Below, one piece after another: positions 1 through 64,000 of a stretch of 64,000 bases of DNA. Origin of the DNA: a virus; the IMG/VR virus record IMGVR_UViG_3300042362_000298, positions 4,313 to 68,312 of that record; one strand, given 5' to 3'. The number at the start of each line of letters is the position of its first letter. Positions within the stretch are counted from its first letter, which is position 1. Under the pieces are notes generated by a model that did no database searches, was not told the origin of the DNA, and saw only the letters and a list, made by a program, of their open reading frames with translations. The position numbers and the translations under genes are program-made.

Positions 1-1
1 A

Positions 2-361
2 AGGGGCAGAGTTATTAGTCTTGCTTATGGTCTTTGGCGGCTTCCAGCCAGTTGCAAGGAAATGCCCTTTACCAATGGGCTTCAGAAAAACGTGACGGCC
101 TGCTCTGGCGATGATGCTTTGAAAAGCTTGTCGCTTGGTCTTGTCCAAGGGCATGCCAGGCTCCATCAACCAGCTATAGGCCCAGTCGGCTAGTTCTTCG
201 AGGTCTTCAATGGAGGATGTGCGAAGAGAATAATGACGGCCACGCTGCGCCACTTTCTGCCAGGCAGGATGCACGGGAGGGTTTTCGGCCACTAGATCTT
301 CTGCTTCCTTCCGCAGCACTGGCGGAATGCAAATGGTGACCATGGGCGGGAGGGAGTCCAT
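2..361 (-). CDS. hypothetical protein, 3' end runs off the window
   Basis: ATG at 361 just after the stop of ORF 364-840; open frame MDSLPPMVTICIPP... to the window edge (my translation). Confidence 0.6.
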   Translation of the reverse strand, partial: MDSLPPMVTICIPPVLRKEAEDLVAENPPVHPAWQKVAQRGRHYSLRTSSIEDLEELADWAYSWLMEPGMPLDKTKRQAFQSIIARAGRHVFLKPIGKGHFLATGWKPPKTISKTNNSAP

Positions 362-363
362 GA

Positions 364-840
364 TCAAAGCAACGGGTCGGTGTAAGGGTCAAAGATGTCA
401 GAAGGCTCTTCACCAGTTTCCTCGAGCCTTTCCAGCACGGCCTGATTGATTTGCTGACGCATGGCCGCCCTGTAGTCGTCGTCCCCTCCAAAGCTTCCCA
501 CGTCTTCCATGAGCCTGACGGCTTGCGTGAGTTTGTTCATGTCGCAGGCAGTCAACACGGCTTCTTGGATGGCGCCATTGAGCATGTGCTGCTCGAGCCA
601 GGTGCCATGCAGCTCCACCCACTTGCCAAGGGCCACAATGGCCATTGCCTTGAGAGCTTCGTCCCCATAGCGCTCTAGGCTTTTCTCGAGCAGGTCAGCA
701 GCGTCAGGAGCAATGGCGAAGGTGGAAGGGTCGGTGAGCAATGGAAAAAGCCCTTCATCAATTGCTGCTCGCTTGCTGGCTTTTGCTTCCCTTGTTTTAC
801 GAAGGAAGTTGCCCACAGAATCAAACGAAAAGTTCATCAA
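364..840 (-). CDS. hypothetical phage protein
   Basis: 158-aa ORF with a sigma70-type promoter directly upstream. Confidence 0.7.
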   Translation of the reverse strand: MMNFSFDSVGNFLRKTREAKASKRAAIDEGLFPLLTDPSTFAIAPDAADLLEKSLERYGDEALKAMAIVALGKWVELHGTWLEQHMLNGAIQEAVLTACDMNKLTQAVRLMEDVGSFGGDDDYRAAMRQQINQAVLERLEETGEEPSDIFDPYTDPLL

Positions 841-858
841 GACAAAGCAGTCCCATCA

Positions 859-888
859 AGCGTAGCGATGCACGGGAGGGCCTGTCAA
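859..888 (-). promoter_or_regulatory. sigma70-like promoter TTGACA-N18-TACGCT
   Basis: near-consensus boxes upstream of ORF 840. Confidence 0.55.
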
Positions 889-900
889 GCTAAGAAATAA

Positions 901-1650
901 TTAACTTTCCTCTCCATCGTCCTGTTCGCTATTCGCGAATAGCAAAGGCTTGCTGGGACCAGTGGGCTCTCCTTGTTCGTCGAAATAAGCCTCAGCGTCA
1001 ATGGCAGTGGCTCTAACTTCACTATTGCTTTCAGCTTCTTTTATTTTACGAACTTCCTTGCTTAAATTATCAAGGAATGCTTTGTAGCCGCTCTTTTCTT
1101 CCGTTTGTGGCTTCACATCGAACAGGCCAATCAGCTTTGCTTGCTGCTCCAGACAGCTACGGGCAATGCCAAGGAAGCCGCTTTCGCCAGCACTTTCTTC
1201 CATGCGCACAATGGTTTCGCCAGGGCCGTCAGGCCCTTCCTTGTAAGTGGTGACCTTCTTGCGCTTGCTGTGTTCAAAGCTTTCGAGGGCTTTGTCTTTA
1301 AGCTCGCCTTGTTCTTTGATTAGCCGTGCCCGCCAAGTGTCTTGGCTCTTAAGGATTTCAGCAGTCCATAAGTTGCGGTTGTGATGACGATCGGCGCTAA
1401 CAGTTTCTTTGCTTAGCTTCAAGATGTCGGCAATTTGCCTATTGCTTAAACTTGCCGCCAAAAGCTCCTGCACCATATACCGGCGCAATCCAGTGAGTTC
1501 TTTGGTGTAGGGAATCTTGCCCGGACCTGCTCCCACTCTGTCACGAATGTGCTCAATTTGCTGAGGCGTCATTCCAGCTTCCAGAAGCACCTTCACGCCA
1601 TATTTCAATTGCTGCTCCTTGTCCGGGAAGTCAATTTCAGGAAGGGGCAT
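901..1650 (-). CDS. HTH DNA-binding protein, possible terminase small subunit
   Basis: HTH-like LSNRQIADILKLSKETVSAD, helical middle, EQQAKLIGL motif and acidic tail, as in TerS-like proteins. Confidence 0.45.
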   Translation of the reverse strand: MPLPEIDFPDKEQQLKYGVKVLLEAGMTPQQIEHIRDRVGAGPGKIPYTKELTGLRRYMVQELLAASLSNRQIADILKLSKETVSADRHHNRNLWTAEILKSQDTWRARLIKEQGELKDKALESFEHSKRKKVTTYKEGPDGPGETIVRMEESAGESGFLGIARSCLEQQAKLIGLFDVKPQTEEKSGYKAFLDNLSKEVRKIKEAESNSEVRATAIDAEAYFDEQGEPTGPSKPLLFANSEQDDGEES

Positions 1651-1668
1651 GGTCAATGGGCAGTAAAA

Positions 1669-1845
1669 TCATTTTAAGGGCTTGTCGCCTTTACCAAGCA
1701 AGCTTCTAGCGAACAATGCAGCAAAACGCTCTTGCTGCTCTGGCACCACTGCTGAAGGACTGTCGCTAATGGCTTTGCGCAACACATTTAGCTCTTTCCA
1801 CTCCCTATCAGAGAGCAATGGTAAAGGAATAAATGGGGCGCTCAT
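1669..1845 (-). CDS. small hypothetical protein (58 aa)
   Basis: MSAPFIPLPLLSDREWKELNVLRKAISDSP... fills an operon gap. Confidence 0.55.
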   Translation of the reverse strand: MSAPFIPLPLLSDREWKELNVLRKAISDSPSAVVPEQQERFAALFARSLLGKGDKPLK

Positions 1846-1999
1846 CTGATGGTAGCAAGGTAAACAATGGAAAGGAAATAAGAGAGTCCTGCGATAAACA
1901 AGACTCCCGCAAGGCCGCTAATTACGCCAATGCGAATTTCATGCTCTCTTATCTTTTGATCAATAAGAGCAGTGACTTCCGCTTTGGTTAATGGTGCGG

Positions 2000-2320
2000 T
2001 CAAAATAGCTCAACTGGAGGAGTGTAAACAAGACTTTCTTTGTAGCCTTTAATTTGATAGTCGCCCATATCATCAGCCAGTTTTTTGGCTTCTTTCAATT
2101 GGCGCTCTAGCATTTTAATGGCTTCGCCATAGTCTTTTTCTGCTCTGCGCTGCAGGCGAATGTTGCCATAGTTGCTTTTCTCTTGGTCAATGCCAAGGTC
2201 TTGCATGAGAGCAAAAATATCTTCACGGCATTGCTGCTCCTTTTCGGACAATGCGCGTTGATTTGCTTTGATAGCTTCCATTTCTTTTAGGAGGCTGATC
2301 AGCTCTTCATTGTCCATCAC
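2000..2320 (-). CDS. hypothetical coiled-coil protein
   Basis: 106-aa ORF with GTGA overlap with the upstream gene. Confidence 0.65.
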   Translation of the reverse strand: MMDNEELISLLKEMEAIKANQRALSEKEQQCREDIFALMQDLGIDQEKSNYGNIRLQRRAEKDYGEAIKMLERQLKEAKKLADDMGDYQIKGYKESLVYTPPVELF

Positions 2321-2559
2321 AGACTGCCTCCGCTAATCGTTGCCACGACAAAGCCTCGGTCAATCAAGCTTTCGATTTCATCAAGGCTTCCTCTCCAATG
2401 GCGCTCGTTATTTTGATCGCGAGCAGCGTAAAGGATTCTGCTGGGAGGCAGGGGGCCTCTGTCGGGCCTGGAATAACCATGGTGCTGGTACACCTCGATC
2501 GTTGTTCCGTTGTGCTCGAGCAGAGGGAGTCTGTCTGGAGCGAGAGGAGCTGTGGGCAT
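2317..2559 (-). CDS. hypothetical protein
   Basis: 80-aa ORF; promoter TTGACT-N16-TATTGT at about 2630-2657. Confidence 0.6.
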   Translation of the reverse strand: MPTAPLAPDRLPLLEHNGTTIEVYQHHGYSRPDRGPLPPSRILYAARDQNNERHWRGSLDEIESLIDRGFVVATISGGSL

Positions 2560-2691
2560 TGATCAAGAAGATTAACTACAGGCCGCTTGAACAAGCTCGC
2601 TGGGGCTCGCCTGCGCGAGCGGCCTTCCCACAATAGTCATTTTTCAGAAGAAGTCAATGGAAAGGAAATTAAAGCGCCATGAACAAGGTCG

Positions 2692-2864
2692 GCCTGGGGG
2701 CCTCCTGCGCGATGGCGCTTGCGAAGGATACTTGCATTCTCAATAACAGGCGGTTATTAAGAATCCAACTAAATTTTCTTCCCATTGATCTCCCTGGCCA
2801 GAAGCGCCGCAGGGACTGAAACGGGCTGGTGTCCCCAGGCGCGTAGATGCGCGTGCTAAGGCAC
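2692..2864 (-). ncRNA. candidate rod-shaped structured RNA
   Basis: nested stems GCCTGGGG/CCCCAGGC, CCTGC..GGCGCTT/AAGCGCC..GCAGG and a 16-bp terminal hairpin; TATACT at 2871-2876. Confidence 0.4.
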
Positions 2865-2911
2865 TGGACGAGTATAACCACCCTGTCAAGCCAAAAAAGA
2901 CAGTCAAAATA

Positions 2912-3589
2912 TTGGCATACGCCCCGTCCAAAATATTGTGCCATCATGAAGAGATGGATCAGCCTCAAGTCCGTCGACATCGCAAGTGGACAACACTTGA
3001 TCAGGTCACTGCAGAAGTCGCGGCAGCTTGCGGCTGTAGTTTGTATCAAATTGCAAAAATTTTACGTCGAACGCCTATTGGCGTGTCCTATCGACTCCAC
3101 GCAGAAAAAAATTGCAACCGCAAAGCAAGCCATGCTAAGTGGCAATCGCAAAACAGAGAAAAAATTTCAAAAGCTGCAAAAGCCTGGAAAGAGAACAACA
3201 AAGAAAGAAGAAAACAAGCAGACAAAGAATGGACACAAAATAATCCAGAAAAGGTAAGAGAAAAGGGCAGAAGAAGGCGTGCAAGGAAATACAGCGCCGT
3301 TCGAAATGCAATTATTGCAGTTACACATGAAGACATTGAACTATTAAAAGAAACTTTTAGCCAGAGTTGTGTTTATTGCGGTTCCCAAGAGAGGTTAACA
3401 ATTGATCACGTCATTCCATTGGCAAGGGGCGGAACACATGAGCTTAAAAATTTACTGCCGTGCTGTAAGTCTTGTAATTCCAGCAAAAATTGTTTACCTG
3501 TTCAATCTTGGTATCAATCGAAACCTTTCTTCAGTAAGCAGAGATGGGATGCAATTGTTAAATTTCATCCTTGGCTGGGAATCTCTTGA
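2912..3589 (+). CDS. HNH endonuclease
   Basis: CVYCG...TIDHVIPLARGG..H..NL..CCKSCNSSK; basic helical N-terminus; AT-richer than its neighbours; start uncertain. Confidence 0.9.
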   Translation: MAYAPSKILCHHEEMDQPQVRRHRKWTTLDQVTAEVAAACGCSLYQIAKILRRTPIGVSYRLHAEKNCNRKASHAKWQSQNREKISKAAKAWKENNKERRKQADKEWTQNNPEKVREKGRRRRARKYSAVRNAIIAVTHEDIELLKETFSQSCVYCGSQERLTIDHVIPLARGGTHELKNLLPCCKSCNSSKNCLPVQSWYQSKPFFSKQRWDAIVKFHPWLGIS

Positions 3590-3634
3590 TCCCGCTTGAC
3601 GTAGATGTATAATGAGCGAGCCTCTCAACCAACC

Positions 3635-3769
3635 ATGCCTGAACCTCGTTTGACCAAGCTTCCTCGTAACGGCCCGAAGCCCGGCCAGAGCACTGCCGCA
3701 TGGCTCTATGGCAAGGACAAGAACTGTCAAGCTGAGCGTGATGCTGCCAAGTGGAAGGAGGGCAAGTGA
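3635..3769 (+). CDS. small hypothetical protein (44 aa)
   Basis: MPEPRLTKLPRNGPKPGQ... downstream of TATAAT at 3608-3613. Confidence 0.5.
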   Translation: MPEPRLTKLPRNGPKPGQSTAAWLYGKDKNCQAERDAAKWKEGK

Positions 3770-3840
3770 TGGGACCATGGGAAGCCTTGGTCATTATTGT
3801 CCTTTTCATCTGCATCACCTATATCATCGCCACTACTTAG
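3769..3840 (+). CDS. 23-aa membrane peptide
   Basis: TGATG overlap; MGPWEALVIIVLFICITYIIATT. Confidence 0.35.
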   Translation: MGPWEALVIIVLFICITYIIATT

Positions 3841-3852
3841 AGAAAACAACTA

Positions 3853-4197
3853 ATGACTAACCAACAACACCCCATCACCCCACCGCCAGAGCTGGTGCAG
3901 CAGTGGTGGGAAGAAGCTGACCAGTACCAAGACGATCCGAAGACTTACTTCGACTACGTTGCCACCGAAGCCGCCCAATGGGGCGCCGATAAAGAGTTAC
4001 TAGCTTGTGGAAATTACCTTAAGCAGTGCGCTGCGTGGGAGGAAGAAGATGTAATTGAGTTTTATAATTATCGCCGCCCCAAGCCACCGAGCTTAAAGGA
4101 GCAGGCGTTAAAAGCATTAAATGATATTTCTATTGCTTCGTTTGAACAAGATGCAGCAAACACTATTCGCCAAGCTCTTGAATCCCTGCCCGATTAG
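3853..4197 (+). CDS. HPITPPPEL-family protein, paralog 1
   Basis: shares HPITPPPELVQQW, AAQWGADxEL and RRPKPPSLKEQAL blocks with ORFs at 18588 and 19044. Confidence 0.85.
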   Translation: MTNQQHPITPPPELVQQWWEEADQYQDDPKTYFDYVATEAAQWGADKELLACGNYLKQCAAWEEEDVIEFYNYRRPKPPSLKEQALKALNDISIASFEQDAANTIRQALESLPD

Positions 4198-4211
4198 TCA
4201 ACATCCCTTCT

Positions 4212-4370
4212 ATGTCTGCTCAACCACGGATCTTTACAGTTGACGAACTTGATGAGTTCTGCCTTTGGTGGTGGGGCTCAGACAATGACGAGCGTACAGT
4301 CACTGATGTAATTGAAAGCGGAAGCATGACTGCGTTTGCTGAAGCTTGTATTGCCCGCTGGGGCAAGTAG
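4212..4370 (+). CDS. small cassette protein (52 aa)
   Basis: MSAQPRIFTVDELDEF...FAEACIARWGK, bounded by TAGT-N7 sites. Confidence 0.6.
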   Translation: MSAQPRIFTVDELDEFCLWWWGSDNDERTVTDVIESGSMTAFAEACIARWGK

Positions 4371-4382
4371 TCCGATCAACTT

Positions 4383-4490
4383 ATGAAAAACCATTTTGTT
4401 GACATCACCAAAAAGGTGGCATCTGCGCTGTTTCTAGCGTTCTGCCTCTATCAGGCTTTTTTTGGCCACACAGGCTATTGCTACCCGTAG
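4383..4490 (+). CDS. small membrane peptide (35 aa)
   Basis: MKNHFVDITKKVASALFLAFCLYQAFFGHTGYCYP; ATG directly after a TAGT-N7-ACTT site. Confidence 0.45.
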   Translation: MKNHFVDITKKVASALFLAFCLYQAFFGHTGYCYP

Positions 4491-4501
4491 GTAACAAACA
4501 A

Positions 4502-4693
4502 TCAACCGAATCCTTTTTGCTCCTTCCAGGAGCTTTTTTCTTGAGCAGCTTCTTCCGTAATTCCCGATGGGGAAGACTCTTTAGCCTTTAATGTTTCAGC
4601 CTCTGTTTCTTCTCGAGAAAGCTCGTCCCAGAAAGGATTAGAAACTCCCCAAGAAGGATCGTGATCGGCCCAGATGATCTTCATTATTGACAA
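4502..4693 (-). CDS. hypothetical protein
   Basis: 63-aa ORF after the primase, ending KGFG. Confidence 0.5.
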   Translation of the reverse strand: MSIMKIIWADHDPSWGVSNPFWDELSREETEAETLKAKESSPSGITEEAAQEKSSWKEQKGFG

Positions 4694-4732
4694 TTATGCA
4701 CTAGCCATAATTATAAGCCAGTCATAACCTCC

Positions 4733-6715
4733 TTAAAAGAATTCGTCATCAAGGGAGCTGTCGCTCTCTTTTGCGGGAGCAGCGGGAGAGTGATTGTTCT
4801 CGAAATCAAGGTCTGGCTCTTGGTATTCCCAGGAATGGTACACTCTCTGTTTTTCTCCATTGGGACCATTCTCAAAGCTGCTGGTGATCAAGCCTTGCCT
4901 TCTAGCCACTTCCAACATTTTGCTCGTGCCAGCAATGTCAAACGCTCCAGCCATTGCTGCCGCTTGTTGTTTCGTGAAACGTTCGTGCTTACGCATGTTG
5001 ATGGTGTTCACCACGCGATCCAGCTCTTCCAAGCTTCCGCCAAGAGGGCCAGCATATTCCCAGCCATAGTTCAATGCATCGCGGCGAAGCATATGCTTGC
5101 CAGTGAGACCACTCCTGCTCTTAAGCCATTCAAGATGGAACTGACTGCCGTCAAAATTATTTTCAGGCTTGGTAAGTTTTACCACTTCGCTAACATTATC
5201 AACAAAACTTGTTGAGTCACGAAGTCCTCCGCTTTTGTTCAAATGGTGAAGAATGAGAATGGAACATTTGTAAGTGTTGGCAATATCACGCAGACCATAA
5301 ATAACATCGCCAGCATTACTTTTAATTAGATCCACGTCCATGCCCGCAAGGCACGCGGTGAGGGAGTCAATGGTAATAAACAATGGGCGATGCTTACGAA
5401 CGTAATCTTCCAACTGTCGCATGTGAGCAAAGCGCCAAGTCTCCCAGAATGCAATGGTGCCAGGATCTAAGCCAGCATCTTCATAGCCGATCACACCAAG
5501 CTTTTCGCTGGTATCTACCAGGGGCTCGTCGCTTTGAATGATAAGGCTCTTACCTTTCATGCAGCGCCGTCCAGACCATGGCGTGCCAAGGGCAATGTGC
5601 AGCGCCCAGTTGTAGGCGACGGTGCTCTTGCCGGTGCCGCCAGAAGCTGCTAGCAGCATCACAGTGCCAAGCGGCATGATGCCAGCAATCAGCCAATCGC
5701 GAGCCTTGTCGGAGTTGGCAATGGTCAGAGCATCAATGGTTTCAATTTCTTCCCTGCCATATATGCGTCCTTTTGCTTCTTCAATGATCTTATCAATGTT
5801 TTGCTGATTCATCTTCACTGCACGCTGCTCCAACCATGAGCTGGTTTCGTAAGCAATGCGAGCATCATTGGCGTAGAGGCCAACGAAATTCTCTACCGTG
5901 GAGATGATCTCCTCGTAAGAGGGCTTGCCGTCTTGATTCTTGTGGCGGCTCTTGGTGACAATGGAAGAAAGCAGTTCATCTTTCGTGGCGCCTTCTTCAA
6001 TGTAATCAGCTAAGTCATAGCCATTTCCGGGCGGGAGATTGTCCCATTCCCACGAACGCGGATCGGCATACAGCCACGATGCTCCAGGATTGTCATTGGC
6101 GATTTCTGCCATGAAGGCCACGCCTTGTTCATCCCTGTCGGGAGCCAGGACAATCTTCTGTCCCTTGAAAAGCTGGCTGTAGTCGCCGTTGGTGCGATAT
6201 TGTTTCGATCCGCCAAGGAAGGTGACAGCAGGCAGGCCAATAGCCCAGCAAGCTTCGCAAGTGAGTTCACCTTCGACGACAATGACAGGCAGGCCAGTCT
6301 TCTGGCTCTCCTCAACGGCTTCCGAATATTTGTACGGCAAAATGCCGGCTTTCATCTCTTGCAGGAGCGCCTTCTGGTTGGTGGCGTCCGATGGGATGGT
6401 GGGAAATTCTTGCCAGATGCGTTTTGAGCCGCTCGAATCGTCTCGATGCACCCGAACGATTTCTTCGCGCTGTTTGTTGTAGTAGGGGAAGTGATGCGAG
6501 CCAGTCTCCCTGTAGGGCTTTTCCCATCGCACCATTGGAGCCAGCACATTGCGGATGTCGGCCCTGTGAGCGGAGCTGGGGTCGTGCCAGCAGTTGTAGC
6601 CGCCTGTGGTCTTGTTCACCGTGAAGTCGTTGCCGCCGCATGCGGGGCAGACAAACTTGCCCTTCTCGTTGCTGGGCTCGAGTTGCTCGAGGAAGTCGAG
6701 GATGTTAAAGGCCAT
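4733..6715 (-). CDS. DNA primase-helicase (Zn ribbon + TOPRIM + RepA/AAA_25 helicase)
   Basis: CPACG zinc ribbon; VVEGE and PDRDEQG TOPRIM motifs; Walker A ASGGTGKS; Walker B ITIDS; ILHHLNK. Confidence 0.9.
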   Translation of the reverse strand: MAFNILDFLEQLEPSNEKGKFVCPACGGNDFTVNKTTGGYNCWHDPSSAHRADIRNVLAPMVRWEKPYRETGSHHFPYYNKQREEIVRVHRDDSSGSKRIWQEFPTIPSDATNQKALLQEMKAGILPYKYSEAVEESQKTGLPVIVVEGELTCEACWAIGLPAVTFLGGSKQYRTNGDYSQLFKGQKIVLAPDRDEQGVAFMAEIANDNPGASWLYADPRSWEWDNLPPGNGYDLADYIEEGATKDELLSSIVTKSRHKNQDGKPSYEEIISTVENFVGLYANDARIAYETSSWLEQRAVKMNQQNIDKIIEEAKGRIYGREEIETIDALTIANSDKARDWLIAGIMPLGTVMLLAASGGTGKSTVAYNWALHIALGTPWSGRRCMKGKSLIIQSDEPLVDTSEKLGVIGYEDAGLDPGTIAFWETWRFAHMRQLEDYVRKHRPLFITIDSLTACLAGMDVDLIKSNAGDVIYGLRDIANTYKCSILILHHLNKSGGLRDSTSFVDNVSEVVKLTKPENNFDGSQFHLEWLKSRSGLTGKHMLRRDALNYGWEYAGPLGGSLEELDRVVNTINMRKHERFTKQQAAAMAGAFDIAGTSKMLEVARRQGLITSSFENGPNGEKQRVYHSWEYQEPDLDFENNHSPAAPAKESDSSLDDEFF

Positions 6716-6737
6716 GCAGCATGGGAGGAATCAGACC

Positions 6738-6833
6738 ATCATGCCATCACGAGCCTGCTGTCGCAAGGCTTGTGGGCCATAAGAAAAGCTAATGGTTGAA
6801 AGGGCTTGCAGGAGGGCTTTGTGGGCCTATGCT
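6738..6833. promoter_or_regulatory. divergent sigma70-like promoter pair
   Basis: minus: TTGCGA-N17-CATGAT (6766-6738); plus: TTGCAG-N16-TATGCT (6806-6833). Confidence 0.5.
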
Positions 6834-6855
6834 CGGGAAGCCCTCGACAAAACCA

Positions 6856-7079
6856 TGCCCATCAGCCTTTATGAAGGCGGCAAGCGTCGCCGCCACCTTA
6901 CCCTCTCTGACCAAGCCTATGCCCACCTTTCGGCCATTTCCAGCGCCGCCCAACTTAGCAAGTCCGAAGCCGTGGAGCGGATTCTTCGGGGCTTTAGCTT
7001 CTACGAGGCGGACATCCTTAAAGACGAAGTGTGGCCCAGCATCATCGACCATTCCATTCCCGGAGACCATGGAAACTAA
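6856..7079 (+). CDS. ribbon-helix-helix (CopG-like) regulator
   Basis: KRRRHLTLSDQAYAHLSAISSAAQLSKSEAVERILR fits the RHH pattern; first gene after the promoter. Confidence 0.7.
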
Positions 7080-7335
7080 AACTCTCTTTGTTTCGGAGAT
7101 GATTCTCCTGCTGGAGCAATGCGTTGCAGAATTTGGCGACATGCCTGTTGGGGCTTATTCTGCTGAATACTGTTACGAACTGGGCAGAGCCGAAGACCTC
7201 ATGAGCGTGTCCTTGCGGGTGATGAGTTCTTACTCAGGTTCATCAGCGGAGAACTTGCCTGGCATCGATCTCTCAAGCGATCGCTCTTCCACCCTCGACG
7301 ACAAATTCCTTACCATCTTTTACAACGACAAATGA
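7069..7335 (+). CDS. hypothetical protein, tandem paralog A
   Basis: ATG at 7069; resembles the next ORF. Confidence 0.65.
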   Translation: METKTLFVSEMILLLEQCVAEFGDMPVGAYSAEYCYELGRAEDLMSVSLRVMSSYSGSSAENLPGIDLSSDRSSTLDDKFLTIFYNDK

Positions 7336-7595
7336 ATGTTTCCGAACTGCGCGAAATCCTTGCCAAGGCCGAAACCCAGCATGGCCCCGACATGCCCATT
7401 CTTCTCTGCTTTGAAGAAACGGCTATTGATGAGGGCTATGAAGAGGCTTCCACTGAAGGCATTAGCGATGTGCGAATTGTAGAAGATTGGCCTCTTCCTG
7501 GTACGAGCCTGACCACTTATGAAGGCGAAAAGCCCAAGAAGCTTGTCATTTTCTATGACAATCATTACAAGCTCGACTCGTCCATTGTCAAATGA
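7332..7595 (+). CDS. hypothetical protein, tandem paralog B
   Basis: ATGA overlaps at both ends. Confidence 0.7.
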   Translation: MNVSELREILAKAETQHGPDMPILLCFEETAIDEGYEEASTEGISDVRIVEDWPLPGTSLTTYEGEKPKKLVIFYDNHYKLDSSIVK

Positions 7596-8560
7596 ACCAC
7601 TCCTTCCTCACCTACGACCCTGCTAGTTTTGCTTCCATGACTCTTCCCGTGACTGCCGTGAACGAAGCCATGCTCACCGAGCGCATGCTTGGCCATTTTT
7701 CGCCCCTTGACATTTCTCCTGAAGCCTTTAAGAAAGCTTACGAGCTTCCCATTGGCGATCACGTTGAGAAGAACTACAAAGGGCTCTCCTATCTGTCTTG
7801 GCCTTTTGCCTTCCGCTACCTCAACGAGCAATTTCCTGGCGTGTTCGTTGCCTTTGAAGAAAAGGAATCTGGCTGGCCAGTATTTGGCCGAGATGGCTGC
7901 TGGCTGCTGCGTCCTTATTTGACGGACGGCATTAGACGCACTCCTGCGTTGGTGTTCCCCGTGATGGACAACAAGCACAACGCAGTGAAGGAGCTGGATG
8001 CTCGTCAAGTGAGCGACAACATCCAACGTGCCAGTGTTAAGTGCATTGCCACCTTCACCGGCCTTGGCCTCAAGCTTTATGCAGGTGAAGACATTCCTAA
8101 AGCCGATGAAGAAACAACGTCCAGGCTCCCGCTCCAACAGGAAAGCCCGAAGCCTGAAGCGCGGACTGTCGCGAAGGAACAAAAGGCTACAGACCCTGCT
8201 GCAGCATCTGGAGGCGATGGAACTTCTGCCTCTAATGGAGCCAGTGAGTTCGATGGCAAAGGAGCGCTTCTTAGCTTCTGCAAAGCCAATCCTCTCGGCA
8301 AAGCTGATGAGCGTGCAAGCCTGATGCTGGGCAAGAATGCGCTGCAGGCCCTTGGCTTGGCGAAAGGCGAAGACATTCAGGATGCTGAAATGTTTGCCAA
8401 TGTCATTAGCACCATGGTCACTTCATGGACCAAGGAAGAAGGCATCAAGATTACAAAGGTGGCAATGGCAAAAGAAATTGATTGCCTGCGTGCCGCTTGT
8501 CTTGATGGAGCTGATGCTGCCATTGAATGGGTCAAGGCGTATGTGGAGGGAAAAAAGTAG
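7592..8560 (+). CDS. Sak3/DUF1071-type single-strand annealing protein
   Basis: VEKNYKGLSYLSWPFA, PVMDNKHNA, IQRASVKCIATFTGLGLKLYAGED. Confidence 0.85.
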   Translation: MNHSFLTYDPASFASMTLPVTAVNEAMLTERMLGHFSPLDISPEAFKKAYELPIGDHVEKNYKGLSYLSWPFAFRYLNEQFPGVFVAFEEKESGWPVFGRDGCWLLRPYLTDGIRRTPALVFPVMDNKHNAVKELDARQVSDNIQRASVKCIATFTGLGLKLYAGEDIPKADEETTSRLPLQQESPKPEARTVAKEQKATDPAAASGGDGTSASNGASEFDGKGALLSFCKANPLGKADERASLMLGKNALQALGLAKGEDIQDAEMFANVISTMVTSWTKEEGIKITKVAMAKEIDCLRAACLDGADAAIEWVKAYVEGKK

Positions 8561-8632
8561 ACAGGGCAGCAGCCGGGCTCGCAAGAAGCTTTGCGGGCCT
8601 GATTGCCTGCGACGAAGACGGAAATCCTCTCG

Positions 8633-8887
8633 ATGAACATTATGCGGTTTGATGAGCTGCAACACTGCCCTGAATGCGGTAGTCTCTGGCACGACCAGCC
8701 GATTCCAGAAGAAAGCCGTCATTTATTTGGCGGCTCTGAATGGTTTAGCCGCGTGATTCTCCTGTCGTCGCGGGAGGCAGACCGTGGCTTTGCCTATCAA
8801 TGCCCAGACTGCGGCACCACTTGGGACCGTGGCACTGGCGCGATCATTGACCATCCCAAAGTAAGCCTTTCGTTTCCCCGACCATGA
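8633..8887 (+). CDS. zinc-ribbon protein
   Basis: CPECG...CPDCG. Confidence 0.7.
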   Translation: MNIMRFDELQHCPECGSLWHDQPIPEESRHLFGGSEWFSRVILLSSREADRGFAYQCPDCGTTWDRGTGAIIDHPKVSLSFPRP

Positions 8888-9015
8888 AAATCGTTCTCAT
8901 TTTCTTCTGCTTTTTGCCCATCACTGCTGCAGCTTGCAACCAGCCCATCATCAAAAACGGCTCCTGCCCGCTTGGCTACTACAGCTCTGGCGGCTATTGC
9001 ATTCCTAGTCGTTGA
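8884..9015 (+). CDS. small secreted Cys-containing peptide (43 aa)
   Basis: signal-like N-terminus then CNQPIIKNGSCPLGYYSSGGYCIP; ATGA overlap. Confidence 0.55.
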   Translation: MKIVLIFFCFLPITAAACNQPIIKNGSCPLGYYSSGGYCIPSR

Positions 9016-9055
9016 CGGTACAGTGGCTTGTCTAGACCTTTGTTTGGCAGCCACC

Positions 9056-9820
9056 GTGCCTTCGTTTGAGCAGTTTGAGCCGAAGCGCATCAGCCTCAAC
9101 GGCAAACGCCACTACATCAACGAAGGGTTTCCCAATGTGCCGGAGGGCATCGTCCTACCTTCCGTCACTACCTTCCTTTCGGCCATGGCTCCCGTAGCCA
9201 AGGTGATGGCCCTGATTAACTGGCGCAAGCGTGTGGGAGCTGATGAAGCTAATCGCCGCACCCGCCTTGCAGCCAATCGTGGCACCTGGATGCACGGTGT
9301 GCTGGAAGATCATTTCGATGGGGAAGATATTGAGCACCACCTTGACAAAGCTCCCGACTGGCGCCCCTACTTTGAAGCAGTAGAGCCATTTTTAGAGGGC
9401 ATTCAAGAGCCGCTGCTGGTGGAGAGTGCCGTGGCCTGGTATGACGCTGGCCTTGGCATTGGCTACTCAGGCACGCTCGACATGGTGGCGCAAATGACCG
9501 GCGGCGCCATTGCTCTGGTCGATTGGAAGACCAGCTACAAGGAGAAACCTGACTACCAACTGGCCGACTACAAGCGGCAGCTAGGCGCCTATTCCATGGC
9601 AGTAGAGCAAATGTACCAGCAACCCATTGATGAGGCATGGTGTGTTATTGCCTGCTACGACCCCGAAAACGAAGAAAGCGAGCCGTCATTGCAGCTCGTC
9701 CACCTTGATGGCTTTGAACTGATCAACCAGCAGCGCATCACGGCAGACACTGTTAAGAGATATTTCAAAGACCACTACCCAGGAGGCAAGGCATTTGCGC
9801 TCACCATGGATAGGGGGTAA
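9056..9820 (+). CDS. PD-(D/E)XK exonuclease
   Basis: PSVTT, RGTWMH, YSGTLD, LVDWKTS, QLGAY; next to the annealing protein. Confidence 0.9.
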   Translation: MPSFEQFEPKRISLNGKRHYINEGFPNVPEGIVLPSVTTFLSAMAPVAKVMALINWRKRVGADEANRRTRLAANRGTWMHGVLEDHFDGEDIEHHLDKAPDWRPYFEAVEPFLEGIQEPLLVESAVAWYDAGLGIGYSGTLDMVAQMTGGAIALVDWKTSYKEKPDYQLADYKRQLGAYSMAVEQMYQQPIDEAWCVIACYDPENEESEPSLQLVHLDGFELINQQRITADTVKRYFKDHYPGGKAFALTMDRG

Positions 9821-9823
9821 GAT
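9795..9823 (+). promoter_or_regulatory. sigma70-like promoter TTGCGC-N17-TAAGAT
   Basis: 17-bp spacing, upstream of the AGGAG RBS of ORF 9868. Confidence 0.5.
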
Positions 9824-9867
9824 TGGCAGGCCCACAAAGGGCTCCATCACTCCTCAGGAGAAACACC

Positions 9868-10119
9868 ATGGCTGGAAAGCCTCCAATCACTGCTGCCATC
9901 GACCTCACGGTTGACGTTCTGAAGGCCCTTAAGGAAGCAGGCCCCAACGAGCGCGGCAACTATTCCCTCGACATGGCTGTCTGGCCGAACGAGCGCAAGA
10001 CTTCCGACCGTGCCCCTGGCTTCACCGGCTCTGTCAAGGTGAAAGGCCAGAAGGAAGGCGCCAAAGGCTATGCCAGTCTTTGGGACAATCGTGAAGGCGG
10101 CTCTGACGACCTTTTCTGA
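9868..10119 (+). CDS. probable small ssDNA-binding protein
   Basis: KTSDRAPGFTGSV motif, acidic C-terminus DDLF, follows the exonuclease and annealing genes. Confidence 0.55.
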   Translation: MAGKPPITAAIDLTVDVLKALKEAGPNERGNYSLDMAVWPNERKTSDRAPGFTGSVKVKGQKEGAKGYASLWDNREGGSDDLF

Positions 10120-10122
10120 GCC

Positions 10123-10716
10123 ATGAGCCTGCTCTACGACAAGGAAATTGCCAAGCTCGCAGAGCTGGACATCTTCCTTCCTTTCGTAGGCGAAAAGCGA
10201 CGATCGCTTGACTGTGGAACCAAGGCCATCTCGTATGGCCTTTCCCAGGCAGGTTATGACATTCGCCTGTCGCCTGACCAGTTCCTGATTTTTGATGGGA
10301 AAGACTACAAAGGGAAAAGCAAGCCAACGCTTGACCCTAAGCTCATGCCAATCACTGGCTATGAAGCTTGTCTGAATCATGGTCCCCATGGAAGTTGGTT
10401 CGTCCTGCCTCCCCATAGCTTTGGCCTTGGCGTGAGCCTGGAATTGATTTCTATGCCTCCGTCCATCATGGGGCTATGCGATGGAAAGTCCACCTACGCT
10501 CGCTGTGGCATCATCATCAACGTGACGCCCATTGAGCCTGGCTGGGCCGGCCATCTCACCATGCACATTGCCAATCCCACGGCATTTCCCGCTCGCATCT
10601 ATGCGAACGAAGGAATTGTGCAGGTGATGCTTTACCAGCTCGATGGTGCCGTGGAAGAGGCTTATTCCGGCCACTACCAAAACCAAGGGGCTAAAGTACA
10701 GCTAGCTGCCGTGTAG
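10123..10716 (+). CDS. dcd: dCTP deaminase
   Basis: ISYGLSQAGYDIRL, GKSTYARCG, TPIEPGWAG, YANEGIVQ, YQNQ. Confidence 0.93.
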   Translation: MSLLYDKEIAKLAELDIFLPFVGEKRRSLDCGTKAISYGLSQAGYDIRLSPDQFLIFDGKDYKGKSKPTLDPKLMPITGYEACLNHGPHGSWFVLPPHSFGLGVSLELISMPPSIMGLCDGKSTYARCGIIINVTPIEPGWAGHLTMHIANPTAFPARIYANEGIVQVMLYQLDGAVEEAYSGHYQNQGAKVQLAAV

Positions 10717-10719
10717 GCA

Positions 10720-11100
10720 TTGAGCGCTCTTGAAGATCAATTTCTCAGCCTTTGGCAAGCGCATTTCCCAAAGTTAATTCTTGAAAGAGAATTTTCTGAT
10801 ATTGATGCGTGGGAAAAAGATTTTCAAGAGCGCTATTCCCGCAGCAAACGATCGAAACGGTATCGCCTTGACTTTGCTCATCCCCTCTCTCGCACTGGCG
10901 TCGAAATCCAAGGTGGCGTTTACAGTCGTGGCCGCCACGTCACTGGCTCTGGTTATGAGCGCGATTGCAAAAAATATAATCTCGCGTATACAAGCGGCTG
11001 GACAATCTTCCTCCTAACTTCTACCATGGCCAAAGACTCGGCCTGGCTTTCTTTGATTGCTTCGCATATTGTTGCACAATCTCAGCGGCCTCATTCATAA
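10720..11100 (+). CDS. restriction-fold endonuclease (DUF559/Vsr-like, possible resolvase)
   Basis: RYRLDFA...VEIQGG..RH..GYERDCKKYNLA..GW. Confidence 0.75.
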   Translation: MSALEDQFLSLWQAHFPKLILEREFSDIDAWEKDFQERYSRSKRSKRYRLDFAHPLSRTGVEIQGGVYSRGRHVTGSGYERDCKKYNLAYTSGWTIFLLTSTMAKDSAWLSLIASHIVAQSQRPHS

Positions 11101-11380
11101 GTTCATCTGCTGCCCGTAAATCAAGCTCTTTCTTGGCTAGCGCCTGGCGAAGCTGAATGTTTTCCAGCATCATGCTTTGCAGGGCCGTGTTCATGGTGGA
11201 CCAGCCTTCAAGCAAATTCTTTGCTACTGGCTTCAACTGATCCAAGCTTGAGCATTCGTCAATAGCTCGCTTGTTTACTGTCAAAGCAAACTGACGCTCT
11301 GCTGAATGCTCGAACGGTCCCATAATGCCCCGCTTGATCTGACCATTGTAGACCATCTCCACTGGAATACAAAAGCTCAT
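11021..11380 (-). CDS. hypothetical protein with NblA-like segment
   Basis: SAERQFALTVNKRAIDECSSLDQLKPVAKNLLE resembles the NblA hairpin; start may be 11323. Confidence 0.5.
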   Translation of the reverse strand: MSFCIPVEMVYNGQIKRGIMGPFEHSAERQFALTVNKRAIDECSSLDQLKPVAKNLLEGWSTMNTALQSMMLENIQLRQALAKKELDLRAADELMNEAAEIVQQYAKQSKKARPSLWPW

Positions 11381-11753
11381 GCATTCGCCCTCCTTTGTTG
11401 TCTTTAGGCTAAAGCAACATGATGGTCGCAAGAGTTTTGTCAAGGCAGTGGATGATGGTAGGAGTGCCGAAAAAGAAGGTTCGGACTGCCAGAAAGTCTT
11501 GCGCCCACTGAGCAGAAAGCATAGACTGCCGCAGTTGCCCAAGAATTATGCATGGACCATTGGAGAGCGAGTGGTACTGGTCACCCTCACAGGGGCTGGT
11601 ATGGTGCCGACAAGCCTCTTCGGCATCTTCCAAGGTTTTGTTAAAAGCAATGGAAGAAAAGCGGCAGTGGTCGCCTGGGAGCGAAAGGATACTCTCGTCT
11701 CTAGTACAGTGGCAATTCAACGCATCCGCCCCATCGCCCTCATTCCTCAATGA
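11379..11753 (+). CDS. hypothetical protein with SH3-like C-terminus
   Basis: WTIGERV...VAIQRIRP; ATGA overlap with the next gene; start uncertain. Confidence 0.55.
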   Translation: MHSPSFVVFRLKQHDGRKSFVKAVDDGRSAEKEGSDCQKVLRPLSRKHRLPQLPKNYAWTIGERVVLVTLTGAGMVPTSLFGIFQGFVKSNGRKAAVVAWERKDTLVSSTVAIQRIRPIALIPQ

Positions 11754-11959
11754 CTGTCTCTGACGACACTGCCACAAAGCTTGGACGCCTTGTTGGTTTA
11801 AGCATCAGCGCATTTTTAATCACTTGCCTGCGTGCATGGATGTTAAGCCTTTGCGCCGCCATTCTTTTCCCGACCTTTGTGCTCGGCTTTTGGCAATGGT
11901 GGCTCCTTGCTTTTACCTTCCGCCTGATGACTGGCACTGATCGCACCTCCAATGACTAA
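11750..11959 (+). CDS. small membrane protein
   Basis: two hydrophobic segments, LGFWQW. Confidence 0.7.
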   Translation: MTVSDDTATKLGRLVGLSISAFLITCLRAWMLSLCAAILFPTFVLGFWQWWLLAFTFRLMTGTDRTSND

Positions 11960-12665
11960 TTTCCGTTCCATTGATCCCCTTAAAGACGGCAAGAGCCTCG
12001 TGGCTCTCATCGACTCCATGGGCAATAGTTTGTCCGTGGTAAATGATGCCCGTCAAAGCTTTGACAACAGAAAAGAGCAATGGGACGAGAAGGACGAAAA
12101 GCTTCTCAACTATCTTGCTCGTGAGCACCACACAAGCCCATTTCGTGGCGTGGTGTTCAAGTGGCAGGTGAAAGCGCCTTTATTTGTTGCTCGTCAATGG
12201 TGGAAGCACACTGTTGCCTCTACTTACGTTGATGATCAACTTGGCTGGAACGAAAAGAGCTTCCGCTATTGCTCAGCAGAAGATGCTCAGTTTTACATGC
12301 CTGACCAGTTCCTAGGGCAATCGGAGAGCAACCGTCAAGCGTCTGCAGGCCCCGTTAGCACCAGCGCACAGTCAAGGGCCAGGCTCTTCTATGTGCAGGG
12401 CGTAGCGACGGCCAAGGCGGCCTATGAGGAGCTGATTGCAATGGGAGTGAGCAAGGAGCAGGCTCGAGCTATTCTGCCTCCCGCCATGTACACCAGTTTT
12501 GTCTGGACATGCTCGCTGCAGGCTTTGCTGCATTTCATCAGCCTTCGCATTGGCAAGGGCGCTCAGTATGAAATTGTGGCCTATGCCGAGGCTTTGTTAG
12601 AGCTTGCTCGCCCCATCGCTCCTGAAGCCTTTGCGGCTTTTGAAACCAACAACTACCAATTCTGA
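11952..12665 (+). CDS. thyX: FAD-dependent thymidylate synthase
   Basis: HTSPF, APLFVARQWWKH, NEKSFRY, KEQARAILP, LR...AQYEI. Confidence 0.95.
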   Translation: MTNFRSIDPLKDGKSLVALIDSMGNSLSVVNDARQSFDNRKEQWDEKDEKLLNYLAREHHTSPFRGVVFKWQVKAPLFVARQWWKHTVASTYVDDQLGWNEKSFRYCSAEDAQFYMPDQFLGQSESNRQASAGPVSTSAQSRARLFYVQGVATAKAAYEELIAMGVSKEQARAILPPAMYTSFVWTCSLQALLHFISLRIGKGAQYEIVAYAEALLELARPIAPEAFAAFETNNYQF

Positions 12666-12667
12666 TT

Positions 12668-13027
12668 ATGCACGATCCCGTGAACAGCCCGTCGCACTAT
12701 GCCAGCGGCGCCATCGAAGCCATCGAAGCCATCGAAGCTTCCATGAGCGGAGAAGCCTTTAAGGGCATGCTCAAGGGCAACATTCTGAAATACATTTGGC
12801 GCTATGAAATGAAAAATGGCGCTCAAGACCTCAAAAAGGCTCAGTGGTACCTGGATCGCTTAATTGCTATGGTCGAGACAGAAGAAGTGAAGGCCAATGA
12901 CACGGCGACGAAAGTGCTAGCCATCATGCGAGAAAGTTTGGGCTTAGAAGAAGAATGCACAGATGGCTTTTGTCCCATGCCCTCCGTCAGACAAGGTCCT
13001 TCAGAACTGTTCGAGCCAATTAACTAG
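12668..13027 (+). CDS. DUF3310 protein
   Basis: DPVNSPSHY...GNILKYIWRY..KNG.QDLKKAQWYL. Confidence 0.9.
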   Translation: MHDPVNSPSHYASGAIEAIEAIEASMSGEAFKGMLKGNILKYIWRYEMKNGAQDLKKAQWYLDRLIAMVETEEVKANDTATKVLAIMRESLGLEEECTDGFCPMPSVRQGPSELFEPIN

Positions 13028-13505
13028 CAAGCTTTAATTGCGACAAAGGCGGCCACAAAGCCGCCTTTTGCTTTTCATCATGCACTGGCACGATTCGCTG
13101 CGTTTGCTCCATCCATTGCTCCCATTCTCCAATGTCTGTATGAGCACTGATGAAGCTATGAGCATGCACCCACGCAAGAAGCTTCTCTTCCCGCTCTGAC
13201 GTCCAAAACTTCTGTGGTCGCCACCATTCAAACACTGGCAAGCTCCCCTTGCTCGCATTGCAGGACAGGCAAGCAGGAGCGCTGTTCCATTTTGAAAAAT
13301 GCGGACCGCCTTTGCTCTTGGGAACAATGTGGTCGATGGTCAGATTTTCCGTCCACTTGCCGCAATAGGCACAGGCACAGTGACCAAATGGGCCTCGCAG
13401 GAAGTAGTCTTCAAAAATACTTTTTCGGAAACGACGCTTAGCTTCTCCAGGGCGTAATTCACAAAGGGAATAAAGAAGAAAGTCGGCCTCATTTCCTTTC
13501 CCCAT
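13020..13505 (-). CDS. HNH endonuclease
   Basis: CAYCG...TIDHIVPKSKGG...ACLSCNASK. Confidence 0.9.
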   Translation of the reverse strand: MGKGNEADFLLYSLCELRPGEAKRRFRKSIFEDYFLRGPFGHCACAYCGKWTENLTIDHIVPKSKGGPHFSKWNSAPACLSCNASKGSLPVFEWWRPQKFWTSEREEKLLAWVHAHSFISAHTDIGEWEQWMEQTQRIVPVHDEKQKAALWPPLSQLKLAS

Positions 13506-13590
13506 GGCGAAATAAGTTGTCTTGCCTTAAGCCTACCCAGAAAAACAACGGCGTGGGAATTGTTTAGAATGGACAAAAAGCTTGCGTGCA

Positions 13591-13800
13591 ATGAATGCCT
13601 GGCAGGAACAACTAGCGCATTTGGCCGTGAGCATTACTGCTGGCATGCTGCTCGCCACTGGTGGCATGATGATGAGCATTGGCCAGCAACAAGTGAAGAT
13701 CACCACGCAAGTGGAGAATATTGCAGAGAAGCTTGATCAACTCACAGAAAATATTAAGGGCTTGGAAACAAGGGTGCGTTCGCTTGAAATTGGACGCTAG
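13591..13800 (+). CDS. membrane-anchored coiled-coil lysis protein
   Basis: TM segment plus heptad repeat ending RVRSLE; first gene of the lysis cluster. Confidence 0.6.
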   Translation: MNAWQEQLAHLAVSITAGMLLATGGMMMSIGQQQVKITTQVENIAEKLDQLTENIKGLETRVRSLEIGR

Positions 13801-13825
13801 GCTTTAAGAAACTTTCTTTACGATC

Positions 13826-13969
13826 ATGACTGGCGTCGAGTGGTTCGTTGTTGGCGGCATTGTCATTGCTGCTCTCGATCAAGTGATTCAACACACTCCT
13901 TGGAAGGAGAACAACCTCATTCAATTGCTCCTCACTGGTCTTAAGGCTATCTTCCGCGTGAAGGGCTGA
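13826..13969 (+). CDS. putative holin-like peptide (47 aa)
   Basis: MTGVEWFVVGGIVIAALDQVIQHTPWKENNLIQLLLTGLKAIFRVKG, directly before the endolysin. Confidence 0.55.
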   Translation: MTGVEWFVVGGIVIAALDQVIQHTPWKENNLIQLLLTGLKAIFRVKG

Positions 13970-13974
13970 AGCCA

Positions 13975-14916
13975 GTGGCCACAAGCAAAGAGTTCTGGGA
14001 TGAGTGTTTTCAGCTTGCTCGCAAGCACGGGGCGCGATTCCCAGAGCTTGTGGCGGCTCAATGCTGTTTAGAGAGCGGCTTTGGCCAACACACTTCTGGC
14101 AAGCACAACTACCTTGGCCTAAAGGGCGGGGGCAGCGTGGTATCTACGCAAGAATTTTACGATGGGAAGTGGGTGACAATCAAGGCGGGCTTCATTGATT
14201 TTCCAAGCTTATCCGCCTGCATCGAATATCTCATCACTCGCTGGTATAAAGACTATAGGCAGTTTAAGGGCATTAACAATGCTCCTAATCGTTACGCCGC
14301 TGCTCGCATGCTTAAGGAGCAGAAATACGCCACTGACCCAGAATATCCCGCGAAACTTTCGCGGCTAATGAAACAATACGCTCCCGAATCCACCACTTCT
14401 ACCATGATCGGTCCAAAGAAACGCCCGCAAGATTTTGGCTTCAAGAGAGGCGACTCCCACTTGATCGTCAATGATCTAGTGGAGACGATGAAGGCTTTTT
14501 CTTTTGAAGGAAAACTACTATGGGAGATTCCCTGCTTGGCTCGTGGACAATACAGCGACTTTGAATGGAAGATTAAAAATTCTGACTGTCCTCCCGGCCT
14601 ATACAAATTGGGAGCTATTTACAGAGACTATGAACGAGTTGGGAACAACCCTGCTTACGACCGCACTCTAATGGCGTATGGCTGGTACACCTTTGACATG
14701 GTTGAGTTAGAAAATCAAGAGGCCAAGCACGGACGCTCTGGAATTTGCCTCCACGGGGGTGGGTCCGCAAATGGCTGGCCGGGCGCGTGGGCACCCAAGC
14801 AGCCGCTAGTGCCAACTCATGGTTGTTGCAGAATCTTTAACATTGATCTTCGCGATAAAGTATTGCCGCTAACCAAGGCCGGCACAGTATTTCTGTCAGT
14901 TTTCCAGGAAGGTTAA
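13975..14916 (+). CDS. endolysin: GH73 glucosaminidase + YkuD-like L,D-transpeptidase-fold domain
   Basis: AQCCLESG, NYLGLKG, YATDPEY; C-terminal ICLHGGG...THGCCR. Confidence 0.85.
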   Translation: MATSKEFWDECFQLARKHGARFPELVAAQCCLESGFGQHTSGKHNYLGLKGGGSVVSTQEFYDGKWVTIKAGFIDFPSLSACIEYLITRWYKDYRQFKGINNAPNRYAAARMLKEQKYATDPEYPAKLSRLMKQYAPESTTSTMIGPKKRPQDFGFKRGDSHLIVNDLVETMKAFSFEGKLLWEIPCLARGQYSDFEWKIKNSDCPPGLYKLGAIYRDYERVGNNPAYDRTLMAYGWYTFDMVELENQEAKHGRSGICLHGGGSANGWPGAWAPKQPLVPTHGCCRIFNIDLRDKVLPLTKAGTVFLSVFQEG

Positions 14917-14962
14917 GCAACGTGCTTCCATTGCTCTTTTATTTTATGGAAAAAAGAGAAGG

Positions 14963-15370
14963 ATGAACCGGCAGTCCTGGCTAAATGCACTGTGCTATGA
15001 AGCTGGCCTTTGGGCCGCAGGACAGTGGCCTTCGCTAGCGGGAAGACCTTGGTTCAAGATGCTCATGGCCTATTGCAGGCCCGACTGGACAGAGTGGAAA
15101 ACAAAAGTGGTAATGGAAGCAGTGGACAAGCAAGCTGCTGCTTTGGTGAAGCAATGGGAAAAAGACGAAAGGGAAACCAAGGCGAATCAGCTTGCCGACA
15201 AAGCTCGAGAGCTATTTCCTGAGGCCACTGTTACGCCCTTGCCCGATGCCATCGTCCCTTCCGTGATGATCGTGCGTGAAGCACCTCCAGACGCTAGCGA
15301 CGACATTAAGGCTGTGGGAGGGGAACTCCGTATCACTTGGCAGCTTCCCAGTAAAATGGAAGGAGAATAG
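14963..15370 (+). CDS. hypothetical protein
   Basis: 135-aa ORF after the endolysin. Confidence 0.7.
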   Translation: MNRQSWLNALCYEAGLWAAGQWPSLAGRPWFKMLMAYCRPDWTEWKTKVVMEAVDKQAAALVKQWEKDERETKANQLADKARELFPEATVTPLPDAIVPSVMIVREAPPDASDDIKAVGGELRITWQLPSKMEGE

Positions 15371-15424
15371 GACAGACGATGGAAGTAATCGTAGGCTTAA
15401 TGCTGCTGTCCGCAGGAGCGGCTC

Positions 15425-15781
15425 TCACGGGCCAGTTGTATCTTCGCCTAGTACATCCTCATCATCCGTCCTATAGGCCCTTCTGTCCGCTTCCAGGCCA
15501 CGATAAATAGCATTGTGCAGGTCCATGTAGTGAGCTAGTCCGTCGCAGTAGTCCACGCCAAAAACATCGTACATGGCGTAGCGATAGGAGCCCCTGTCTT
15601 TGACCTCCGCCTTGTGCATGAGCTTCATCATTTGCCTGAAGCATCTTGCTCTTTCCTCTATATTGAGGCTGTCCCACCAAGCTTGATCCTCTGCTTGCAT
15701 TCTTGTCTCTTCTGCCTGCCAAGCTCCGCGAAAGGCTTTGATTTCAGGAGTGTTCAACCAATCCACCAAAGGATCCTCCAT
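15425..15781 (-). CDS. hypothetical phage protein
   Basis: WWDSL...GSYRYAMYDVFG...YMDLHNAI. Confidence 0.7.
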   Translation of the reverse strand: MEDPLVDWLNTPEIKAFRGAWQAEETRMQAEDQAWWDSLNIEERARCFRQMMKLMHKAEVKDRGSYRYAMYDVFGVDYCDGLAHYMDLHNAIYRGLEADRRAYRTDDEDVLGEDTTGP

Positions 15782-15842
15782 CAGTTTCTGTTTGCCGCTC
15801 AAGCTTACTCCTAAAACTCTCCACAATCAATAGTTACATCGT

Positions 15843-15950
15843 TTAGTCAATCATTTTCACAGGTGTGCCAGAAGAATCCTTATGCTGCACTTGCAGTTCA
15901 AAGGTGGCTCCTTGATAAATGGCAATATCGTGCTTGCCTAGAGTGATCAT
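15843..15950 (-). pseudogene. 3'-truncated remnant of a virion or tail beta-sandwich protein gene
   Basis: MITLGKHDIAIYQGATFELQVQHKDSSGTPV then a stop inside a TAAA-N7-ACTA site. Confidence 0.5.
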
Positions 15951-15978
15951 GGCGGAGCCTTGGCGCCTGTAAAATATT

Positions 15979-17211
15979 TCAGACAATTTCTCTCCACCCC
16001 AGCAGCCCTGTAGCCTGCTCGCTGGAGCTGCATTGAATAGTCAAAGCTATAACGTCGCTAGTACCGTCAATGGTACTGCCAAGTGCTAAGGCGAGTCCGC
16101 TTTCGGGGTCAAATTCAATACTACTGCGCGATGCCACCAAACCTCCTCCAATAACAGTGCCACCGGAAAAAGTGCCGCTGCTCATAACCTCCACATTTCC
16201 CCTGCCATTACTAGCAGCAGTCCATGCGCCACTGATGGTTGGATTAAGCCGTAGGCGCCATTGCGCGACAACATTAGAAGCTGGATTTCCGCCTATACTG
16301 GCATCAATTTGAGCGGGAATTATCACGTTATCGGTGCGACCGCTAGCAATGCGAATAGCTGCTACAAGCGTTTCCGCGCTGATAGCAGTAAATGTTTCCA
16401 CCCCTCGACCAGCTATATAGATGGGCCCCGTTGGCTGATAACCACCCTCGCTGACAACAGCAGTGCAAATCTGCCTTAGCGATGCATTAGCGGCGATGGA
16501 AGAAGAATTGTGAATTCGATAAGACACTGGCAATGTTGCCGATGTCATATAAACACTATCAATCGTGTTGGCATGGTTAAATTCGTGGCAATATTTAATT
16601 TCTCCGTCAACAACGAATCCACACCTTACGCGCCCCACGCCCAGCCATTCCAGGTCGGCAGTAAAAATATTAGCTTTTGAAAAATCTAAGGCAGAAAAAG
16701 TGTCAATATTCCACGACGACTGAGGGACAATGTTCTCTACCACTGTTCCTGTTGCTTTACTGCGAACAACGAACGAAATGGTCGTACCATTTGCTCTCAA
16801 CATTACACCATTGTTGTCGTTAAAAAAGCCAATCTCCTGCACCAAGCCATCCGTGGGAGCATTGCCAACGAAACTAGCCAGCACCATCAAGCTTTTGCCC
16901 GGCTGATAAGGCAGGCTCCGCTTGGAGCGCCGCAACACTGTATCTCCAGACGCAGTGGTGGTATTTAACTCTAAGGAGCTTTCATTTGGCAGATAAAGAG
17001 TGCTTCCGCTACCTACAGATTGTTCGTCCCACAGATCGGTGCGCTTACTGTATTGCAATGCCGAATCAAACAATGTGAACGGCTCGCTAAAGCGTTGTCT
17101 ACCAAAAGCATCAAGAGCGCCACTGTCGGGGCCCTTGGCGAGTATTTGCCCGCGATGATCAGCCTCAATATGGGTTTCAAACTGCTCACCACCGCGCACA
17201 ATTTGCCCCAT
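15979..17211 (-). CDS. virion structural protein (beta-rich, lectin-like)
   Basis: DAFGRQR..PFTLFDS, YQPGKSL, DLEWLGVGRVRCGF, SEGGY motifs; 410 aa. Confidence 0.7.
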   Translation of the reverse strand: MGQIVRGGEQFETHIEADHRGQILAKGPDSGALDAFGRQRFSEPFTLFDSALQYSKRTDLWDEQSVGSGSTLYLPNESSLELNTTTASGDTVLRRSKRSLPYQPGKSLMVLASFVGNAPTDGLVQEIGFFNDNNGVMLRANGTTISFVVRSKATGTVVENIVPQSSWNIDTFSALDFSKANIFTADLEWLGVGRVRCGFVVDGEIKYCHEFNHANTIDSVYMTSATLPVSYRIHNSSSIAANASLRQICTAVVSEGGYQPTGPIYIAGRGVETFTAISAETLVAAIRIASGRTDNVIIPAQIDASIGGNPASNVVAQWRLRLNPTISGAWTAASNGRGNVEVMSSGTFSGGTVIGGGLVASRSSIEFDPESGLALALGSTIDGTSDVIALTIQCSSSEQATGLLGWREIV

Positions 17212-17213
17212 GA

Positions 17214-17462
17214 CTAATCCCTAGCTTTCTCTCCATCGTAACAATAAGCCTGTTCGTATTCAGTGCCAATGCACAGCATGCCTTCAATAACACTTTGCGG
17301 GGCATAGCCGCATGCCACCATAAACTGAAAGTATGCCCTAGCCAGCGCAGTGGCCGTGTCGGCGCTGTAAGTGTGATTGATTTCTTGGTACGAACAAGTG
17401 TCGTGCATCACGCCATCGTCAGAAAAACGATGGGAAAAGGAAATTGAGTTGACGAAGGCCAT
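17214..17462 (-). CDS. hypothetical protein
   Basis: 82 aa; promoter TTGACG-N17-TAGCCT at 17484-17512. Confidence 0.65.
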   Translation of the reverse strand: MAFVNSISFSHRFSDDGVMHDTCSYQEINHTYSADTATALARAYFQFMVACGYAPQSVIEGMLCIGTEYEQAYCYDGEKARD

Positions 17463-17508
17463 AAAAGAAAAGAGGCAGCCCTTAGGCTACCTCCTGCTCT
17501 TGCCATCG

Positions 17509-17646
17509 TCAACCGCCCTGTCCACGCTTTAGCTTCCTTCCGTGACTTGGCTTGCTGTTTTTGCCTTGCCCCTGACGAGTGGTCTTGGGACGAGAAACGA
17601 TGATGCGCTTGCTACTGGAAGCTCCGGCTTTGCTTTTGACGGCCAC
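17509..17646 (-). CDS. small highly basic peptide (45 aa)
   Basis: MAVKSKAG...RPKTTRQGQGKNSKPSHGRKLKRGQGG. Confidence 0.6.
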   Translation of the reverse strand: MAVKSKAGASSSKRIIVSRPKTTRQGQGKNSKPSHGRKLKRGQGG

Positions 17647-17669
17647 GAGGACAATGCGAAAAGAAAAGC

Positions 17670-17915
17670 TTAGCTAGCCCAAGGCGTGCCAGTGCCTTTC
17701 GTGGGAGCCTTTTGCTGGTCAATTTGAGCCTGAAGAGCGCCCAGAATTTCAGCCACCTTCTCCTCTCCGAACTTGTCAAGAAGCCAGCCAAGTACGATCG
17801 CTTTCGTCAGATCGGCGTATGGAATGGCTTCGTCGCCTTCTGGAGCCTCGAGGCCGATACTGCCATAGGCACTGGAGCGGTAAGTGCCATCAAAGGCTTC
17901 AACCGTGTAGTGAAG
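17670..17915 (-). pseudogene. 5'-truncated tail-fibre-associated small protein gene
   Basis: open frame LHYTVEAFDGTYRSSAYGSIGLE...IPYADLT...APTKGTGTPWAS with no start at its 5' end (in-frame TAA at 17934-17936); begins inside a TAGT-N7-ACTA site. Confidence 0.7.
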
Positions 17916-17919
17916 GTGA

Positions 17920-18141
17920 CTACTGGGCTTCGGTTACAGGCTCACTGGCGTCGAGTTCTCTGGCAATTTCTTTGAGGTGTTCAGCGCAGCACATACCGTT
18001 CCAATCAAAATAGAATTGTTCTGCCACAGTACGAAGGGCGGCGGCAAGCATTTCAGCCTCTGTGACTTCGCAGTTATAAAGATCGGCCAAAGTGCCGTAG
18101 GCGTCCCAGACAGCTTGCGCTTGGGGTGAAAGTTCAGACAT
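17920..18141 (-). CDS. cassette protein (LSPQAQAV...AAALR family)
   Basis: 73 aa, flanked on both sides by perfect TAGT-N7-ACTA sites. Confidence 0.8.
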   Translation of the reverse strand: MSELSPQAQAVWDAYGTLADLYNCEVTEAEMLAAALRTVAEQFYFDWNGMCCAEHLKEIARELDASEPVTEAQ

Positions 18142-18155
18142 AGTAGTGGGAATGA

Positions 18156-18452
18156 CTAAGGGGTGTGATCAATCTCTTCAAGAGCTTCTGCAATGTACAG
18201 GAGCCGCGAACAACTGATAATTCCAGGGCTTTCTTGGAGTTGGTTGATTGCCTCCTTAAACGCAGCGGCAAGAACTGGACCATCGCAGATACCACGCTCA
18301 CAGGCGGAGATATCAAAAGCTCGAAAGATTTCGAGCGCTATTTTGGCGCGAGACTCTTTGCCCGCACGTTTTACCCAATCTTCGGCTTGAAACCCATCCA
18401 TGCAGTCAAGCCAAGGAGCGTCGTCTTTATCAGGGAGGTTGTGTTCAGTCAT
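18156..18452 (-). CDS. cassette protein
   Basis: 98 aa; LAAAF..AI and LL.IA..LE blocks resemble the neighbouring ORF. Confidence 0.7.
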   Translation of the reverse strand: MTEHNLPDKDDAPWLDCMDGFQAEDWVKRAGKESRAKIALEIFRAFDISACERGICDGPVLAAAFKEAINQLQESPGIISCSRLLYIAEALEEIDHTP

Positions 18453-18595
18453 TTATGAGGACCGATGCAAATGACGCGCTCGCCAATAACAATAATAACG
18501 GCAACCTCAATCCGAGGGATGTCACCACCAAAGCCAACGCCGAAAAACAATGTTTTGTCAAAATCTGCTTTGCGGATAGAAAACCACTTAGTCAT
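18449..18595 (-). CDS. small hypothetical protein (48 aa)
   Basis: overlaps both neighbours; MTKWFSIRKADFDK... Confidence 0.5.
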   Translation of the reverse strand: MTKWFSIRKADFDKTLFFGVGFGGDIPRIEVAVIIVIGERVICIGPHK

Positions 18596-18947
18596 CGAGC
18601 TGCTCCACGGCACGGCGAAGATCTTGCAGGATTTCAGGCAAGTAATGCCCATCCCGCTCCATCACTTCTAGATGCTTCAGGGATTGCTCCTTCAAGCTCG
18701 GCTGCTTAGGCTCGGGGCGGCGAGCGGCGCGGATGTAGCGAGCAAAGTCATAAGCATCCTCACCTGCGTCAATCTCAACCAGCCTTAGGCACGCCTTCAG
18801 CTCTTGGTCTGCGCCCCATTGGGCGGCGCGGGTGGCGATGTGCTGTTCATAAGCCCAGTGTTCATCGTTGTATGGCACGCCTGAAAGATTGGCGTCGTGC
18901 CCCCACTTTTCAACAAGTTCCAGTGGCACGGTGATGGGGTGGGTCAT
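18588..18947 (-). CDS. HPITPPPEL-family protein, paralog 2
   Basis: HPITVPLELV, AAQWGADQELKAC, RAARRP, PSLKEQ. Confidence 0.85.
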   Translation of the reverse strand: MTHPITVPLELVEKWGHDANLSGVPYNDEHWAYEQHIATRAAQWGADQELKACLRLVEIDAGEDAYDFARYIRAARRPEPKQPSLKEQSLKHLEVMERDGHYLPEILQDLRRAVEQLDD

Positions 18948-19043
18948 TGTGTCAACCTCCAACAATAAGAAAGGTGTGCTCGTTGAATGTCCTCCTTAAT
19001 CGCAAGTAAGTGCTTCTGACCAGTCATTGCTGCTGCTCGGAAG

Positions 19044-19397
19044 TCAGTCATCGAGTTGCTCCAGTGCTTTACGAACAATTGAAAAGTCGTTAATGTCCCA
19101 ACTTGGGTCTTCTGCTTTATTTAGCAGAGCTAGCGCTTGCTCTTTCAAGCTCGGCGGCTTAGGGCGGCGGGCGGCGCGGAGGGCTTCTGTTTGCCATAGC
19201 GCGGTTTTGGATTTAGTGCGAAGCCACTCGCAGCACGCCTCCAGCTCCTGGTCGGCGCCCCATTGGGCGGCATGGTGAGCAATGAATAGCTCGTAGCCCC
19301 AATTCTCGTCGTCGGAATTAAGAGGGCTGCTGGCTGCCCACTGCTGCACCAGCTCCGGCGGTGGGGTGATGGGATACCTGTAGTCTTCTTGGGTCAT
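19044..19397 (-). CDS. HPITPPPEL-family protein, paralog 3
   Basis: YPITPPPELVQQW, AAQWGADQELEAC, RAARRPKPPSLKEQAL. Confidence 0.85.
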   Translation of the reverse strand: MTQEDYRYPITPPPELVQQWAASSPLNSDDENWGYELFIAHHAAQWGADQELEACCEWLRTKSKTALWQTEALRAARRPKPPSLKEQALALLNKAEDPSWDINDFSIVRKALEQLDD

Positions 19398-19544
19398 GGT
19401 CTCCAGGGGATCGTGGCCGGGGCAGGGTGTTGACGCACCGCTGCTCCACCACACTACCATGTGCTACAGTGCTTCGGCTGACAAGGCACCGCAACGGTTG
19501 TGATATTCCGTTGCACGGGGGCAGGGGTGAGATCCTGCCCCTTT

Positions 19545-19688
19545 TTAATGCCGAGCAACACGGCGATACTCTTCAAGGAACTCCTCGCCCATCAACTCCA
19601 CCAGTTGCTCGTGGGTGACGTTGTTGATCAAGCAAAGGCTTTCCCTGAAGCGCCTCTCGTTTTCCTCCGCTGTGATTTCTTCAGGCAT
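19545..19688 (-). CDS. small hypothetical protein (47 aa)
   Basis: MPEEITAEENERRFRESLCLINNVTHEQLVELMGEEFLEEYRRVARH, directly after a cassette site. Confidence 0.55.
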   Translation of the reverse strand: MPEEITAEENERRFRESLCLINNVTHEQLVELMGEEFLEEYRRVARH

Positions 19689-19702
19689 AGTAACGAGTAG
19701 GA

Positions 19703-20767
19703 CTACGACGCCTCAAGGGCTGACAGCCGAGCTTCCATTGCTTCGATCTGCTCCTTTTGCCGCTTGATCAGGTTCAGTAGATGGGGCACGAAACGGTCGT
19801 ACTGAACGCCTTCGGGTTCGGGAACTTCAAGGGGAACATCTTTGGCTTCTCCGTTCTCGCCAACGACACGCTCGACTGTTTTCCAATGAACCAGACGAGG
19901 ATCAATCTGTGCAACTTCTTCTGCAATAAAACCCCACCAGCCCCAGGTTGCGTTGTCTTCGTTGCAAAGCGAACGATAATAAACTGGGCGGCAGTTTAAA
20001 ACGTTATCAGCGTATTGGTTTTCAAGTGTTTCTACATTTGTTTTGTACTTAATAGATGATGTCGACCGTCCAAGGTAACCAGATGAAGTAATAAATCCGT
20101 TTGCTGCAGATGCCGTCGTATTGTTGTAAGGAGATAGCGTGGAAAGTCCGGTGTAAATGGCTCCATCTGATCTAATAAACATATTTTGCGTCGGGCTGCT
20201 CGCTCCGTCGGCGGTCGTCGATAGTACAATCCTGCCCGGCATGTCGTTAGCGCCGGGGGTGCCATCTACAAAGGCTTCAATTCGCGCTGCTTCAACAAAC
20301 TCAGTGCCGTCTGATCCTTGGAATGACAGTGCGCCTACTTGATCATCTGCAATGACAACGGTTGTACCCCCAATAGAATTGGAGCGATGTTTTGCAAAGA
20401 TATGCCAAGGACCGCCTGCTCCTGCGACACCATAAATATGTCCCGCATAACGCTGGGCATTATTATTTGCCCCTTCAACTTGAACTAAAGCCGTCTCTGT
20501 TGAATTAAAGAAATTGCCACGCGCAGTAGACGTGCCAACTAAAAGTCTAGAACTCGAGTCAATGCGCATGGCTTCACTGCCACCCTCAGCAAACGCAATA
20601 GTGTCTGCTGCCGGAAAAAATATGCCGGTGTTGGGGTCGCTGGTTGGCTGTAGCGCTGGGGCTGATGCGGTGCCTGCTTGAAGCACCACGTTCCCGCTGC
20701 TGTCCAGCACGATGTTGTTGCTGGCCGAGCTGGGATGCTTGATGTTTGTGACGTTGATCGATGACAT
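19703..20767 (-). CDS. tail fibre with C-terminal S74 intramolecular chaperone
   Basis: TSSIKYKTNV...GFIAEEV...GVQYDRFVPHL...LEARL-type end; RIDSSSRLLVG fibre repeat. Confidence 0.9.
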   Translation of the reverse strand: MSSINVTNIKHPSSASNNIVLDSSGNVVLQAGTASAPALQPTSDPNTGIFFPAADTIAFAEGGSEAMRIDSSSRLLVGTSTARGNFFNSTETALVQVEGANNNAQRYAGHIYGVAGAGGPWHIFAKHRSNSIGGTTVVIADDQVGALSFQGSDGTEFVEAARIEAFVDGTPGANDMPGRIVLSTTADGASSPTQNMFIRSDGAIYTGLSTLSPYNNTTASAANGFITSSGYLGRSTSSIKYKTNVETLENQYADNVLNCRPVYYRSLCNEDNATWGWWGFIAEEVAQIDPRLVHWKTVERVVGENGEAKDVPLEVPEPEGVQYDRFVPHLLNLIKRQKEQIEAMEARLSALEAS

Positions 20768-20770
20768 GGC

Positions 20771-21052
20771 TCAAGCCTCCGACGGGTAGGGGAAACGGGC
20801 GCGGATGGCCTCCACTGCGGCGGTCCAGTCATCCATGCTGACTTCGCCGCGCTGCGCCTTGAAGAACAGCGGGTCCGCTTCGGCGGCATAGGCAGCGGCG
20901 CGTTGCTGCTGGGCTTGCATCTGAGCAGCCTTGGCCTCGACAGCCTGCCGGTCGTACTCGACGGGGTTGCCATCGGCGTCGAACGCTTCCTCGCCAACGG
21001 TGCGAACGACGTTGGGATGGAACGCGTGAATGGCAGAAGCGAAGTACATCAT
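20771..21052 (-). CDS. tail fibre assembly/chaperone protein
   Basis: RAAAYAAEADPLFFKAQRGE...W...IRARFPYP. Confidence 0.75.
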   Translation of the reverse strand: MMYFASAIHAFHPNVVRTVGEEAFDADGNPVEYDRQAVEAKAAQMQAQQQRAAAYAAEADPLFFKAQRGEVSMDDWTAAVEAIRARFPYPSEA

Positions 21053-21579
21053 GCTGCTACCTCCATCAAGGTGATGGTAGAAACGGCGCTATTTATTTGA
21101 ACACTAGAATTACTCGTATCGGAATTTAATTGTGTTTTATAAGTCACAGCAGAAGTTGTATTAGGGGAATCCAAATATTCAATAGATACAGAGCCAATAC
21201 GATTTGCTGTGGCTGTACCTGTATAGCCTGCCGTTAGGTCCATTACGGCTATCTGAGTAGAGGCACGCAAAAGCCTTAATCCAGCGTAATTGTCGTTTGT
21301 TTTTCCAACACCGTTTTGATGCACTGTTATCAAAATTTTGCTTGATGCTGATGTTGGCGTAATTGTTGCCGCCAGTGTAGTGTCAACATAAGTTGAGCTG
21401 GTTGCCGAAACGCCCGTCGAAGTCGTCTCATTCACCACCTGCAAAATGTTCCCCGCCCGATTCAAGCGGTCCAGCGTGCCGCCAGTGCCGGGCAGGGTGA
21501 AGGTCTGGTCGCCAGCAATGGCCGGAGCGTCAAGCTCGCTGTAGCCACTGGTGCTTCCGTTAAGCCTTAAAGGACTCAT
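21049..21579 (-). CDS. tail fibre module protein
   Basis: GNILQVV, ITPTSASSKILI, YLDSPNTTSAVTYK, STITLMEVAA. Confidence 0.8.
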   Translation of the reverse strand: MSPLRLNGSTSGYSELDAPAIAGDQTFTLPGTGGTLDRLNRAGNILQVVNETTSTGVSATSSTYVDTTLAATITPTSASSKILITVHQNGVGKTNDNYAGLRLLRASTQIAVMDLTAGYTGTATANRIGSVSIEYLDSPNTTSAVTYKTQLNSDTSNSSVQINSAVSTITLMEVAA

Positions 21580-21845
21580 GATGTCACCTCCTCGGTGGTA
21601 GCTGCGGCGTCTAATGCGGCCTGGTAAGCAGCGATCACCTCTGGCGTCCACAGTGCTGCGGCAACTGCTTGGAGTTCTTCGCAGTCGTCACTTACGTCAT
21701 CACCGGGGACGCGGCAATGGCGGTGATAAGTGCGACCGACTTCTGTGCCGTCCTTTTCAATCACATCTGCGCGGCGGCATTGGATGATCGAGTAGGGCGG
21801 GATGATTTCTAGCTTGTGCTCGTGGCGTTCAGTGAAAGTAGCCAT
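21576..21845 (-). CDS. tail fibre assembly protein
   Basis: IQCRRADVIEKDGTEVGRTYHRH...AVAAALWTPEVIAAY. Confidence 0.75.
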   Translation of the reverse strand: MATFTERHEHKLEIIPPYSIIQCRRADVIEKDGTEVGRTYHRHCRVPGDDVSDDCEELQAVAAALWTPEVIAAYQAALDAAATTEEVTS

Positions 21846-21906
21846 TAGGAATGTCCTCCAGACATAACGGGTTTAGGCGTAGTTTTGAGCCATTGCGGGC
21901 TTAAAA

Positions 21907-22599
21907 TTAAACAGACCAATAAGTGATCGACCACTGAAACGAAAAGTTTGCATCTGTCATGTCAGCAGAATTTAAATTTGCTGCAGTAGTAACACCACTA
22001 TTGTTTGAATATTTTTTTAGATCTATTGTGGATGTGTTTGGTTGAATTAATGCTCCCAGCGGAAAGCCGGAACCATCGAATATACTTGGATTACCAAGTA
22101 AATATCCTTGAAAAAAATTACCAATATTGGGGGTGGCAAAAGGAAGACCTGTCACAGTAACTGCGTTAGCACCAGAGCCAGCACTGCATCTTATTTGAGA
22201 ATACCCGACAAGCGTAACCTGATTGCCTACTTTTGTGTATCTTGCGACATTAGCTATAGTTGTAAAAGTTGCTCCGGTTGCATTAAACACAGGCGTCCAA
22301 GTTCCCTCCTCGTAATCATCCAGCGTATTTGCATTACTTGCTGCAACTGCTGTTGCCGGGAAGGTGATGCCGCCAGACAGTTCCAGTACGCCACCGTTGG
22401 CAGTAGCACTGGTCACTCCTACCAGTAAACGACCACTGTCGTCAAAGCGTGCTACTTCTGCTCCACCTTCGGCAAAAGCAATCGTGTCAGCCGCTGGAAA
22501 GAAAACACCAGTGTCACTGTCTCCCCCTTGGTAAGCAGGCGTAGAGGCTGATCCATCGACGCCACTGATGCCTGTTGAGCCGTTAATCGTTACTGACAT
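21907..22599 (-). CDS. tail fibre protein
   Basis: ANTLDDYEEGTWTP, YTKVGNQV, TGLPF. Confidence 0.85.
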   Translation of the reverse strand: MSVTINGSTGISGVDGSASTPAYQGGDSDTGVFFPAADTIAFAEGGAEVARFDDSGRLLVGVTSATANGGVLELSGGITFPATAVAASNANTLDDYEEGTWTPVFNATGATFTTIANVARYTKVGNQVTLVGYSQIRCSAGSGANAVTVTGLPFATPNIGNFFQGYLLGNPSIFDGSGFPLGALIQPNTSTIDLKKYSNNSGVTTAANLNSADMTDANFSFQWSITYWSV

Positions 22600-22646
22600 G
22601 GCTTACACCTCCTGAGCAGTGGTAGTGTCCGAGACTAGTTTTTCCA

Positions 22647-23228
22647 TTAGACGATCACCCACGATTGGCCGCTCGGCACCGTCACGGTGACGCCGGAGGA
22701 AATTGTCACAGGACCAGCGGTCATGGCGTTTTTGCTTGTAGTTAAAGTGTAGCTCTGCGTGACGGACTGAGCGTTTTCGTAAAACACATCGTCACTACCA
22801 CCACCTGTAGCACCACCACCAATAGCGCCCCAATTACTGCTTTTGTAGCCTTCGAACTGGTTGAGTGTGGTGTTGTAGCGGATCATCCCGTTAACGGGAC
22901 TACCGGGACGCTCGCCAGTTGTGCCATCCGGCAGCTCAATCGCGTCTGTCGTTCCGAAGATCACTGCGCCTGTGAAGGTGCCGCCAGCCAGCGGCATCAG
23001 ACCAAGGTTCGTGCTGGCCAGCGTGCCAACTGTCACCCAAGCGTTATTGGCCGCATTGCGGATCTTCAACAACCCTGTCGTCGTGTCTGCCCACCATTGG
23101 TAGGCGTAGGTCGTTGCTGGCGCGGTCGCGCTGCTGTTATTGCTAACGATAGCAGCTAGCGCATCATTTAGATCGCTACGGACTGCAGCCCCAGTGCCAT
23201 TGGAAATAATATAATCGTGGGTTGGCAC
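22647..23228 (-). CDS. proximal tail fibre / anchor protein
   Basis: HDYIISNGTGAAVRSDLN, GMIRYNTT...FEGY, GGGATGGGSD.VFYEN. Confidence 0.85.
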   Translation of the reverse strand: MPTHDYIISNGTGAAVRSDLNDALAAIVSNNSSATAPATTYAYQWWADTTTGLLKIRNAANNAWVTVGTLASTNLGLMPLAGGTFTGAVIFGTTDAIELPDGTTGERPGSPVNGMIRYNTTLNQFEGYKSSNWGAIGGGATGGGSDDVFYENAQSVTQSYTLTTSKNAMTAGPVTISSGVTVTVPSGQSWVIV

Positions 23229-23305
23229 AGATTGATCTCACGAACACTATTAGCCTACATCTTAAAGCATTAAAAACAAAAGGAAGCGATGGAGGATGGG
23301 AATGG

Positions 23306-26300
23306 TTATGTTCCTTTCCCAAATCCCACCGCAGTCCATAGGAAGTCCCTGCTTACTGCCGTGCCGGAGCTGTTCCTGAAGGTCACGTCAAAGCCGGTAT
23401 TGCTGACGTTGGTGACATTGAAGTAATCGCCTGTTGCAAGGTTCTGCGCGACGATGCCGATGCTGGGCAGGTAGGCGTTGGTGCCGCCCAGGCTCCCCGT
23501 GCCCGTAAAGAACGCTTTGTCGAAGGCCACCGAATAAGCACCAGCGCCGCTGGTGACAGCACCGACTGACTGCTCTGTCCTGCGTTGGAAGGTGGCGTCG
23601 TACCCAAGCTGCTCAACCACAATGTTTTCGGCTGGGTCATTGCTAGTCAGCCCTGCCTTGAACTGGAAGCCACGGCCAAGGAAAGTGCCATTGACGAACT
23701 CCTGCCAGCTTGTCCAGGTAGGCGAGCCGCTCGGGTTGTCTGATGTACGACGGACCAAGAGCTTGGCGTTGACCTGATCGATCACACCGCCATCCCAATC
23801 TGCCCAGTCGTCAACCAGTCCGGTACGGCTGTCCACCAATGTGCTGGGGAAGAATCCAGTGGTGACGAAATAACGCTTGAGGTCAAGCGAAAACACGCCA
23901 CCTAGATCAAGCGTATTGGCAAAGGCATACTCGCCTTGCAGTTGGGTATCACCCAAGAAATCAAACGTCGTGATCAGATCGAAATCAGTAATTCCATCAA
24001 GGGTTTCATCGCCATCCAGTACCAAACCGCCAAAGTCCTCGCTGTAGAAAACATCGGTTTTGGCGCCTTGGAATGGCGGCGTATCTGTGTCCTCACGGCG
24101 GGTCTGCACCAGCAGTTGCCCAACAGCGTCGGGGAAGTCCACGATGACGCTGGTTTCTGTTGGGCTCTGCCGGCCGCCGTCATCCTCGAACTTAACGAGG
24201 ATCTCACCCTCGACCAGAGGCACGATGGCTTCAGTGGAAGCACCTGATTTAGCTGGAATCAAGTCGACACTATTGCTCCATGTGCCAGTGCCGTCAGTGA
24301 GGTTGGTATGACGAATATGCACTCGTCCTCCGACTTTTACATCAAGATCAACGGTTTGAGCCCACCGCAGGCGAGCACTGTTTGCGCTAATTGGTTCAAT
24401 GGTTAGGTCTTGAACATTGCCTGGAGGTGCAGTCTTGCCCACGAGCGCAAATTGCGCAGTAGATGCCACGCTCAACTTGTTAAGACTATTGACGCTGCGA
24501 ATTTGAACGTAAAGAATGCCAGCTCGAAGGCCAGTTAATCGTGTCGATGGAGAAGAAGTGTTGATTTGTGTCCAGTTATTATTGTCAATGCGATATTCAA
24601 CACGGAAGCCAGCAATGCGCTGTACTGGACTAATCCAGCTCAGTTCTACGGCAGTAAGAACGCTTTGGCCATCTTCGTATAAATGCTCAGTCGCTTGAAT
24701 ATTCGATGGTGCATCAGGAATGGCTGATAAATTGCTTATATCACGGAACTCGAGCGACAAATCGCTCTCGATTGCCGCATAAATGCTGCTGTTGTAAGTA
24801 AGAGCCGTCACGCTAAATGCTCCGCTATCACTTTCCGTTACTGACAACACGCGAAACTGATTGGATTGAATATCAGTCGTCTGCAGCAGGAAAACGCTTT
24901 GCGCATTGGGAGCTTCGCTAAATGGGCTGTTCACCGTAAAAACATTGCCGGCAATACCACTGACGGAGCGCGTCTCCACGAGGCCCGTGGGCAAGAGCAC
25001 GCTCATGGTCGGGGAGTTGGCTGTCGTGATTGGCAGTCCAACGATGGAGTCGACTGTGATGGTAGTGGTAGTGGCACTGCTGATACGGCCAGAGCGTCGA
25101 CTACCCGCCTTAACTGGATCGGCAATATCAATAACCATGCCAGGGCGAAGAATGATACCGCTATCAATGGCAACAGAAAAGCTCACTGTTTCCGTGAGGT
25201 TTTGTTCTGCCAACAGCGACCATTTACCAAGACGATGCGCCTGCCCCCTGCTATAACAGCCCATAGCCTTGATTTCTTTATTGATCACACCATATTTCGA
25301 CACAGCATCTGCATCTTCTACATATTCAAACTGCACTTCCCCAAGGCTTTCGTAAGTTTGATAGCCGACAGTGGCCGTGGTGTGTCGGGCTTTTTGCGAA
25401 CTGCCTGAGTAGCTAAAATTGCCGTCAATTACATTACTTGGGCTCAGAAGATACTGAGACGATGCAGGCTTATCCTGTAACACAACCATTGAGCCCGCGC
25501 CATAGTAAGCAATGCCGCGAAAAAGTGAAACAAATTCTTGGATAACATTGTAAATTTCATCGCGATTATTCAAAAGCATGTGGCACTGGAACCGGGGCTC
25601 TAACCCGCCAAAGCCATTACTAACCAGCTCGTTGCAATATTGACTGATGGCATAAAAATCAAACTTGTCCAGCGTCGCTTCGGGGATGGACGCCCCATAG
25701 CGAGTGTTGGTCATTAAGTCCCACAGGCACCATGCAGGATCGGCGCACCAAGTAGCAGCCCCAAATGTACCGTTCCACACACCGGCATATGTAACACGTC
25801 CTTGATAAACACTGGTATCAACAGTAGCATTAGAAGGCAGTCTCACCTTCATGCCACGAATTAGATATTTGCGTGCAGGAATGTTATCAAATTGTCGTGA
25901 ATCAAACCGGAGAAATGATAATGCCGAGTTTGGGTAGCGTAGTTTTTCGTCAAGAATTTCTGTATAGCTAAACCAAAAGGTGCGATTTTGGCGCCGAGCG
26001 CTGCTTTCGTCGGCAGACACACGCACCAAGCGAATATCCACGGGAAAACTACCGCTAAGGGTTAGTAAATAATCGCGCTGATAGCTATTGGTCGTTTTAC
26101 CACTAATCGTATCGTCAACAACAGTGGTGTAACCGCCACCGTTGTATTGCACTTGCACTTGAACGCGCACAGAGTGACCAATGATATCGCCATCGTCTTC
26201 AATAATTTGCAACGCTGGCAGTTGAATGGTCACCCTCACGCGATCCACGTCTGTGTCCGTGACGCTCCTGACGACTGGCGTGGCATTAGTCACTTCAACA

Positions 26301-27061
26301 TTCACACCATTCTCGGACTCCGTGCCATTCGTGGCCGCTATGTATGACTGAGCTTGAGTGCCAGCGCGGAAGTCGGTGGTATAGCCAGTAAAATTGCTTC
26401 CTCCGCTAGGGCCGAGGATTGGGGTGCCATCAAGATAGACGCTCTTCAGGCCATCGTCCAGCCCTTGAATCTCGCCTTCGCAGAGTAAATCAAGGACGCT
26501 GGCATATTGAACAGACTGCAGCGAATCATCTGCTTCGGTGGGCACGCTTTGCGAGCCACCGCCGCCCTTGCCGCCGCCTCCGCCGCCACCAGCGCCTGCG
26601 ATGGTCGCGCCGAGGCCAGCGTTATGCACGCGAATATTATCCGCAATGAAAGTATGCTGCCCTTCAACCGTTAAGTTGTAAACAGTAGTTGCTTGGAGTT
26701 TTTCTTTGTGCAAAATTGGACGCAAGTGCCCCAATCCGTCGACTAAGCAATCATCTGCTCCAAGCGTGTCAATACAAACAAAGGCGTTGAATTGGTTTAA
26801 CACCCAATGGTTAGGAGTGGCGTCTAGGTGGTTGCCGCCCCAAAAATGGTAGCGATTGACAAGTTGATCTTCGTGAACGTGAAGCTTGAGGATCTGAGCC
26901 GGAATAATTCGCCCTTGATCATCAAAGCTTAAAACTACGTCACCAGGCTCTAATGAGTCAATGCGACGTTGACCACCAGGTACGCTGACAAGCGTATACC
27001 CTGGAAAACAGCCGCTACCACCGCCGCCACCACCTGCACCTCTGACTATGGAATAGGTCAT
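23306..27061 (-). CDS. tail tip / host-specificity protein J with N-terminal Hint domain
   Basis: DLLCEGEIQG, LRYPNSA, DPAWCLWD, FN3 repeats; lambda M-L-K-I-J order; Hint CFPGYT...RVHN at 26621-27010. Confidence 0.93.
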   Translation of the reverse strand: MTYSIVRGAGGGGGGSGCFPGYTLVSVPGGQRRIDSLEPGDVVLSFDDQGRIIPAQILKLHVHEDQLVNRYHFWGGNHLDATPNHWVLNQFNAFVCIDTLGADDCLVDGLGHLRPILHKEKLQATTVYNLTVEGQHTFIADNIRVHNAGLGATIAGAGGGGGGGKGGGGSQSVPTEADDSLQSVQYASVLDLLCEGEIQGLDDGLKSVYLDGTPILGPSGGSNFTGYTTDFRAGTQAQSYIAATNGTESENGVNVEVTNATPVVRSVTDTDVDRVRVTIQLPALQIIEDDGDIIGHSVRVQVQVQYNGGGYTTVVDDTISGKTTNSYQRDYLLTLSGSFPVDIRLVRVSADESSARRQNRTFWFSYTEILDEKLRYPNSALSFLRFDSRQFDNIPARKYLIRGMKVRLPSNATVDTSVYQGRVTYAGVWNGTFGAATWCADPAWCLWDLMTNTRYGASIPEATLDKFDFYAISQYCNELVSNGFGGLEPRFQCHMLLNNRDEIYNVIQEFVSLFRGIAYYGAGSMVVLQDKPASSQYLLSPSNVIDGNFSYSGSSQKARHTTATVGYQTYESLGEVQFEYVEDADAVSKYGVINKEIKAMGCYSRGQAHRLGKWSLLAEQNLTETVSFSVAIDSGIILRPGMVIDIADPVKAGSRRSGRISSATTTTITVDSIVGLPITTANSPTMSVLLPTGLVETRSVSGIAGNVFTVNSPFSEAPNAQSVFLLQTTDIQSNQFRVLSVTESDSGAFSVTALTYNSSIYAAIESDLSLEFRDISNLSAIPDAPSNIQATEHLYEDGQSVLTAVELSWISPVQRIAGFRVEYRIDNNNWTQINTSSPSTRLTGLRAGILYVQIRSVNSLNKLSVASTAQFALVGKTAPPGNVQDLTIEPISANSARLRWAQTVDLDVKVGGRVHIRHTNLTDGTGTWSNSVDLIPAKSGASTEAIVPLVEGEILVKFEDDGGRQSPTETSVIVDFPDAVGQLLVQTRREDTDTPPFQGAKTDVFYSEDFGGLVLDGDETLDGITDFDLITTFDFLGDTQLQGEYAFANTLDLGGVFSLDLKRYFVTTGFFPSTLVDSRTGLVDDWADWDGGVIDQVNAKLLVRRTSDNPSGSPTWTSWQEFVNGTFLGRGFQFKAGLTSNDPAENIVVEQLGYDATFQRRTEQSVGAVTSGAGAYSVAFDKAFFTGTGSLGGTNAYLPSIGIVAQNLATGDYFNVTNVSNTGFDVTFRNSSGTAVSRDFLWTAVGFGKGT

Positions 27062-27690
27062 GCTGTTTGATTTACATCAAGGCCGCTGCTAATCACCGCA
27101 GAGCCCACGAAAAGACGGCCATAGGCCACTGGTACTGGCAATCCTTGCTTGGATGTGTTGACAATGCCTGAGAAACTGAAGCTCTCCAACCGCGCCGCTT
27201 CCCGCCCAGAAGTAAAGCCGCCCATGCTTTGTTGAGGCGAGATTAAAGTTGACACGCCTGTCAACAAAAGACTTGCGCCAGTGAGGCCAATACCTAGAGA
27301 AAGTGCAGTAAATGGCGTACCAAAAATAGTAGCAGCAGCAACGCCACCCCCAAGTCCTGGCACCAAAATAGAAAGAGCAATCAAGCCAATGCCCGCAAAA
27401 ATTTGCCCAACACCTTGACCAGCTCCAATAACTACGGGAGTGATGCTAAAAACTTCCCTTTCCGACCATGGTAAAACCAAACCTTCGGGGTTTTGTTTTG
27501 TAATTTTGTCCTTGCCAAGTCCAATGCGAAAACCAGCGCCTGCCGCTTCTTCATTGATCAACCATTGTTCAAGCCCTGGGAAGTTGATACACAACGCCTT
27601 GATTGCTTGAGCAGGTGTGTCAACGTCAAACTCAAACCGGCACTGCCCGAGCTTCTTGCGGAGAGCGCCATACACCTTAACGACTTTCAT
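27058..27690 (-). CDS. tail assembly protein I
   Basis: VKVYGAL...PVVIGAG...SFSFSGIVNTSKQGLPVPVAYG. Confidence 0.9.
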   Translation of the reverse strand: MKVVKVYGALRKKLGQCRFEFDVDTPAQAIKALCINFPGLEQWLINEEAAGAGFRIGLGKDKITKQNPEGLVLPWSEREVFSITPVVIGAGQGVGQIFAGIGLIALSILVPGLGGGVAAATIFGTPFTALSLGIGLTGASLLLTGVSTLISPQQSMGGFTSGREAARLESFSFSGIVNTSKQGLPVPVAYGRLFVGSAVISSGLDVNQTA

Positions 27691-28396
27691 GCCGCAAGAC
27701 CATGGCAGTATTCTTTACATAATAGCCACCATAAACGTCCCTGCTGGATAGTCTTCCTTGGACGTGGTGCAGAATTTGCTGATCGCCAAGATAGATAGCG
27801 CCATGGTTAGGGAGATCAGCGCCAAGCTGCATTAAAATTCCATCACCGTATTGCAAATCTTCAAAGGCAATTTGACGAAACCCCTGACTCTTATATCCAT
27901 CAACGTAAAGATTTTCCCCTCTCTCCCAAAAGCCATCGCGACGTTCAAAATCAGCCAGTTCAATGCCAAGCTCTCGCCTGTACCAATCACGCACTAATGC
28001 ATAGCAATCAACAACACCAAAGACAAATTCACGACCGACATAGGGTAGGTCAAAATCCTTCGGCTCGCAACCGCCCCATTCTTCAGTCTTGGGGTTGACT
28101 ATTATCCACGGAAGACCAGTTTTGTTGCAGCTAATCTGATCTGCGACTGATGGCTGGGGGCGGCTAATTGGATGGCTATGTATCACTGCAATAATCTCTC
28201 CCAGATCTTCCGCAATAGCATAGTCACTAGGATCCAGAACAAAGTGTTCGTCGGGAGTGGCGGCAATATTTGTGCAAGGAAAGTATCGACGACGCCCCTT
28301 AACAACGTGAATTAGTCCACACGATTCTTTCGGGTCGCAAATCTTGGCGTGCCGTAAGATGTCAGCTTGCAAAGCGGCACTTAGCTTCATTTCCAT
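27677..28396 (-). CDS. tail tip protein K (JAB + NlpC/P60)
   Basis: ESCG, HSHP...S.AD; DCYALVRDWY, NHGAIY, LHH. Confidence 0.93.
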   Translation of the reverse strand: MEMKLSAALQADILRHAKICDPKESCGLIHVVKGRRRYFPCTNIAATPDEHFVLDPSDYAIAEDLGEIIAVIHSHPISRPQPSVADQISCNKTGLPWIIVNPKTEEWGGCEPKDFDLPYVGREFVFGVVDCYALVRDWYRRELGIELADFERRDGFWERGENLYVDGYKSQGFRQIAFEDLQYGDGILMQLGADLPNHGAIYLGDQQILHHVQGRLSSRDVYGGYYVKNTAMVLRHESR

Positions 28397-28400
28397 TTCC

Positions 28401-29294
28401 CTACTCGGTTAACCCTGCGCCCGGATAAGACCCGAACGGCAATGGCGAAGTGGCCCCAAATCTAAGCTTGCACGAACTCAGTCTTTTACCGCAAGCATCA
28501 AGGGCTAAAGTGCCCACAGGGTTGTCACTTGCATTCCAATAGTTGCTACCTGTATAGCCGCATTCGGCGGAGCGGTATTGCCATTGGCAAATATTAGCGA
28601 TCAATTGACGTTTTGGAATCATCATGCCTGCCATGTCCAACTTGCTCGCCAGCTCCCATTGCACTACATCGCGATTTTCTGAAGATTTGCGATCAACATA
28701 CCAGATTTCATCGGGAAATTTTGCATGTGGGTCAGCGGTCGCTTCTCCATCAAGAAATTTTTTTAATGTCCTAATGCGAGTAATTTTTGCGCCGCCCAGA
28801 TCGTTGCCGGGCGTTACAGCATTTGCCAAAAGAATCAATGTACTAATTTCGCCCCCCAAGTTTGCGACTGTCAAGGTGGGCCTGGGAAGGGTGCCTCCGC
28901 TTACATAATCAAAGCCTTCCGCTTGAATAGGTAGACGCACATATTCGTTGCCATTCCAAACAATATTGCCAGTGACGCTTGCGTTTACGCCAGCATGAAA
29001 ATAGTAAGTGTCGCTGCTTCCATGGAGAGTGGCATCAAGTGTGAGCTGAAACAGTTCAATAATGGCATTCGGTGCCAACACTGATAGCTCTTCGTAAACG
29101 CTACTTACAGCCGTCCAGGTGACGCCTCCGTCGACGATGGTACTACCAATGTCAGTTGGCCAAGAAGGCTGACTGCTGGCGCTTGTGCCGGCCACTGTGC
29201 AGCGAAATACAAGGCCGCTAGCCTGCAGGGCCGTCGCACGGACGATTTGACCAACCGTGTAAGCAGTGCTAGAAGCCCAAGCAGAATAAGCCAC
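28401..29294 (-). CDS. minor tail protein L with N-terminal carbohydrate-binding-like module
   Basis: LPRPTLTVAN, CQWQYRSAECGY, CGKRLSSCKLRF; N-terminal WASSTAYTVGQIV...DGGVTW. Confidence 0.92.
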   Translation of the reverse strand: MAYSAWASSTAYTVGQIVRATALQASGLVFRCTVAGTSASSQPSWPTDIGSTIVDGGVTWTAVSSVYEELSVLAPNAIIELFQLTLDATLHGSSDTYYFHAGVNASVTGNIVWNGNEYVRLPIQAEGFDYVSGGTLPRPTLTVANLGGEISTLILLANAVTPGNDLGGAKITRIRTLKKFLDGEATADPHAKFPDEIWYVDRKSSENRDVVQWELASKLDMAGMMIPKRQLIANICQWQYRSAECGYTGSNYWNASDNPVGTLALDACGKRLSSCKLRFGATSPLPFGSYPGAGLTE

Positions 29295-29635
29295 TATGGT
29301 TCAAAGATTTGGTTGAAAGTGGCGTTGATTTGATTGAATCCGTCGCCTAGCAATTGCTTGGTCCATTCGCGACATACCCACTTGTAAGAAGAGCTTTCTC
29401 CTGGTGGAGTCCAATCAAATGAATTTGCATCATCAGCTCTAGCATCTAAAAATGTTTCAATGGTGTCGGCATCGGTGTCGTTCACCATGAAAGTGAGAGA
29501 CCATTCTTTTGGGTTTTGATTGAGCCCATATTTAAGACGTTGCTCGTAACCATCGCCAAATTGAACCGTGCGAACTCGTGGTTGACTGCGCTTTTGCGCA
29601 TCAAAAGTGGGAGCAATGGATGGGAAAGTGGCCAT
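29294..29635 (-). CDS. minor tail protein M
   Basis: VQFGDGYEQR..GLN, FDWTPP. Confidence 0.92.
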   Translation of the reverse strand: MATFPSIAPTFDAQKRSQPRVRTVQFGDGYEQRLKYGLNQNPKEWSLTFMVNDTDADTIETFLDARADDANSFDWTPPGESSSYKWVCREWTKQLLGDGFNQINATFNQIFEP

Positions 29636-29641
29636 AATTAA

Positions 29642-32600
29642 CTATCGGACAAGAAGGCCGCCAGGGCGCTGTTGCTTGACGATTTCTGACTGCACCGCTG
29701 CACTGACAATGCTCGCCAGTGCTTTTGCTTGGCCTTCGTCGCCTTCCGTTTTTGTGCCTTTCGCGTCCACGTTAATAGTAATACTAATGTCACCATTGCC
29801 ACCTCCCATCATCTCCACTGGAATGGAGCGACCATCGGGCAATGGCACGACCGCTTCATTGTAACGACCTTCACCAATCAATCCCATGGTTGGACCGTTG
29901 ACAATGCCTCCGTTGGCAAATTGACGGATGCCAAAATTAGGGCCAAATGTGCCAAAGCCCTGCCCCGCTGGATTTTGAAGAATACCTCCGCCCGCTCCGA
30001 TCCCCACTCCAGATGGCAAGGCGACTGATTGCCCCACACGAGCCCCGCCACCAAAGAAACCTCCGATTCCAGGGATCAAGCTAGCCGCGAGTCCGATGAT
30101 TTGCATCTCAATCCACTTAGCAATCATCCTTGCCGCCATGTCCAAGAAATAATTGCCAACACTTTGGAAAAAATTAGCCAACGCCTGCTGAGCAGTCATG
30201 GAACCACTTACGATGCCCTTGAAAGAATCCGCAAAAGAAGATCCTATTGCTTGCGCCATAGGCACAATCTGATATCTCATGTCGGTCAACTTTTGCAATT
30301 CTTCTCTCGATGCTTTTATTGCCTGAGCCATGTCAATAAATGGCTTCATCAAGTCGACTTGCCCGGCTAATTGCGTTATTTCCCCTTGACGCTGACCAGA
30401 AAGCTGCATCCAGTCAGGGCCAAGTTTAGCTTGCGCTCCAGCCAGAGCGGTGGACGGAGCAAAAGCTTGCGCTCCCGTTTGCAATTCCGAACGCAAATCT
30501 TTGACAATATCTCGTGTCACGCGAACTCCAGCAGCCGCCGTTTGCTGGGCAGGTGTCATGTCAGCTTGTCCACCCCTCATTTGAGTGAGCGAAGTGACCA
30601 AGGTTTTGTATTCGGGGCGAGTGCCCACTCGTTTGTTGACATAATTCAACAGCTCGTCTATGGCTTGAATGTTGTCAATAGTCTCTTTTTTGATGTCACC
30701 CAGCGCCTTCCGCAGGGGCGTCATTTCCGGCGTATCTTGCCTGTAAATTTTGTCAAATAACTCTTGAGCTTTTGTTGCCGCTTCGGAAATTTCTTTTGTT
30801 ATGTTTTTCCACTCTTCGTCAGTTTCGGCTACTATTTTCTTGTATTCCAACAGCTCATTTGATCGGGCTAAGTCACGAACGCGCCCGGTTTGCGTTCTAT
30901 TGATTTCATCCACGCGAAGCTTTAGGAGCTGTACCGCGAGCACTCTTTTGGCTTCAAGTTGAGAAAGCTCATCCTTGCCAATCGCATTGATTTCGTTTTG
31001 CTTTTGAAGCTGTTCTTGTAGCAATTGGTTGTAAGCGCTTTCCTCTTTGGCAACGCCTTTTGTATCAGGCTCTCCTTGAATTTTGCTCAGTCCTTTTTCC
31101 GTTTCAACGCGCTGTTTCCTTGCTTGCGTTAGCGCACGCTCTGCTTGAATAATTTTAGTTTGAGCCTCCAGATAGCCTCTTTGTGCCGCTCCCAGGTTGG
31201 CGGAAATTGCCCCTGGCATTGTCTGTACCGTAAGGTTACGCTGTCCACCCTCTTGGGCGAAGGCCATGTTGGAGGAAAGCCCAAGCGCCTGCAATTCCTC
31301 GGCCTGCTGGGGGCTAACGCTTCTTTTTCCGGCTCGCAAGTCGCTCAGTAATGTTTGCGCACGCTTAATGCGAGCCGCCAAGGCTTTCTGCTCTGTCAAT
31401 TCCACGGTCACGCCTGCCACATCCCCTGCTTCGCCCAAAGCCTTAACTGCATCAGCAAATTGCAGCATTTTCTGGCGAGCCGTCTGAGCAGCAGCTCCAG
31501 CCGAGAGAAATCGCTCCGCCAGCATGCCCAGCCCGATAATGGCCAAGCCAATGCCAGTTCGCGCCACTAAGCCTGTCAGAGCAGCATTTACACCTCTAAT
31601 CGCAGTTGCGGTTTGCGCGGCGGTAGCACCGGTTAGAGTCATGGCATTGCGGAATGCAGTGAATCTGCCTACTCCTAAAAGCATTTGAGCGTTAAACAGG
31701 CCGAGTGGACCAAGCATCGTCACCACTGCCGTGCGTAAAATGCCAAATGCCGTAATAACCGGCAGCACCACCGCATAAACGCGAACCAAATAGCCCGTCA
31801 AGGGACTACCAGCAACTGAAAGAAAAATCTTGCCAACTTCCAGGGCAATTTTAATCAACTGTCCAAACACTGGCAGTATTTGCTTGATATTATTCTGTAT
31901 TCCCTGCAATGCTGGTTGCAACTGTTTCAGTTCGTTTGCTATCGCCATGCCGCCGGATGTCTTGGCCTGTGTGCCAGTAAAAAATGCATTGATACCATCC
32001 GTAGCGTCTTTTAATCCTTGGCTCAATGGAGAAACAAAACTATTAAGAAATTGTACAGCTATTGGCTCGAAACTCTCGTAAAAACCCTTGAGGGAGTTCC
32101 TCATATTATTCATTGAACCCTGGAAAGTATTTGCCGCGCCCCTTGCTCCCTCCGAGAATTTTTGATTAAGCAAAATCGTTACATTATTAAGCAAGTCTTT
32201 CATGGCTTGCCCCTTGTAGGCGCCATCTTCTAGCGCCTTTGAGAATTGAGCAATTGCATTTGGCCCCTCAAATCCCGCCGCTTCGGCAAATAGCGCCATC
32301 GCCCCTGGAAGAACATCGCCCAGTTGCCCCTTCAGCTCTTCGCTCATCACTTGACCCTTGCTGGCCATCTGAGCAAAGGCATAGGTCACTCGATCGACTT
32401 TGTCGGAACTCATCCCAAAGGTGGCAGCGGCTTTGCTAATGCCGGTGAACAGATCTCTCACCTCTTCGCCAGCAAAGCCCGCTGGCTGCATAGATGCGTA
32501 TAACTTGGTAAATCCACCTCTAGCCGACTCAAGGGGAATGTTATACTTGCTAACCAAGTCCAGAATCAAGGCGTTTGATTTCGCGGCCTCTTGAGCGGTT

Positions 32601-34156
32601 GGAGTGATCGCCTTCAGTGTATTCCTAAAGCTTTGCAGCTCCCCAACGGCTTGACCCACCTGTGCAGGGAAGTCTTGAGCAAAGCCGAGTAGCTTATAGG
32701 CTTGCCCAAACAGAAGCACTTGCTTGGTGGCAAAAGCGAACTCTCCCCCTATTTCACGGATCAAACCAGCTCCTGGCAAGTTAATCCCTCCCATCGCCCG
32801 ACCGAAACCACCAAATCCCCCAAAGCCACCTCCGCCGCCTCCGCCGCCTCCGCCGCCTCCGCCGCCTTGTCCGCCTCCGGTCGCTACTAACGCCCCAGGA
32901 GCTTGATATGGAACAATTGCACTCAGAGAACGAGCGGCTCTGTACGACTGACTGTATGGGGATGGCGCCCTTCCTGCGCTTCCTCCCATTACATCCACTT
33001 CTCTCAATGCCGAACGCACGCGGGCTTCCCTTTCCCGCCGCGCCAGCATTTCTGCCCTTGTTTCTCCATCGCGACCAAGAGCGCCTGTTGCATAAGGAGA
33101 CGCGACTCTACCCACGCCAGCAGGCAGCAGCCCAGTCACTCTTCCACCGCCAAGCATTGGCATTCCCGCAGCGCCAAGATCTCTAACTTGCACTCCGCGA
33201 ACAGCAGCGTTCAATCCATTGCGCACTGCATCAACAAATGCATTAGCGGCATTGCGCAAGGCTTCCTTCAGTGCTGGATTTAGAATATCTCCAACTAAGC
33301 GCTTCTGCTCGGCAAAAGCAGAGCCGGGGAGTTGCGGGAACGCTCGTCCCGGAGCCAATGCCATGGTCGAGGTCGTGCTTACGCCTCGAGTAGGAGGAAC
33401 CATGGCCTCCCAGTTAATAGCAGGAAGCCGCCTCCTCTCCGCTTCTTGTGCCCTGATCACTGCAGGGTCCATTCCGAGCATGCGGAAGACTCCGCGAGCA
33501 AACGTATCCAACACTCTTTCAAGCTGGCCACCGCCCGGCTCATTGCGCATGCGCATTTCCATGCCAGAGGCAGTCTTGCCGACCATCCCCTGTGTGCGCA
33601 TGTATTCCATCAAATCAGGGAATCCAGGAGGTACTCCGCCCTTTCCGCCTTGAACATTCGCTTTTACATTGACACTGATTCCACTAAGAGATTCCGTGAC
33701 GGCCTTCTTGAACTCTCTTACGTCTGCCTGCGTAATGGAAGGCTTGATGCTTGTGCCAATACGAATTTTGCCTCCAGCATTCTCTAGCGCGGGTGAACCT
33801 TTGATAGTCTTGTTGATGCCAGCAACAACACTTAATACATCTTTCTGCGTGACAGCGGAACGAATGCTGACTGGTATTTCTACCGCTTTTGTCTTAGAAA
33901 GAGCGTCAAGCCTTGCTTGAATTTTTTCAAACTGATCCTTGGTAAGTCCGCCAACAATATTCAGTTCAATGTTAAATTTTTGACGCCCCAAGGATTGCCT
34001 AAGACTGTTCAGTTCGTTTTTTATGACAGTGCGATCAAATTTAAGCTTGATCGGCAAGTTATACCCAGCCGCCGCTTGCCCAAGCGTTGCCAGTTGATTC
34101 CTAAATGTGGACAGATCAAGACCTACTTTCAGCAGAAGTTGTGCGTCTTGTGCCAC
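29642..34156 (-). CDS. tape measure protein
   Basis: 1504 aa; AFAQMASKGQVMSEELKGQL; C-terminal FANGGIV..PT...GEG..EAVVPL, QQRPGGLL. Confidence 0.93.
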   Translation of the reverse strand: MAQDAQLLLKVGLDLSTFRNQLATLGQAAAGYNLPIKLKFDRTVIKNELNSLRQSLGRQKFNIELNIVGGLTKDQFEKIQARLDALSKTKAVEIPVSIRSAVTQKDVLSVVAGINKTIKGSPALENAGGKIRIGTSIKPSITQADVREFKKAVTESLSGISVNVKANVQGGKGGVPPGFPDLMEYMRTQGMVGKTASGMEMRMRNEPGGGQLERVLDTFARGVFRMLGMDPAVIRAQEAERRRLPAINWEAMVPPTRGVSTTSTMALAPGRAFPQLPGSAFAEQKRLVGDILNPALKEALRNAANAFVDAVRNGLNAAVRGVQVRDLGAAGMPMLGGGRVTGLLPAGVGRVASPYATGALGRDGETRAEMLARREREARVRSALREVDVMGGSAGRAPSPYSQSYRAARSLSAIVPYQAPGALVATGGGQGGGGGGGGGGGGGGFGGFGGFGRAMGGINLPGAGLIREIGGEFAFATKQVLLFGQAYKLLGFAQDFPAQVGQAVGELQSFRNTLKAITPTAQEAAKSNALILDLVSKYNIPLESARGGFTKLYASMQPAGFAGEEVRDLFTGISKAAATFGMSSDKVDRVTYAFAQMASKGQVMSEELKGQLGDVLPGAMALFAEAAGFEGPNAIAQFSKALEDGAYKGQAMKDLLNNVTILLNQKFSEGARGAANTFQGSMNNMRNSLKGFYESFEPIAVQFLNSFVSPLSQGLKDATDGINAFFTGTQAKTSGGMAIANELKQLQPALQGIQNNIKQILPVFGQLIKIALEVGKIFLSVAGSPLTGYLVRVYAVVLPVITAFGILRTAVVTMLGPLGLFNAQMLLGVGRFTAFRNAMTLTGATAAQTATAIRGVNAALTGLVARTGIGLAIIGLGMLAERFLSAGAAAQTARQKMLQFADAVKALGEAGDVAGVTVELTEQKALAARIKRAQTLLSDLRAGKRSVSPQQAEELQALGLSSNMAFAQEGGQRNLTVQTMPGAISANLGAAQRGYLEAQTKIIQAERALTQARKQRVETEKGLSKIQGEPDTKGVAKEESAYNQLLQEQLQKQNEINAIGKDELSQLEAKRVLAVQLLKLRVDEINRTQTGRVRDLARSNELLEYKKIVAETDEEWKNITKEISEAATKAQELFDKIYRQDTPEMTPLRKALGDIKKETIDNIQAIDELLNYVNKRVGTRPEYKTLVTSLTQMRGGQADMTPAQQTAAAGVRVTRDIVKDLRSELQTGAQAFAPSTALAGAQAKLGPDWMQLSGQRQGEITQLAGQVDLMKPFIDMAQAIKASREELQKLTDMRYQIVPMAQAIGSSFADSFKGIVSGSMTAQQALANFFQSVGNYFLDMAARMIAKWIEMQIIGLAASLIPGIGGFFGGGARVGQSVALPSGVGIGAGGGILQNPAGQGFGTFGPNFGIRQFANGGIVNGPTMGLIGEGRYNEAVVPLPDGRSIPVEMMGGGNGDISITINVDAKGTKTEGDEGQAKALASIVSAAVQSEIVKQQRPGGLLVR

Positions 34157-34194
34157 GATTTTGCGCCAGCGTCTCTAGTTTCTTAATTCTATAA

Positions 34195-34668
34195 TCATTC
34201 TTCCTTGTTTCGCCCAGCAAAGGCTTTTATTTCGTCGGCCAACAGTGCAATCACTCTGCCGTCCATGCGTCGCGTTTTCATAAGACGCTGCATAATAATC
34301 AGGGTGGCATCAGTAATGCCGTCCTCTTTTTTAATGGCTTTGGTGTCGAATGGCAGGAAATGCTCTGCTTTGACGGTGCTCTTTTTGCCCGCCATCATTC
34401 CCGCCACCATCGTCCCAAGTTTGGCGATAGCAACGCTTTCTATGTTGTGCTTGGCAATATCGTGCTTCTCAAGATATTTGAGAGCCGCTTTGACATCGCG
34501 AATAGACTGCTTGCCAAATTGATCCGCATGCCATCTATGGTCTTTCAAGTCGGAGGCTGAAAGGCGAAAATAGATGTCGTTCCAATTGGTAAGAGCCTGT
34601 AAGAATTTCCTAGCCCGATCTTCTAACTGTTCTGCGACAGACCCTGGGGCTTGCTCTTCGCTTTTTTT
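34195..34668 (-). CDS. tail assembly chaperone T segment, reached by -1 frameshift
   Basis: A_AAA_AAA at 34668-34662 in the G frame; -1 frame is open (SEEQAPGSVAEQLEDRARKFLQALTNWNDIYFRL...) into ORF 34195-34548. Confidence 0.8.
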   Translation of the reverse strand, partial: KKSEEQAPGSVAEQLEDRARKFLQALTNWNDIYFRLSASDLKDHRWHADQFGKQSIRDVKAALKYLEKHDIAKHNIESVAIAKLGTMVAGMMAGKKSTVKAEHFLPFDTKAIKKEDGITDATLIIMQRLMKTRRMDGRVIALLADEIKAFAGRNKEE

Positions 34669-35171
34669 GCTGCATCAGCGGCCTCCTTAACTTCCGCATC
34701 TTGCTCGGCAGCAATAAATTCCACCACTTTGGAGATGGCGGCGCGAGGCAGCCCTTTAGTGTCGTCCAGCTCCCAATCGCCCAGATCGGTCCACTTACCA
34801 TCAATCATGCCTTGGCCGCGTGAGCGCACAAAGGCCGTCACCATGCGAGCATTTGTAGCCTCAACGGACGTGCCGCTGGTAATCATGGCCATGGTTTCGT
34901 CGGTGAAGTCAGAAAGCAATTCTGCTTCGGTGATAGAACTGCCGCCTTGCAACAGCGCAAATGCCTCATCGAGAGGAATGTCTTTGCTCGTGGCGATGCG
35001 CTTGGCCAGTTGCACGGCACGAATGGTCGCTTGGCTTTGAAGCTTACTGATCTCCTCCTGTTCAATAGCTTCAGCCACAAGCCAGCCATTGTATTTCTTC
35101 AGGCGAATCTCAGGCGTCAGTTGAAAATAGTCTTCAGCCTTGGTTTGCAGAAGGAAGCTGTATTTGCTCAT
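34623..35171 (-). CDS. tail assembly chaperone G
   Basis: upstream of the tape measure, with a slippery site near its 3' end. Confidence 0.8.
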   Translation of the reverse strand: MSKYSFLLQTKAEDYFQLTPEIRLKKYNGWLVAEAIEQEEISKLQSQATIRAVQLAKRIATSKDIPLDEAFALLQGGSSITEAELLSDFTDETMAMITSGTSVEATNARMVTAFVRSRGQGMIDGKWTDLGDWELDDTKGLPRAAISKVVEFIAAEQDAEVKEAADAAKKAKSKPQGLSQNS

Positions 35172-35397
35172 GATCAAGAATGTTCAACAGGGCATTGAAT
35201 ACTTTCACCCGTTCATGGCTTGAGCGAAACTCCTTAGGAATTTCTACCAAAAACGAATGATTGTCGTCTGCAATTCTAATGGTCGATTCCCTGCAGGAAA
35301 TCAAGCACAACACACCTGCTTGCAAAGCCATCCCTTCTATTTCATTGTTGATTGCATGAACCGTAGAGTCGGGACTGTGGAGGTAGTCAATTTTCAT
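35134..35397 (-). CDS. hypothetical protein
   Basis: 87-aa ORF in the tail operon. Confidence 0.65.
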   Translation of the reverse strand: MKIDYLHSPDSTVHAINNEIEGMALQAGVLCLISCRESTIRIADDNHSFLVEIPKEFRSSHERVKVFNALLNILDHEQIQLPSANQG

Positions 35398-35855
35398 TTT
35401 GTTCCCAGCGCAGCTTTTATCCTTTTCAGTAATGCCATTTCGGGAGTACTGCCCTTAAATTTCTGCGCAAATGCAAGCTCGTCTGTCCATGGACGACCAG
35501 TGCGATTGGTGCCTTTACCTTCGTGGACATAATAGGCATAGTATTGCCCCGAACTGTTTGTCGCGTCCCAGTTCCAATCCGCCGTTGCTAGGTTCTTGGA
35601 CAAGGTAAAGTTGTAGCTGTTAATGCCACTTTCGTACAACGCTCCCAAGTCGTAAATGTCTCGAGGGGAGTTAACAGTTTCGCCGTTCTTCCTGCGAGTT
35701 TCACCATCGTACTGCCATCGCCCCATCTCCCTGAACTGATCGTCCCAATAAGCGCCAGTAATGTCTTCCTCCGCCCATTGCTCAAAAGCATCAACAAGTT
35801 TTGCGACTAATTTTTCGGCATTGGCAATGGTGCCGCCAAGAATAACGGCGCTCAT
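35394..35855 (-). CDS. tail completion / neck protein (HK97 gp10-like)
   Basis: PRDIYDLGAL, YAYYVHEG...RPW. Confidence 0.65.
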   Translation of the reverse strand: MSAVILGGTIANAEKLVAKLVDAFEQWAEEDITGAYWDDQFREMGRWQYDGETRRKNGETVNSPRDIYDLGALYESGINSYNFTLSKNLATADWNWDATNSSGQYYAYYVHEGKGTNRTGRPWTDELAFAQKFKGSTPEMALLKRIKAALGTK

Positions 35856-36259
35856 GCTGCTAACGGGCGAAGAATGAGATCGGGCACAACAAAACGGCAA
35901 CGTTCATAAGCCACGTCATCGCCAGGAAAATATCTAGGCGTGGCATCAGGAAATCTCCGCACCATTCTGTCCATAGCCAAGGCAAGAGTATCAGAAGAAG
36001 GCGTGTATTGCATCAAGATCACCTCCCAAAGCTGATTAACTTTGACAGTCCCTCCCAGCGGCGAACCGGGCCGCAAGTCAGGGAACTGCCTCATGGTCAC
36101 TTCCAAGCCTTTCACTTTCCACTCAGCAGGTACACCCTGTTGTCCCACCACATACACCGCAGGAATTTCCGTAGCATCCGGCAAGATGTATTCGCCAATC
36201 AAGTCGGGGCTAGCCGAAAGCAAAGTGACGATAGTATCGCGAAACTGAGCAATGTTCAC
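35852..36259 (-). CDS. putative tail terminator-like protein
   Basis: size and position in the neck-tail region. Confidence 0.5.
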   Translation of the reverse strand: MNIAQFRDTIVTLLSASPDLIGEYILPDATEIPAVYVVGQQGVPAEWKVKGLEVTMRQFPDLRPGSPLGGTVKVNQLWEVILMQYTPSSDTLALAMDRMVRRFPDATPRYFPGDDVAYERCRFVVPDLILRPLAA

Positions 36260-36262
36260 AAT

Positions 36263-36288
36263 AAAAAAGCCTGCCGTATAGGCAGGCT
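36263..36288 (-). terminator. intrinsic terminator after the major tail gene
   Basis: AGCCTGCC-N5-GGCAGGCT followed by a T run on the minus strand. Confidence 0.75.
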
Positions 36289-36315
36289 AGCAAAGAAACA
36301 ATGGAGAAAGAATGG

Positions 36316-36894
36316 TCAGGAGTTGGGAGCGCTCGGGATGATGCTGCCAGTCTCTTCAGCGTTCTGGTGAATGCCGATGCGACCACGACTGATCAGATCG
36401 AACGTAACTTCAACGAGGTTGTCAGCGGGATAGCTCTCGTTGTAGTTCATTACGCGACCAACGTAAGCCACGCGATCGTAGTAGTAAGTGGTGCCGGAAG
36501 CGCCCAGTTGCTTGTTGATTTCAACGTACACTTCAGAGTTCTTGTCGTAGCGCGAAGCGCTAATCACTTGGAAGGCTTCGTCAAAACTATTGGGCAGGAA
36601 CACAGTGCCGTCCACGTCCTTCTGGAAGTAGGAAGTGACGGAAGCAGTGGCTTGAGAGGTGACGATAACGCTATCAGAGAAGCCGCCGCCGCCAAGCAGG
36701 TAGAATTCCGTGTTGCCATCGTTAAAGGCCACAGAAGCCGTCGTAGCGGCCTGCAGCGTGTAAAGGGTGGGAGCGCCGCTAACAGTGAAGGTGGCGCCAC
36801 TCTGGGTGATCACAGGGCGGGCAACGCCTGCAATCGAGCCAACACGCACAATAACGTCTTGGCTCTTAACCAGTTCAGTCGGATGGTAGAGCAT
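36316..36894 (-). CDS. major tail tube protein
   Basis: 192 aa, beta-rich, ends ADNLVEVTFDLISRG; own terminator; position. Confidence 0.7.
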   Translation of the reverse strand: MLYHPTELVKSQDVIVRVGSIAGVARPVITQSGATFTVSGAPTLYTLQAATTASVAFNDGNTEFYLLGGGGFSDSVIVTSQATASVTSYFQKDVDGTVFLPNSFDEAFQVISASRYDKNSEVYVEINKQLGASGTTYYYDRVAYVGRVMNYNESYPADNLVEVTFDLISRGRIGIHQNAEETGSIIPSAPNS

Positions 36895-36930
36895 GAGAAA
36901 AGCCTCAATGGGAAAGAAAATGGTTAAGCG

Positions 36931-37320
36931 TCAGACGTTCTGTACGCTTCCTTTACCAACCAGTCTAAAAATGCCTCTGATTGGTGTGCCAAGAAATTGC
37001 CAATAGTGCTCAGCAATTTGTTCGTTCGGCAACAGTTCAAACCGCCCCTCTCTACCATTGATCGTTGCTGCAGCGGAGCTTCCAGGTGTAATTCCAGAAA
37101 GCGTTAGGGGGCCGGTTAACTTGCCCTCCATATACACTGCGGTGGCATCGGCCCCAAGCAAATAGTCAAATCGAGGATTGTTCTTTTGCTTAAGAGAGGC
37201 GTAGTAAGTGATGCCAGTGGCCATGGCGATGTAGTTGCCAGTGCCTGAGTCGGTGACGTATCCAGACGCCACCTGCCAAACCAAAGTGGCATTAGCAAGT
37301 GGCGACAGGACATTGCTCAT
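36931..37320 (-). CDS. head-closure / head-tail joining protein
   Basis: follows the adaptor gene; size. Confidence 0.5.
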   Translation of the reverse strand: MSNVLSPLANATLVWQVASGYVTDSGTGNYIAMATGITYYASLKQKNNPRFDYLLGADATAVYMEGKLTGPLTLSGITPGSSAAATINGREGRFELLPNEQIAEHYWQFLGTPIRGIFRLVGKGSVQNV

Positions 37321-37631
37321 ACGACGAAACCAACTGTGGTAGATCCGGCGACGGTATCAAGCATGCGTTTGAACTCTTGGCCATATTGCGTGGCTTCGAG
37401 CCCATTGCCATATACTTTGCCTTCTGTGGCACCAATTTGAATGCCCATTTGTGCAAGTTGAATGGCAATAATGTGAGCTGCGAGATGCTTGACGGCTCTG
37501 TCAGTTTGAGTGCCAAACACATCGATGGTGGCATCCGCTGCAGCTTCGTCAAGGGCTCCGTTCACGATTCCCGATGGGTGGGGAGTGAACTCAGGGAAGC
37601 GATCTAGAAAAGTAGCGTAGGTGACGGCCAT
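37317..37631 (-). CDS. head-tail adaptor (DUF4054-like)
   Basis: FLDRFPEF, LAAHII, TQYGQEF. Confidence 0.8.
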   Translation of the reverse strand: MAVTYATFLDRFPEFTPHPSGIVNGALDEAAADATIDVFGTQTDRAVKHLAAHIIAIQLAQMGIQIGATEGKVYGNGLEATQYGQEFKRMLDTVAGSTTVGFVV

Positions 37632-37633
37632 GA

Positions 37634-38020
37634 TCAGACCTTCCCTGCTTTAATGTTTTCCAGACGTTTATTAATGGCATTTCTGATTCTCACGCGACCC
37701 TCTTTCCCTTTCCATTGCAGAAGCTGATCCTCGTCATGCATGATTTCAAGCAGACGGAACGCTTCGTTCAGTGGTAGTTGGATGAGAGTGTCGATGCTCG
37801 TGGGAATCTCCTGGACCGTAGCCTGTTCCTTCACTTCCTCAATGGCTCCAAGGGCCATAAGCCGCTTGACGGTGCCATTTTTGCGGGCAATATCCCACTT
37901 GGTTTCAGGAACATCAGTGTTAACGCCAGGACTGAGCTGAATCATGCCAGCGTCAGTGATAATGCCAAACCCTCCCTCACGCGGCGGATTTTCAAGTTCA
38001 GGGCGATAAGCAATCAACAT
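37634..38020 (-). CDS. hypothetical head-region protein
   Basis: 128 aa after the capsid gene; IQLSPGVN. Confidence 0.7.
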   Translation of the reverse strand: MLIAYRPELENPPREGGFGIITDAGMIQLSPGVNTDVPETKWDIARKNGTVKRLMALGAIEEVKEQATVQEIPTSIDTLIQLPLNEAFRLLEIMHDEDQLLQWKGKEGRVRIRNAINKRLENIKAGKV

Positions 38021-38071
38021 TTGTGTTCAAAAGAACTGTTCATTAGCTTAACGCCCATCACTTACCTATCC

Positions 38072-38977
38072 TCAGGGAGCCTGCAAGTACAGGACGCTCT
38101 TGGGATAGTAGAGGGCCACGCCACCCACGCGAGCATGAGCAGGAACGATGAATTCCAGACCACGCTGCTGAGGCGGGAACAGCTCAAGCGGCTGCGGAAT
38201 GTGCAGTTGCACTTTCTGCGGATCGCGCTTGTAGAACACCATGCGGTTCTTCGACAGGGTGCTCTTGTCCGCGTCGAGCTGGTTGATGGGCTCGATATTG
38301 CGGATGTAGGGGTTGGTGCGCAGGAAGTATTCCATCACGGTCACGTCCGAAGAATCGGAATTGCGACGAGTGGAGATGGTGTTGTAATCTTCCCAAGCCA
38401 TGAGGATGGTATCGGGCTGCTCCTTCATGTTGGAACCGTTGATGATGGCAGTAACGCCATAGTTCAGCAGGTCCAGCATTTCTTGAGCAGTGGTGCCGCT
38501 ATCGGTGAACCACTTGTCAGCAGCAACAACGTCAACAGTGGCGTTGTTGAAGAAGCCTTGCAGGCCAACGGAAGATTCGCCAAACATGGCCACTTCTTCC
38601 ACTTTCTCTTCGTAAGCACGACGAACGGCAGAAGCGCGACGCTGCTCGAGAGCGATGTTGGCCATTTGAGCGGCCCGCAGCTCTTGAACCGTGTAGCCGA
38701 AGGAACCACCAAACGAGCGAATGTTGATGCTCTTCTCGACTTGGCTGATGTCGGCGCGGGGCAGATCGTCAGCAGCGTCAGCGATGAGTTTGAATTCGCC
38801 AGTCGCGTCCATCACGCGATAGGTGAAGGTTTGAGCGCCAGGACCAGCTTCGCTGGTAACAGGCAGAATGGTGGGGTATTTGATGTCGGCATAAGCGACT
38901 TCAAAAACTTGAGGGCGGATGTACTCAAGCTGACGCTCGAGAAACAGACCCGCTTCATCCATACGGAAATCAGACAT
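38072..38977 (-). CDS. major capsid protein (DUF2184 type)
   Basis: FLERQLEYI, ADDLPRAD, GYTVQELRAA, GGVALYYP. Confidence 0.9.
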   Translation of the reverse strand: MSDFRMDEAGLFLERQLEYIRPQVFEVAYADIKYPTILPVTSEAGPGAQTFTYRVMDATGEFKLIADAADDLPRADISQVEKSINIRSFGGSFGYTVQELRAAQMANIALEQRRASAVRRAYEEKVEEVAMFGESSVGLQGFFNNATVDVVAADKWFTDSGTTAQEMLDLLNYGVTAIINGSNMKEQPDTILMAWEDYNTISTRRNSDSSDVTVMEYFLRTNPYIRNIEPINQLDADKSTLSKNRMVFYKRDPQKVQLHIPQPLELFPPQQRGLEFIVPAHARVGGVALYYPKSVLYLQAP

Positions 38978-38991
38978 TGGAGGGCCTCCTA

Positions 38992-39552
38992 TCAGGTGTC
39001 AGCGGTGAGGGTGAACGAAGGACCGTTCAGCTCAACGATCGCCAGGCCAGAGCCGGTGACGGAGGTGAGATAACGGGCATTCGACAGAATCGCGCTCTTG
39101 CCGGCAATGGCATCGCCAGTGAGCTGACCGGCATACTTGACGCCAGTAGCAGTGTGGATGACGCGCACGGCAGTCGCCGGAGTGCAAGTGCCATGAACAT
39201 ACAGGGCAACGGCGCCTTCGTTGGCCACGTTGAGCACTTGCTCGTCCTTCACGCCGGGGCGGCTGTTGGAATCTTCAGCAGTTTCGTCAACGTAGGTGAG
39301 CACGTTCACGCCCACGACGGTTTCGCCAGTGCCGCCAATGGTCTTAGCGGAGTTGGCGACAGTGCCGCCAGAGTTGTACACCACAACATTACCGAAGGCC
39401 AGGACGGCGTTGGTTTCGTTGATGTAGGTGCCAATAGTGTTGTCACGGATGTCGGAAAGTTGACCTTCCAGCAGTGCGGTCAGCTCAAGCGCATAGCTTT
39501 GCTGCACGCCACCTGCCGTCCCGGAACTCACCGAAGAAAAAACGACGGCCAT
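38992..39552 (-). CDS. capsid decoration / cement protein
   Basis: between DUF2213 and the capsid gene; small-residue-rich beta protein. Confidence 0.7.
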   Translation of the reverse strand: MAVVFSSVSSGTAGGVQQSYALELTALLEGQLSDIRDNTIGTYINETNAVLAFGNVVVYNSGGTVANSAKTIGGTGETVVGVNVLTYVDETAEDSNSRPGVKDEQVLNVANEGAVALYVHGTCTPATAVRVIHTATGVKYAGQLTGDAIAGKSAILSNARYLTSVTGSGLAIVELNGPSFTLTADT

Positions 39553-39554
39553 AA

Positions 39555-40751
39555 TCAGCGCTCCTTAGTAACGGAGAGGGGGTTTTTCCAAGCGTTCTGC
39601 AGATTGTCCATGTAGGACGCAGGAGCAGAAACAGGGGTGGCAATGGATGCCACAGCTTTGCGCAGTTCGTCGGTCGAGGCGGAGTCGCTGCGAGGAGCAG
39701 CTTCAGCCAGCGTGTCGAACATTGCTTGAACGTAATCGTCGGAACGCTCCGACAGATCAGCGTCGCCACGAACAGCTTTGATCGAGGCTTCCATGATCTC
39801 ACGGGCGCTCTTGCCGGCAAAATCAAACTCACTATCCAGATTGGTGCGAGCTTTGTCAATGAGGGCAACGCGCTCTTCAACAAGCGAATCAATATTCACT
39901 TGACCAGCAACAGTCAGATCGGCCTTAGCGGCTTCCAGCTCTTGCTCGAGGGCATCAGCGCGACCTTCGGCAGCGTCGCACTTGCCTTGCATCTCTTTCT
40001 TCATGGCATCCATCTCTTCCTTCATTTTGGAAGCGTTGGACATCATTTCATCATATTTGCGTTTCATATCGGCATAACTTGCCTTCGCGTCTTCACGCTC
40101 AGCCGACACAGCGGCTGCAAGGGCAGAATCAGCCTCAAAGGAAACGCCGTCAAACACGATGTTTGCGGACATAACTTCTCCTAAGTGAGAGTTGATAAGT
40201 TCGGTCACAGCGGCATCCGCTGAATCGAGCATGAGGCGAACATTAGGGCCGCCCCTGGCTCTTTTGACAATGGCAACATGGTTACCTCGGATGTTTCTTT
40301 GGTAACCGTCGTAATGCTGACCATCAGGCGTAGTGCCTGGCTCGTCAACATAATCGACCTTGTATCCACAAGACACTTCGCGAACATTGCCGCGCATAAT
40401 CTCTTCAACCGTCTCCTTATCGGTGACGGTCAGCGTGGACTCAACGAAGCCATCGGAATACGAGACATCTGCACTGGTAAAGCCAATTGCATAGTCCTTA
40501 GTGTTTGACGCATCAAGCAACACGGGAGGATGCTCTTTCGTCACACATTTTTCCCTAAAGCTATCGAGAGCCTCTTTCGAGGCAACCTCTTGCTCGGGCC
40601 TGTATTCCAAGCGGATACCACCACTTGCATCCGTGTACGACTGGATGCCCGTACGCGCAATGCGAGCACGAACCTTCAAGTAGCCCTCTTCGGTGATTTG
40701 GTAATCACTAATTTGGGATACGTCGTAGCGAAAGCATGGGCGTGAATCCAT
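39555..40751 (-). CDS. DUF2213 prohead protease/scaffold
   Basis: TEEGYL, ARTGIQ.Y, HPP, EVSCGY, NHVAIV..ARGG; coiled-coil C-terminus. Confidence 0.9.
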   Translation of the reverse strand: MDSRPCFRYDVSQISDYQITEEGYLKVRARIARTGIQSYTDASGGIRLEYRPEQEVASKEALDSFREKCVTKEHPPVLLDASNTKDYAIGFTSADVSYSDGFVESTLTVTDKETVEEIMRGNVREVSCGYKVDYVDEPGTTPDGQHYDGYQRNIRGNHVAIVKRARGGPNVRLMLDSADAAVTELINSHLGEVMSANIVFDGVSFEADSALAAAVSAEREDAKASYADMKRKYDEMMSNASKMKEEMDAMKKEMQGKCDAAEGRADALEQELEAAKADLTVAGQVNIDSLVEERVALIDKARTNLDSEFDFAGKSAREIMEASIKAVRGDADLSERSDDYVQAMFDTLAEAAPRSDSASTDELRKAVASIATPVSAPASYMDNLQNAWKNPLSVTKER

Positions 40752-40813
40752 AAATACATACTACAAGCAAAAAGCAGCTATGATGCAACAAGCGATTCAC
40801 ATGCGAATCAAAA

Positions 40814-41344
40814 ATGCAGGAGCGCTGGCATTACGTTTACTATTCTTACGAACCATGGGGAAGAGGGTACATAGGGAAGCGAAGCTCCAGAACGCCACCG
40901 GAGACAGATGCCTATATGGGCAGTTTTAGCGACAAAAGTTTTCGCCCGACAGAAAAAATTGTAATCGCAATATTTGATACAGCAGAAAAAGCATTGCACG
41001 CAGAGATTTTGCTGCACAATTTTTACCAAGTAGATCGCAATCCGCATTTTGCAAATCGCAGCCGCCAAACAAGTACTGGATTTACATGCCCTTTGGATTA
41101 CTACCAATTTCTTACTCCTCAACAAAAATTCTTGAGAAATTATAAAATTAGACAAGCGCATTCCATGGGCAGCAAAGGGTTCTACTTCAAGTTAACAAGC
41201 CCAAGTGGGGCCATAATTGTTACCCGCAATCTTCGGGAAACTTGCGCAAATTACGATTTAGATCGCAGAAATTTAATGAAAGTGTTGTCCGGAAAAAGAA
41301 GGCACTCCAAAGGGTGGACCATTTGCAAGCTGCCTTTGCCATGA
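40814..41344 (+). CDS. GIY-YIG homing endonuclease
   Basis: YVYYSY...GYIGKR...YMGS; C-terminal small DNA-binding module; AT-rich and antisense to the head operon. Confidence 0.8.
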   Translation: MQERWHYVYYSYEPWGRGYIGKRSSRTPPETDAYMGSFSDKSFRPTEKIVIAIFDTAEKALHAEILLHNFYQVDRNPHFANRSRQTSTGFTCPLDYYQFLTPQQKFLRNYKIRQAHSMGSKGFYFKLTSPSGAIIVTRNLRETCANYDLDRRNLMKVLSGKRRHSKGWTICKLPLP

Positions 41345-41640
41345 AAATTCACGCCAGTAAAGTTAGTGCGGCAAAATTGCCACATCCCCAAAGGCGCCTG
41401 TTGATAGCGTCACGGTTGAAAGATGCGCGAGAGCAAAGCGGGCTGTCTCAGCGATATGTTGCCCGGCAATTGCACATAGGACAATCGACATATTGCCGCA
41501 TAGAACGCGGAGAAAGCGAACCCTCCGCAGTGCAAATTGCCACTCTTAGCGGGCTTTATGGGCTGTCAGTGCTTTGGCTATTGGGCATGCCAAATTTTGT
41601 TGTCAACGCGGCTCAATCTTCCTCGTCATCGTCGTCCTGA
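41341..41640 (+). CDS. XRE-family HTH regulator
   Basis: RLKDAREQSGLSQRYVARQLHIGQSTYCRIERGESEP. Confidence 0.85.
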   Translation: MKIHASKVSAAKLPHPQRRLLIASRLKDAREQSGLSQRYVARQLHIGQSTYCRIERGESEPSAVQIATLSGLYGLSVLWLLGMPNFVVNAAQSSSSSSS

Positions 41641-41924
41641 AGCCCTTCGATTTGTTGTTCGATGCCGGTCATCACATAACTTTTTGCAATAGCCTCGGCC
41701 TCGAAGACCAGCATTTTGACTGGTTCAAAATATTCATGGGGCTTGTCATAAGCATTGCGCACAAAGATGTGGGTTTCATCAAGACGCCCATTCTTGAAGT
41801 GCTGCTCTTCGACTAGCCGCCAGTTGGAAGTGTCACGATGCTCATGCGCGGAAAGAATGCACAGAGCCTTCATGATGCCAATGCCGTCTTCTTCTTCTTC
41901 AATGACGCGGACGTATTCGCTCAC
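41613..41924 (-). CDS. hypothetical acidic protein
   Basis: 103 aa with GTGA overlap. Confidence 0.7.
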   Translation of the reverse strand: MSEYVRVIEEEEDGIGIMKALCILSAHEHRDTSNWRLVEEQHFKNGRLDETHIFVRNAYDKPHEYFEPVKMLVFEAEAIAKSYVMTGIEQQIEGLQDDDDEED

Positions 41925-42280
41925 GATTGTTCCTTGCGGCTTTCCACCATCTTAATAATCCGATTGGCCCACGCCCTACCAGCGTCACCTCCCCATAAGA
42001 GCCATGCGTGAAATCCAGCATCACCTTCTCCTCCAGCTTTATTCTTTTCATGCCTTGAAAAGAACGCTGCCATGCGCTTAATGGTTTCGTAGCTCACCTT
42101 CTCCCCATTGGCCAAGCTTGTCGCTCTAGCAACGCCACTACCAATGCCTTGCTTGCCGGCTTCCTGAGTGGTCAGGCCGCCTTTGCCATGCTTCTTGCGC
42201 AGCTCCAAGCCGCGACGCGCTGCTGAACGAACAGGCGATGGAGGGGCAAACGATTCAGTGTCGCCCCTCAGCGCTTTTTT
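41921..42280 (-). CDS. conserved basic head-associated domain, probably made as a -1 frameshift fusion
   Basis: AARRGLELR, GVARA..LA, TIKRM..FF.RH, WLLWGGDAG..WA; no convincing own start. Confidence 0.7.
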   Translation of the reverse strand, partial: KKALRGDTESFAPPSPVRSAARRGLELRKKHGKGGLTTQEAGKQGIGSGVARATSLANGEKVSYETIKRMAAFFSRHEKNKAGGEGDAGFHAWLLWGGDAGRAWANRIIKMVESRKEQS

Positions 42281-42594
42281 GCGCGGCTTTTTCGCAAGGC
42301 TGACAAATAACCCTTGCAACGAGCTTCACCGGCAGTTTCGTCCATGGTGTCGCACTCTTCGTCTTCCATTTCTGCCTCTTCTTCCTCTTCGCCAGCAAGC
42401 TCTTTCATGAAGGCCAGATAGTATTCATCCCCCATGTCCTTCTTGGGCTTGCGCGAAAGTCCAGCTTCGGAGAGGGCAATTGCCAGTGCTTGCTGGGGAT
42501 TCTTCACAGCTTCGCCGCTGCTGCTTTTCAGTTTGCCACTCTTAAATTCGCGCATCACCTTGGCCACTTTGGCCTGCTTTTCTTTGTTAGTCAT
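42268..42594 (-). CDS. DUF6496-like basic protein with acidic tail
   Basis: KVAKVMREFKSGKLKSSSG..VKNPQQALAIALSEA. Confidence 0.8.
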   Translation of the reverse strand: MTNKEKQAKVAKVMREFKSGKLKSSSGEAVKNPQQALAIALSEAGLSRKPKKDMGDEYYLAFMKELAGEEEEEAEMEDEECDTMDETAGEARCKGYLSALRKSRAKKR

Positions 42595-42597
42595 TTT

Positions 42598-43323
42598 CTA
42601 TGGGAAGAAATTGATTGGAGCTGTTTCAATGCTAAGCCCTGGCCACACCTTTTCACGACGCAAGATCAATGCTGTCATGATGCGTTCCGCTAGGAACGAA
42701 ATGTATCGACAATTGTAGCCTTCAATTTGTTTAATTTTTTCTTGGCAATTGCCCCAGATTGGCCACATGCAATCCAGCAAAGTTTGCATGACTTCGCAAT
42801 AATTTACATGGGCTCCTCGCGCCATGATATGACCAAAGAAAATATTCTGATCAAGCGCAAGCTCTAGTTCTTCTTTCGTGATTGGCATTTGTCCGCGATC
42901 CGCAATCAATAGCGCCTGTTCGATGCCGTCCATGCCTGCGTGCCCTTCTCTGTACTGCTTGGCAATGGAAAAGCCAAAATGTTCAGGCTCGGGAATGTAC
43001 AGCACTGAGGGAGAAGAAGGAGCCAGTCCCTCGTCTGCCCATTGTCTCCTGTACTGAGCATTGCCGATGAACTCTTCCGTGGCATTGTTGACGAGCCAGT
43101 GAATGCCAGTCAGTTCGGACCACCACTTGTTGTAGGAGGAAATATTATGCTCGCCCAGATTGTCTAGGGTCCAGCCCGCATAAGAAAGTTGCAGCAGTTC
43201 TCCTTGAGGAAGACTTTCTGCCCCTAATTTCATGCGATGGAGAGAAGCGGAGGATGAATAACGAGGCTCGTTATCGCCATGACACATCACATAGATGTGC
43301 CAATCTTCAGCTTGCATAGACAT
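42598..43323 (-). CDS. glycosyltransferase-like protein (DUF4422-like)
   Basis: NISSYNKWWSELTGIHW, IGNAQYRR, RYISFLAER. Confidence 0.75.
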   Translation of the reverse strand: MSMQAEDWHIYVMCHGDNEPRYSSSASLHRMKLGAESLPQGELLQLSYAGWTLDNLGEHNISSYNKWWSELTGIHWLVNNATEEFIGNAQYRRQWADEGLAPSSPSVLYIPEPEHFGFSIAKQYREGHAGMDGIEQALLIADRGQMPITKEELELALDQNIFFGHIMARGAHVNYCEVMQTLLDCMWPIWGNCQEKIKQIEGYNCRYISFLAERIMTALILRREKVWPGLSIETAPINFFP

Positions 43324-44026
43324 CTCGCTTGGCCCAAAGTTCGTTGTAATTGTTTACGCCTGTAGCGCCAACGCCAGTAAGATCACCACCGCCAGAAGGC
43401 TTGGACCAAGCCATAATAGTTCCATCGGGCAGGATGAAAGCCCTATTCTTCTGCTCATGCGTAGGAGTTAGCTCTAGATAGTCACCATAAACGAAGTCCG
43501 AAGCAGGACCGTTCATTGCCAGTGCCTGACCAAGCAGCGTGGGGCCAGTAGGGCACAATGGCGTGATGCCATAAAAGCGCTCATGGCAATTGTTCACGAT
43601 CAATTGAATGGCGGTGGTTAGCGCGGGATTGTCGGGCTGTGAATACAGAACAGTCGTGGCGCATGCCCAGGAAGTGAAGCTAAAGCGCTGGATGTCCCTG
43701 AAGGCTAACCATTTGATGCGAGGCCCCACTTCCACCGGATTGACCACTCTGATGGCAATGTCCAAATACCATCCACCAAGCTTGTTTAGCAAGCAAAAGC
43801 GTCCAAGATCAGCCTTGTACGAATAGGGCTTCAGACAGTCATAAGCCCACAGCACGTCAGGGTCGTAATTGTCGGCAATAAACTGCCTCAGTGTTTCCTT
43901 GGTGTAGATCGTGTGATTTGCAGAAGGAAACGAAGCTTTAACAGTGCCAGTGGCATATTGGAGAAACGGCGAAAGCTCATCCCCCGCGTCGCTCAGAAAA
44001 ATTTGAGAGATTTCCATGGTGATCAA
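43307..44026 (-). CDS. GT32 / DXD-type glycosyltransferase
   Basis: KADLGRFCLL..LGGWYLD, PTGPTLLG. Confidence 0.85.
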   Translation of the reverse strand: MITMEISQIFLSDAGDELSPFLQYATGTVKASFPSANHTIYTKETLRQFIADNYDPDVLWAYDCLKPYSYKADLGRFCLLNKLGGWYLDIAIRVVNPVEVGPRIKWLAFRDIQRFSFTSWACATTVLYSQPDNPALTTAIQLIVNNCHERFYGITPLCPTGPTLLGQALAMNGPASDFVYGDYLELTPTHEQKNRAFILPDGTIMAWSKPSGGGDLTGVGATGVNNYNELWAKRDVYAS

Positions 44027-45243
44027 ACAATTTTTGCGGGAGTGCCGAAGCCCTTGAACTGTGAAGACGCACCTTGAGCAAGCGTTTCTTCAATGATGCC
44101 AAGCATCTGCTTCTGGATGAAGGGCCAAGTAAATGGCTTCTCATGAATGCGTTTATAGCACCATTCCCCATCGGCGGCCAGGAAGTCACGATTTTCGTAA
44201 TATCCGCTCAAAAGCTCCGCCAAACTTTCGGGCGTAGGAATCGGACGCTCGAGGCCATAGTTCCTATCGGTTTCTGAGCCTTGGCATTGAATGCGAGGTA
44301 CTTCACCGAAGATTTCCTTCAGACTTGTATGGTCAGGCACCAACTGCGCCACGCCAGTAGCTGCATGCTCCGTATTGACCAAGCCCCAGCCCTCGCCAAT
44401 GCAAGTATTTACACCCACGTCGCAGGCGTTGTACACCTTGTTGAGTTGTTCAATGGGAAGGCAGTTGTGAGTGGAAAACTCGGGGCTGGTAAGAATCAGC
44501 TTGCCCGTAGGGTCATATCCCTCATCTTTAGCCACGCGCTTAAACAGCGGCACCAAGTCCCAGCCCAAATCTTTCTTGCCCATATTGAGCCATAGACGTG
44601 CGTCGGGCTTGTCTTTCGCAAACTTGATGAAGCCCTTAATGGTCAAGTCAATACGCTTACGAGGTTGATTCCTGTTGCCATTGAAGACGATAAATACATC
44701 GCTTGGCACACCCAATTCCTTCCGGCATTGCTCTTTGTCCATCGGGAAAAACTTTGTAAAGTCCGTACCATGCCCTACCACTTCAACAGACTTTTCATAG
44801 CCCATTTTTCGCAGTTCTTCCTTCGCGAACTCCGTGTAGGTGATGAGTTTGTCCCAGTGGTTGATAGGCTCGCATAGCTCCGCAAATAGCCCATAAGAAT
44901 CAATGGGGGTGTACACAATTGTTTTGAAGCCAATATCCTCCTGGAATTGTTTGATGCCATTAAACAAATTGATCGCCACCCAAATGTCGTTAAGGATGAA
45001 AACGAGGTCGGGCTTGATTTTCTGAACCAGCTCTCCAATGCGATGCTGCCCAAACGGGTCCGAGCCGTAGGCCATGGCGGGATACATTTTGCAATGCTCC
45101 TGCATTTCATTGGGGTCGCCATGCCAGTTCACGGCCAGGGCATGCACGTCGTGCTCTTTGGCCAGTGCTGGAATCAAATGCTCGCTCACGCGCCCAAAAC
45201 CAGTTTGCACTCCTACGTCGCCGCAGTAGAGAATAGTTGCCAC
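44023..45243 (-). CDS. GT4 glycosyltransferase
   Basis: TGFGRV, NRNQPRKRID, GEGWGLVNTEHAATG. Confidence 0.9.
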   Translation of the reverse strand: MATILYCGDVGVQTGFGRVSEHLIPALAKEHDVHALAVNWHGDPNEMQEHCKMYPAMAYGSDPFGQHRIGELVQKIKPDLVFILNDIWVAINLFNGIKQFQEDIGFKTIVYTPIDSYGLFAELCEPINHWDKLITYTEFAKEELRKMGYEKSVEVVGHGTDFTKFFPMDKEQCRKELGVPSDVFIVFNGNRNQPRKRIDLTIKGFIKFAKDKPDARLWLNMGKKDLGWDLVPLFKRVAKDEGYDPTGKLILTSPEFSTHNCLPIEQLNKVYNACDVGVNTCIGEGWGLVNTEHAATGVAQLVPDHTSLKEIFGEVPRIQCQGSETDRNYGLERPIPTPESLAELLSGYYENRDFLAADGEWCYKRIHEKPFTWPFIQKQMLGIIEETLAQGASSQFKGFGTPAKIV

Positions 45244-45285
45244 AAGAAAAGGAAAGCTGGCCTCATCTTACAAGGGTTTTAGACT

Positions 45286-46287
45286 ATGGCAGAAGCGGAC
45301 TGTGGCATGCGCGTAGCGATTATCGGAGCTGGATGGGTGGGATGCCACTTGGCTTATCAACTCAGAGACGAACACCACATCACGCTGTTTGACCGCAAAC
45401 CTGAACCGTTTCACGGCGCTTCGCTGGTCAACCAAAATCGGCTTCACCTTGGCTATCACTACGCAAGGAATGCAGCCACTCGTTCGCTGTGCAGATTTAC
45501 TTTCGATCGTTTTATGCACGAATACGGAAGTCTCACTTACGCAGTGGAGGATAATTTGTATGCGGTGCCAGAAGATGAAAGCTTGCTAGACGCGGGAACC
45601 GTCAGAAGCATCTTCCCTCCATTGATCTTTCAGTATGAAGAAATTGAAGCCGACTTTCTTCGCGACACTTCCATGGTTTGGCGCACTCAAGAGCGTTACA
45701 TTTCTCCCGTCGAGGCCAAACAGTTCTTCTCGGAGCAATTGTCTCCAGTGTTCCAACAAGAACAAATTACCAAGGAAGGCATTAAGCGGCTGAAGCAAGA
45801 TTTTCATTTGGTGATTGATTGCACGAATAATGCGCTGCTAAAGCCATCAAGCAATGAATACTTTGAGGCAGTGGCAATGTTTCTCTATGACATTCAAAAG
45901 CCTTTGCCTTTTGGTGCGCTCACTTATATTGACGGACCATTGTTTTCTTTCTATCCGTTTCACGATGGCACTATGTCCCTGAGTCATGTGGTGCATAGCG
46001 TTGCCGCCGATTCAGTGTTGCCCATTGAGGAAGAGCCGCCGATGGAAAAGCTGGAACAATTAAGACACAAGGCAGAGCTTCATGCTCGCTCGTACTGGCC
46101 GGGCTTCCTGGACCATCTTTCTCGTCATAGTATTGTGCTGTCAATGAAAAGCAAACGAACCAATGCCAGTGCATATCGAGCCCCGCTGTTCAAACAGCAG
46201 GACAATCTTCTGTCTTGCTATACAGGCAAGATTCAGGGCATCTACTTAATCGAAGAAAAAGTGCGCGAAATATTGGAGGGTCTGTAA
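45286..46287 (+). CDS. FAD-dependent oxidoreductase
   Basis: IIGAGWVG, GAS..NQNRLHLGYHY.R, DGPL, GKI. Confidence 0.88.
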   Translation: MAEADCGMRVAIIGAGWVGCHLAYQLRDEHHITLFDRKPEPFHGASLVNQNRLHLGYHYARNAATRSLCRFTFDRFMHEYGSLTYAVEDNLYAVPEDESLLDAGTVRSIFPPLIFQYEEIEADFLRDTSMVWRTQERYISPVEAKQFFSEQLSPVFQQEQITKEGIKRLKQDFHLVIDCTNNALLKPSSNEYFEAVAMFLYDIQKPLPFGALTYIDGPLFSFYPFHDGTMSLSHVVHSVAADSVLPIEEEPPMEKLEQLRHKAELHARSYWPGFLDHLSRHSIVLSMKSKRTNASAYRAPLFKQQDNLLSCYTGKIQGIYLIEEKVREILEGL

Positions 46288-46985
46288 AGATGAGCGAAAT
46301 AATGGTACTCACCTGGATAATTCTTTGCCTTTAACAGCTCGCGAATGACTGCCCCTTCGTATTCGGCATTGCGCAACGCTTCAGCAAAACGCTCATGCTT
46401 TTCCTGGGAGACAATGGGGCCAATATTTTGATCGCTAATGTGAACATGCTTAATATAGGGAAAGTATTGAACAAGCACATCTTCAGGCCATTGACTCTCT
46501 AGCCAGACGCTATTAGTGTCGATCATTGTTGCAGTGTGGGACAATGAGTATTCCGCAAGGCTTTGCACAATTTCTTCGACTGTGAAGAAATATTCGCCAC
46601 CATAGGGCTTGGCTACGGGCTCAATACAAACAGTGCAATCGAGAGCGGCAAGGGCATCATTCACCCTTGCAAGCGCGTCCATCAAATAACGCCTGTCGCC
46701 TTTGCGTAGTCCTGGGCTTCCAAGCACCATTCTCTTCCATCCGTATTCATGCGCCATTGCTATCAAATTGGCCAAGCATGAATCCAGCGCCTGCTCGTCC
46801 CAGAAGGCGTCAATGTCCATGCCATAGAACAATGATTGCGCCGAATATTTTTGCAAATAGCCGGAAAAGCGACTGTGCCTTTTGAAGGGCACTGCTTCCA
46901 ATAGCTCGACGCCATCGGGAAGATGCAGGACAATTTCTGTATGGTCTTCGGCTTCCCAGCCAATTGCACTAACCCCGAGCTTCAT
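46242..46985 (-). CDS. sugar-phosphate isomerase/epimerase (TIM barrel)
   Basis: VSAIGW, VLGSP..R, CIEP, MIDT, HVHISD. Confidence 0.85.
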   Translation of the reverse strand: MKLGVSAIGWEAEDHTEIVLHLPDGVELLEAVPFKRHSRFSGYLQKYSAQSLFYGMDIDAFWDEQALDSCLANLIAMAHEYGWKRMVLGSPGLRKGDRRYLMDALARVNDALAALDCTVCIEPVAKPYGGEYFFTVEEIVQSLAEYSLSHTATMIDTNSVWLESQWPEDVLVQYFPYIKHVHISDQNIGPIVSQEKHERFAEALRNAEYEGAVIRELLKAKNYPGEYHYFAHLYRPSNISRTFSSIK

Positions 46986-47721
46986 TGATAAATGCCTCCA
47001 TTTCATCCATTACTTCCCCCTTGGAAAGCCAATAACCGCTTTTCGTTGCCATGGTGCGATAATCGTAAGAGATACGCTCACTCCATGAGATTTCAGCATT
47101 GGGGAAAAACCTATCAATGATTTCTAAGGTTTCAATGGGAGGCGGGAATAAATTGATCACTTCATTGCCTTTTACTTCTTGAATGTCTTGCCACAGTCGC
47201 CTGAGCGGATACCACTGATAGGCCGAGTTGCCATTGATTTGATCGATATTGTGATCATTCAGCAAATCAAACAAGATATTCTTTTTGATAAGCGGATGGA
47301 AGACGGCTGGCAGTCGCACAATGCAAGTATCAAAGCCAAGCGTGTCTTGGACAAGTGTTTCAAACAAAAGTCTGTTAGAGCCGTAGCTCAATGGTCCAAA
47401 ATGCGTCCAACAACTTTCATTGCCTCCGCAATTGTCGGGCTGATAAATGTCAATGGTGGAAATAAGAATTACTTTCGTTGCCCATACCTCTGTTAGAACA
47501 TCGACAATGGAGAGAATATTGTTGAAGTCTTTTGCTGGGTCTTGATTGACCAACCATTTTGTTGCAGGCAGGCAAGCAAGGTACAATTCGTCCACTTGCC
47601 CTGGCGCATTGGCAATCTCCGGCAACTCATGAATGTTGCTGGAATTAAAGGTGGCGTCGAAGTTGGCGGATTGCTGCAGAACGCTACCAATCAGACCAGT
47701 GTCTCCTACGAGAACTTTCAT
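46969..47721 (-). CDS. NAD-dependent epimerase/dehydratase-like protein
   Basis: VGDTGLIG, PATKW..N, LISTIDIY, YGSNR...E, RLPA. Confidence 0.85.
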   Translation of the reverse strand: MKVLVGDTGLIGSVLQQSANFDATFNSSNIHELPEIANAPGQVDELYLACLPATKWLVNQDPAKDFNNILSIVDVLTEVWATKVILISTIDIYQPDNCGGNESCWTHFGPLSYGSNRLLFETLVQDTLGFDTCIVRLPAVFHPLIKKNILFDLLNDHNIDQINGNSAYQWYPLRRLWQDIQEVKGNEVINLFPPPIETLEIIDRFFPNAEISWSERISYDYRTMATKSGYWLSKGEVMDEMEAFINEARG

Positions 47722-47741
47722 GGGCTTGAAACTTTGCCCTA

Positions 47742-48419
47742 CTATACTGGCACCGCTTGCGGCTGCTGCCTGAAGTAGCGCACAGAACAGCGGCACCTAG
47801 CGCCGCATTCACAACGCTGTCCCGGCAGTGGCACGCTTCCAATGGAAACAACGCCACGAGCGGCATAACGCAGGCAATCTTCGCAGTGCTTGGCTTGCTC
47901 GTCCAGGATGCGCCGCATTAAGGAATAGCCTTGTTCCTGCTGTCTGATTTCGGCTCCCAGCCAGTAACTGCCACGAACGCTTTGAGCGTATAAGCCAATG
48001 CGAGCCAAAGCCATGGGAGCAGAAACGCGACCGCCAAGCAAATCGGAGGCAAAATTCGCAAGAAAATCATATTCCAAACGAAGCCTTTGACCCACGCGAC
48101 CATATTCTGCACTGCCCATACCAGCTTTGCCTCCGTGGCCAATAATTGCTGCTTGAATGTGGGCGGCTTTAATAGCTTCTCGCACGCTTCCTTGCCACTG
48201 GTCAAGAGTGATTGATCCATCATTGAGCATGCGAGTGAAGCGCTTAAGCGAAGCTTCCAGCTTATCAATGCGTCCGTCGACAAGCTTTTGCACAGAAGCT
48301 TGGCTTAAGAATTTGCCGCGTTCGTCCCGATAGCGTCCAGCGTTACGGTCGTAAGACCATGCAGCATCCATCCTGCTAGACAACACTGCTTCTGCAAATG
48401 CACTGAGGTCATTCAGCAT
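47742..48419 (-). CDS. head morphogenesis protein (MuF-like)
   Basis: after the portal; HCEDC...LPG.RCECGARCRC. Confidence 0.75.
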   Translation of the reverse strand: MLNDLSAFAEAVLSSRMDAAWSYDRNAGRYRDERGKFLSQASVQKLVDGRIDKLEASLKRFTRMLNDGSITLDQWQGSVREAIKAAHIQAAIIGHGGKAGMGSAEYGRVGQRLRLEYDFLANFASDLLGGRVSAPMALARIGLYAQSVRGSYWLGAEIRQQEQGYSLMRRILDEQAKHCEDCLRYAARGVVSIGSVPLPGQRCECGARCRCSVRYFRQQPQAVPV

Positions 48420-50484
48420 TGTCGGCTTCCAGGATTTCCTTGAACTTGACAGGAGCCTCCTCCTTCCATTCACTCAAAGCCTTGTCAATGTCAGCCTCCG
48501 TAATAAAAGCTTCCTCGTCAATGTTGCCGAGGATCATGCCTTCTACTTTCATGGGCTCAATGGCATCGACTTTGCTGCTGACCATCTTCGCCGGCCCTTT
48601 GCGCTCTGGATCGGGATCAGCTTTGCGCTTGCGAGCAACAATGGTTTGACGCTCTTCTTTGCTCATGGCTTGAGCCTTCGCCTCAGGGAGGCACTTGGGC
48701 TTTCCTTCTTTCTCTTCACGAGCACCGCATGGTCCCATGATTTCGCCATTGGCCCCAATTCTCACCCATTTCTCCTTGAACCACTTATCAAGATCATCGG
48801 CATAAATTTCTTGACCATCGCTCTTGAAAGCGCCGCTCATTGAACCGTGCTTTTCTTTGTACATGCGCTTGTACTGCTGCACCACATAGCCACTGGCATA
48901 AGCTGATGGCCACACTTTGAATTTGCTTTTAGCCGCTGCCACGGCTCGACTGTGCAGATCTTTGTCGGTAAAAGTAACATCTCCGCGTCGATGCTCAAGA
49001 TCACGAGGCAAGTACAAGCCGGCAGCATCTTCCACTTCTCGACTTCCGTCCATGGGAAGAGTGCCATTGGCCTCGTCAAGGGGATCGCGACCACCTGGGG
49101 GCACCTTCATCTCACCCCTTTCTTGAGTGGAACCACCCCCAAGTTGAGTGGGAAGTTCCCGCACAACGGACGGATCGAGAGTGAGTTCCATTGACCAGTC
49201 AGTGCCACCGTAACGGGCGTCAGCCACCTCCTTGGGACTCAGCACTCCCAGTTGGATGTAACGCCCGTCAACGGCTGCTACACGGGCTCTCACGTCTGCC
49301 TTTTCGCGTTCATTCAGCTCGAACAAATCGTTGAACTTGACACGCCATGACTCAGGCATGCGTCCATTTGTGGGACCAGTGCGGCTGAGCATGATTAGCT
49401 CCATCAGCTTCTTGAGAGGGCGATGGAAAGTGGATTGCTGGTAGTCTGCAAGCGTCTTGGCAAAATCGCGCTCTTCGCTTCTGCCAGTAGAGCCAAGGCC
49501 GCTTGGGCTTTCCCCAAACAACACTGTGTGAGGAATCTTGGAGGCTCCAATGATGTCCACGCGCATCTTTTCAAGGATTTCTCCCACGCCTCCAAAGTTT
49601 CTGCTGATAAAAGCAAGCTCTTCTTTCTCTGCATCAATGGCGTAGCCGCGATAAACGCTCTTGCTCATATCATTTAGCACCAGACGATCACGCACATCTT
49701 TTTCTTTTCCAGCGGCCAGCATTTGCGCCAAGCCCTTAATCTTGTGAACAAAAATATCAAACTCGCACAACAACGTGGCCGAAGCATTTAGGCCAGTCCA
49801 GTAGTGCTTAAAGCTTTCGTAGACAGTTTGCAAACTACTCATCCCCCATCCATAGTTCCTTTGCCTAATGCGATAGGGAAGCCAGTCACCGTCAAAACGC
49901 AAAATCCTATCTTTATGGATGTAGGTGAGTTGTGGCTGGCGAATGAGGTCGCCTGAAATGATTTGATAATATGTTGCCTTGGAGTAGTCGTATAGATTTT
50001 CTTCGTTAATCACTGGTGCAATTTGCCAACGGTCAAGCACTTCCATGCCTTCAACGGCATAAATGCGGCTCTTGTCTACTGGCTGATCCGCTGGACGCCC
50101 ATCGTCGATGTAGAGCAGGATGACGGACCCCCCATAGAGCCGAGCATTCTTGGAAGCCAGCATGAAATTCTCGAGGATGTGCAGATCCTCGATAGTTTGT
50201 TCAATGCCCACCACCTCCTCGGCAGCGGCACCCTCGCCGCCAAACAGCACCTTGAAGCCTTTGCGGGTGGCCTGCTCGGCATAAATGTCTACAATGCGGC
50301 GTGGAAGCCATTCGCCGTACAGAGCTTCCAGCTCTTCTTGAGCCAGGAAGACGATGGGCTGGGCAGTGGTCTGCAGGCTTTTGTCACGGCCTTTGATGCC
50401 CATGCCCGTGAGCGCATTGGCAAGGCCGTCCGCTCGCAGACCAGCTTCGTTCGCATGGCCAAGATCTACTGCTTCTTCCGACAT
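48409..50484 (-). CDS. portal protein (DUF1073 type) with C-terminal accessory domains
   Basis: RRIVD, ARLYGG, IHKDR, WGMS.L, IPHTVLFGESPSGL; position before the MuF-like gene. Confidence 0.85.
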   Translation of the reverse strand: MSEEAVDLGHANEAGLRADGLANALTGMGIKGRDKSLQTTAQPIVFLAQEELEALYGEWLPRRIVDIYAEQATRKGFKVLFGGEGAAAEEVVGIEQTIEDLHILENFMLASKNARLYGGSVILLYIDDGRPADQPVDKSRIYAVEGMEVLDRWQIAPVINEENLYDYSKATYYQIISGDLIRQPQLTYIHKDRILRFDGDWLPYRIRQRNYGWGMSSLQTVYESFKHYWTGLNASATLLCEFDIFVHKIKGLAQMLAAGKEKDVRDRLVLNDMSKSVYRGYAIDAEKEELAFISRNFGGVGEILEKMRVDIIGASKIPHTVLFGESPSGLGSTGRSEERDFAKTLADYQQSTFHRPLKKLMELIMLSRTGPTNGRMPESWRVKFNDLFELNEREKADVRARVAAVDGRYIQLGVLSPKEVADARYGGTDWSMELTLDPSVVRELPTQLGGGSTQERGEMKVPPGGRDPLDEANGTLPMDGSREVEDAAGLYLPRDLEHRRGDVTFTDKDLHSRAVAAAKSKFKVWPSAYASGYVVQQYKRMYKEKHGSMSGAFKSDGQEIYADDLDKWFKEKWVRIGANGEIMGPCGAREEKEGKPKCLPEAKAQAMSKEERQTIVARKRKADPDPERKGPAKMVSSKVDAIEPMKVEGMILGNIDEEAFITEADIDKALSEWKEEAPVKFKEILEADNAE

Positions 50485-50549
50485 TGTTCACATTATGGGC
50501 TTGCTTCCATTCTAAAGATGTGTATGATGGCCATGACGTGCGTCTTGTT

Positions 50550-51059
50550 ATGCCCACTCCCATTGAATTTGTCTTTTCCGAAGAGGAACGAAAGCAGGCA
50601 ATGGAGGAAGGAAAGCGGAGGCAGTCCGTGAATGAAGCAAAAGGGCTTCGTGGTCGTAATCGTGGCGCCGCTCGTGGCGACAAAGCCTTGGAAATCCACT
50701 TGCTTGGCGCAGCGGGCGAAATGGCCGTGGGTTCCTACTTAGGGCTCAAGCATTTGCTCTACAAAGAAAGCGAAGCCAAGCGGGGCTCAGATGACCTGCC
50801 CGGCATGGACATCAAAACCCGGTCGAAACATTCTTACGACCTTATCGTGCAACGCAATGAAGATCCGCATAAGAAATTTGTCTTGGTGACCATCGAAAAC
50901 CATCGCACTCTCATCCACGGATGGTGCTGGGGAAAAGAAGCGATGGACGAACGGTATTGGGCAGATCCAGCTCGCAACAGACCAGCTTATTTCTTTCCAA
51001 AGGAATTGTTGCATAACATGGAGGAACTGGCTGTGGCTAAATATCGTGCTGAAGTGTAG
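50550..51059 (+). CDS. hypothetical nuclease-like protein
   Basis: GAAGEMAV...D...DIKTR...HGW; PD-(D/E)XK-like pattern. Confidence 0.6.
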   Translation: MPTPIEFVFSEEERKQAMEEGKRRQSVNEAKGLRGRNRGAARGDKALEIHLLGAAGEMAVGSYLGLKHLLYKESEAKRGSDDLPGMDIKTRSKHSYDLIVQRNEDPHKKFVLVTIENHRTLIHGWCWGKEAMDERYWADPARNRPAYFFPKELLHNMEELAVAKYRAEV

Positions 51060-52419
51060 TGAGTTTGCAGAGCTAGTCCTCAAGACGCCCCTGTGGCCAA
51101 GGCAGCAAAGAATTCTCAACAATCTGTTTGAAGAGAATGTCAACCATGCCATTTGGTCAATGGGAAGAAGGAGTGGCAAGACCTTCATGGCATCAGTGGC
51201 TGCTGCCTACATGGCCTTTTGTCAAGATGAACACTTCCGCCGGAGGGTGCGCAAGGGAGAGAAGTGGTATGTGGTGACGGTTGCTAACGATTTGGGCCAG
51301 TCCAAGATTGCTCTTGACAACATTCGTCAGCTCATTATCAACAGCCCGCTAGAGCAAGAAATCACAAGGGAAACATCCTTGGAGATTGAACTGAGCAATG
51401 GCTGTGTATTCCAAGCTATTCCCGCCTCAGCTCGAGCATCTCGAGGGAAAGCTGTCGTGGCTGTGGTCATGGACGAACTTGCTTTCAGTATTGACGGCGA
51501 TGCAAACCGTGGCGCAGAAGCCATGTACACAGCACTGTCCCCCTCTATTGCTCAGTTCGGCAAGCACGGCAAGATTATTGAACTGTCGTCTCCATGGCTA
51601 ACCAGTGGCTTGTTCTACGAGCATTTCAAACAAGCAGAAAGTGGTGAATACCCTGGCATGCAAGCATTGCAGATTCCTACATGGGACATCAACCCTAATC
51701 TGCCTTTTGATTGCCCCTTCCTGCAAAACGCTCTCAAGAAAGACGAAGAAAGCTTTTGGGTGGAATATGGCGCCCAGTTCAGGCGTAGCAACTCTGTGCT
51801 GCTGGCTCCTGAAGTGGTAGATGTGGCGGTGAACAAAGACAGATCAGTGCTGCCCCCTAAGCGTGAACTCGCTGGCACCTATTTCCTTTCTCTTGACCCT
51901 GCTCGTGGTGGCGTAGGCCGAGACGAATACATTGCTTGCATTATTCACTACGAAGGCGAACGCCTTGTCGTGGACAAGCTCCATACTTTCGACGCTGATT
52001 TTGAGATTGGTGGCAAAAAGGAAGTGAGCATTGCAAAAGTGGAAGAATGGATTAAGGAGCACCATCGCCTTTATGAATTCCAGAGCATCACGCTTGACCA
52101 GTTCAATAGCTCTGCTATCATTCAAGACCTTTCCAAGGATTTCCCCATTACTGAACTTTCATGGTCAGTCAGTACCAAGATGAAAGCCTTCAGCAAGCTG
52201 CGCGAACTGTTCAATGCTGGACTAATTGAACTGTATCCGCACAAAAAGCTCATCTGGCAGCTTAAAAATTTGAGCGTGTTGTATCGAGCAAGCGGCCAAT
52301 GGGCAGTAACTGGCGGCAAAGACTCAGGCGTGGATGACTATTGCTTTGCTCTTGCGGCGGCAGTATTAGATGCGTCAAAAGATGACAACATTGATTGGAT
52401 AAGGAGCCTTACTAGATAG
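51046..52419 (+). CDS. terL: terminase large subunit
   Basis: Walker A GRRSGKT, Walker B VVMDE, LSSP; nuclease LSLDPA, LDQFNS, DDYCFA. Confidence 0.92.
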   Translation: MLKCSEFAELVLKTPLWPRQQRILNNLFEENVNHAIWSMGRRSGKTFMASVAAAYMAFCQDEHFRRRVRKGEKWYVVTVANDLGQSKIALDNIRQLIINSPLEQEITRETSLEIELSNGCVFQAIPASARASRGKAVVAVVMDELAFSIDGDANRGAEAMYTALSPSIAQFGKHGKIIELSSPWLTSGLFYEHFKQAESGEYPGMQALQIPTWDINPNLPFDCPFLQNALKKDEESFWVEYGAQFRRSNSVLLAPEVVDVAVNKDRSVLPPKRELAGTYFLSLDPARGGVGRDEYIACIIHYEGERLVVDKLHTFDADFEIGGKKEVSIAKVEEWIKEHHRLYEFQSITLDQFNSSAIIQDLSKDFPITELSWSVSTKMKAFSKLRELFNAGLIELYPHKKLIWQLKNLSVLYRASGQWAVTGGKDSGVDDYCFALAAAVLDASKDDNIDWIRSLTR

Positions 52420-52463
52420 CGCTTAGAATTTTCACCAATCAGACTTTTCAGCATTTTTGTAAA

Positions 52464-52640
52464 ATGATTGGCGTTGAACTTACGGACAAAGAACTAACCT
52501 TTATTCTTGCTCTTCTTGAAGCGGACAGGCAAACAGCGCTGCAGCTCTTGGCGGCTGAACATGCCTACAAGCCCACGTTGTTGCCGAAACTGCGCAATGC
52601 AGAAAAAGTGGTAAAAACAATGCAGAATTTGCAGGGATAG
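52464..52640 (+). CDS. small hypothetical protein (58 aa)
   Basis: MIGVELTDKELTFILALLEADRQ... Confidence 0.5.
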   Translation: MIGVELTDKELTFILALLEADRQTALQLLAAEHAYKPTLLPKLRNAEKVVKTMQNLQG

Positions 52641-52665
52641 ACTAAAGAAACCATGCCTGCCTTCC

Positions 52666-52839
52666 ATGGCCCTTCACCCTGCTGCCGAAGAAGCCTGGGA
52701 GCTTGCTGTGGAAGCCGCCAGGGCCGTTGAAGCCAGCGGAAGGCTATATGGCCCCAATAGCGAGGAAGTGCGCCTTGCAAGGGCAGCATTCCATCAATGG
52801 CGAGCCGAATACATCGAACTCACCGAAGCTCAAGGCTAA
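52666..52839 (+). CDS. small hypothetical protein (57 aa)
   Basis: MALHPAAEEAWELAVEAARAVE... Confidence 0.5.
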   Translation: MALHPAAEEAWELAVEAARAVEASGRLYGPNSEEVRLARAAFHQWRAEYIELTEAQG

Positions 52840-53158
52840 TGGTGCGCCTATTTTTTTCTCGTAATGGACAGCGGGAAATATGGGAAGTGCCATTCCACGA
52901 GGCCCGTCATGTCAATAAGCGATTGTTCCTAGAGGGAGCCGCCGTGTATTGGACGGAAGTCTGCTAAGCTTTTCAAGCTTCCTGCAGGAGCCCACTAGGC
53001 GCCTAGTGGTATTCATACCAGGGGAGGGCTCAGTCTCTCCCCGCTCCAACATCCTCGTCACTGTTGGCTTTGGGGATTCCGTGAGTGAGTTGAAGCACTC
53101 ACAACAAGGCAGAGCGTGGGCCGCACCCATTGATTCCCTAATGCGGGAAAACTCTGCC

Positions 53159-53359
53159 TCACCCTTCTTCTTTTTTCTTCACCCAGTTTTTTAGGTCTCT
53201 CACATAGCTTCGCAAGCTTTCCGCTTTTTCCAAGTGCCAAGGATCGTGATCCTCGAAATAGCGGGAATTGTGCCAATCAATGGCTTGAAGGAGACGATGG
53301 ATGATGGGATTGAGAGGCTCACGCAACGGCGTGTTAAAAGTTCGCCGCTCCTCGGACAT
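53159..53359 (-). CDS. hypothetical cyanophage-type protein
   Basis: FNTPLREPLN..I..LLQAIDWH...WHLEKA..LR.YV..LK.W. Confidence 0.7.
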   Translation of the reverse strand: MSEERRTFNTPLREPLNPIIHRLLQAIDWHNSRYFEDHDPWHLEKAESLRSYVRDLKNWVKKKEEG

Positions 53360-53894
53360 TGGTGCGGAAGTGATCGACGATCAAATCCAATGCTACAGGA
53401 GTGAAATCGTTCCTCTCAACGCAGGCATTGAAAAATCGTTGATCAACTTGCCCATCTTTTATCACTAGATGGCAGTGAAGGTGTCCGTGAACATTACCTA
53501 GATAGTGCCCACGAAGATTGTCGGGATGCACTGGAATGTGCGTGAAAATAAGACCACCTGGCAATGCCTTGCCTGCATGGTGAAACATGGCCCCGCGAAT
53601 GTCTTCAAAATACTCGGCGTAGTCTTTGAGCTTGAATGTATCGTGGTTGCCGCGAATGAGAATCTTTCTCCCATTGCATCTGGCTAAGTTTTTTAGCCCA
53701 CTACGCGGAATCGCTACGTCGCCAAGATGGTAAACAGTGTCTTTATCCTTAACCACTGCATTCCACCGCTCCACCATTGTCTCATCCATTTCTTCGCACG
53801 AAGAAAAAGGACGCAATGAGGAACCATCGGGCTGGATAAAAGACAAGCTTTTGGCGTGTCCCCAGTGGCTATCTCCAATGACGAAGGCGCTCAT
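53334..53894 (-). CDS. calcineurin-like metallophosphoesterase
   Basis: DSHWGH, HLGD, GNHD, THIP, HGHLH. Confidence 0.92.
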   Translation of the reverse strand: MSAFVIGDSHWGHAKSLSFIQPDGSSLRPFSSCEEMDETMVERWNAVVKDKDTVYHLGDVAIPRSGLKNLARCNGRKILIRGNHDTFKLKDYAEYFEDIRGAMFHHAGKALPGGLIFTHIPVHPDNLRGHYLGNVHGHLHCHLVIKDGQVDQRFFNACVERNDFTPVALDLIVDHFRTNVRGAANF

Positions 53895-54088
53895 CAGTCG
53901 TACTCCTTGATCACCATTCTTGAAATGGGAGTTGCCTCTATCAGGCTATGAACGCGACGCTCTGCTTCGTCGACAGTGGTAAATGTTCCCCTAAATTCCC
54001 ACCAGAGCCAGCACCGCTCTTCCACATCGTATATGGGCACTCCTGCTTGCACAAAGGATGAACGCCTAACAATGCGAAAACGAGCCAT
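53894..54088 (-). CDS. hypothetical protein
   Basis: 64 aa; TGATG overlap with the next gene. Confidence 0.65.
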   Translation of the reverse strand: MARFRIVRRSSFVQAGVPIYDVEERCWLWWEFRGTFTTVDEAERRVHSLIEATPISRMVIKEYD

Positions 54089-54089
54089 A

Positions 54090-54158
54090 GGGCGCTTCTG
54101 GGAATCGAACTCCAGGACTCTAGGCTATCTGCCTAGCGTGTGCCAACACTTAAGCGCA
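54090..54158 (-). tRNA. degenerate tRNA-like element (GAT loop, Ile-like)
   Basis: GCGCTT/AAGCGC acceptor; GTGT/ACAC short D arm; CTAGG-CAGATAG-CCTAG; T loop GTTCGATT; A33 instead of U33; no CCA. Confidence 0.55.
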
Positions 54159-54287
54159 AGATCGGTCCTCAGCATGGCACATGCCAAGTTCAGACCGAAG
54201 GGGAGACCACGGCATTGAACCGCGAGTGAGAGCCCATCCCTTCTCCCAAAGGCCCCAGGTTTGAGCATCGTTGAGAGGCTTAGGGGC

Positions 54288-54514
54288 GAACAGTCCGTCG
54301 AGCTTGCCGAATGGGTCGAGGGCTCACCAGTGGACCAGTCTGGCAGGAACGTCTTCCTGACCCGCAAACACGGGATTTAACGCAAACCAGCAACGCTCGA
54401 AAAGGACCGAACTAGAATCGACGCAGTGCCCATTCTTGCTGGCTGCACACTGCCGACAGAGCAGCAGTGATGGTGGACAGTACCGGCAGGCAAGCCCGTC
54501 GCATCTGTCGTTCG
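54288..54514 (-). ncRNA. candidate multi-branched structured RNA
   Basis: TATACT at 54517-54522; closing helix CGGGCTTGCC/GGCAAGCTCG; several internal stems. Confidence 0.5.
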
Positions 54515-54525
54515 TAAGTATAGCA

Positions 54526-55257
54526 TCAACCACGCCCGTAGGCAGGAAGATTGAGCGCGTTGGTCTCAAAGAAAGCCGGCACCGTGCTGGCGCGAGTTTC
54601 GTTCAGCTCAGGAGCCTTTCCGCTGTAGAACAAACTGTCGCTTTGACGCAGCCAGAAGTCCTTGTCAAGATATTTATTGTCCGATGATCCAAGCTTGTCA
54701 TAAATCCATAGCGCCGTCATCTTGCGAAGCTTGTTCAGACTGTCACCATACTTTTCGCCAGCTTCTTCGCAAATCTTTGTGTGGCAGAAGGCGTGACAGA
54801 TTTCATCGCGAGAAATATCCGTTGCAACAGTGCGAAGCCCTTTGTCTCCATTGAAGCGAAAGAAAGGAAGAATGGTAAAGAACAAGCTCCGCTCTAGTAC
54901 TGCCACTTTGGCCATGGGATGGGCAGGATGGTCGTACCAAGCCTGACGAATGCGCATCGCTTCCTTCTCTGCTTGTTCGTTCGTGCCATGAGCAGCAGCA
55001 ACGTAGTTGAGAGCTTCGTCATGACGTTCTTCGTCTTTAATGTTGCTATAGATGCTTTCAATGAGCCCAGGACTGTTAGGAAGTTCCCGCTCTAGGCCCT
55101 CAAGAAGCATGTCCTTCACAGGCAGTTCAAGGTGACGAATGGCAAGGGCGCGGAAAATCGTTTCCTCAGAGCCTTCCACAAAATCACCTTTAGTAACAGG
55201 CACTGCTTGCCAAGGACGCTTGCGGGCAACTGCAGAAAAATAATCAAGAACTGCCAT
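54526..55257 (-). CDS. nrdB: ribonucleotide reductase class I beta subunit (ferritin-like)
   Basis: HLE, DEERH, VLERSLFF, DISRDEICH; directly after the alpha subunit. Confidence 0.85.
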   Translation of the reverse strand: MAVLDYFSAVARKRPWQAVPVTKGDFVEGSEETIFRALAIRHLELPVKDMLLEGLERELPNSPGLIESIYSNIKDEERHDEALNYVAAAHGTNEQAEKEAMRIRQAWYDHPAHPMAKVAVLERSLFFTILPFFRFNGDKGLRTVATDISRDEICHAFCHTKICEEAGEKYGDSLNKLRKMTALWIYDKLGSSDNKYLDKDFWLRQSDSLFYSGKAPELNETRASTVPAFFETNALNLPAYGRG

Positions 55258-55333
55258 GTGAAAAGAAGCAATGGTAAAAACAAAGGACGACAAACAAGGG
55301 CAGCTAATGCTGCCCCATTGTCTTAAACGTGGC

Positions 55334-56764
55334 TCACTCTGCGCAGGCGCTACAGAAGCCAGCTTCCAAAGAACAAGCCTCAGGCTCGTCCAAGCTAAAG
55401 AAGTCGGCCAGACTCTCTCCCAAGTCTACTCCAACATCGTCCTTTGCTTGTGTGCCTGATTGCACTTGCAGCGCATAGTAAATAGACGATTGAGGACTGG
55501 CAAGCCATTCGCGAAGAAAAGCTTCATCACAAACGGTCATATCAGACCACCAGTTCATGGAATAGCCATGGAAAAGACCAGTGCGGCGCATCAGCTCAAC
55601 AATGCCATCGGCTACTTTTTTAAATGCTTCCCAGCCCACTTGCTCTGCAATCTCCACTGGCCCATATTCAAATCTTTCCACACCCATCGTCTCGCTATCG
55701 CGGTCAATAATTTGGTCAATGGGAGGAGCAATTTCAGGAGCAGTCGTAAAGCCTCTAGAGTCCAAATACCTATAAGAGCATGAAGCCGTGGGAGCAATGG
55801 TAAAGGCACGTTCCATACCATGCTGCCTGGCAATGTCCGCAGCACCAAGCAAACCTAATTGAATGGCGGCTACGGCGTCGCCAGCACGTTGATCAGTCCA
55901 ATGATGGCACCAAGGATGAGGATCCTCATCAAGATAAGCTTCCAAAGCTTTGCCAAAATCTTCGTAGGAGATGTCATGAATGGAAAGGAAATTAGCTAAA
56001 CCAAGAATGCCAAGCCCCACTTGCTTGTCAATGGAAGGCGAAAGGTATTCGCCAGTGTCGCCCACGCCAGTGGAAGGATGAAGCTCGCACAGTTGCTTCA
56101 TACCATCCTTAAAAGCTTGCTCTACATCATTGATGCCACAAGCACCGAGATTGACATGCTGTAGAAGACAAGTGCCACGATGAGGAAGATAAATTTCGAG
56201 GCAGACATTTCCACGCAAGCGTTCTCCTTTTTCGTTATAGCGAATCTTATTGAGCCAAACATCTCCGCTGGAAATGCCCTGGCATAATGCTTTGATGAAT
56301 TCAGGCGAAGATTTATCAAGAAATTGCTCATCCACATCAATGCAGCGCTTTGCCCATGGAAATTCTGATCGCGGAGCAGTGATTAAATCAATGGCATCGG
56401 GATGGTCGTAGTCAAGATGTAAAACAACAGCACCATTTTTGTACTTGCCACCACGACGCAGAATTTCATTGAGCGTGGAATAGATTTTGCCAAAGCTGAG
56501 TGGACCACTCGCAACAAGCCCTTTGCCATTTTCTTGGCCTTTGGGACGCAAGTTGGAAAGATGCACTGCCACGCCAGCGCCATTACGAAGGCCATGGGAA
56601 ACAAAGCGCCACGATTGCTCAATGCCATCTGGCCCTTCCATTGAATCTTCCACGACGAACACCGTGCAACTCACGGCCAAGCGCCCCTCAGGATCATTTA
56701 ACCAGCTCTCCACTCGTCCAGTTCGAGCAATCTTTTCGCACTTTGCGCTTTCTTTGAGCTTCAT
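55334..56764 (-). CDS. nrdA: ribonucleotide reductase alpha subunit, short cyanophage type
   Basis: VSCTVF, RRGG, NVCLEI, TCLL, IAPTASCS, YY pair, C-terminal CxxxxxxCxxCAE. Confidence 0.9.
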   Translation of the reverse strand: MKLKESAKCEKIARTGRVESWLNDPEGRLAVSCTVFVVEDSMEGPDGIEQSWRFVSHGLRNGAGVAVHLSNLRPKGQENGKGLVASGPLSFGKIYSTLNEILRRGGKYKNGAVVLHLDYDHPDAIDLITAPRSEFPWAKRCIDVDEQFLDKSSPEFIKALCQGISSGDVWLNKIRYNEKGERLRGNVCLEIYLPHRGTCLLQHVNLGACGINDVEQAFKDGMKQLCELHPSTGVGDTGEYLSPSIDKQVGLGILGLANFLSIHDISYEDFGKALEAYLDEDPHPWCHHWTDQRAGDAVAAIQLGLLGAADIARQHGMERAFTIAPTASCSYRYLDSRGFTTAPEIAPPIDQIIDRDSETMGVERFEYGPVEIAEQVGWEAFKKVADGIVELMRRTGLFHGYSMNWWSDMTVCDEAFLREWLASPQSSIYYALQVQSGTQAKDDVGVDLGESLADFFSLDEPEACSLEAGFCSACAE

Positions 56765-56816
56765 GAGACAACAAAGCCCGCTTTGCGCGGGCCGAACGAA
56801 CACTCCTTACTGTAGC

Positions 56817-57005
56817 TCAGTCGCAAAGCCCTTCAGGATCACTTCCACTTTGCTGATCCCTAGCAAAAAGCAACGCTTCGCTTTTTGTACGGAAATAATA
56901 CGGCTTACCTCCGTAAGCAATGAACCATTGATAGCCAGGGCGACTGTGAACGGGCCAAAGCTTAATCGCTCCAGCCATGAAAGGCATTGGCAGATCATCT
57001 AGCAT
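56817..57005 (-). CDS. hypothetical protein
   Basis: WFIAYGGKPYYFRTKSEALLFA. Confidence 0.6.
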   Translation of the reverse strand: MLDDLPMPFMAGAIKLWPVHSRPGYQWFIAYGGKPYYFRTKSEALLFARDQQSGSDPEGLCD

Positions 57006-57096
57006 GGCACCAAAGCTTAATCCTTCCACGCTATCAAAAGAAACAATGGGGGGAGAGTAGGATTGGCTACAAAGCTAGAAAATTAACAATCGCACA

Positions 57097-58065
57097 ATGT
57101 ACATTGCCCTGTTGTTTTCTGGCCATAAGCGTAGCTTTATGAAGCATGCAGGACGATGGCGGGAACTAATTGATGCGCTCGAGGCTGATGGCGCCATTGT
57201 CAATTGCTTTTTCCATTCTTGGACGGTGGATTGTCAAGTGGAGCAACGAGGAAGGCAGCGCATTGAAGGCTCCTATGTGAAGGTGCCTTTGGAAGGCAAG
57301 CAAGAAATGATTAACGCGCTTCCTTTTAAGAACTATTGCTTCGAGGATGAAGAACAAGCGGAAGCTCAATTAGTGCTACCGGAACGAGCCTTTCTATTGG
57401 ACAAACAAGCTGCAAAGAAGCACATTGGCATGCAGCTCTATTCCATGCAGCGCAGCTATGAGCAAATGGTTCAATGGGAAAAAGAAAATGACATAGAGCA
57501 TTCCACCATTGTTAAGCTTCGTTTTGATATAGAGCCTAAGCGCTGGGACAAAAGAGAATTTTTTCTTTCCGAAGACCCTCGCTTTGCTCGTTTGCTCATT
57601 GCCTCTAACGAAGCAGTGCATAAGCATCCAGGAGGCGGAGGAGGCTGTTTAACTTGCTGCGAGCAGCATCGTAAATGGTGGGAACAGGGCTGGCGAGATA
57701 AAAGAAGCGAGGGGCCAGAGCCCGAAGATGAATTATGGCAGCATGAAGGGGCTCATGGCAACGACATTTGCGACCTTTATGCCATTGGCAATCGTTTGAC
57801 AATGGAAAGGTATATGACGGTGTATAGCCGAGCAACAAAGCTCTATTCTCCAGAACTGTTTGAGAGCACTTTTAATTTTGTGAAAACCATTCTCAAAAAG
57901 CCTTTCAGCGCTTGCAGCGTGGATGATCGTGATTTGCGCTTGGCATTGCGCAACAAAGACATGGAAGATCATCGCCTCGCCTGCTTCTATCCCGAACGTC
58001 TTCAGAGGCTCAATCTAGAAGGCTTTAGCGTGCTGCATGCCGCTTCAATGTTTTACAGAGACTAA
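57097..58065 (+). CDS. putative glycosyltransferase-like protein
   Basis: IALLFSGH.R, FFHSW, QLYS, KLRFD, D.YAIG, PE motifs of a phage GT-like family. Confidence 0.6.
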   Translation: MYIALLFSGHKRSFMKHAGRWRELIDALEADGAIVNCFFHSWTVDCQVEQRGRQRIEGSYVKVPLEGKQEMINALPFKNYCFEDEEQAEAQLVLPERAFLLDKQAAKKHIGMQLYSMQRSYEQMVQWEKENDIEHSTIVKLRFDIEPKRWDKREFFLSEDPRFARLLIASNEAVHKHPGGGGGCLTCCEQHRKWWEQGWRDKRSEGPEPEDELWQHEGAHGNDICDLYAIGNRLTMERYMTVYSRATKLYSPELFESTFNFVKTILKKPFSACSVDDRDLRLALRNKDMEDHRLACFYPERLQRLNLEGFSVLHAASMFYRD

Positions 58066-58466
58066 TCCGCTAAGTATTTCTCAACAAAATCTTTGCTGAT
58101 CAAAAAGGGGCCAAACAGGAGATCAAGCTGCTCTAGCTCTTCTTCGTCTTCCATCATTTCTTCGCAAAGCCAGCAATGTACAAGAGTGAGAATTCTGTCC
58201 GTAGCTTGTAGCGAATCAATTTTCCTTTCTATCGCCTCTTCCACTACTGACGAGCATTGCTCATGAATGCCTTTTGTAATGGTCTTCTTGCCATTGGCTT
58301 CTTCCATGGCGGCGTAATAACCAAAAGCAGCGGCAGTGGCTTTATCGGCGCACCATTCAAAACCAGCAAAGCGCTTCTTCAGCTCAGAAAGGGAAGGTTC
58401 AGACATTTCAGGACACAGGGTGTATTTAGTGGCGAGGCGACAAAGCTCCTCAAGAGAATAAGTCAT
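58062..58466 (-). CDS. hypothetical protein
   Basis: 134-aa ORF; TAATG overlap. Confidence 0.6.
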   Translation of the reverse strand: MTYSLEELCRLATKYTLCPEMSEPSLSELKKRFAGFEWCADKATAAAFGYYAAMEEANGKKTITKGIHEQCSSVVEEAIERKIDSLQATDRILTLVHCWLCEEMMEDEEELEQLDLLFGPFLISKDFVEKYLAD

Positions 58467-58705
58467 TACCAGTCAGGGTAAAAAGAAGACAAGCTTTCTT
58501 CCCCATGATCAATGGAAAAGGAAAGGAGGTCAAATTGATAACCATCGTATCTTGGAAAGCTGGTTTTGTAAAAGCTGGCTTTGGGCAGTTGCATGAGCTT
58601 CTCAAACATTGCTAGCACTTTGTTCTTATAGCGCCTGCTGGGCGTGTGGATGCGCCATACGGAACGCACTTCCGAAACCGTTTCAAAGGGGTCGTGGTAG
58701 CTCAT
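58466..58705 (-). CDS. hypothetical protein
   Basis: 79-aa ORF. Confidence 0.6.
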   Translation of the reverse strand: MSYHDPFETVSEVRSVWRIHTPSRRYKNKVLAMFEKLMQLPKASFYKTSFPRYDGYQFDLLSFSIDHGEESLSSFYPDW

Positions 58706-58872
58706 GGCTTCTCAGGCAGGCTTCAGCATAGCCGCTTTATTCCCAATTGAATTGTTAAGAAATTCTTTAATTTTTAAGCTTCATTGCCCAAAACCCTAGT
58801 AAAACCGTCGCAGAAGACCCACAGGCCGATATATGATAGGCATAGGCGCAGCAGCCGCCTGAAATAGTTAAC

Positions 58873-59049
58873 GATGGTTGTTAACGCTGCAAGGAAGGTC
58901 GCCTCGCGAAGGAAGCCCTCAAGGCGATTGTTTCAAGCGACCTTCCTCCTGGCCCTCTCGAAAAGCTTTCATAAGCTCCCTTCGCAGAGGCCCGATACGC
59001 GCAGAAGCCCCCAAGGCGATTGTTCCAAGGGCCTCTTCTAACAACCATC
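58873..59049. ncRNA. three-armed structured element (RNA or ssDNA)
   Basis: 11-bp perfect closing stem GATGGTTGTTA/TAACAACCATC and 10-bp arm GGAAGGTCGC/GCGACCTTCC. Confidence 0.45.
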
Positions 59050-59472
59050 TCCTAAACGACTTTCTTCTTCTGCTTAAATGCTCGTAAATAGCCTCGAGCC
59101 GCTGAAAGTGTGCGCAGCAGCAATAGAAAAATGAAAATTAAGCAATAATTTATGCCATAACGGCATTACTAAGAAAAATCTATGGGAAAGGCATTAATCT
59201 ACGCCGCTTTGGGCGGCTTCTTCTCGTAAGCCTTTCCTTGGTGCGAACAATCTTAATGCGCTCACTCCAATGCATTGCAGACTAGATCGTTCGCGCAGTG
59301 CGCACTAGCTTTATAAGCACGTTCGTAAATTGTTGGAGTGGGTGTAAATATTGGGCAGAAAAAGTCGTTTGAAAATATCCCGTCATCAATTTTGGGATAC
59401 CCCGCACCTCTGCAAAACTTTTTGCCGTGCTACTGCGCTGCAGCCAATCTACCACCAATCCGCCGCCAATTC

Positions 59473-59488
59473 TGTAGCCGTTGATACA
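59473..59488. promoter_or_regulatory. NtcA-type box TGTA-N8-TACA
   Basis: TGTAGCCGTTGATACA in non-coding DNA. Confidence 0.45.
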
Positions 59489-59615
59489 GTTTCATGGTTT
59501 GCAATGATTAGGAATGCTGGACAACCGGCAAATCTGGAGAATTCCCCCCTTGCCCAAGCAATAGAAAGGCCCCACCTAATGGCAGGGCCTGCAGCCAGGA
59601 GACAGCCTGGGCCCC

Positions 59616-61469
59616 TTATTCGGCCCATTGAGTGGTGCTGAAAGCTGCCCGACCACCCCCGGCCAGGGGCTGCCATGCACCGACCAAAGGCTGAAGGCTG
59701 AAGGCTGCAGCCTCGGGCCCCCGGCCCCTGCTGGCCTTGGTGCGCAACAGCACAGCCACGCCGTCAAACCCTAGGGGCTGAGGCCCTGCAGGATCGGCCC
59801 AGCGGTGATCGGTGGCATCCCCATCAATGCACAGCAAGCGGGCCACGCTGTCCCCATCGCGCAGGATCAGTACGTCGGGCAGGGGCTGCCCCTTTGCAAA
59901 GCCTGCAGGCACAGCCAGCCGGAATCCTGCGGTGATGGCGGTCAGTGCTTGGGCAATGCCCCCCGGTCTATCAGCAGCCAGGGAGGCTGTAACGTCCCAT
60001 CCTGCCGATCGTTGGGCCTGCAGGCCCAGGGGGCCAGCTACAGGGGCCTTGCTGTACTCATACAGTCTGACGGTGCCTGCAGGGGCCAGGGCCAGGGCCT
60101 CAGCCAGGGTGATTCCTTGGCCAGGGGCTACGGGCAGCCCGTAACGACGGGCCAGGGCTTGGGCCTCTGCAGGGCTGACAGTGAAACGCCACAAGTGGAT
60201 GGGGCTGTCATCGGTGCCCCTAAGTCTGACAGCCAGGGGCAGCCCCTTTGCCTGGGCCTGCCGGTAAGCCCGCGCAATAGCCCACAGCACGGCCCGAGAG
60301 TAGACGGGGCCCCCGGCCAGCATGGCAAGCGTGCGACGGGCACGGGCTGCTGCCACGGTCACAGACAAACCCCCGTGGCCAGCCCAAGCCAGGCAGCCAG
60401 CCGCGCAGCCTTTGGAAGCCCAGGGGCATCCATTATGGGCCATGGCCAGGGCCAGGGTATCAGTACTGCTGGCCAGTTCAGCCAGACCAGGCACCCGCGA
60501 CCGTGGGGCTGTGGGGCCAGCCTCAGGTCCTGCAATGGCAGCAGCCAGGGAACGAGCGGGCAGATGGTGCAGGATCACGGGCCAGGCCAGGGCTACCCCC
60601 TTTGCAAGCTTGGCATTGGATGCCCCCACTGTCAGCAGCCCGTCAAGGCTGAGGCCAAACCTTTGGAGCAGGGCTGCCACGTCAGCAGGCAGGCGGGCAG
60701 GGGCCACGCTACGGGCCAGGGGGCCAGGGGCCACGCTACGGCCAGGGGCTGCAGGGGCAGGGGCTGCAGGCAGCCGCCCCGTGATCTCAGCCCCCACCTT
60801 TGCCAGCAGCCGCAAAGGGGCGCCCTGATCCACGGCCTCTAGGGCGGCCTCAGTCGCAGCCTGTCGCCAATCACGGCGGCCCTCAGCGGCCAGGGCTGCA
60901 GCAGACTCTCCCGGATCATCCCAGGCCACACGGCCACCACGGGCAGGATGGCGCCATTCTCTGCCCTGCTGCGGCTGCTGCTGCTGCTGGGAGTAGGTCA
61001 CAAAGGCGGGTAGCTCAGGGCTCAGATCCTCCCAGGCCATGGCCAGGGCCAGATCCTCCTGATCAGCCTGCAGGGCCTCAGGGCTCAGATCCTCCCAGGC
61101 AAGGGCCACCGTCAGATCGTCCTGGGCCTGCCGCACAAAGGCGGGTAACTCAGGGCCGGGGCCTGCAGGGGCAGGGGCTGCAGGGGCAGCGGCAGCGGCT
61201 GCAGCCTTGACGGCACGGGCACGGGCAGCGGCGGCATGATCGCGCAGCAGGGCAGCGGCCACGTCTGCCAGCGTCTGGCAGGGGGTGGCGCATGCACCGG
61301 GCAGCCAAACGTTCCATCCGTAGCGGCCCGCATTGTCCAGGCGGATCATGCGGCTGCCAATGGCACGGGCGGCGGCCTCAATGCGGGCGGCAGTGTAGCG
61401 GGGGCGGGGGGCCAGATAGGCGAGGCCCTCGGCTGCTGTAAGGGCGGGGGCGGGGGTGGTGGTGCGCAT
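59616..61469 (-). CDS. GP88-family (radical-SAM-like) protein with low-complexity N-terminal half
   Basis: SNAKLAK, CPWASKGCAAGCL, VRLRGTDD, YEYSK, IDGDATDHRWAD. Confidence 0.75.
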   Translation of the reverse strand: MRTTTPAPALTAAEGLAYLAPRPRYTAARIEAAARAIGSRMIRLDNAGRYGWNVWLPGACATPCQTLADVAAALLRDHAAAARARAVKAAAAAAAPAAPAPAGPGPELPAFVRQAQDDLTVALAWEDLSPEALQADQEDLALAMAWEDLSPELPAFVTYSQQQQQPQQGREWRHPARGGRVAWDDPGESAAALAAEGRRDWRQAATEAALEAVDQGAPLRLLAKVGAEITGRLPAAPAPAAPGRSVAPGPLARSVAPARLPADVAALLQRFGLSLDGLLTVGASNAKLAKGVALAWPVILHHLPARSLAAAIAGPEAGPTAPRSRVPGLAELASSTDTLALAMAHNGCPWASKGCAAGCLAWAGHGGLSVTVAAARARRTLAMLAGGPVYSRAVLWAIARAYRQAQAKGLPLAVRLRGTDDSPIHLWRFTVSPAEAQALARRYGLPVAPGQGITLAEALALAPAGTVRLYEYSKAPVAGPLGLQAQRSAGWDVTASLAADRPGGIAQALTAITAGFRLAVPAGFAKGQPLPDVLILRDGDSVARLLCIDGDATDHRWADPAGPQPLGFDGVAVLLRTKASRGRGPEAAAFSLQPLVGAWQPLAGGGRAAFSTTQWAE

Positions 61470-61712
61470 GACCTGGGGGGGTGAGTGGGCCCAGCTCTCG
61501 CCGGGATACCCCCATTAGAGGGCCTGCCCCCGTATCACGTCAACCAAAGGGGCAGGCTAGGGGGCCAGTTGCAAAGGTGGCCCACTAGCCCAGGACTGCA
61601 GGGGGCCAGAGATGGTAGGGGCTGCCGCTGCTGCTGCCCGTGATCGCCACCCCCCGTAGAAGTAACCGCGCAGGCGCACGCGCCTACCATGAAACAAGCG
61701 AGAATGGCGGCC

Positions 61713-61958
61713 TGATCAGCAGCGCTGATCATTGGCTCTGGTCCCATAGGCTCAGCTTGTCTGATCAGCTCAGCTTGTCATGCGGGCCACGGCTCATAGG
61801 CTCAGCTTGTCAGATAGGCGCAGCTTGTCAGAGGAGACGGTCAGATCAGCTCAGCTTGTCAGATAGGCTCAGTCTATGGGAGAGGGGCTGGCCCATAGGG
61901 CTGGCTTGTATGATCAGCCGGGCTGATCATTGGGGCGGGAATCATAGGACCAGCTTAT
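61713..61958. repeat. array of paired 15-bp ATAGG/ATCAG-N5-CTTGT/CTGAT sites, ~49-50 bp period
   Basis: sites start at 61715, 61746, 61764, 61796, 61814, 61845, 61863, 61895, 61913, 61944. Confidence 0.85.
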
Positions 61959-61960
61959 GT

Positions 61961-62089
61961 AGTACGTTTGTACTACTATGCGGCTATGCGCATAGGAGAA
62001 TAGTAGTACGCTTGTACCATAGTACGCCTGTACTATTGAGAACGATTCTCATTATCAGTAGTACGTTTGTACTATAGTACGTTTGTATC
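61961..62089. promoter_or_regulatory. five cyanobacterial LexA-type boxes (AGTAC-N3-TGTAC)
   Basis: at 61961, 62005, 62021, 62060 and 62076 (last degenerate); matches RGTACNNNDGTWCB. Confidence 0.7.
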
Positions 62090-62139
62090 ATTGAGAACGA
62101 TTCTCATTCTCACGGGGGGAAATGAGAACCATTCTTACT
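62035..62139. promoter_or_regulatory. three Fur-type boxes (A(T/A)TGAGAA-N3-TTCT(C/T)A)
   Basis: 19-bp near-palindromes at 62035, 62090, 62121. Confidence 0.6.
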
Positions 62140-62140
62140 A

Positions 62141-62209
62141 ATACCGAGCTGGCCGGGTCTTTTAGGCACCCAGCCGGGTCTTGATACCGAGCTGGCCGGG
62201 TCTTTTAGG
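62141..62209. repeat. 26-bp direct repeat with a third core copy
   Basis: ATACCGAGCTGGCCGGGTCTTTTAGG at 62141 and 62184; GCCGGGTCTT also at 62173. Confidence 0.85.
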
Positions 62210-62780
62210 ACGCTGGCCGGACCCTGCCTTTTAAGTTTTGATCTTGATGTTTCCAGCTTTCAAATCTGCAAATCTTTTTAATTGTATGATAAGCAACATT
62301 AAATTCTTTTGAAAGAAAATAAGCGCTTTCTCCATGTTTAACACGCAAGCGAATTGCGCTTACCTCCCAAGATGCAAGCTTAGCATTTTTCTTTGCTGCG
62401 CCACACGCTTGTAAACCATTGACCCATGCATGCCTTGCGTTATCACTATTGGTGGTCCATTCAAGATTAGAAATATGACTATTAAGCTTATTTCCGTCTT
62501 TGTGATTTACGCACCACTTATCAGCTCCCAGTCCAACTTCCCCAGGGGCAGGAGGCATCCATGAAAGTCGCATCAAATAATAAATAGCACGAGGTTGCGA
62601 CCTGCTGCCTTCTCTTAGTAACACCCATGGATAAGGATGAGTTGCATCGGTTTGGGGACTCATTAACCCTTTCTTGAAAACGCTCCAAACATCACCGTTT
62701 TCGTTAATAAAATAGCGCCCGCCATACCCTGGGACCTCCTTGAATCCCTTGGGCACGCTGCTATGCTTGTCTGTAGCCAT
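62205..62780 (-). CDS. NUMOD4-HNH homing endonuclease
   Basis: FKEVPGYGGRYFINENGDV; VNHKDGNKLN...NLEWTT..DN..HA; C-terminal HTH. Confidence 0.88.
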   Translation of the reverse strand: MATDKHSSVPKGFKEVPGYGGRYFINENGDVWSVFKKGLMSPQTDATHPYPWVLLREGSRSQPRAIYYLMRLSWMPPAPGEVGLGADKWCVNHKDGNKLNSHISNLEWTTNSDNARHAWVNGLQACGAAKKNAKLASWEVSAIRLRVKHGESAYFLSKEFNVAYHTIKKICRFESWKHQDQNLKGRVRPAS

Positions 62781-62859
62781 GGCCAAACCTTCTCTTTGGT
62801 AGTGGTTAGAAACGGCGCGGGACTGGCATCTCGCGTCGTTTTGCCATGCTAACGCACAA

Positions 62860-63015
62860 TCACCAGCCTTGGCCTGCTTGAGCCGCCGCGACGGCGGCTT
62901 CTTCGTCCCTGTACGGCCCTCCCACCTCTTCTCCATCGTCCTCATACCAGTACCAGCCTTCCACAAGCTCTGTGCCCTTGCAGCAGGCTTCAGAGAAATA
63001 ATCAACCAGTATCAC
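62860..63015 (-). CDS. small hypothetical protein (51 aa)
   Basis: GTGA overlap; ...EGWYWYEDDGEEVGGPYRDEEAAVAAA. Confidence 0.55.
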   Translation of the reverse strand: MILVDYFSEACCKGTELVEGWYWYEDDGEEVGGPYRDEEAAVAAAQAGQGW

Positions 63016-63425
63016 GAGAATTCTCCAATAATGTAGTCAAAAGGGCCGTCGCCACCATGGCCAATGCAATGGTCAGGATACAAGGCATGCCTGGCAAGCC
63101 CACAAGGTCCAATCGTAGCGTGATTGTCTGCTAACCATTTCTTGTCGAAAAGCTTTTCTGACCGTCCTTTTCTATCCCAAACAATGGAAAAGAAAAGAGC
63201 AGGATCAATGGAATCTCCATACTCGTTTCTGATTTCATAGTCTTCTTCTTCTGTTTTGTAATGAATGTAGCTCCATAAAGTGGCCCAATTGTCTAAACCA
63301 AGCTCAGGATATACGTGCAAGCCAAAGCACCAGCCCTTAGAACTCTTGCCGAGGTGTAGGGGCTTTTCTGGTTCCTTGCCGCAATGCTCACAAGAAGGAG
63401 CGTGCAGGAAATAGTTAGTGCCCAT
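63012..63425 (-). CDS. conserved hypothetical phage protein
   Basis: MGTNYFL..CEHCG...LHLGKSS.GW.F, I.NEYG, ends GEFS. Confidence 0.75.
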   Translation of the reverse strand: MGTNYFLHAPSCEHCGKEPEKPLHLGKSSKGWCFGLHVYPELGLDNWATLWSYIHYKTEEEDYEIRNEYGDSIDPALFFSIVWDRKGRSEKLFDKKWLADNHATIGPCGLARHALYPDHCIGHGGDGPFDYIIGEFS

Positions 63426-63751
63426 TATTTCACTTCCTCCACAAGCTTGTTCCACATCCATTGCTCCTTCGTATCAGGGCGCATCAGCTCGTAGCCTTCG
63501 TGGTCGACAATGCTATCACCAGCGCTGTCCACATGCCCTTCCATAGAAAGCCTCCAGAGGCCCTTACAAGAGCCTTCTGCATCAAAGATGGCAATGGTAT
63601 CTTCTCGGTCTTCCATGGCCAGTCTGGTGTGGAAGAGGAGCTCTTTAAGGCTCGTTGCTTGGTAGCAGCCCTTCGTTGCAGAGAAGTAGGGGCCATTGTC
63701 TTGAAAGGTGCGGACGGTCGCTCTTGCCTTAGGGCGCATAGTGGTTTTCAT
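63425..63751 (-). CDS. hypothetical protein
   Basis: 108 aa; TAATG overlap. Confidence 0.65.
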   Translation of the reverse strand: MKTTMRPKARATVRTFQDNGPYFSATKGCYQATSLKELLFHTRLAMEDREDTIAIFDAEGSCKGLWRLSMEGHVDSAGDSIVDHEGYELMRPDTKEQWMWNKLVEEVK

Positions 63752-63754
63752 GGT

Positions 63755-63928
63755 TCAGAAAGGTTCGTAAAGGGGCTCGTAGTCTTCTTCGTCACTTGGC
63801 AGTTCCTTGATGATGAACGAGGTGCCAGCGGCTTCGTAGATGGTCTTTAACTGATCACGCTCTTCAATGGTGAGAGCATAATCTTCGTAGCCATCTTCAG
63901 AAGCAAAATAAAACACTGAACGAATCAT
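63755..63928 (-). CDS. small acidic protein (57 aa)
   Basis: MIRSVFYFASEDGYEDYALT... Confidence 0.5.
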   Translation of the reverse strand: MIRSVFYFASEDGYEDYALTIEERDQLKTIYEAAGTSFIIKELPSDEEDYEPLYEPF

Positions 63929-64000
63929 TGGTCTTCTCCGATAATGCGAAAATCAGGATCATTTTCCTTTTTAATCCATCGACACTGATTGGTGCCAGGG

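What the first reader, a model, noticed from the sequence alone, without database searches (positions are those of the whole stretch)
15831..22637. Candidate phage gene-cassette shuffling system defined by 15-bp TAGT-N7-ACTA sites
Seen on the coding strand: perfect sites TAGT-CACCTTC-ACTA (17908-17922), TAGT-CATTCCC-ACTA (18144-18158), TAGT-CTCGGAC-ACTA (22623-22637); degenerate sites TAGT-CCTACTC-GTTA (19691), TAGA-CGCCGCA-GCTA (21599), TAAA-CGATGTA-ACTA (15831), plus three at 3.8-4.4 kb. About one perfect site is expected by chance in 64 kb; all those I found lie at gene or module boundaries. The left arm usually supplies the stop codon, the next ATG often follows within 2 nt, 8 of 9 spacers begin with C (polarity), and two resident genes are truncated at sites. 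Known: inverted arms around a 6-8 bp spacer is tyrosine-recombinase geometry, and gene-sized cassettes are integron-like. Unlike integrons or shufflons, the sites are minimal, the spacers differ and no recombinase is visible in the window. Inference: a site-specific cassette exchange system that diversifies receptor-binding and accessory genes.
Basis: partly seen in the sequence, partly recalled or inferred. Interest (0 to 1): 0.88.

Follow-up and report, generated by a model that had tools for sequence, protein, structure and literature searches.

The report
Conserved gene-junction motif of lake cyanophages
A short, one-directional DNA 'joint' that sits exactly between small accessory genes of viruses of lake cyanobacteria is real and marks places where genes were swapped, but nothing shows that a dedicated cut-and-paste enzyme acts on it.

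Summary
The three perfect TAGT-N7-ACTA sites exist. The palindrome is only part of the real feature. On the coding strand all three read TAGTC-N5-CACTAC. They belong to a wider, strand-specific gene-junction element, roughly AG|TAGTC-RYYWYC-ACTW. It occurs in small-gene arrays of S-CBS4-like and other freshwater cyanophages: at least 120 IMG/VR stretches, 181 strict copies against 9 for a reversed control in 1.73 Mb. In loci not chosen by the motif, 10 of 11 copies supply the upstream stop and 8 of 11 lie within 30 nt of the next ATG. Only 235 of 8803 TAGs combine both features. The joint links many unrelated upstream and downstream genes, flanks a tRNA gene, and homology often breaks at or inside it. 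Site B is a recent junction that removed the start of a DUF7936 gene at an 8-nt match. This genome has no tyrosine or serine recombinase. The inverted symmetry is not conserved and spacers differ. My best reading is an SD-less intercistronic linker that doubles as a short-homology exchange point. An integron-like system is not shown.

The parts
18144..18158 (-). Joint A. On the minus strand it reads TAGTC-ATTCC-CACTA. Its TAG is the stop of the 98-aa ORF, and the ATG of the 73-aa ORF follows 2 nt later.
   Evidence: The same joint plus 73-aa gene follows a different upstream gene in L004 and L006.
17908..17922 (-). Joint B. Its TAG is the stop of the 73-aa ORF. Its right half is supplied by the Leu-His-Tyr codons of the truncated DUF7936 gene.
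   Evidence: Other lake phages carry the same 15-mer as an ordinary joint in front of a phrog_32006-type gene (table 5c; L133, L088, L111). Contigs of runs X2 and X3 span the window's junction (table 8).
22623..22637 (-). Joint C. It is intergenic, 9 nt after the TAA of the 193-aa fibre-like ORF, and is followed by GGAGG and the ATG of the 230-aa ORF.
   Evidence: S-CBS4 has the same layout between gp058 and gp059.
19691..19705 (-). Joint D (TAGTC-CTACTC-GTTA). Its TAG is the stop of the 354-aa tail fibre, and the ATG of a 47-aa ORF follows 2 nt later.
   Evidence: The left half TAGTCCTACTC recurs in 13 copies with varying right ends.
4195..4214 (+). Joint of the wider type. TAGTC plus a pyrimidine-rich stretch plus CTTCT plus ATG, between a phrog_32006 paralog and a 52-aa ORF.
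4368..4385 (+). Joint of the wider type (TAGTC..ACTT then ATG), after the 52-aa ORF.
3838..3855 (+). Weak variant (TAGAG..ACTA then ATG) in front of the phrog_32006 paralog.
   Evidence: It lacks the TAGTC core.
17670..17906 (-). Truncated DUF7936 gene. It has no start codon and its first ~26 codons are missing.
   Evidence: 25 of 25 relatives are full length; PF25590, E 1.3e-34 for the L009 copy
17920..18141 (-). 73-aa cassette gene of the '..ELEAQ' family.
18156..18452 (-). 98-aa cassette gene with no family match.
18588..18965 (-). phrog_32006 paralog.
   Evidence: E 1.8e-17
19044..19460 (-). phrog_32006 paralog.
   Evidence: E 2.8e-30
3853..4197 (+). phrog_32006 paralog in the early-region array. 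The model is all-helical and has no PDB match.
19703..20767 (-). Tail fibre whose C-terminal part matches fibre families; it ends at joint D. The 'chaperone of endosialidase' label comes from annotations of related phages.
7592..8560 (+). Sak-type single-strand annealing protein. It is a candidate enzyme for short-homology exchange; this role is inferred.
   Evidence: PF06378, E 1.3e-17; 58% identity to S-CBS4 gp079
8972..9820 (+). PD-(D/E)XK exonuclease, partner of the annealase.
   Evidence: (56% identity to S-CBS4 gp075)
15831..15845 (-). I reject it as a joint. It lies next to a truncated gp051-like ORF (15843-15950).
21599..21613 (-). I reject it: it lies inside the 89-aa ORF with its TAG out of frame.

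Best explanation
The sites are copies of a strand-specific intercistronic joint found in small-gene arrays of freshwater cyanophages. Its consensus is about AG|TAGTC-RYYWYC-ACTW.

SHOWN:
- It overlaps the stop codon of the upstream cistron.
- It lies 0-9 nt before the next ATG.
- That interval almost never holds a Shine-Dalgarno-like word.
- It predicts no promoter, terminator or stable hairpin.
- It joins many unrelated gene pairs.
- It occurs in phage lineages whose capsid gene does not match this one.
- Homology between relatives often ends at or inside it.

INFERRED, step 1. On the polycistronic mRNA the joint gives the UAG stop plus a G-poor, unstructured leader. Ribosomes can then restart on the next AUG without an SD. 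In the same arrays the other common junction type is an ATGA overlap, which does the same job.

INFERRED, step 2. The joint is the only sequence shared by otherwise unrelated neighbours in co-infecting phages. It therefore becomes the crossover point for short- or micro-homology recombination. This genome's own Sak-type annealase and PD-(D/E)XK exonuclease could carry that out. The result is movement of small-gene and tRNA cassettes between contexts.

Site B is one such recent event. A bona fide joint recombined with a chance 8-nt match inside DUF7936 and removed the gene's start.
For: THE MOTIF IS REAL AND ORIENTED. There are 181 strict copies against 9 (reversed), 2 (N4), 0 (N6) and 4 (true palindrome) in 176 loci, 1.73 Mb. 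At least 120 IMG/VR stretches match the motif plus leader.

BOUNDARY ENRICHMENT. This comes from loci not chosen by the motif (54 sequences, 595 kb). Of 11 strict copies, 10 are in-frame stops of open frames of 40 or more codons, and 8 also have an ORF-starting ATG within 30 nt. For all TAGs the figures are 1621 and 235 of 8803.

NO SD. An SD-like 4-mer lies between stop and ATG in 8 of 166 joints, against 47 of 209 for control TAGs.

NO OTHER SIGNAL. None of 7 promoter-like and 12 terminator-like predictions falls on a site. Five of 6 folds are no better than shuffles. Other junctions in the same arrays are ATGA overlaps.

COMBINATORICS. There are 305 instances, 172 upstream clusters, 155 downstream clusters and 235 pairings. 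TAGTCACCTTC has 32 upstream and 52 downstream neighbour types in 70 contexts.

BREAKPOINTS. Pairs with the same left flank diverge at positions 6-7 (7 pairs), 12 (8) and 15-17 (15). Pairs with the same right flank diverge at 0 to -3 (32 pairs) and at 7-12 (11).

SITE B.

ENZYMES. Annealase and nuclease are present.

OTHER LINEAGES. Complete genomes G006 and G008 carry joints but give no match to this capsid protein. G002-G004 do match it.
Against: A tRNA gene is flanked by joints on both sides. Many joints are followed by hairpins and no ATG. Stop-restart coupling therefore cannot be the whole function.

Site C and the S-CBS4 copy do not overlap a stop and do have an SD.

Exchanges that fall inside a 15-nt element with only 4-5 nt of fixed arms are short even for annealase-driven recombination.

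The pair counts are not independent events, and 120 of the 176 loci were chosen by the motif.

No RNA data exist for these phages, so no expression role was observed. A tyrosine integrase lies next to such arrays in relatives.
Confidence: 0.45

Rival explanations
1. Dedicated site-specific cassette recombination. A recombinase cuts at the arm/spacer borders of the joint and moves gene plus joint units, as in an integron. Candidates are the 284-aa tyrosine integrase beside arrays in relatives, a host enzyme, or an HNH nuclease.
For: Cassette-like units, including a tRNA gene, are bounded by joints on both sides. Divergence points cluster at positions 0, 6-7, 12 and 15-17, which are the arm borders. 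Two recent junctions fall in the right half of joint B. A PF00589 integrase (E 3.2e-14) lies in the same hypervariable region of a 98%-identical relative. It gave 27 tblastn hit rows over 176 loci. Tandem half-joints occur in L098, L102 and L109.
Against: The own genome has no tyrosine or serine recombinase, yet it has 6 joints and a recent junction. Only 4 bp are symmetric, and the true palindrome is rare (4 against 181). ACTA is present in only 24 of 87 and 27 of 54 copies of the two commonest left halves. Spacers differ; by recall, tyrosine recombinases need matching overlap regions. The integrase has its own sigma70-like promoter and sits as ordinary cargo upstream of DUF7936. L009 carries the integrase but has no strict junction-type (TAGTC-N5-CACTA) joint in 16.9 kb; its one TAGT-N7-ACTA match lies inside a tail-fibre ORF.
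Confidence: 0.12
2. The joint is purely a signal read by host machinery or by a DNA/RNA-binding protein. It could be an endonucleolytic processing site that separates cistrons and releases the tRNA, or a stoperator-like or SAS-like protein-binding site. Under this reading the mosaic pattern reflects only ordinary illegitimate recombination plus selection to keep the signal intact.
For: It occurs next to a tRNA gene and in front of hairpins where no restart is needed. It keeps strict orientation with transcription. It appears across lineages that share hosts but do not share this capsid gene. The arms are conserved while the middle varies. The nearest analogues, SAS and stoperators, are such signals.
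Against: There are only 1-6 copies per genome, all in accessory arrays. SAS has 11-19 copies per genome. Exchanges in which both partners keep a whole joint but differ from position 6 or 12 onward need joint-by-joint recombination. No RNA evidence is available.
Confidence: 0.22
3. Chance plus shared descent. The three perfect sites are a coincidence, helped by tandem duplication of paralogous small genes that carried their junctions along.
For: The palindrome statistic alone is unremarkable after the fact. Eight of 20 TAGT-N7-ACTA hits in relatives are simply a conserved fibre coding motif. phrog_32006 is present in three paralogs in this genome.
Against: The strict motif outnumbers its controls 181 to 9 or fewer. 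It is strongly enriched at stop/start boundaries. It lies between unrelated genes in dozens of pairings and in phages with other capsid genes.
Confidence: 0.04

Closest known systems
PeSLs (promoter-early stem-loops) of T4-type phages: Arbiol et al. 2010, PMC2839356 (abstract and section 14 read); Comeau et al. 2014, PMC4122927 (abstract read)
   Same: Both are short conserved intergenic elements, from the upstream stop to the next start, concentrated in hyperplastic regions of small non-essential genes. Both serve as points of exchange between otherwise unrelated sequences.
   Different: PeSLs are composite sigma70 promoters plus terminator stem-loops with an SD, and mini-circles were shown physically. 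The joint here is 15-22 nt. It has no predicted promoter, terminator, stable fold or SD. No circles were seen, but only contigs could be laid.
Start-Associated Sequences (SAS) of Cluster K mycobacteriophages: Pope et al. 2011, PMC3203893 (passages read)
   Same: Both are asymmetric short repeats whose outer parts look symmetric (GGG-N7-CCC there, TAGT-N7-ACTA here). Both have one orientation, lie a few nt upstream of ATG starts of non-structural genes of different families, sometimes contain the upstream stop codon, and have unknown function.
   Different: SAS contains an SD core (AGGAG), has 11-19 copies per genome, and is confined to one phage cluster. The joint here lacks an SD, has 1-6 copies per genome, begins with the stop codon, also flanks a tRNA gene, and occurs in phages with non-matching capsid genes.
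Stoperators of Cluster A mycobacteriophages: PMC9283540 (search listing and start of abstract only)
   Same: Both are asymmetric short sites in one orientation relative to transcription, at gene ends.
   Different: Stoperators are numerous repressor-binding sites spread across the whole genome. Here there are few copies, confined to accessory arrays, and no binding protein is known.
Integron attC/attI cassettes and shufflons (features recalled, no paper read here)
   Same: Both have gene-sized, same-orientation, mostly promoterless units separated by a recurring site.
   Different: This genome has no integrase. The site is 15 nt, not a 57-141-nt folded attC. All copies are direct, so no inversion is possible. 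Crossover positions are not fixed to one point.
Linker or 'boundary' sequences of the modular theory of phage evolution (Susskind and Botstein; lambdoid boundary sequences; recalled, not read here)
   Same: Both are short conserved sequences between modules that would let homologous recombination reassort neighbours.
   Different: Those were proposed for lambdoid phages and rarely documented. Here the element is defined, oriented and counted across hundreds of junctions.

Membership tests
Integron | An IntI-type tyrosine recombinase encoded next to the array | tested here: not met
   The own genome (95% complete) has no PF00589 match at E up to 1. Relatives carry a 284-aa PF00589 protein, but IntI-specific features were not examined.
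Integron | attC sites: imperfect palindromes of roughly 57-141 nt that fold as single strands (size recalled) | tested here: not met
   The element is 15-22 nt. Folds of 46-51 nt around six joints are no better than shuffles in 5 of 6.
Integron | Same-orientation, mostly promoterless gene cassettes | tested here: met
   The arrays are co-oriented. No promoter-like site falls on or beside the joints in 15.3-23.4 kb.
Shufflon | Inverted copies of the site that allow DNA inversion by an Rci recombinase | tested here: not met
   All junction-type copies lie on the coding strand in one orientation. No recombinase is present.
Tyrosine-recombinase core site | Two inverted binding arms around a 6-8 bp overlap that is identical between partner sites (recalled) | tested here: not met
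   Symmetry stops at 4 bp: TAGTC..GACTA has 4 copies and TAGTC..CACTA has 181. The right arm is variable. At least 14 different spacers were seen.
PeSL | Sigma70-like promoter plus terminator stem-loop in the intergenic element | tested here: not met
PeSL | Acts as an exchange point between unrelated flanking genes | tested here: met
   This rests on comparative evidence only; mini-circles could not be tested with contigs.
SAS (Cluster K) | Asymmetric repeat 3-7 nt upstream of ATG, in one orientation, in front of genes of different families | tested here: met
   The distance from TAG to ATG peaks at 15, 17, 21 and 22 nt, which is 0-7 nt after the element. Gene families differ.
SAS (Cluster K) | Contains the SD core and occurs 11-19 times per genome | tested here: not met
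   An SD-like word occurs in 8 of 166 joints. There are 0-3 strict copies per complete genome and 6 of the wider type in the window.
Stoperator | Bound by the phage repressor; dozens of copies genome-wide | not testable with these tools
   Binding cannot be tested here. The copy number does not fit.

The most novel reading that the evidence does not exclude
The joints are the sites of a minimal, oriented cassette-exchange system that works across unrelated cyanophage lineages. In this reading, small accessory genes and even tRNA genes travel as 'gene plus 15-nt joint' units. An enzyme not yet tied to them cuts at the arm borders. Candidates are the small tyrosine integrase found beside arrays in relatives, one of the HNH nucleases next to the arrays, or a host recombinase. 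This would be a phage-borne analogue of integrons with a far smaller site.
Probability: 0.13. Interest if true: 0.9.

Novelty: new variant of a known kind. Interest (0 to 1): 0.6.

Why it matters
Phage genomes are mosaics, and it is still argued whether the seams arise at random or at preferred linkers. Here a defined, countable 15-nt element sits at hundreds of seams between unrelated small genes in abundant lake cyanophages, including lineages whose capsid gene does not match this one. That makes the old linker idea directly testable. S-CBS4, a cultured phage, carries one copy.

The element also points to a way of expressing SD-less genes in cyanophage operons. It marks the arrays of small, fast-turning-over accessory genes, which are likely host-interaction or counter-defence genes; that function is not shown here. 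Finally, it cautions against reading short inverted arms as recombinase sites.

Tried and rejected
T7-LIKE PROMOTER OR NTCA SITE. I considered these from recall on seeing CACTA. I dropped them: phrogs/Pfam scans of 35 ORFs named no RNA polymerase, though no polymerase family was searched for directly, and the spacing does not fit.

LINK TO THE 61.96-62.09 KB PALINDROMES. Five TAGTAC-N4-GTACTA palindromes share TAGT/ACTA ends. I rejected a link: the spacing is N8, not N7, and S-CBS4 keeps a joint but has no such palindrome.

STABLE RNA HAIRPIN. Rejected.

KNOWN RNA FAMILY. Rfam gave only abiF RNA at 54251-54287 and nothing at the joints.

PROMOTER/TERMINATOR CASSETTE. Rejected.

READS. No RNA holder was listed. 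Only Logan contigs of four lake metagenomes could be laid. No contig joined two joints, so circles and deletions could be neither seen nor excluded. The many joints at 18.7-19.4 kb reflect phrog_32006 paralogs of other phages.

PROPHAGE OR attB SEARCH. The integrase query found only 2 MAG contigs, probably phage contigs. This was uninformative.

FUNCTION OF THE COMMONEST CASSETTE GENE (phrog_32006). Pfam gave nothing. The Atlas gave only viral hypothetical clusters. The AlphaFold model has pLDDT 87.5 and five helices. No PDB match reached E below 2.3. There is no hint of a DNA enzyme.

16S rRNA COMPLEMENTARITY. Not tested, because I held no host rRNA sequence.

LITERATURE. Two searches found no paper on this motif: S-CBS4 plus cyanophage, and cyanophage plus intergenic plus gene cassette plus recombination. 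I saw listings only. Supplements are closed, so a mention there cannot be excluded.

One search was turned back by the schema because a confidence field was missing. The report was sent again with the field added.

Full report
WHAT THE WINDOW IS. The window is 64 kb of a 68.3-kb phage genome whose ends overlap. It is co-linear with Synechococcus siphovirus S-CBS4 almost throughout. Portal identity is 65% and major head protein identity 88%. The one large block without synteny is 15.4-23.3 kb, between the lysis genes and the conserved tail protein. The finding lies in this block, and genes there run on the minus strand.

THE OBSERVATION. Exactly three TAGT-N7-ACTA sites exist, at the stated coordinates. 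Shuffles expect 0.21. Taken only as a 4-bp palindrome this is not special after the fact. Among all 4-mer arms with spacers of 3-10 nt it ranks 9th of 2048, p about 0.002. With one mismatch the excess is weak: 14 matches against 7.9 expected.

The sites stand out for another reason. On the coding strand they share three further positions, TAGTC-N5-CACTAC. At 18158, 17922 and 19705 the TAG is the real stop of the upstream ORF. At 18141 and 19688 an ATG follows after 2 nt. Site C is different: it is intergenic, with a TAA 9 nt before it and a GGAGG plus ATG after it. The first lies inside an ORF and out of frame. The second lacks TAGTC.

RELATIVES. Fifty-three IMG/VR loci anchored on the endolysin hold 20 TAGT-N7-ACTA sites in 527 kb. 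Ten are TAGTC-N5-CACTA at stop/ATG junctions on the tail-gene strand. Eight are a conserved coding motif inside tail-fibre genes, which shows the palindrome can arise for unrelated reasons. Two are others. S-CBS4 has one copy, between gp058 and gp059, laid out like site C.

Over all 176 loci (1.73 Mb) the strict motif occurs 181 times. The controls give 9 (reversed), 2 (N4 spacer), 0 (N6 spacer) and 4 (true palindrome TAGTC..GACTA). The element is therefore real, oriented and asymmetric.

THE INVERTED REPEAT IS NOT THE CONSERVED FEATURE. The commonest left half, TAGTCACCTTC, is followed by ACTA in 24 of 87 copies. Elsewhere it is followed by TCTA, TTTA, CCTA, GTTA and others. TAGTCGCTTCC is followed by ACTA in 27 of 54 copies and ACTT in 18. 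A profile of 302 TAGTC stop contexts gives about C-N-A-G | TAGTC | R-Y-Y-W-Y-C | A-C-T-W. The window has 69 TAGTC pentamers. Only six have this junction layout: 4195 and 4368 on the plus strand, and 17922, 18158, 19705 and 22637 on the minus strand. All six lie in the two small-gene arrays or the fibre block.

BOUNDARY ENRICHMENT, CONTROLLED FOR TAG STOPS. I used sequences not chosen by the motif (54 sequences, 595 kb). Ten of 11 strict copies are in-frame stops of open frames of 40 or more codons. Eight of the 11 also have an ORF-starting ATG within 30 nt. Among all 8803 TAGs, 1621 are such stops and 235 have both features. Over all loci, only 8 of 166 joints with a nearby ATG have an SD-like 4-mer in between, against 47 of 209 control TAGs.

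WHAT THE JOINT IS NOT. No promoter-like or terminator-like prediction falls on a site. Five of six local RNA folds are no better than shuffles. Rfam finds nothing there. The genome has no PF00589 or PF00239 match, while the controls matched.

CASSETTE-LIKE BEHAVIOUR. The genes between joints are small families that recur in arrays. They include phrog_32006 (three paralogs here), an '..ELEAQ' family (the 73-aa gene) and an '..ARWGK' family. The arrays lie beside the fibres in some genomes and in early regions in others.

The same joint type sits between very many partners. There are 305 instances, 172 upstream clusters, 155 downstream clusters and 235 pairings. TAGTCACCTTC alone has 32 upstream and 52 downstream neighbour types in 70 contexts. 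TAGTCATTACC has 43 upstream types but nearly always the same downstream leader and phrog_32006 gene.

In L165, L177 and L084 a tRNA gene has a joint 9 nt before it and another 8 nt after it. Complete genomes G006 (93 kb) and G008 (86 kb) carry joints but give no match to this phage's capsid protein. The same query matches G002-G004 at 87-91%.

WHERE HOMOLOGY BREAKS. Alignments of 20 loci to the window end at 17912-17916, which is joint B. I then compared pairs of junctions across all loci. Pairs with at least 95% identical left flanks and unrelated right flanks first diverge at positions 6-7 (7 pairs), 12 (8), 15-17 (15) or later (19). Pairs with identical right flanks diverge at 0 to -3 (32 pairs), at 7-12 (11) or further upstream (6).

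Both partners in these pairs still carry a whole joint. Divergence from position 6 or 12 onward therefore means joint-by-joint exchange. These pair counts are not independent events, and most loci were motif-chosen.

SITE B IN DETAIL. All 25 relatives found have a full-length DUF7936 gene (PF25590). Its codons Leu-His-Tyr read CTTCACTAC. The window keeps the gene only from those codons on. In front of them sits the end of the 73-aa gene. In L004 that same gene end (98.8% identical) is followed by a joint with TCTA, 190 nt of spacer and a full DUF7936 gene. In other lake phages the exact 15-mer of site B is an ordinary joint in front of a phrog_32006-type gene (table 5c; L133, L088 and L111).

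The window's DUF7936 part is 98-99% identical to L009, L010 and L042. Its 73-aa gene is L004-like. So two lineages recombined at an 8-nt identity made of the right half of a joint. The junction is real in nature: contigs of runs X2 (no differences) and X3 span it (table 8). The other end of the 5-kb block that differs from L009 lies at 23037, inside a fibre gene and not at site C.

THE INTEGRASE IN RELATIVES. L009 is 98% identical to the window up to 17915. In place of window 17.9-23.0 kb it carries a 645-aa fibre, an HNH-like ORF (my reading of the translation; Pfam found no family), a 77-aa gene and a 284-aa PF00589 integrase directly upstream of DUF7936. The integrase gave 27 tblastn hit rows over 176 loci. 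It has its own TTGACA-type promoter, often placed right after a TAGTC joint, and looks like one more cargo gene. A scan of bacterial genomes found only two MAG contigs. This keeps the recombinase idea open but gives it no direct support.

READING. I take the joint to be an intercistronic linker. It supplies the stop and an SD-less, G-poor, unstructured leader for restart on the next ATG. ATGA overlaps are the alternative junction in the same arrays. Because it is the only sequence shared by unrelated neighbours, it is also where short-homology recombination reassorts cassettes. This genome encodes a Sak annealase (PF06378, E 1.3e-17), a PD-(D/E)XK nuclease and three HNH nucleases, one directly upstream of the 3.8-kb array.

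Both functional steps are inferred. The tRNA case and the joints followed by hairpins show that translation cannot be the whole story. An RNA-processing or protein-binding role remains a serious rival.

COMPARISON WITH KNOWN SYSTEMS. The closest analogues are PeSLs of T4-type phages and the SAS of Cluster K mycobacteriophages. PeSLs are conserved intergenic cassettes that mediate modular shuffling, but they are promoter plus stem-loop composites. SAS are asymmetric, look symmetric at the ends, lie just upstream of ATG and have unknown function, but they contain an SD and are many per genome. The joint fails the defining features of integrons, shufflons and tyrosine-recombinase core sites that could be tested. 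Two literature searches found no description of it; I saw listings only.

VERDICT. It is unsupported on a site-specific recombinase and on receptor-gene diversification. I rate it a new variant of a known kind, with interest 0.6.

Noticed in passing
window 61700-62220: This is a dense non-coding repeat region. It holds five 16-17-bp palindromes (TAGTAC-N4-GTACTA type), three TGAGAAC-N-ATTCTCA palindromes, about seven copies of a ~20-nt unit and two 37-nt repeats. GTAC-N4-GTAC is the most over-represented arm pair in the window (6 copies against 0.16 expected). It looks like an origin or operator cluster. It lies next to an HNH-domain ORF (62205-63005) and a 67% G+C ORF.
   Followed up: partly
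L009:11279-12133 (also L042, L018, L023, L029-L035 and others): A 284-aa tyrosine integrase (PF00589, E 3.2e-14) with its own sigma70-like promoter sits directly upstream of DUF7936 in many relatives. It is absent from the window's genome. No attP or attB was identified.
   Followed up: partly
L165:2167-2238, L084:7237-7308, L177:2636-2707: A 72-nt tRNA gene, called Leu(CAA) by ARAGORN, lies inside a small-gene array. It has a junction motif 9 nt upstream and another 8 nt downstream.
   Followed up: partly
window 15843-15950 (-): The gp051-like ORF is truncated after about 35 codons. The full length is about 113 aa in S-CBS4, L038, L052 and L054. The 98%-identical relatives share the truncation.
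   Followed up: partly
window 54251-54287 (-): Rfam match to abiF RNA (RF03085): 48.2 bits against a gathering score of 37.
   Followed up: no
window 18568-19623: Summed contig depth in three other lake metagenomes rises to 260-390 over the phrog_32006 paralogs, against about 5 elsewhere. This small gene family is carried by many co-occurring phages.
   Followed up: no
L098, L102, L109: Two copies of the left half-joint TAGTCACCTTC stand 13 nt apart, followed by a long hairpin. In other loci the second copy forms the 5' arm of that hairpin.
   Followed up: no
window 59616-61469 (-): A 617-aa ORF in a 67% G+C island, in a genome of about 50% G+C. It matches PF17338 (GP88) and phrog_1617, both of unknown function.
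   Followed up: no
window 2912-3589 (+): An HNH endonuclease lies directly upstream of the 3.8-4.5 kb array. In L109, L120, L127 and L097, related ORFs ending '..CLPVT' run straight into a joint.
   Followed up: no

Follow-up and report, generated by a model that had tools for sequence, protein, structure and literature searches.

A modular non-coding array of predicted LexA- and Fur-type boxes upstream of a GP88-family gene in a lake-water siphovirus

Host operators and repeat arrays on mobile DNA

Bacillus phage GIL01, Vibrio CTXphi, coliphage 186 (tum) and SaPI operon I all use host LexA boxes on mobile DNA for SOS control, with no LexA of the phage's own. These are temperate elements in which one to three boxes overlap defined promoters; the array considered here, from an S-CBS4-like siphovirus of lake water, instead has five predicted LexA boxes, no recognisable promoter, interleaved Fur-type boxes, and no integrase or ParB match in the genome. 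Cyanophages are known to borrow other host regulators for the timing or conditional expression of their genes, and NtcA and PhoB sites occur in their genomes. HLR1/RpaB motifs have been reported there as well (PMC6525291, in the excerpt available); what is unusual here is the density of the sites and their tandem multiplication. A literature search turned up no report of cyanophages with arrays of LexA or Fur boxes.

For the Fur-type boxes, the closest precedent is the isiA gene of Synechocystis, where Fur sites downstream of the start act as roadblocks (PMC8634477, in the excerpt available). The 7-1-7 boxes are alike, and a roadblock within a transcribed stretch has precedent, but here three boxes sit in a phage, tiled with LexA boxes. 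Tandem sites can also serve as decoys: in yeast, arrays of consensus sites sequester their factor and sharpen the response (PMC3322331, in the excerpt available). That system is synthetic and eukaryotic, whereas the present array is natural and carried by a phage; no natural phage example of repeated decoy sites was found in a literature search.

Two further groups resemble the locus in layout. Iteron origins (lambda ori, P1, iteron plasmids) likewise have three or four helically phased direct repeats, each about 20 bp long, an AT-rich neighbour and a downstream gene, but the present array is without a Rep-like initiator or DnaA box, and is absent from a relative sharing the replication genes. 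In L5-like mycobacteriophages a GP88-family gene likewise comes after a long non-coding control region, the genes that follow being all on one strand (as in Steamy, whose GP88-family protein is ~28% identical to the one here); L5-like early-operon sites serve the phage's own repressor.

Layout and motif content of the array

The portal protein of the phage shares 65% identity with the portal of S-CBS4, a phage of Synechococcus CB0101, and one homologue is labelled as derived from a Synechococcus MAG; we infer a picocyanobacterial (Synechococcus-type) host. The sequencing runs containing array DNA are from lake water, and the array is letter-for-letter the same in contigs from three other lake runs (X2, X3, X4). 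The contigs of the four runs end at ~62133-62166, inside the iterons and at low depth, and nothing is concluded from these breaks. A run search found no RNA runs containing the region; the sole match in a scan of genome contigs was one actinobacterial MAG; deposited phages gave no DNA-level match; and no Rfam family was found across 59,000-64,000 at E up to 1.

In the window (the whole stretch of DNA analysed, 64,000 nt of the 68-kb phage), the interval 61,713-62,230 is non-coding and made up of six repeat families, which are confined to this site in the genome (Table 1). The site falls in the early/replication gene region. Its iterons are farthest from the GP88-family gene, the LexA/Fur boxes form an AT-rich middle, and a GC-rich part is nearest the gene: the 182-bp LexA/Fur segment has 40% GC, its flanks 56-67%. 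The HNH endonuclease gene is optional, occurring in 6 of 19 loci compared. Searches of the phage genome for domains gave no LexA or Fur domain, no ParB domain (PF02195) as a parS partner and no integrase of the tyrosine type (PF00589), the one type searched for, as would accompany an attP site.

Table 1. Features of the array and its surroundings, by position in the window (strand + or -, a point where neither applies; L numbers denote related loci)
Feature	Position	Strand	Details
GP88-family gene	59616..61469	-	617 aa, 69% GC; PF17338
Conserved GC-rich leader	61470..61712	-	nucleotide identity 90-91% to L006, L007, L008; 85% to L070
Modules F and A	61713..61929	.	two palindromes (F, 61713-61731 and 61911-61929) flanking direct repeats (A, 61743-61886)
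Module B, five cyanobacterial-type LexA boxes (predicted)	61960..62090	.	61960-61975, 62004-62019, 62020-62035, 62059-62074, 62075-62090
Module E, CTATGCGGCTATGCGCATAGG with palindrome TATGCGCATA	61976..61996	.	palindrome at 61985-61994
Super-repeat LexA-LexA-Fur, 55 bp, two copies	62002..62111	+	87% identity
Module C, three Fur-type 7-1-7 boxes (predicted)	62035..62139	.	62035-62053, 62090-62108, 62121-62139
Module D, four direct iterons of 21-22 bp	62141..62228	-	cores start at 62148, 62169, 62191, 62212
HNH endonuclease gene	62205..63005	-	same strand, between backbone genes and array

The LexA-like 16-mers share the form TAGTAC-N4-GTACTA, with two pairs in tandem at 16 bp spacing, and contain the 14-bp pseudo-palindrome of the cyanobacterial LexA (SOS) box, for which the consensus sequences RGTACNNNDGTWCB and AGTACWNWTGTACT have been published (PMC3091678). 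Exact matches to the first number four in the 64-kb window, all of them in the array (61961, 62005, 62021, 62060), against a mean of 0.19 in shuffled sequence, where 0/100 shuffles reach four. The fifth box (62076-62089) has one mismatch to it, and two sites are one mismatch from AGTACWNWTGTACT. The cores AGTACGTTTGTACT and AGTACGCCTGTACT differ from the recA boxes of Synechococcus CC9902/WH8102 in the first base alone (PMC3091678).

The Fur-type boxes are 19-bp inverted repeats of the 7-1-7 kind. The pattern TGAGAAYNATTCTCA, at up to one mismatch, has seven strand-wise matches in the window, five of which are the three array sites and two of which are single 1-mismatch sites elsewhere (8885 and 57881); shuffles average 0.10 matches, and 0/100 reach seven. 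Two of the array sites are exact copies of TGAGAACGATTCTCA, the Enterococcus faecalis feoA Fur box (PMC6056675, in the excerpt available); the third has 2 mismatches to its TGAGAAT-N-ATTCTCA pattern. Against the Xanthomonas consensus AATGAgAATcATTctCATT, the exact sites agree at 17/19 positions (PMC1790865, in the excerpt available), and all three agree at 17 or 16 of 19. Agreement with the cyanobacterial Zur consensus is 14/16 specified positions (PMC9337993); the Fur-family member that would bind may be Fur, Zur or PerR.

The motif claims of the first-pass annotation, made from the letters alone, have thus held up: it had described tiled LexA and Fur boxes, the former fitting RGTACNNNDGTWCB, and there are 5 + 3 of these within 61959-62140 (four LexA boxes exact and one near, two Fur boxes exact and one near), set nearly end to end and taking up roughly three quarters of 182 bp. 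As predictions by motif match to published consensus sequences, these identities are supported. A third part of that account, a carbon-regulon/LysR input, would have a generic pattern as its only basis: the two F palindromes fit just the generic ATC-N9-GAT form, which is too weak to serve as a LysR test. Patterns for NtcA and HLR1 were not found in the array. Repeat families beyond those first listed are the iterons, the GCTCAGCTTGTC repeats, the TGATCAGC-N3-GCTGATCA palindromes, TATGCGCATA and the 55-bp super-repeat.

Of these additional families, the iterons of module D, the module most distant from the GP88-family gene, have the core GCTGGCCGGGTCTT and variants of it, spaced at 21, 22 and 21 bp. 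Module F consists of two 19-bp palindromes, TGATCAGC-N3-GCTGATCA, and module A of 18-bp direct repeats with core GCTCAGCTTGTC, arranged as three pairs (five copies and one degenerate); together, their ~220 bp contain 6 GATC and 5 TGATCA, while the totals for the 68,312-bp genome are 244 and 48. The two copies of the 55-bp super-repeat imply that the LexA and Fur boxes were multiplied via tandem duplication, and an analogous Fur-LexA-E super-repeat of 74-81 bp is present in three copies in L018.

The leader between array and gene has a terminator-like GC hairpin (61682-61667) and a TACCATC core (61613-61607) that by manual count is invariant or nearly so. A structured RNA is not claimed, as the 241-nt leader folds no better than its shuffles (z = 0.78). 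The promoter proposed in the first pass, TTGACG-N18-TCTAAT (61543-61514, minus strand), exists as a sequence, conserved in L006 and L007 and with changes in L070, but a consensus scan does not call it. It had also been remarked that the boxes are far from the nearest promoter, and so they are: 420-580 bp lie between them and this candidate, which no LexA box overlaps or adjoins, and the terminator-like hairpin separates LexA and Fur boxes alike from it. Scans limited to canonical promoters of the sigma-70 type found none within the array, on either strand, and none that overlaps a box. From the upstream gene as far as the hairpin no terminator-like site was detected, and upstream transcription would therefore cross the array.

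The gene downstream encodes a protein with a low-complexity N-terminal 250 aa followed by a conserved C-terminal domain, which matches PF17338 at 31.4 bits (gathering cut-off 24.4) and in which C99 and C110 are invariant and C106 is present in at least 90%; all 120 homologues listed carry PF17338. It is probably a swappable accessory cassette, and backbones that are nearly identical hold a widely differing cassette at this slot. Searches of the PDB by sequence returned nothing, as did Foldseek against the PDB with the GP88 domain at E up to 0.001; a protein atlas returned only GP88 clusters, and a viral structure library only GP88-domain proteins and one Gp37/Gp68-like protein. A radical-SAM fold, suggested by a wide structural search at Z 5-6.2, is below the level that unrelated models often reach and is taken as a hint only.

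Related loci

The first-pass annotation had proposed a survey of related phages for similar arrays, and such modular arrays are indeed present at the corresponding place. In a GP88 subfamily 25% identical to the protein here (subfamily 2), 44 loci were chosen by protein homology alone; the LexA-type pattern has 44 matches in the 1.5 kb upstream of their GP88 genes (63,770 bp) and 1 in the remaining 193,963 bp. In the closer subfamily 1, there are 24 matches in 41,105 bp upstream versus 6 in 88,316 bp elsewhere. The converse approach, from motif to gene, gives the same picture: tandem LexA half-sites recur in 69 viral contigs and the Fur 19-mer in at least 119, and among the new loci, the boxes lie upstream of the GP88-family ORF in 15/15 of those holding one out of 67 with tandem LexA sites, and in 6/6 out of 115 with the Fur 19-mer. 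Position and orientation relative to GP88-family genes are thus conserved. The overall GC of the new loci examined ranges over 0.31-0.62 (67 LexA) and 0.26-0.63 (115 Fur); the same half-sites across such different base compositions point to conserved host proteins as likely binders.

The order of the modules (iterons, AT-rich modules, palindromes, hairpin, gene) is kept across both subfamilies, four 21-22-bp iterons coming first in related arrays and variable modules after them. D-type iterons, by one strict pattern, are upstream of the gene in 10 of the 16 subfamily-1 loci with sufficient flank, a variant unit is found in L015-L017, and the consensus of 19 subfamily-2 loci includes them; S-CBS4 has none. 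At the place equivalent to module E, ATGCGCAT or CGCATACA repeats are found in L003, L010, L015, L018 and subfamily-2 loci, the last of which also have related palindromes of the ATAAGCTGAGCTTAT type at the place equivalent to modules F and A. Among subfamily-2 loci whose flank is 1 kb or longer, 23/42 have at least one LexA-type match and 19/42 none, and 9/16 close relatives keep the region without any. With so many relatives keeping the array but not LexA or Fur boxes, these boxes appear to be an optional input rather than the core of the device. Where present they can be numerous, with clusters of four Fur-type matches in L128 and L129 and of five to six LexA-type matches in L017 and L037.

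Possible roles of the array

One possibility, tentatively preferred here, is that 61,470-62,230 forms a single modular non-coding control region, gated by host repressors, in front of the swappable GP88-family cassette. The predicted sites for two host stress repressors are near-perfect, and modular arrays are kept at the corresponding place before one accessory gene, suggesting that this virus probably senses the stress state of its host or manipulates it. Who binds, in which direction control runs and what its output is, we infer as follows. As long as the host is undamaged and replete with iron, dimers of LexA and of Fur would coat the middle segment, and this nucleoprotein block would gate RNA polymerase that enters from upstream genes on the same strand or that initiates at non-canonical sites within the array; the block would be lifted by LexA cleavage (UV or phage-induced DNA damage) or by loss of iron from Fur, and expression of the cassette would then track host stress, with replicating genomes titrating the two repressors as a side effect. 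In favour of this reading are the quality of the motifs and their confinement to one site, the lack of LexA, Fur, ParB and tyrosine-integrase domains in the phage genome, the association in position with GP88-family genes, the kept order of the modules, the open path for upstream transcription and the identity of the array between lake runs. Several observations sit uneasily with such a gate: the lack of a sigma-70-type promoter overlapping any box, the distance of the boxes upstream of the candidate promoter, with the hairpin between, the relatives that keep the region but have no LexA-type match, and the number of consensus-grade sites (5 + 3), which exceeds the need for simple repression.

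A broader and considerably more speculative extension would be that cyanophages with no repressor of their own use dense LexA/Fur operator arrays as a switchboard at which host repressors silence part of the phage programme in cells that are healthy and iron-replete; accumulating genome copies would soak up the repressors and unlock the phage cassette and, in the host, the SOS and iron regulons, making the array a natural sponge coupled to a stress sensor. If real, the switchboard would be widespread, given the number of viral contigs with tandem LexA sites or the Fur 19-mer. Binding by the host's LexA and Fur would tie infection by these lake picocyanobacterial phages, a common group, directly to UV/DNA damage and iron status, both of which shape blooms, and would make the locus a natural case for testing whether operator arrays on replicating genomes serve as sensors, as roadblocks or as sponges. 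Whatever the mechanism, the comparison itself stands: the uncharacterised GP88 family is accompanied by a modular, swappable non-coding control region, and viral contigs from the environment often carry tandem LexA boxes and Fur boxes.

Another possibility, although an unlikely one, is that the phased iterons, the AT-rich middle and the GATC cluster form an iteron-type replication origin, in which LexA and Fur would be accessory or architectural, or would make initiation stress-dependent. The 21, 22 and 21 bp spacing, the D-type iterons in most related loci, the phased repeats beside an AT-rich segment, the GATC/TGATCA cluster in modules F and A, the location among early/replication genes and the repeats-then-gene layout, which is like that of iteron plasmids, all agree with this. 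The neighbouring protein does not: its modelled domain is barrel-like, with cysteines conserved at three positions, neither its fold nor its family is Rep-like, and a scan with a short pattern found no DnaA box in the array. S-CBS4, moreover, shares the primase/helicase (58% by tblastx) yet has neither the cassette nor D-type iterons, which means that the backbone replication proteins do not need the site: the array is not conserved in step with the replication proteins. The exchange of cassettes between near-identical backbones also argues against an origin.

Less probable again is that the main role of the array is as a repressor sponge, titrating LexA and Fur as genome copies rise and so derepressing the host SOS and iron regulons. 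Multicopy Fur sites titrate Fur in the laboratory. The consensus-grade sites without an overlapping promoter and their tandem multiplication would suit this role, the gain of copies having occurred in separate lineages (by 55 bp here, by 74-81 bp in L018) and the clusters of L128/L129 and L017/L037 adding to it. A sponge, however, does not require its place and orientation with respect to a single gene family to be so tightly conserved; many relatives have one box or none; and one array per genome supplies 5 + 3 sites only. Of the first-pass interpretation, then, the motif identities are supported, and the decoy or DNA-entry role is a less probable proposal. The relatives suggest a modular control region that has a set position and is linked to a single gene family; titration may occur as a secondary effect.

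It is improbable that a phage protein is the sole binder, of operators resembling LexA and Fur boxes by chance. Modules D, E, F and A match no host motif that could be named, so that some other binder is needed in any case, and several small adjacent ORFs lack a family assignment. Against this, the recurrence of the same half-sites in contigs of differing GC and flanks fits a conserved host protein better, and the phage encodes neither a LexA nor a Fur domain.

The final 126 bases of the contig are repeated at its bases 19-144. The assembly thus closes on itself, which leaves the array away from any contig terminus and does not bear out its first-pass placement near the termini. Least probable of all, and very unlikely, is a packaging or DNA-entry element near a physical end (a pac/cos accessory, or a stop or shield site for host proteins at ejection): the ends of the S-CBS4 record coincide exactly with the syntenic slot, the GP88-family gene of Steamy is the fifth after a 1,360-bp unannotated right-end stretch, and the TGATCA cluster is reminiscent of the P1 pac site, but the 126-bp overlap closes the contig, with its break 1.8 kb from the array, 10 kb separate the array from the large terminase gene, and the junction of the S-CBS4 record ends is without such repeats.

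A 145-aa plus-strand ORF (61640-62077) is made of repeats and was treated as spurious. It clusters with same-place ORFs in three relatives, a likeness attributed to the conserved DNA.

Repressor-type repeats between two genes

No credible gene lies in window 61,470-62,230. The array within this region resolves into six repeat families, in the order D, C, B, E, F, A from the distal side towards the 617-aa GP88-family gene. Exact or near-exact copies of all six are confined, within the window, to the array region; Fur-like sites outside it are two singles, at 8885 and 57881, with one mismatch each. A 55-bp B-B-C unit is present twice (87% identity), and GC content changes from part to part: 69% in the gene, 67% in its leader, 56% in A/F, 40% in B/C and 63% in D, in a genome of about 50%. 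Window 59,600-62,000 forms a GC island of 65-69%. The stretch 61,713-61,930, about 220 bp long, holds five TGATCA sites and six GATC sites (GATC total in 68,312 bp, 244), a cluster that could have a bearing on methylation-sensitive binding.

Features of the non-coding region and its flanks (window coordinates)
Feature	Position	Strand	Description
GP88-family ORF, 617 aa	59,616-61,469	-	One flank of the non-coding region
Leader	61,470-61,710	-	241 nt adjoining the start codon
Candidate promoter	61,543-61,514		TTGACG-N18-TCTAAT, beyond the GC hairpin
GC hairpin	61,682-61,667
A			18-bp direct repeats, three pairs, core GCTCAGCTTGTC
F			Two 19-bp palindromes, TGATCAGC-N3-GCTGATCA
E			One TATGCGCATA palindrome
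B			Five TAGTAC-N4-GTACTA palindromes; two tandem pairs at 16 bp
C			Three inverted repeats, TGAGAA-N3-TTCTCA type
D	Cores start 62148, 62169, 62191, 62212		Four direct iterons, spacing 21, 22, 21 bp
HNH endonuclease gene	62,205-63,005	-	Other flank of the non-coding region

The first-pass annotation had taken B for cyanobacterial LexA boxes, and as a motif match this identification holds. PMC3091678 describes Nostoc LexA sites by the pattern RGTACNNNDGTWCB and gives AGTACWNWTGTACT as consensus for cyanobacteria; the former has four exact matches in the window, all within the array region (shuffle control: mean 0.19, four or more in 0/100 shuffles), and a fifth LexA-type box departs from it by one mismatch. 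Two window boxes read AGTACGTTTGTACT and one AGTACGCCTGTACT, differing in the first base alone from the recA boxes of Synechococcus CC9902 (CGTACGTTTGTACT) and WH8102 (CGTACGCCTGTACT) in the available part of that paper's table. The Fur-like boxes proposed alongside were also borne out: TGAGAACGATTCTCA, the feoA/feoB Fur box of Enterococcus faecalis (PMC6056675, available text), is present, and the three Fur-type sites match the Xanthomonas consensus AATGAgAATcATTctCATT (PMC1790865, available text) at 17, 17 and 16 of 19 positions. They also agree at 14/16 specified positions with a Zur consensus that PMC9337993 quotes for cyanobacteria, so either Fur or another member of its family might bind them. 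The LysR-like sites of the same annotation are given no weight, their sole basis being ATC-N9-GAT, which both F palindromes fit.

In contigs from three further lake runs the array is letter-identical, with 0 differences, over 60,999-62,133 (X2), 61,464-62,138 (X3) and 61,895-62,336 (X4); in a fourth run, X5, it is covered in parts. One X2 contig shows a variant joint in the box region: 62,057 is linked back to 62,034 through 23 different letters, including a TATGCGC stretch, which suggests that the box modules are also arranged differently within the population.

The GP88-family gene and its upstream region in other phages

Against Pfam GP88 (PF17338) the 617-aa protein scores 31.4 bits (cut-off 24.4). 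Its first ~250 residues are low-complexity and variable among relatives; residues 250-617 are conserved, with 562 protein matches (E up to 0.001, 8,000 candidates scored). Among the matches listed, PF17338 is present in 120/120 and a functional name in 0/120, and one homologue carries a label giving a Synechococcus MAG as its source. C99 and C110 are invariant in an alignment of 50 diverse GP88-domain members, with C106 in at least 90%, and the domain model is confident (pLDDT 93); the likely fold is an enzyme-like barrel carrying a site of three Cys. Foldseek of the domain model against the PDB gave nothing at E up to 0.001, and a viral structure library yielded GP88-domain proteins plus a single entry called Gp37/Gp68-like, nothing else. 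A radical-SAM likeness, top in a wide structural search, is a hint at most, its Z of 5.0-6.2 being in the chance range by the tool's own note. The protein is no recognisable replication initiator or DNA-binding regulator.

Close relatives of this protein (subfamily 1) are found at 18 viral loci, and in 18/18 the gene has 66-72% GC (neighbour genes, 42-58%). Sixteen have enough upstream sequence, and a repeat-rich non-coding region lies 5' of the gene in all 16. D-type iterons, the distal module where present, occur upstream in 10/16 by one strict pattern (two or more in 8), with a variant unit in L015-L017. LexA-type boxes are present in 7/16, five of these having three or more matches, and Fur-type matches in 7/16. 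The middle part differs by locus: AT-rich 25-34-bp repeats (L003, L005, L007), TGATCA or GATC modules at the position of the window's GATC cluster (L010, L020), or three copies of a 74-81-bp Fur-LexA-E unit (L018), while the array of L006 is that of the window. Leader identity is 90-91% in L006, L007 and L008 and 85% in L070, exceeding protein identity at these loci (63-70%), and the middle part of L007 is quite unlike the window's despite this conserved leader. In 12 aligned loci a TACCATC core of the leader varies little or not at all; neither an Rfam match nor a folding signal was found in the window's leader. Sequence comparison thus shows the array to be conserved among relatives and built of modules.

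Module order is the same in subfamily 2, whose GP88 proteins are 25-30% identical: distal first, D iterons are followed by an AT-rich stretch and ATGCGCAT palindromes; next come three LexA boxes, two of them in tandem, then ATAAGCTGAGCTTAT-type palindromes, more iterons, a GC hairpin and its T-run, a conserved leader and finally the genes. These arrays also contain two octamers, 2 nt apart, resembling the HLR1/RpaB consensus (G/T)TTACA(T/A)(T/A)-N2-repeat given in the available text of PMC6525291, so that the subfamily-2 control region would have motifs for three host regulators; a pattern scan found none in the window's array. At L024, L045 and L052 the octamers lie ~100 nt past the LexA boxes.

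For 44 subfamily-2 loci picked by protein similarity alone (9/44 contigs are also among the tandem-LexA loci described below), the LexA-type pattern has 44 matches within 1,500 bp upstream of the gene (63,770 bp total) against 1 in the other 193,963 bp, these being matches, which may overlap at tandem junctions, and not box counts. Of the 42 loci whose flank reaches 1 kb or more, 23 have at least one match, 14 at least two and 7 at least three; L128 and L129 have four Fur-type matches and zero LexA. In subfamily 1 the pattern has 24 matches over 41,105 bp of upstream sequence, compared with 6 over the other 88,316 bp.

A pair of LexA boxes spaced by 16 bp (24 specified bases) is present in 69 viral contigs. 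The 67 new loci (L024-L090) range in overall GC from 0.31 to 0.62, some on contigs above 100 kb; a profile search places a GP88-family ORF in 15/67, 430-1,960 bp from the boxes, which are upstream of it in 15/15. LexA-box clusters are also found in other settings: several, with no GP88 gene nearby, lie between a minor tail protein gene (phrog_1924) and a phrog_2554 gene; others neighbour thymidylate synthase, ligase or terminase genes. At least 119 viral contigs contain the Fur 19-mer ATTGAGAAYGATTCTCATT exactly; since the flanks of these loci (L135-L249) are unrelated and their overall GC spans 0.26-0.63, environmental phages of many hosts seem commonly to bear Fur boxes. Among the 115 new loci listed, six have a GP88-family ORF, with the box upstream in 6/6.

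Possible roles of the array

Phage genes under direct control of host LexA or Fur are of a known kind. Host-regulator motifs in cyanophage genomes are likewise known (PMC6525291, available text). The present array stands apart from both: the operators of two host repressors are densely tiled, without a recognisable promoter; the boxes are multiplied by tandem duplication; they are modules that can be plugged in or left out of a conserved region with several iterons; and they go together with GP88, an uncharacterised family, in phage lineages that are far apart. No description of such arrays was found in the open-access literature at the level of titles and abstracts.

The array observation itself is solid; as to mechanism, it is tentatively proposed that the LexA/Fur segment is a gate on transcription. 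This reading draws on the following: upstream genes, array and GP88-family gene are all on one strand; a consensus scan found no terminator-like sites in the array before the GC hairpin; consensus and looser scans found no sigma-70-type promoter inside the array (window and, in the looser scan, L006 also); and the promoter candidate noted in the first-pass annotation is indeed present, past the hairpin and away from the boxes. Eight repressor dimers over 182 bp would block polymerase from upstream or from non-canonical starts, and the gate would open upon SOS induction or when iron is lost.

A replication origin, to which the phased iterons, AT-rich middle and GATC cluster would be suited, seems unlikely: the neighbouring gene product is not recognisably Rep-like, a short DnaA-box pattern has no match in the array, and the element is absent from the related Synechococcus siphovirus S-CBS4, which has the same primase/helicase. 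Somewhat less likely again is a repressor sponge, the decoy role suggested earlier; the multiplicity and consensus quality of the boxes and the array's lack of a promoter agree with titration, but position and orientation are conserved relative to one gene family, and regulation is therefore favoured over a free-standing sponge. That phage proteins are the sole binders of the sites is improbable; at E up to 0.01, no LexA DNA-binding domain, Fur domain, ParB or tyrosine integrase was found encoded by the phage. Least probable is a packaging or DNA-entry site: the array is ~1.8 kb from the contig break and its supposed nearness to termini is not confirmed, with no demonstrated genome end there. 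The last 126 bases of the 68,312-bp contig (window 63,875-64,000; the window is contig bases 4,313-68,312) recur at contig bases 19-144, after 18 unmatched bases, and the assembly thus closes on itself. The contig was classed as linear despite this end repeat.

Phage background and cassette exchange

The gene set is that of a siphovirus (tape measure, J-like tail protein, major head protein, portal, large terminase, primase/helicase, ribonucleotide reductase), with one tRNA-Ile. A picocyanobacterial host is suggested by the portal protein, 65% identical to that of S-CBS4 (host Synechococcus sp. CB0101), by tblastx synteny with S-CBS4 over most of the genome, and by the lake water metagenome label on 24/24 runs among the matches listed with this DNA (RNA runs, 0 among them).

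S-CBS4 has no GP88 homologue, no array of such boxes and no D iterons, and its record ends meet exactly where the window phage has ~6.8 kb extra. In six subfamily-2 loci (L118, L120-L122, L126, L127) the flanking genes reach 96-99% identity with those of the window (108-aa gene, 63,425-63,751), and subsets of these loci also share 149-, 79- and 134-aa neighbour genes at 85-99% identity; yet the slot (window 57,000-63,500) is occupied there by the other GP88 subfamily (~25% identity). Judged from these alignments, near-identical backbones exchange the cassette while D iterons stay, and the slot is a hot spot for such exchange. An HNH endonuclease gene lies between backbone genes and array in 6/19 loci compared; in the window its stop codon abuts the fourth iteron, and the gene may be a mobile insertion.
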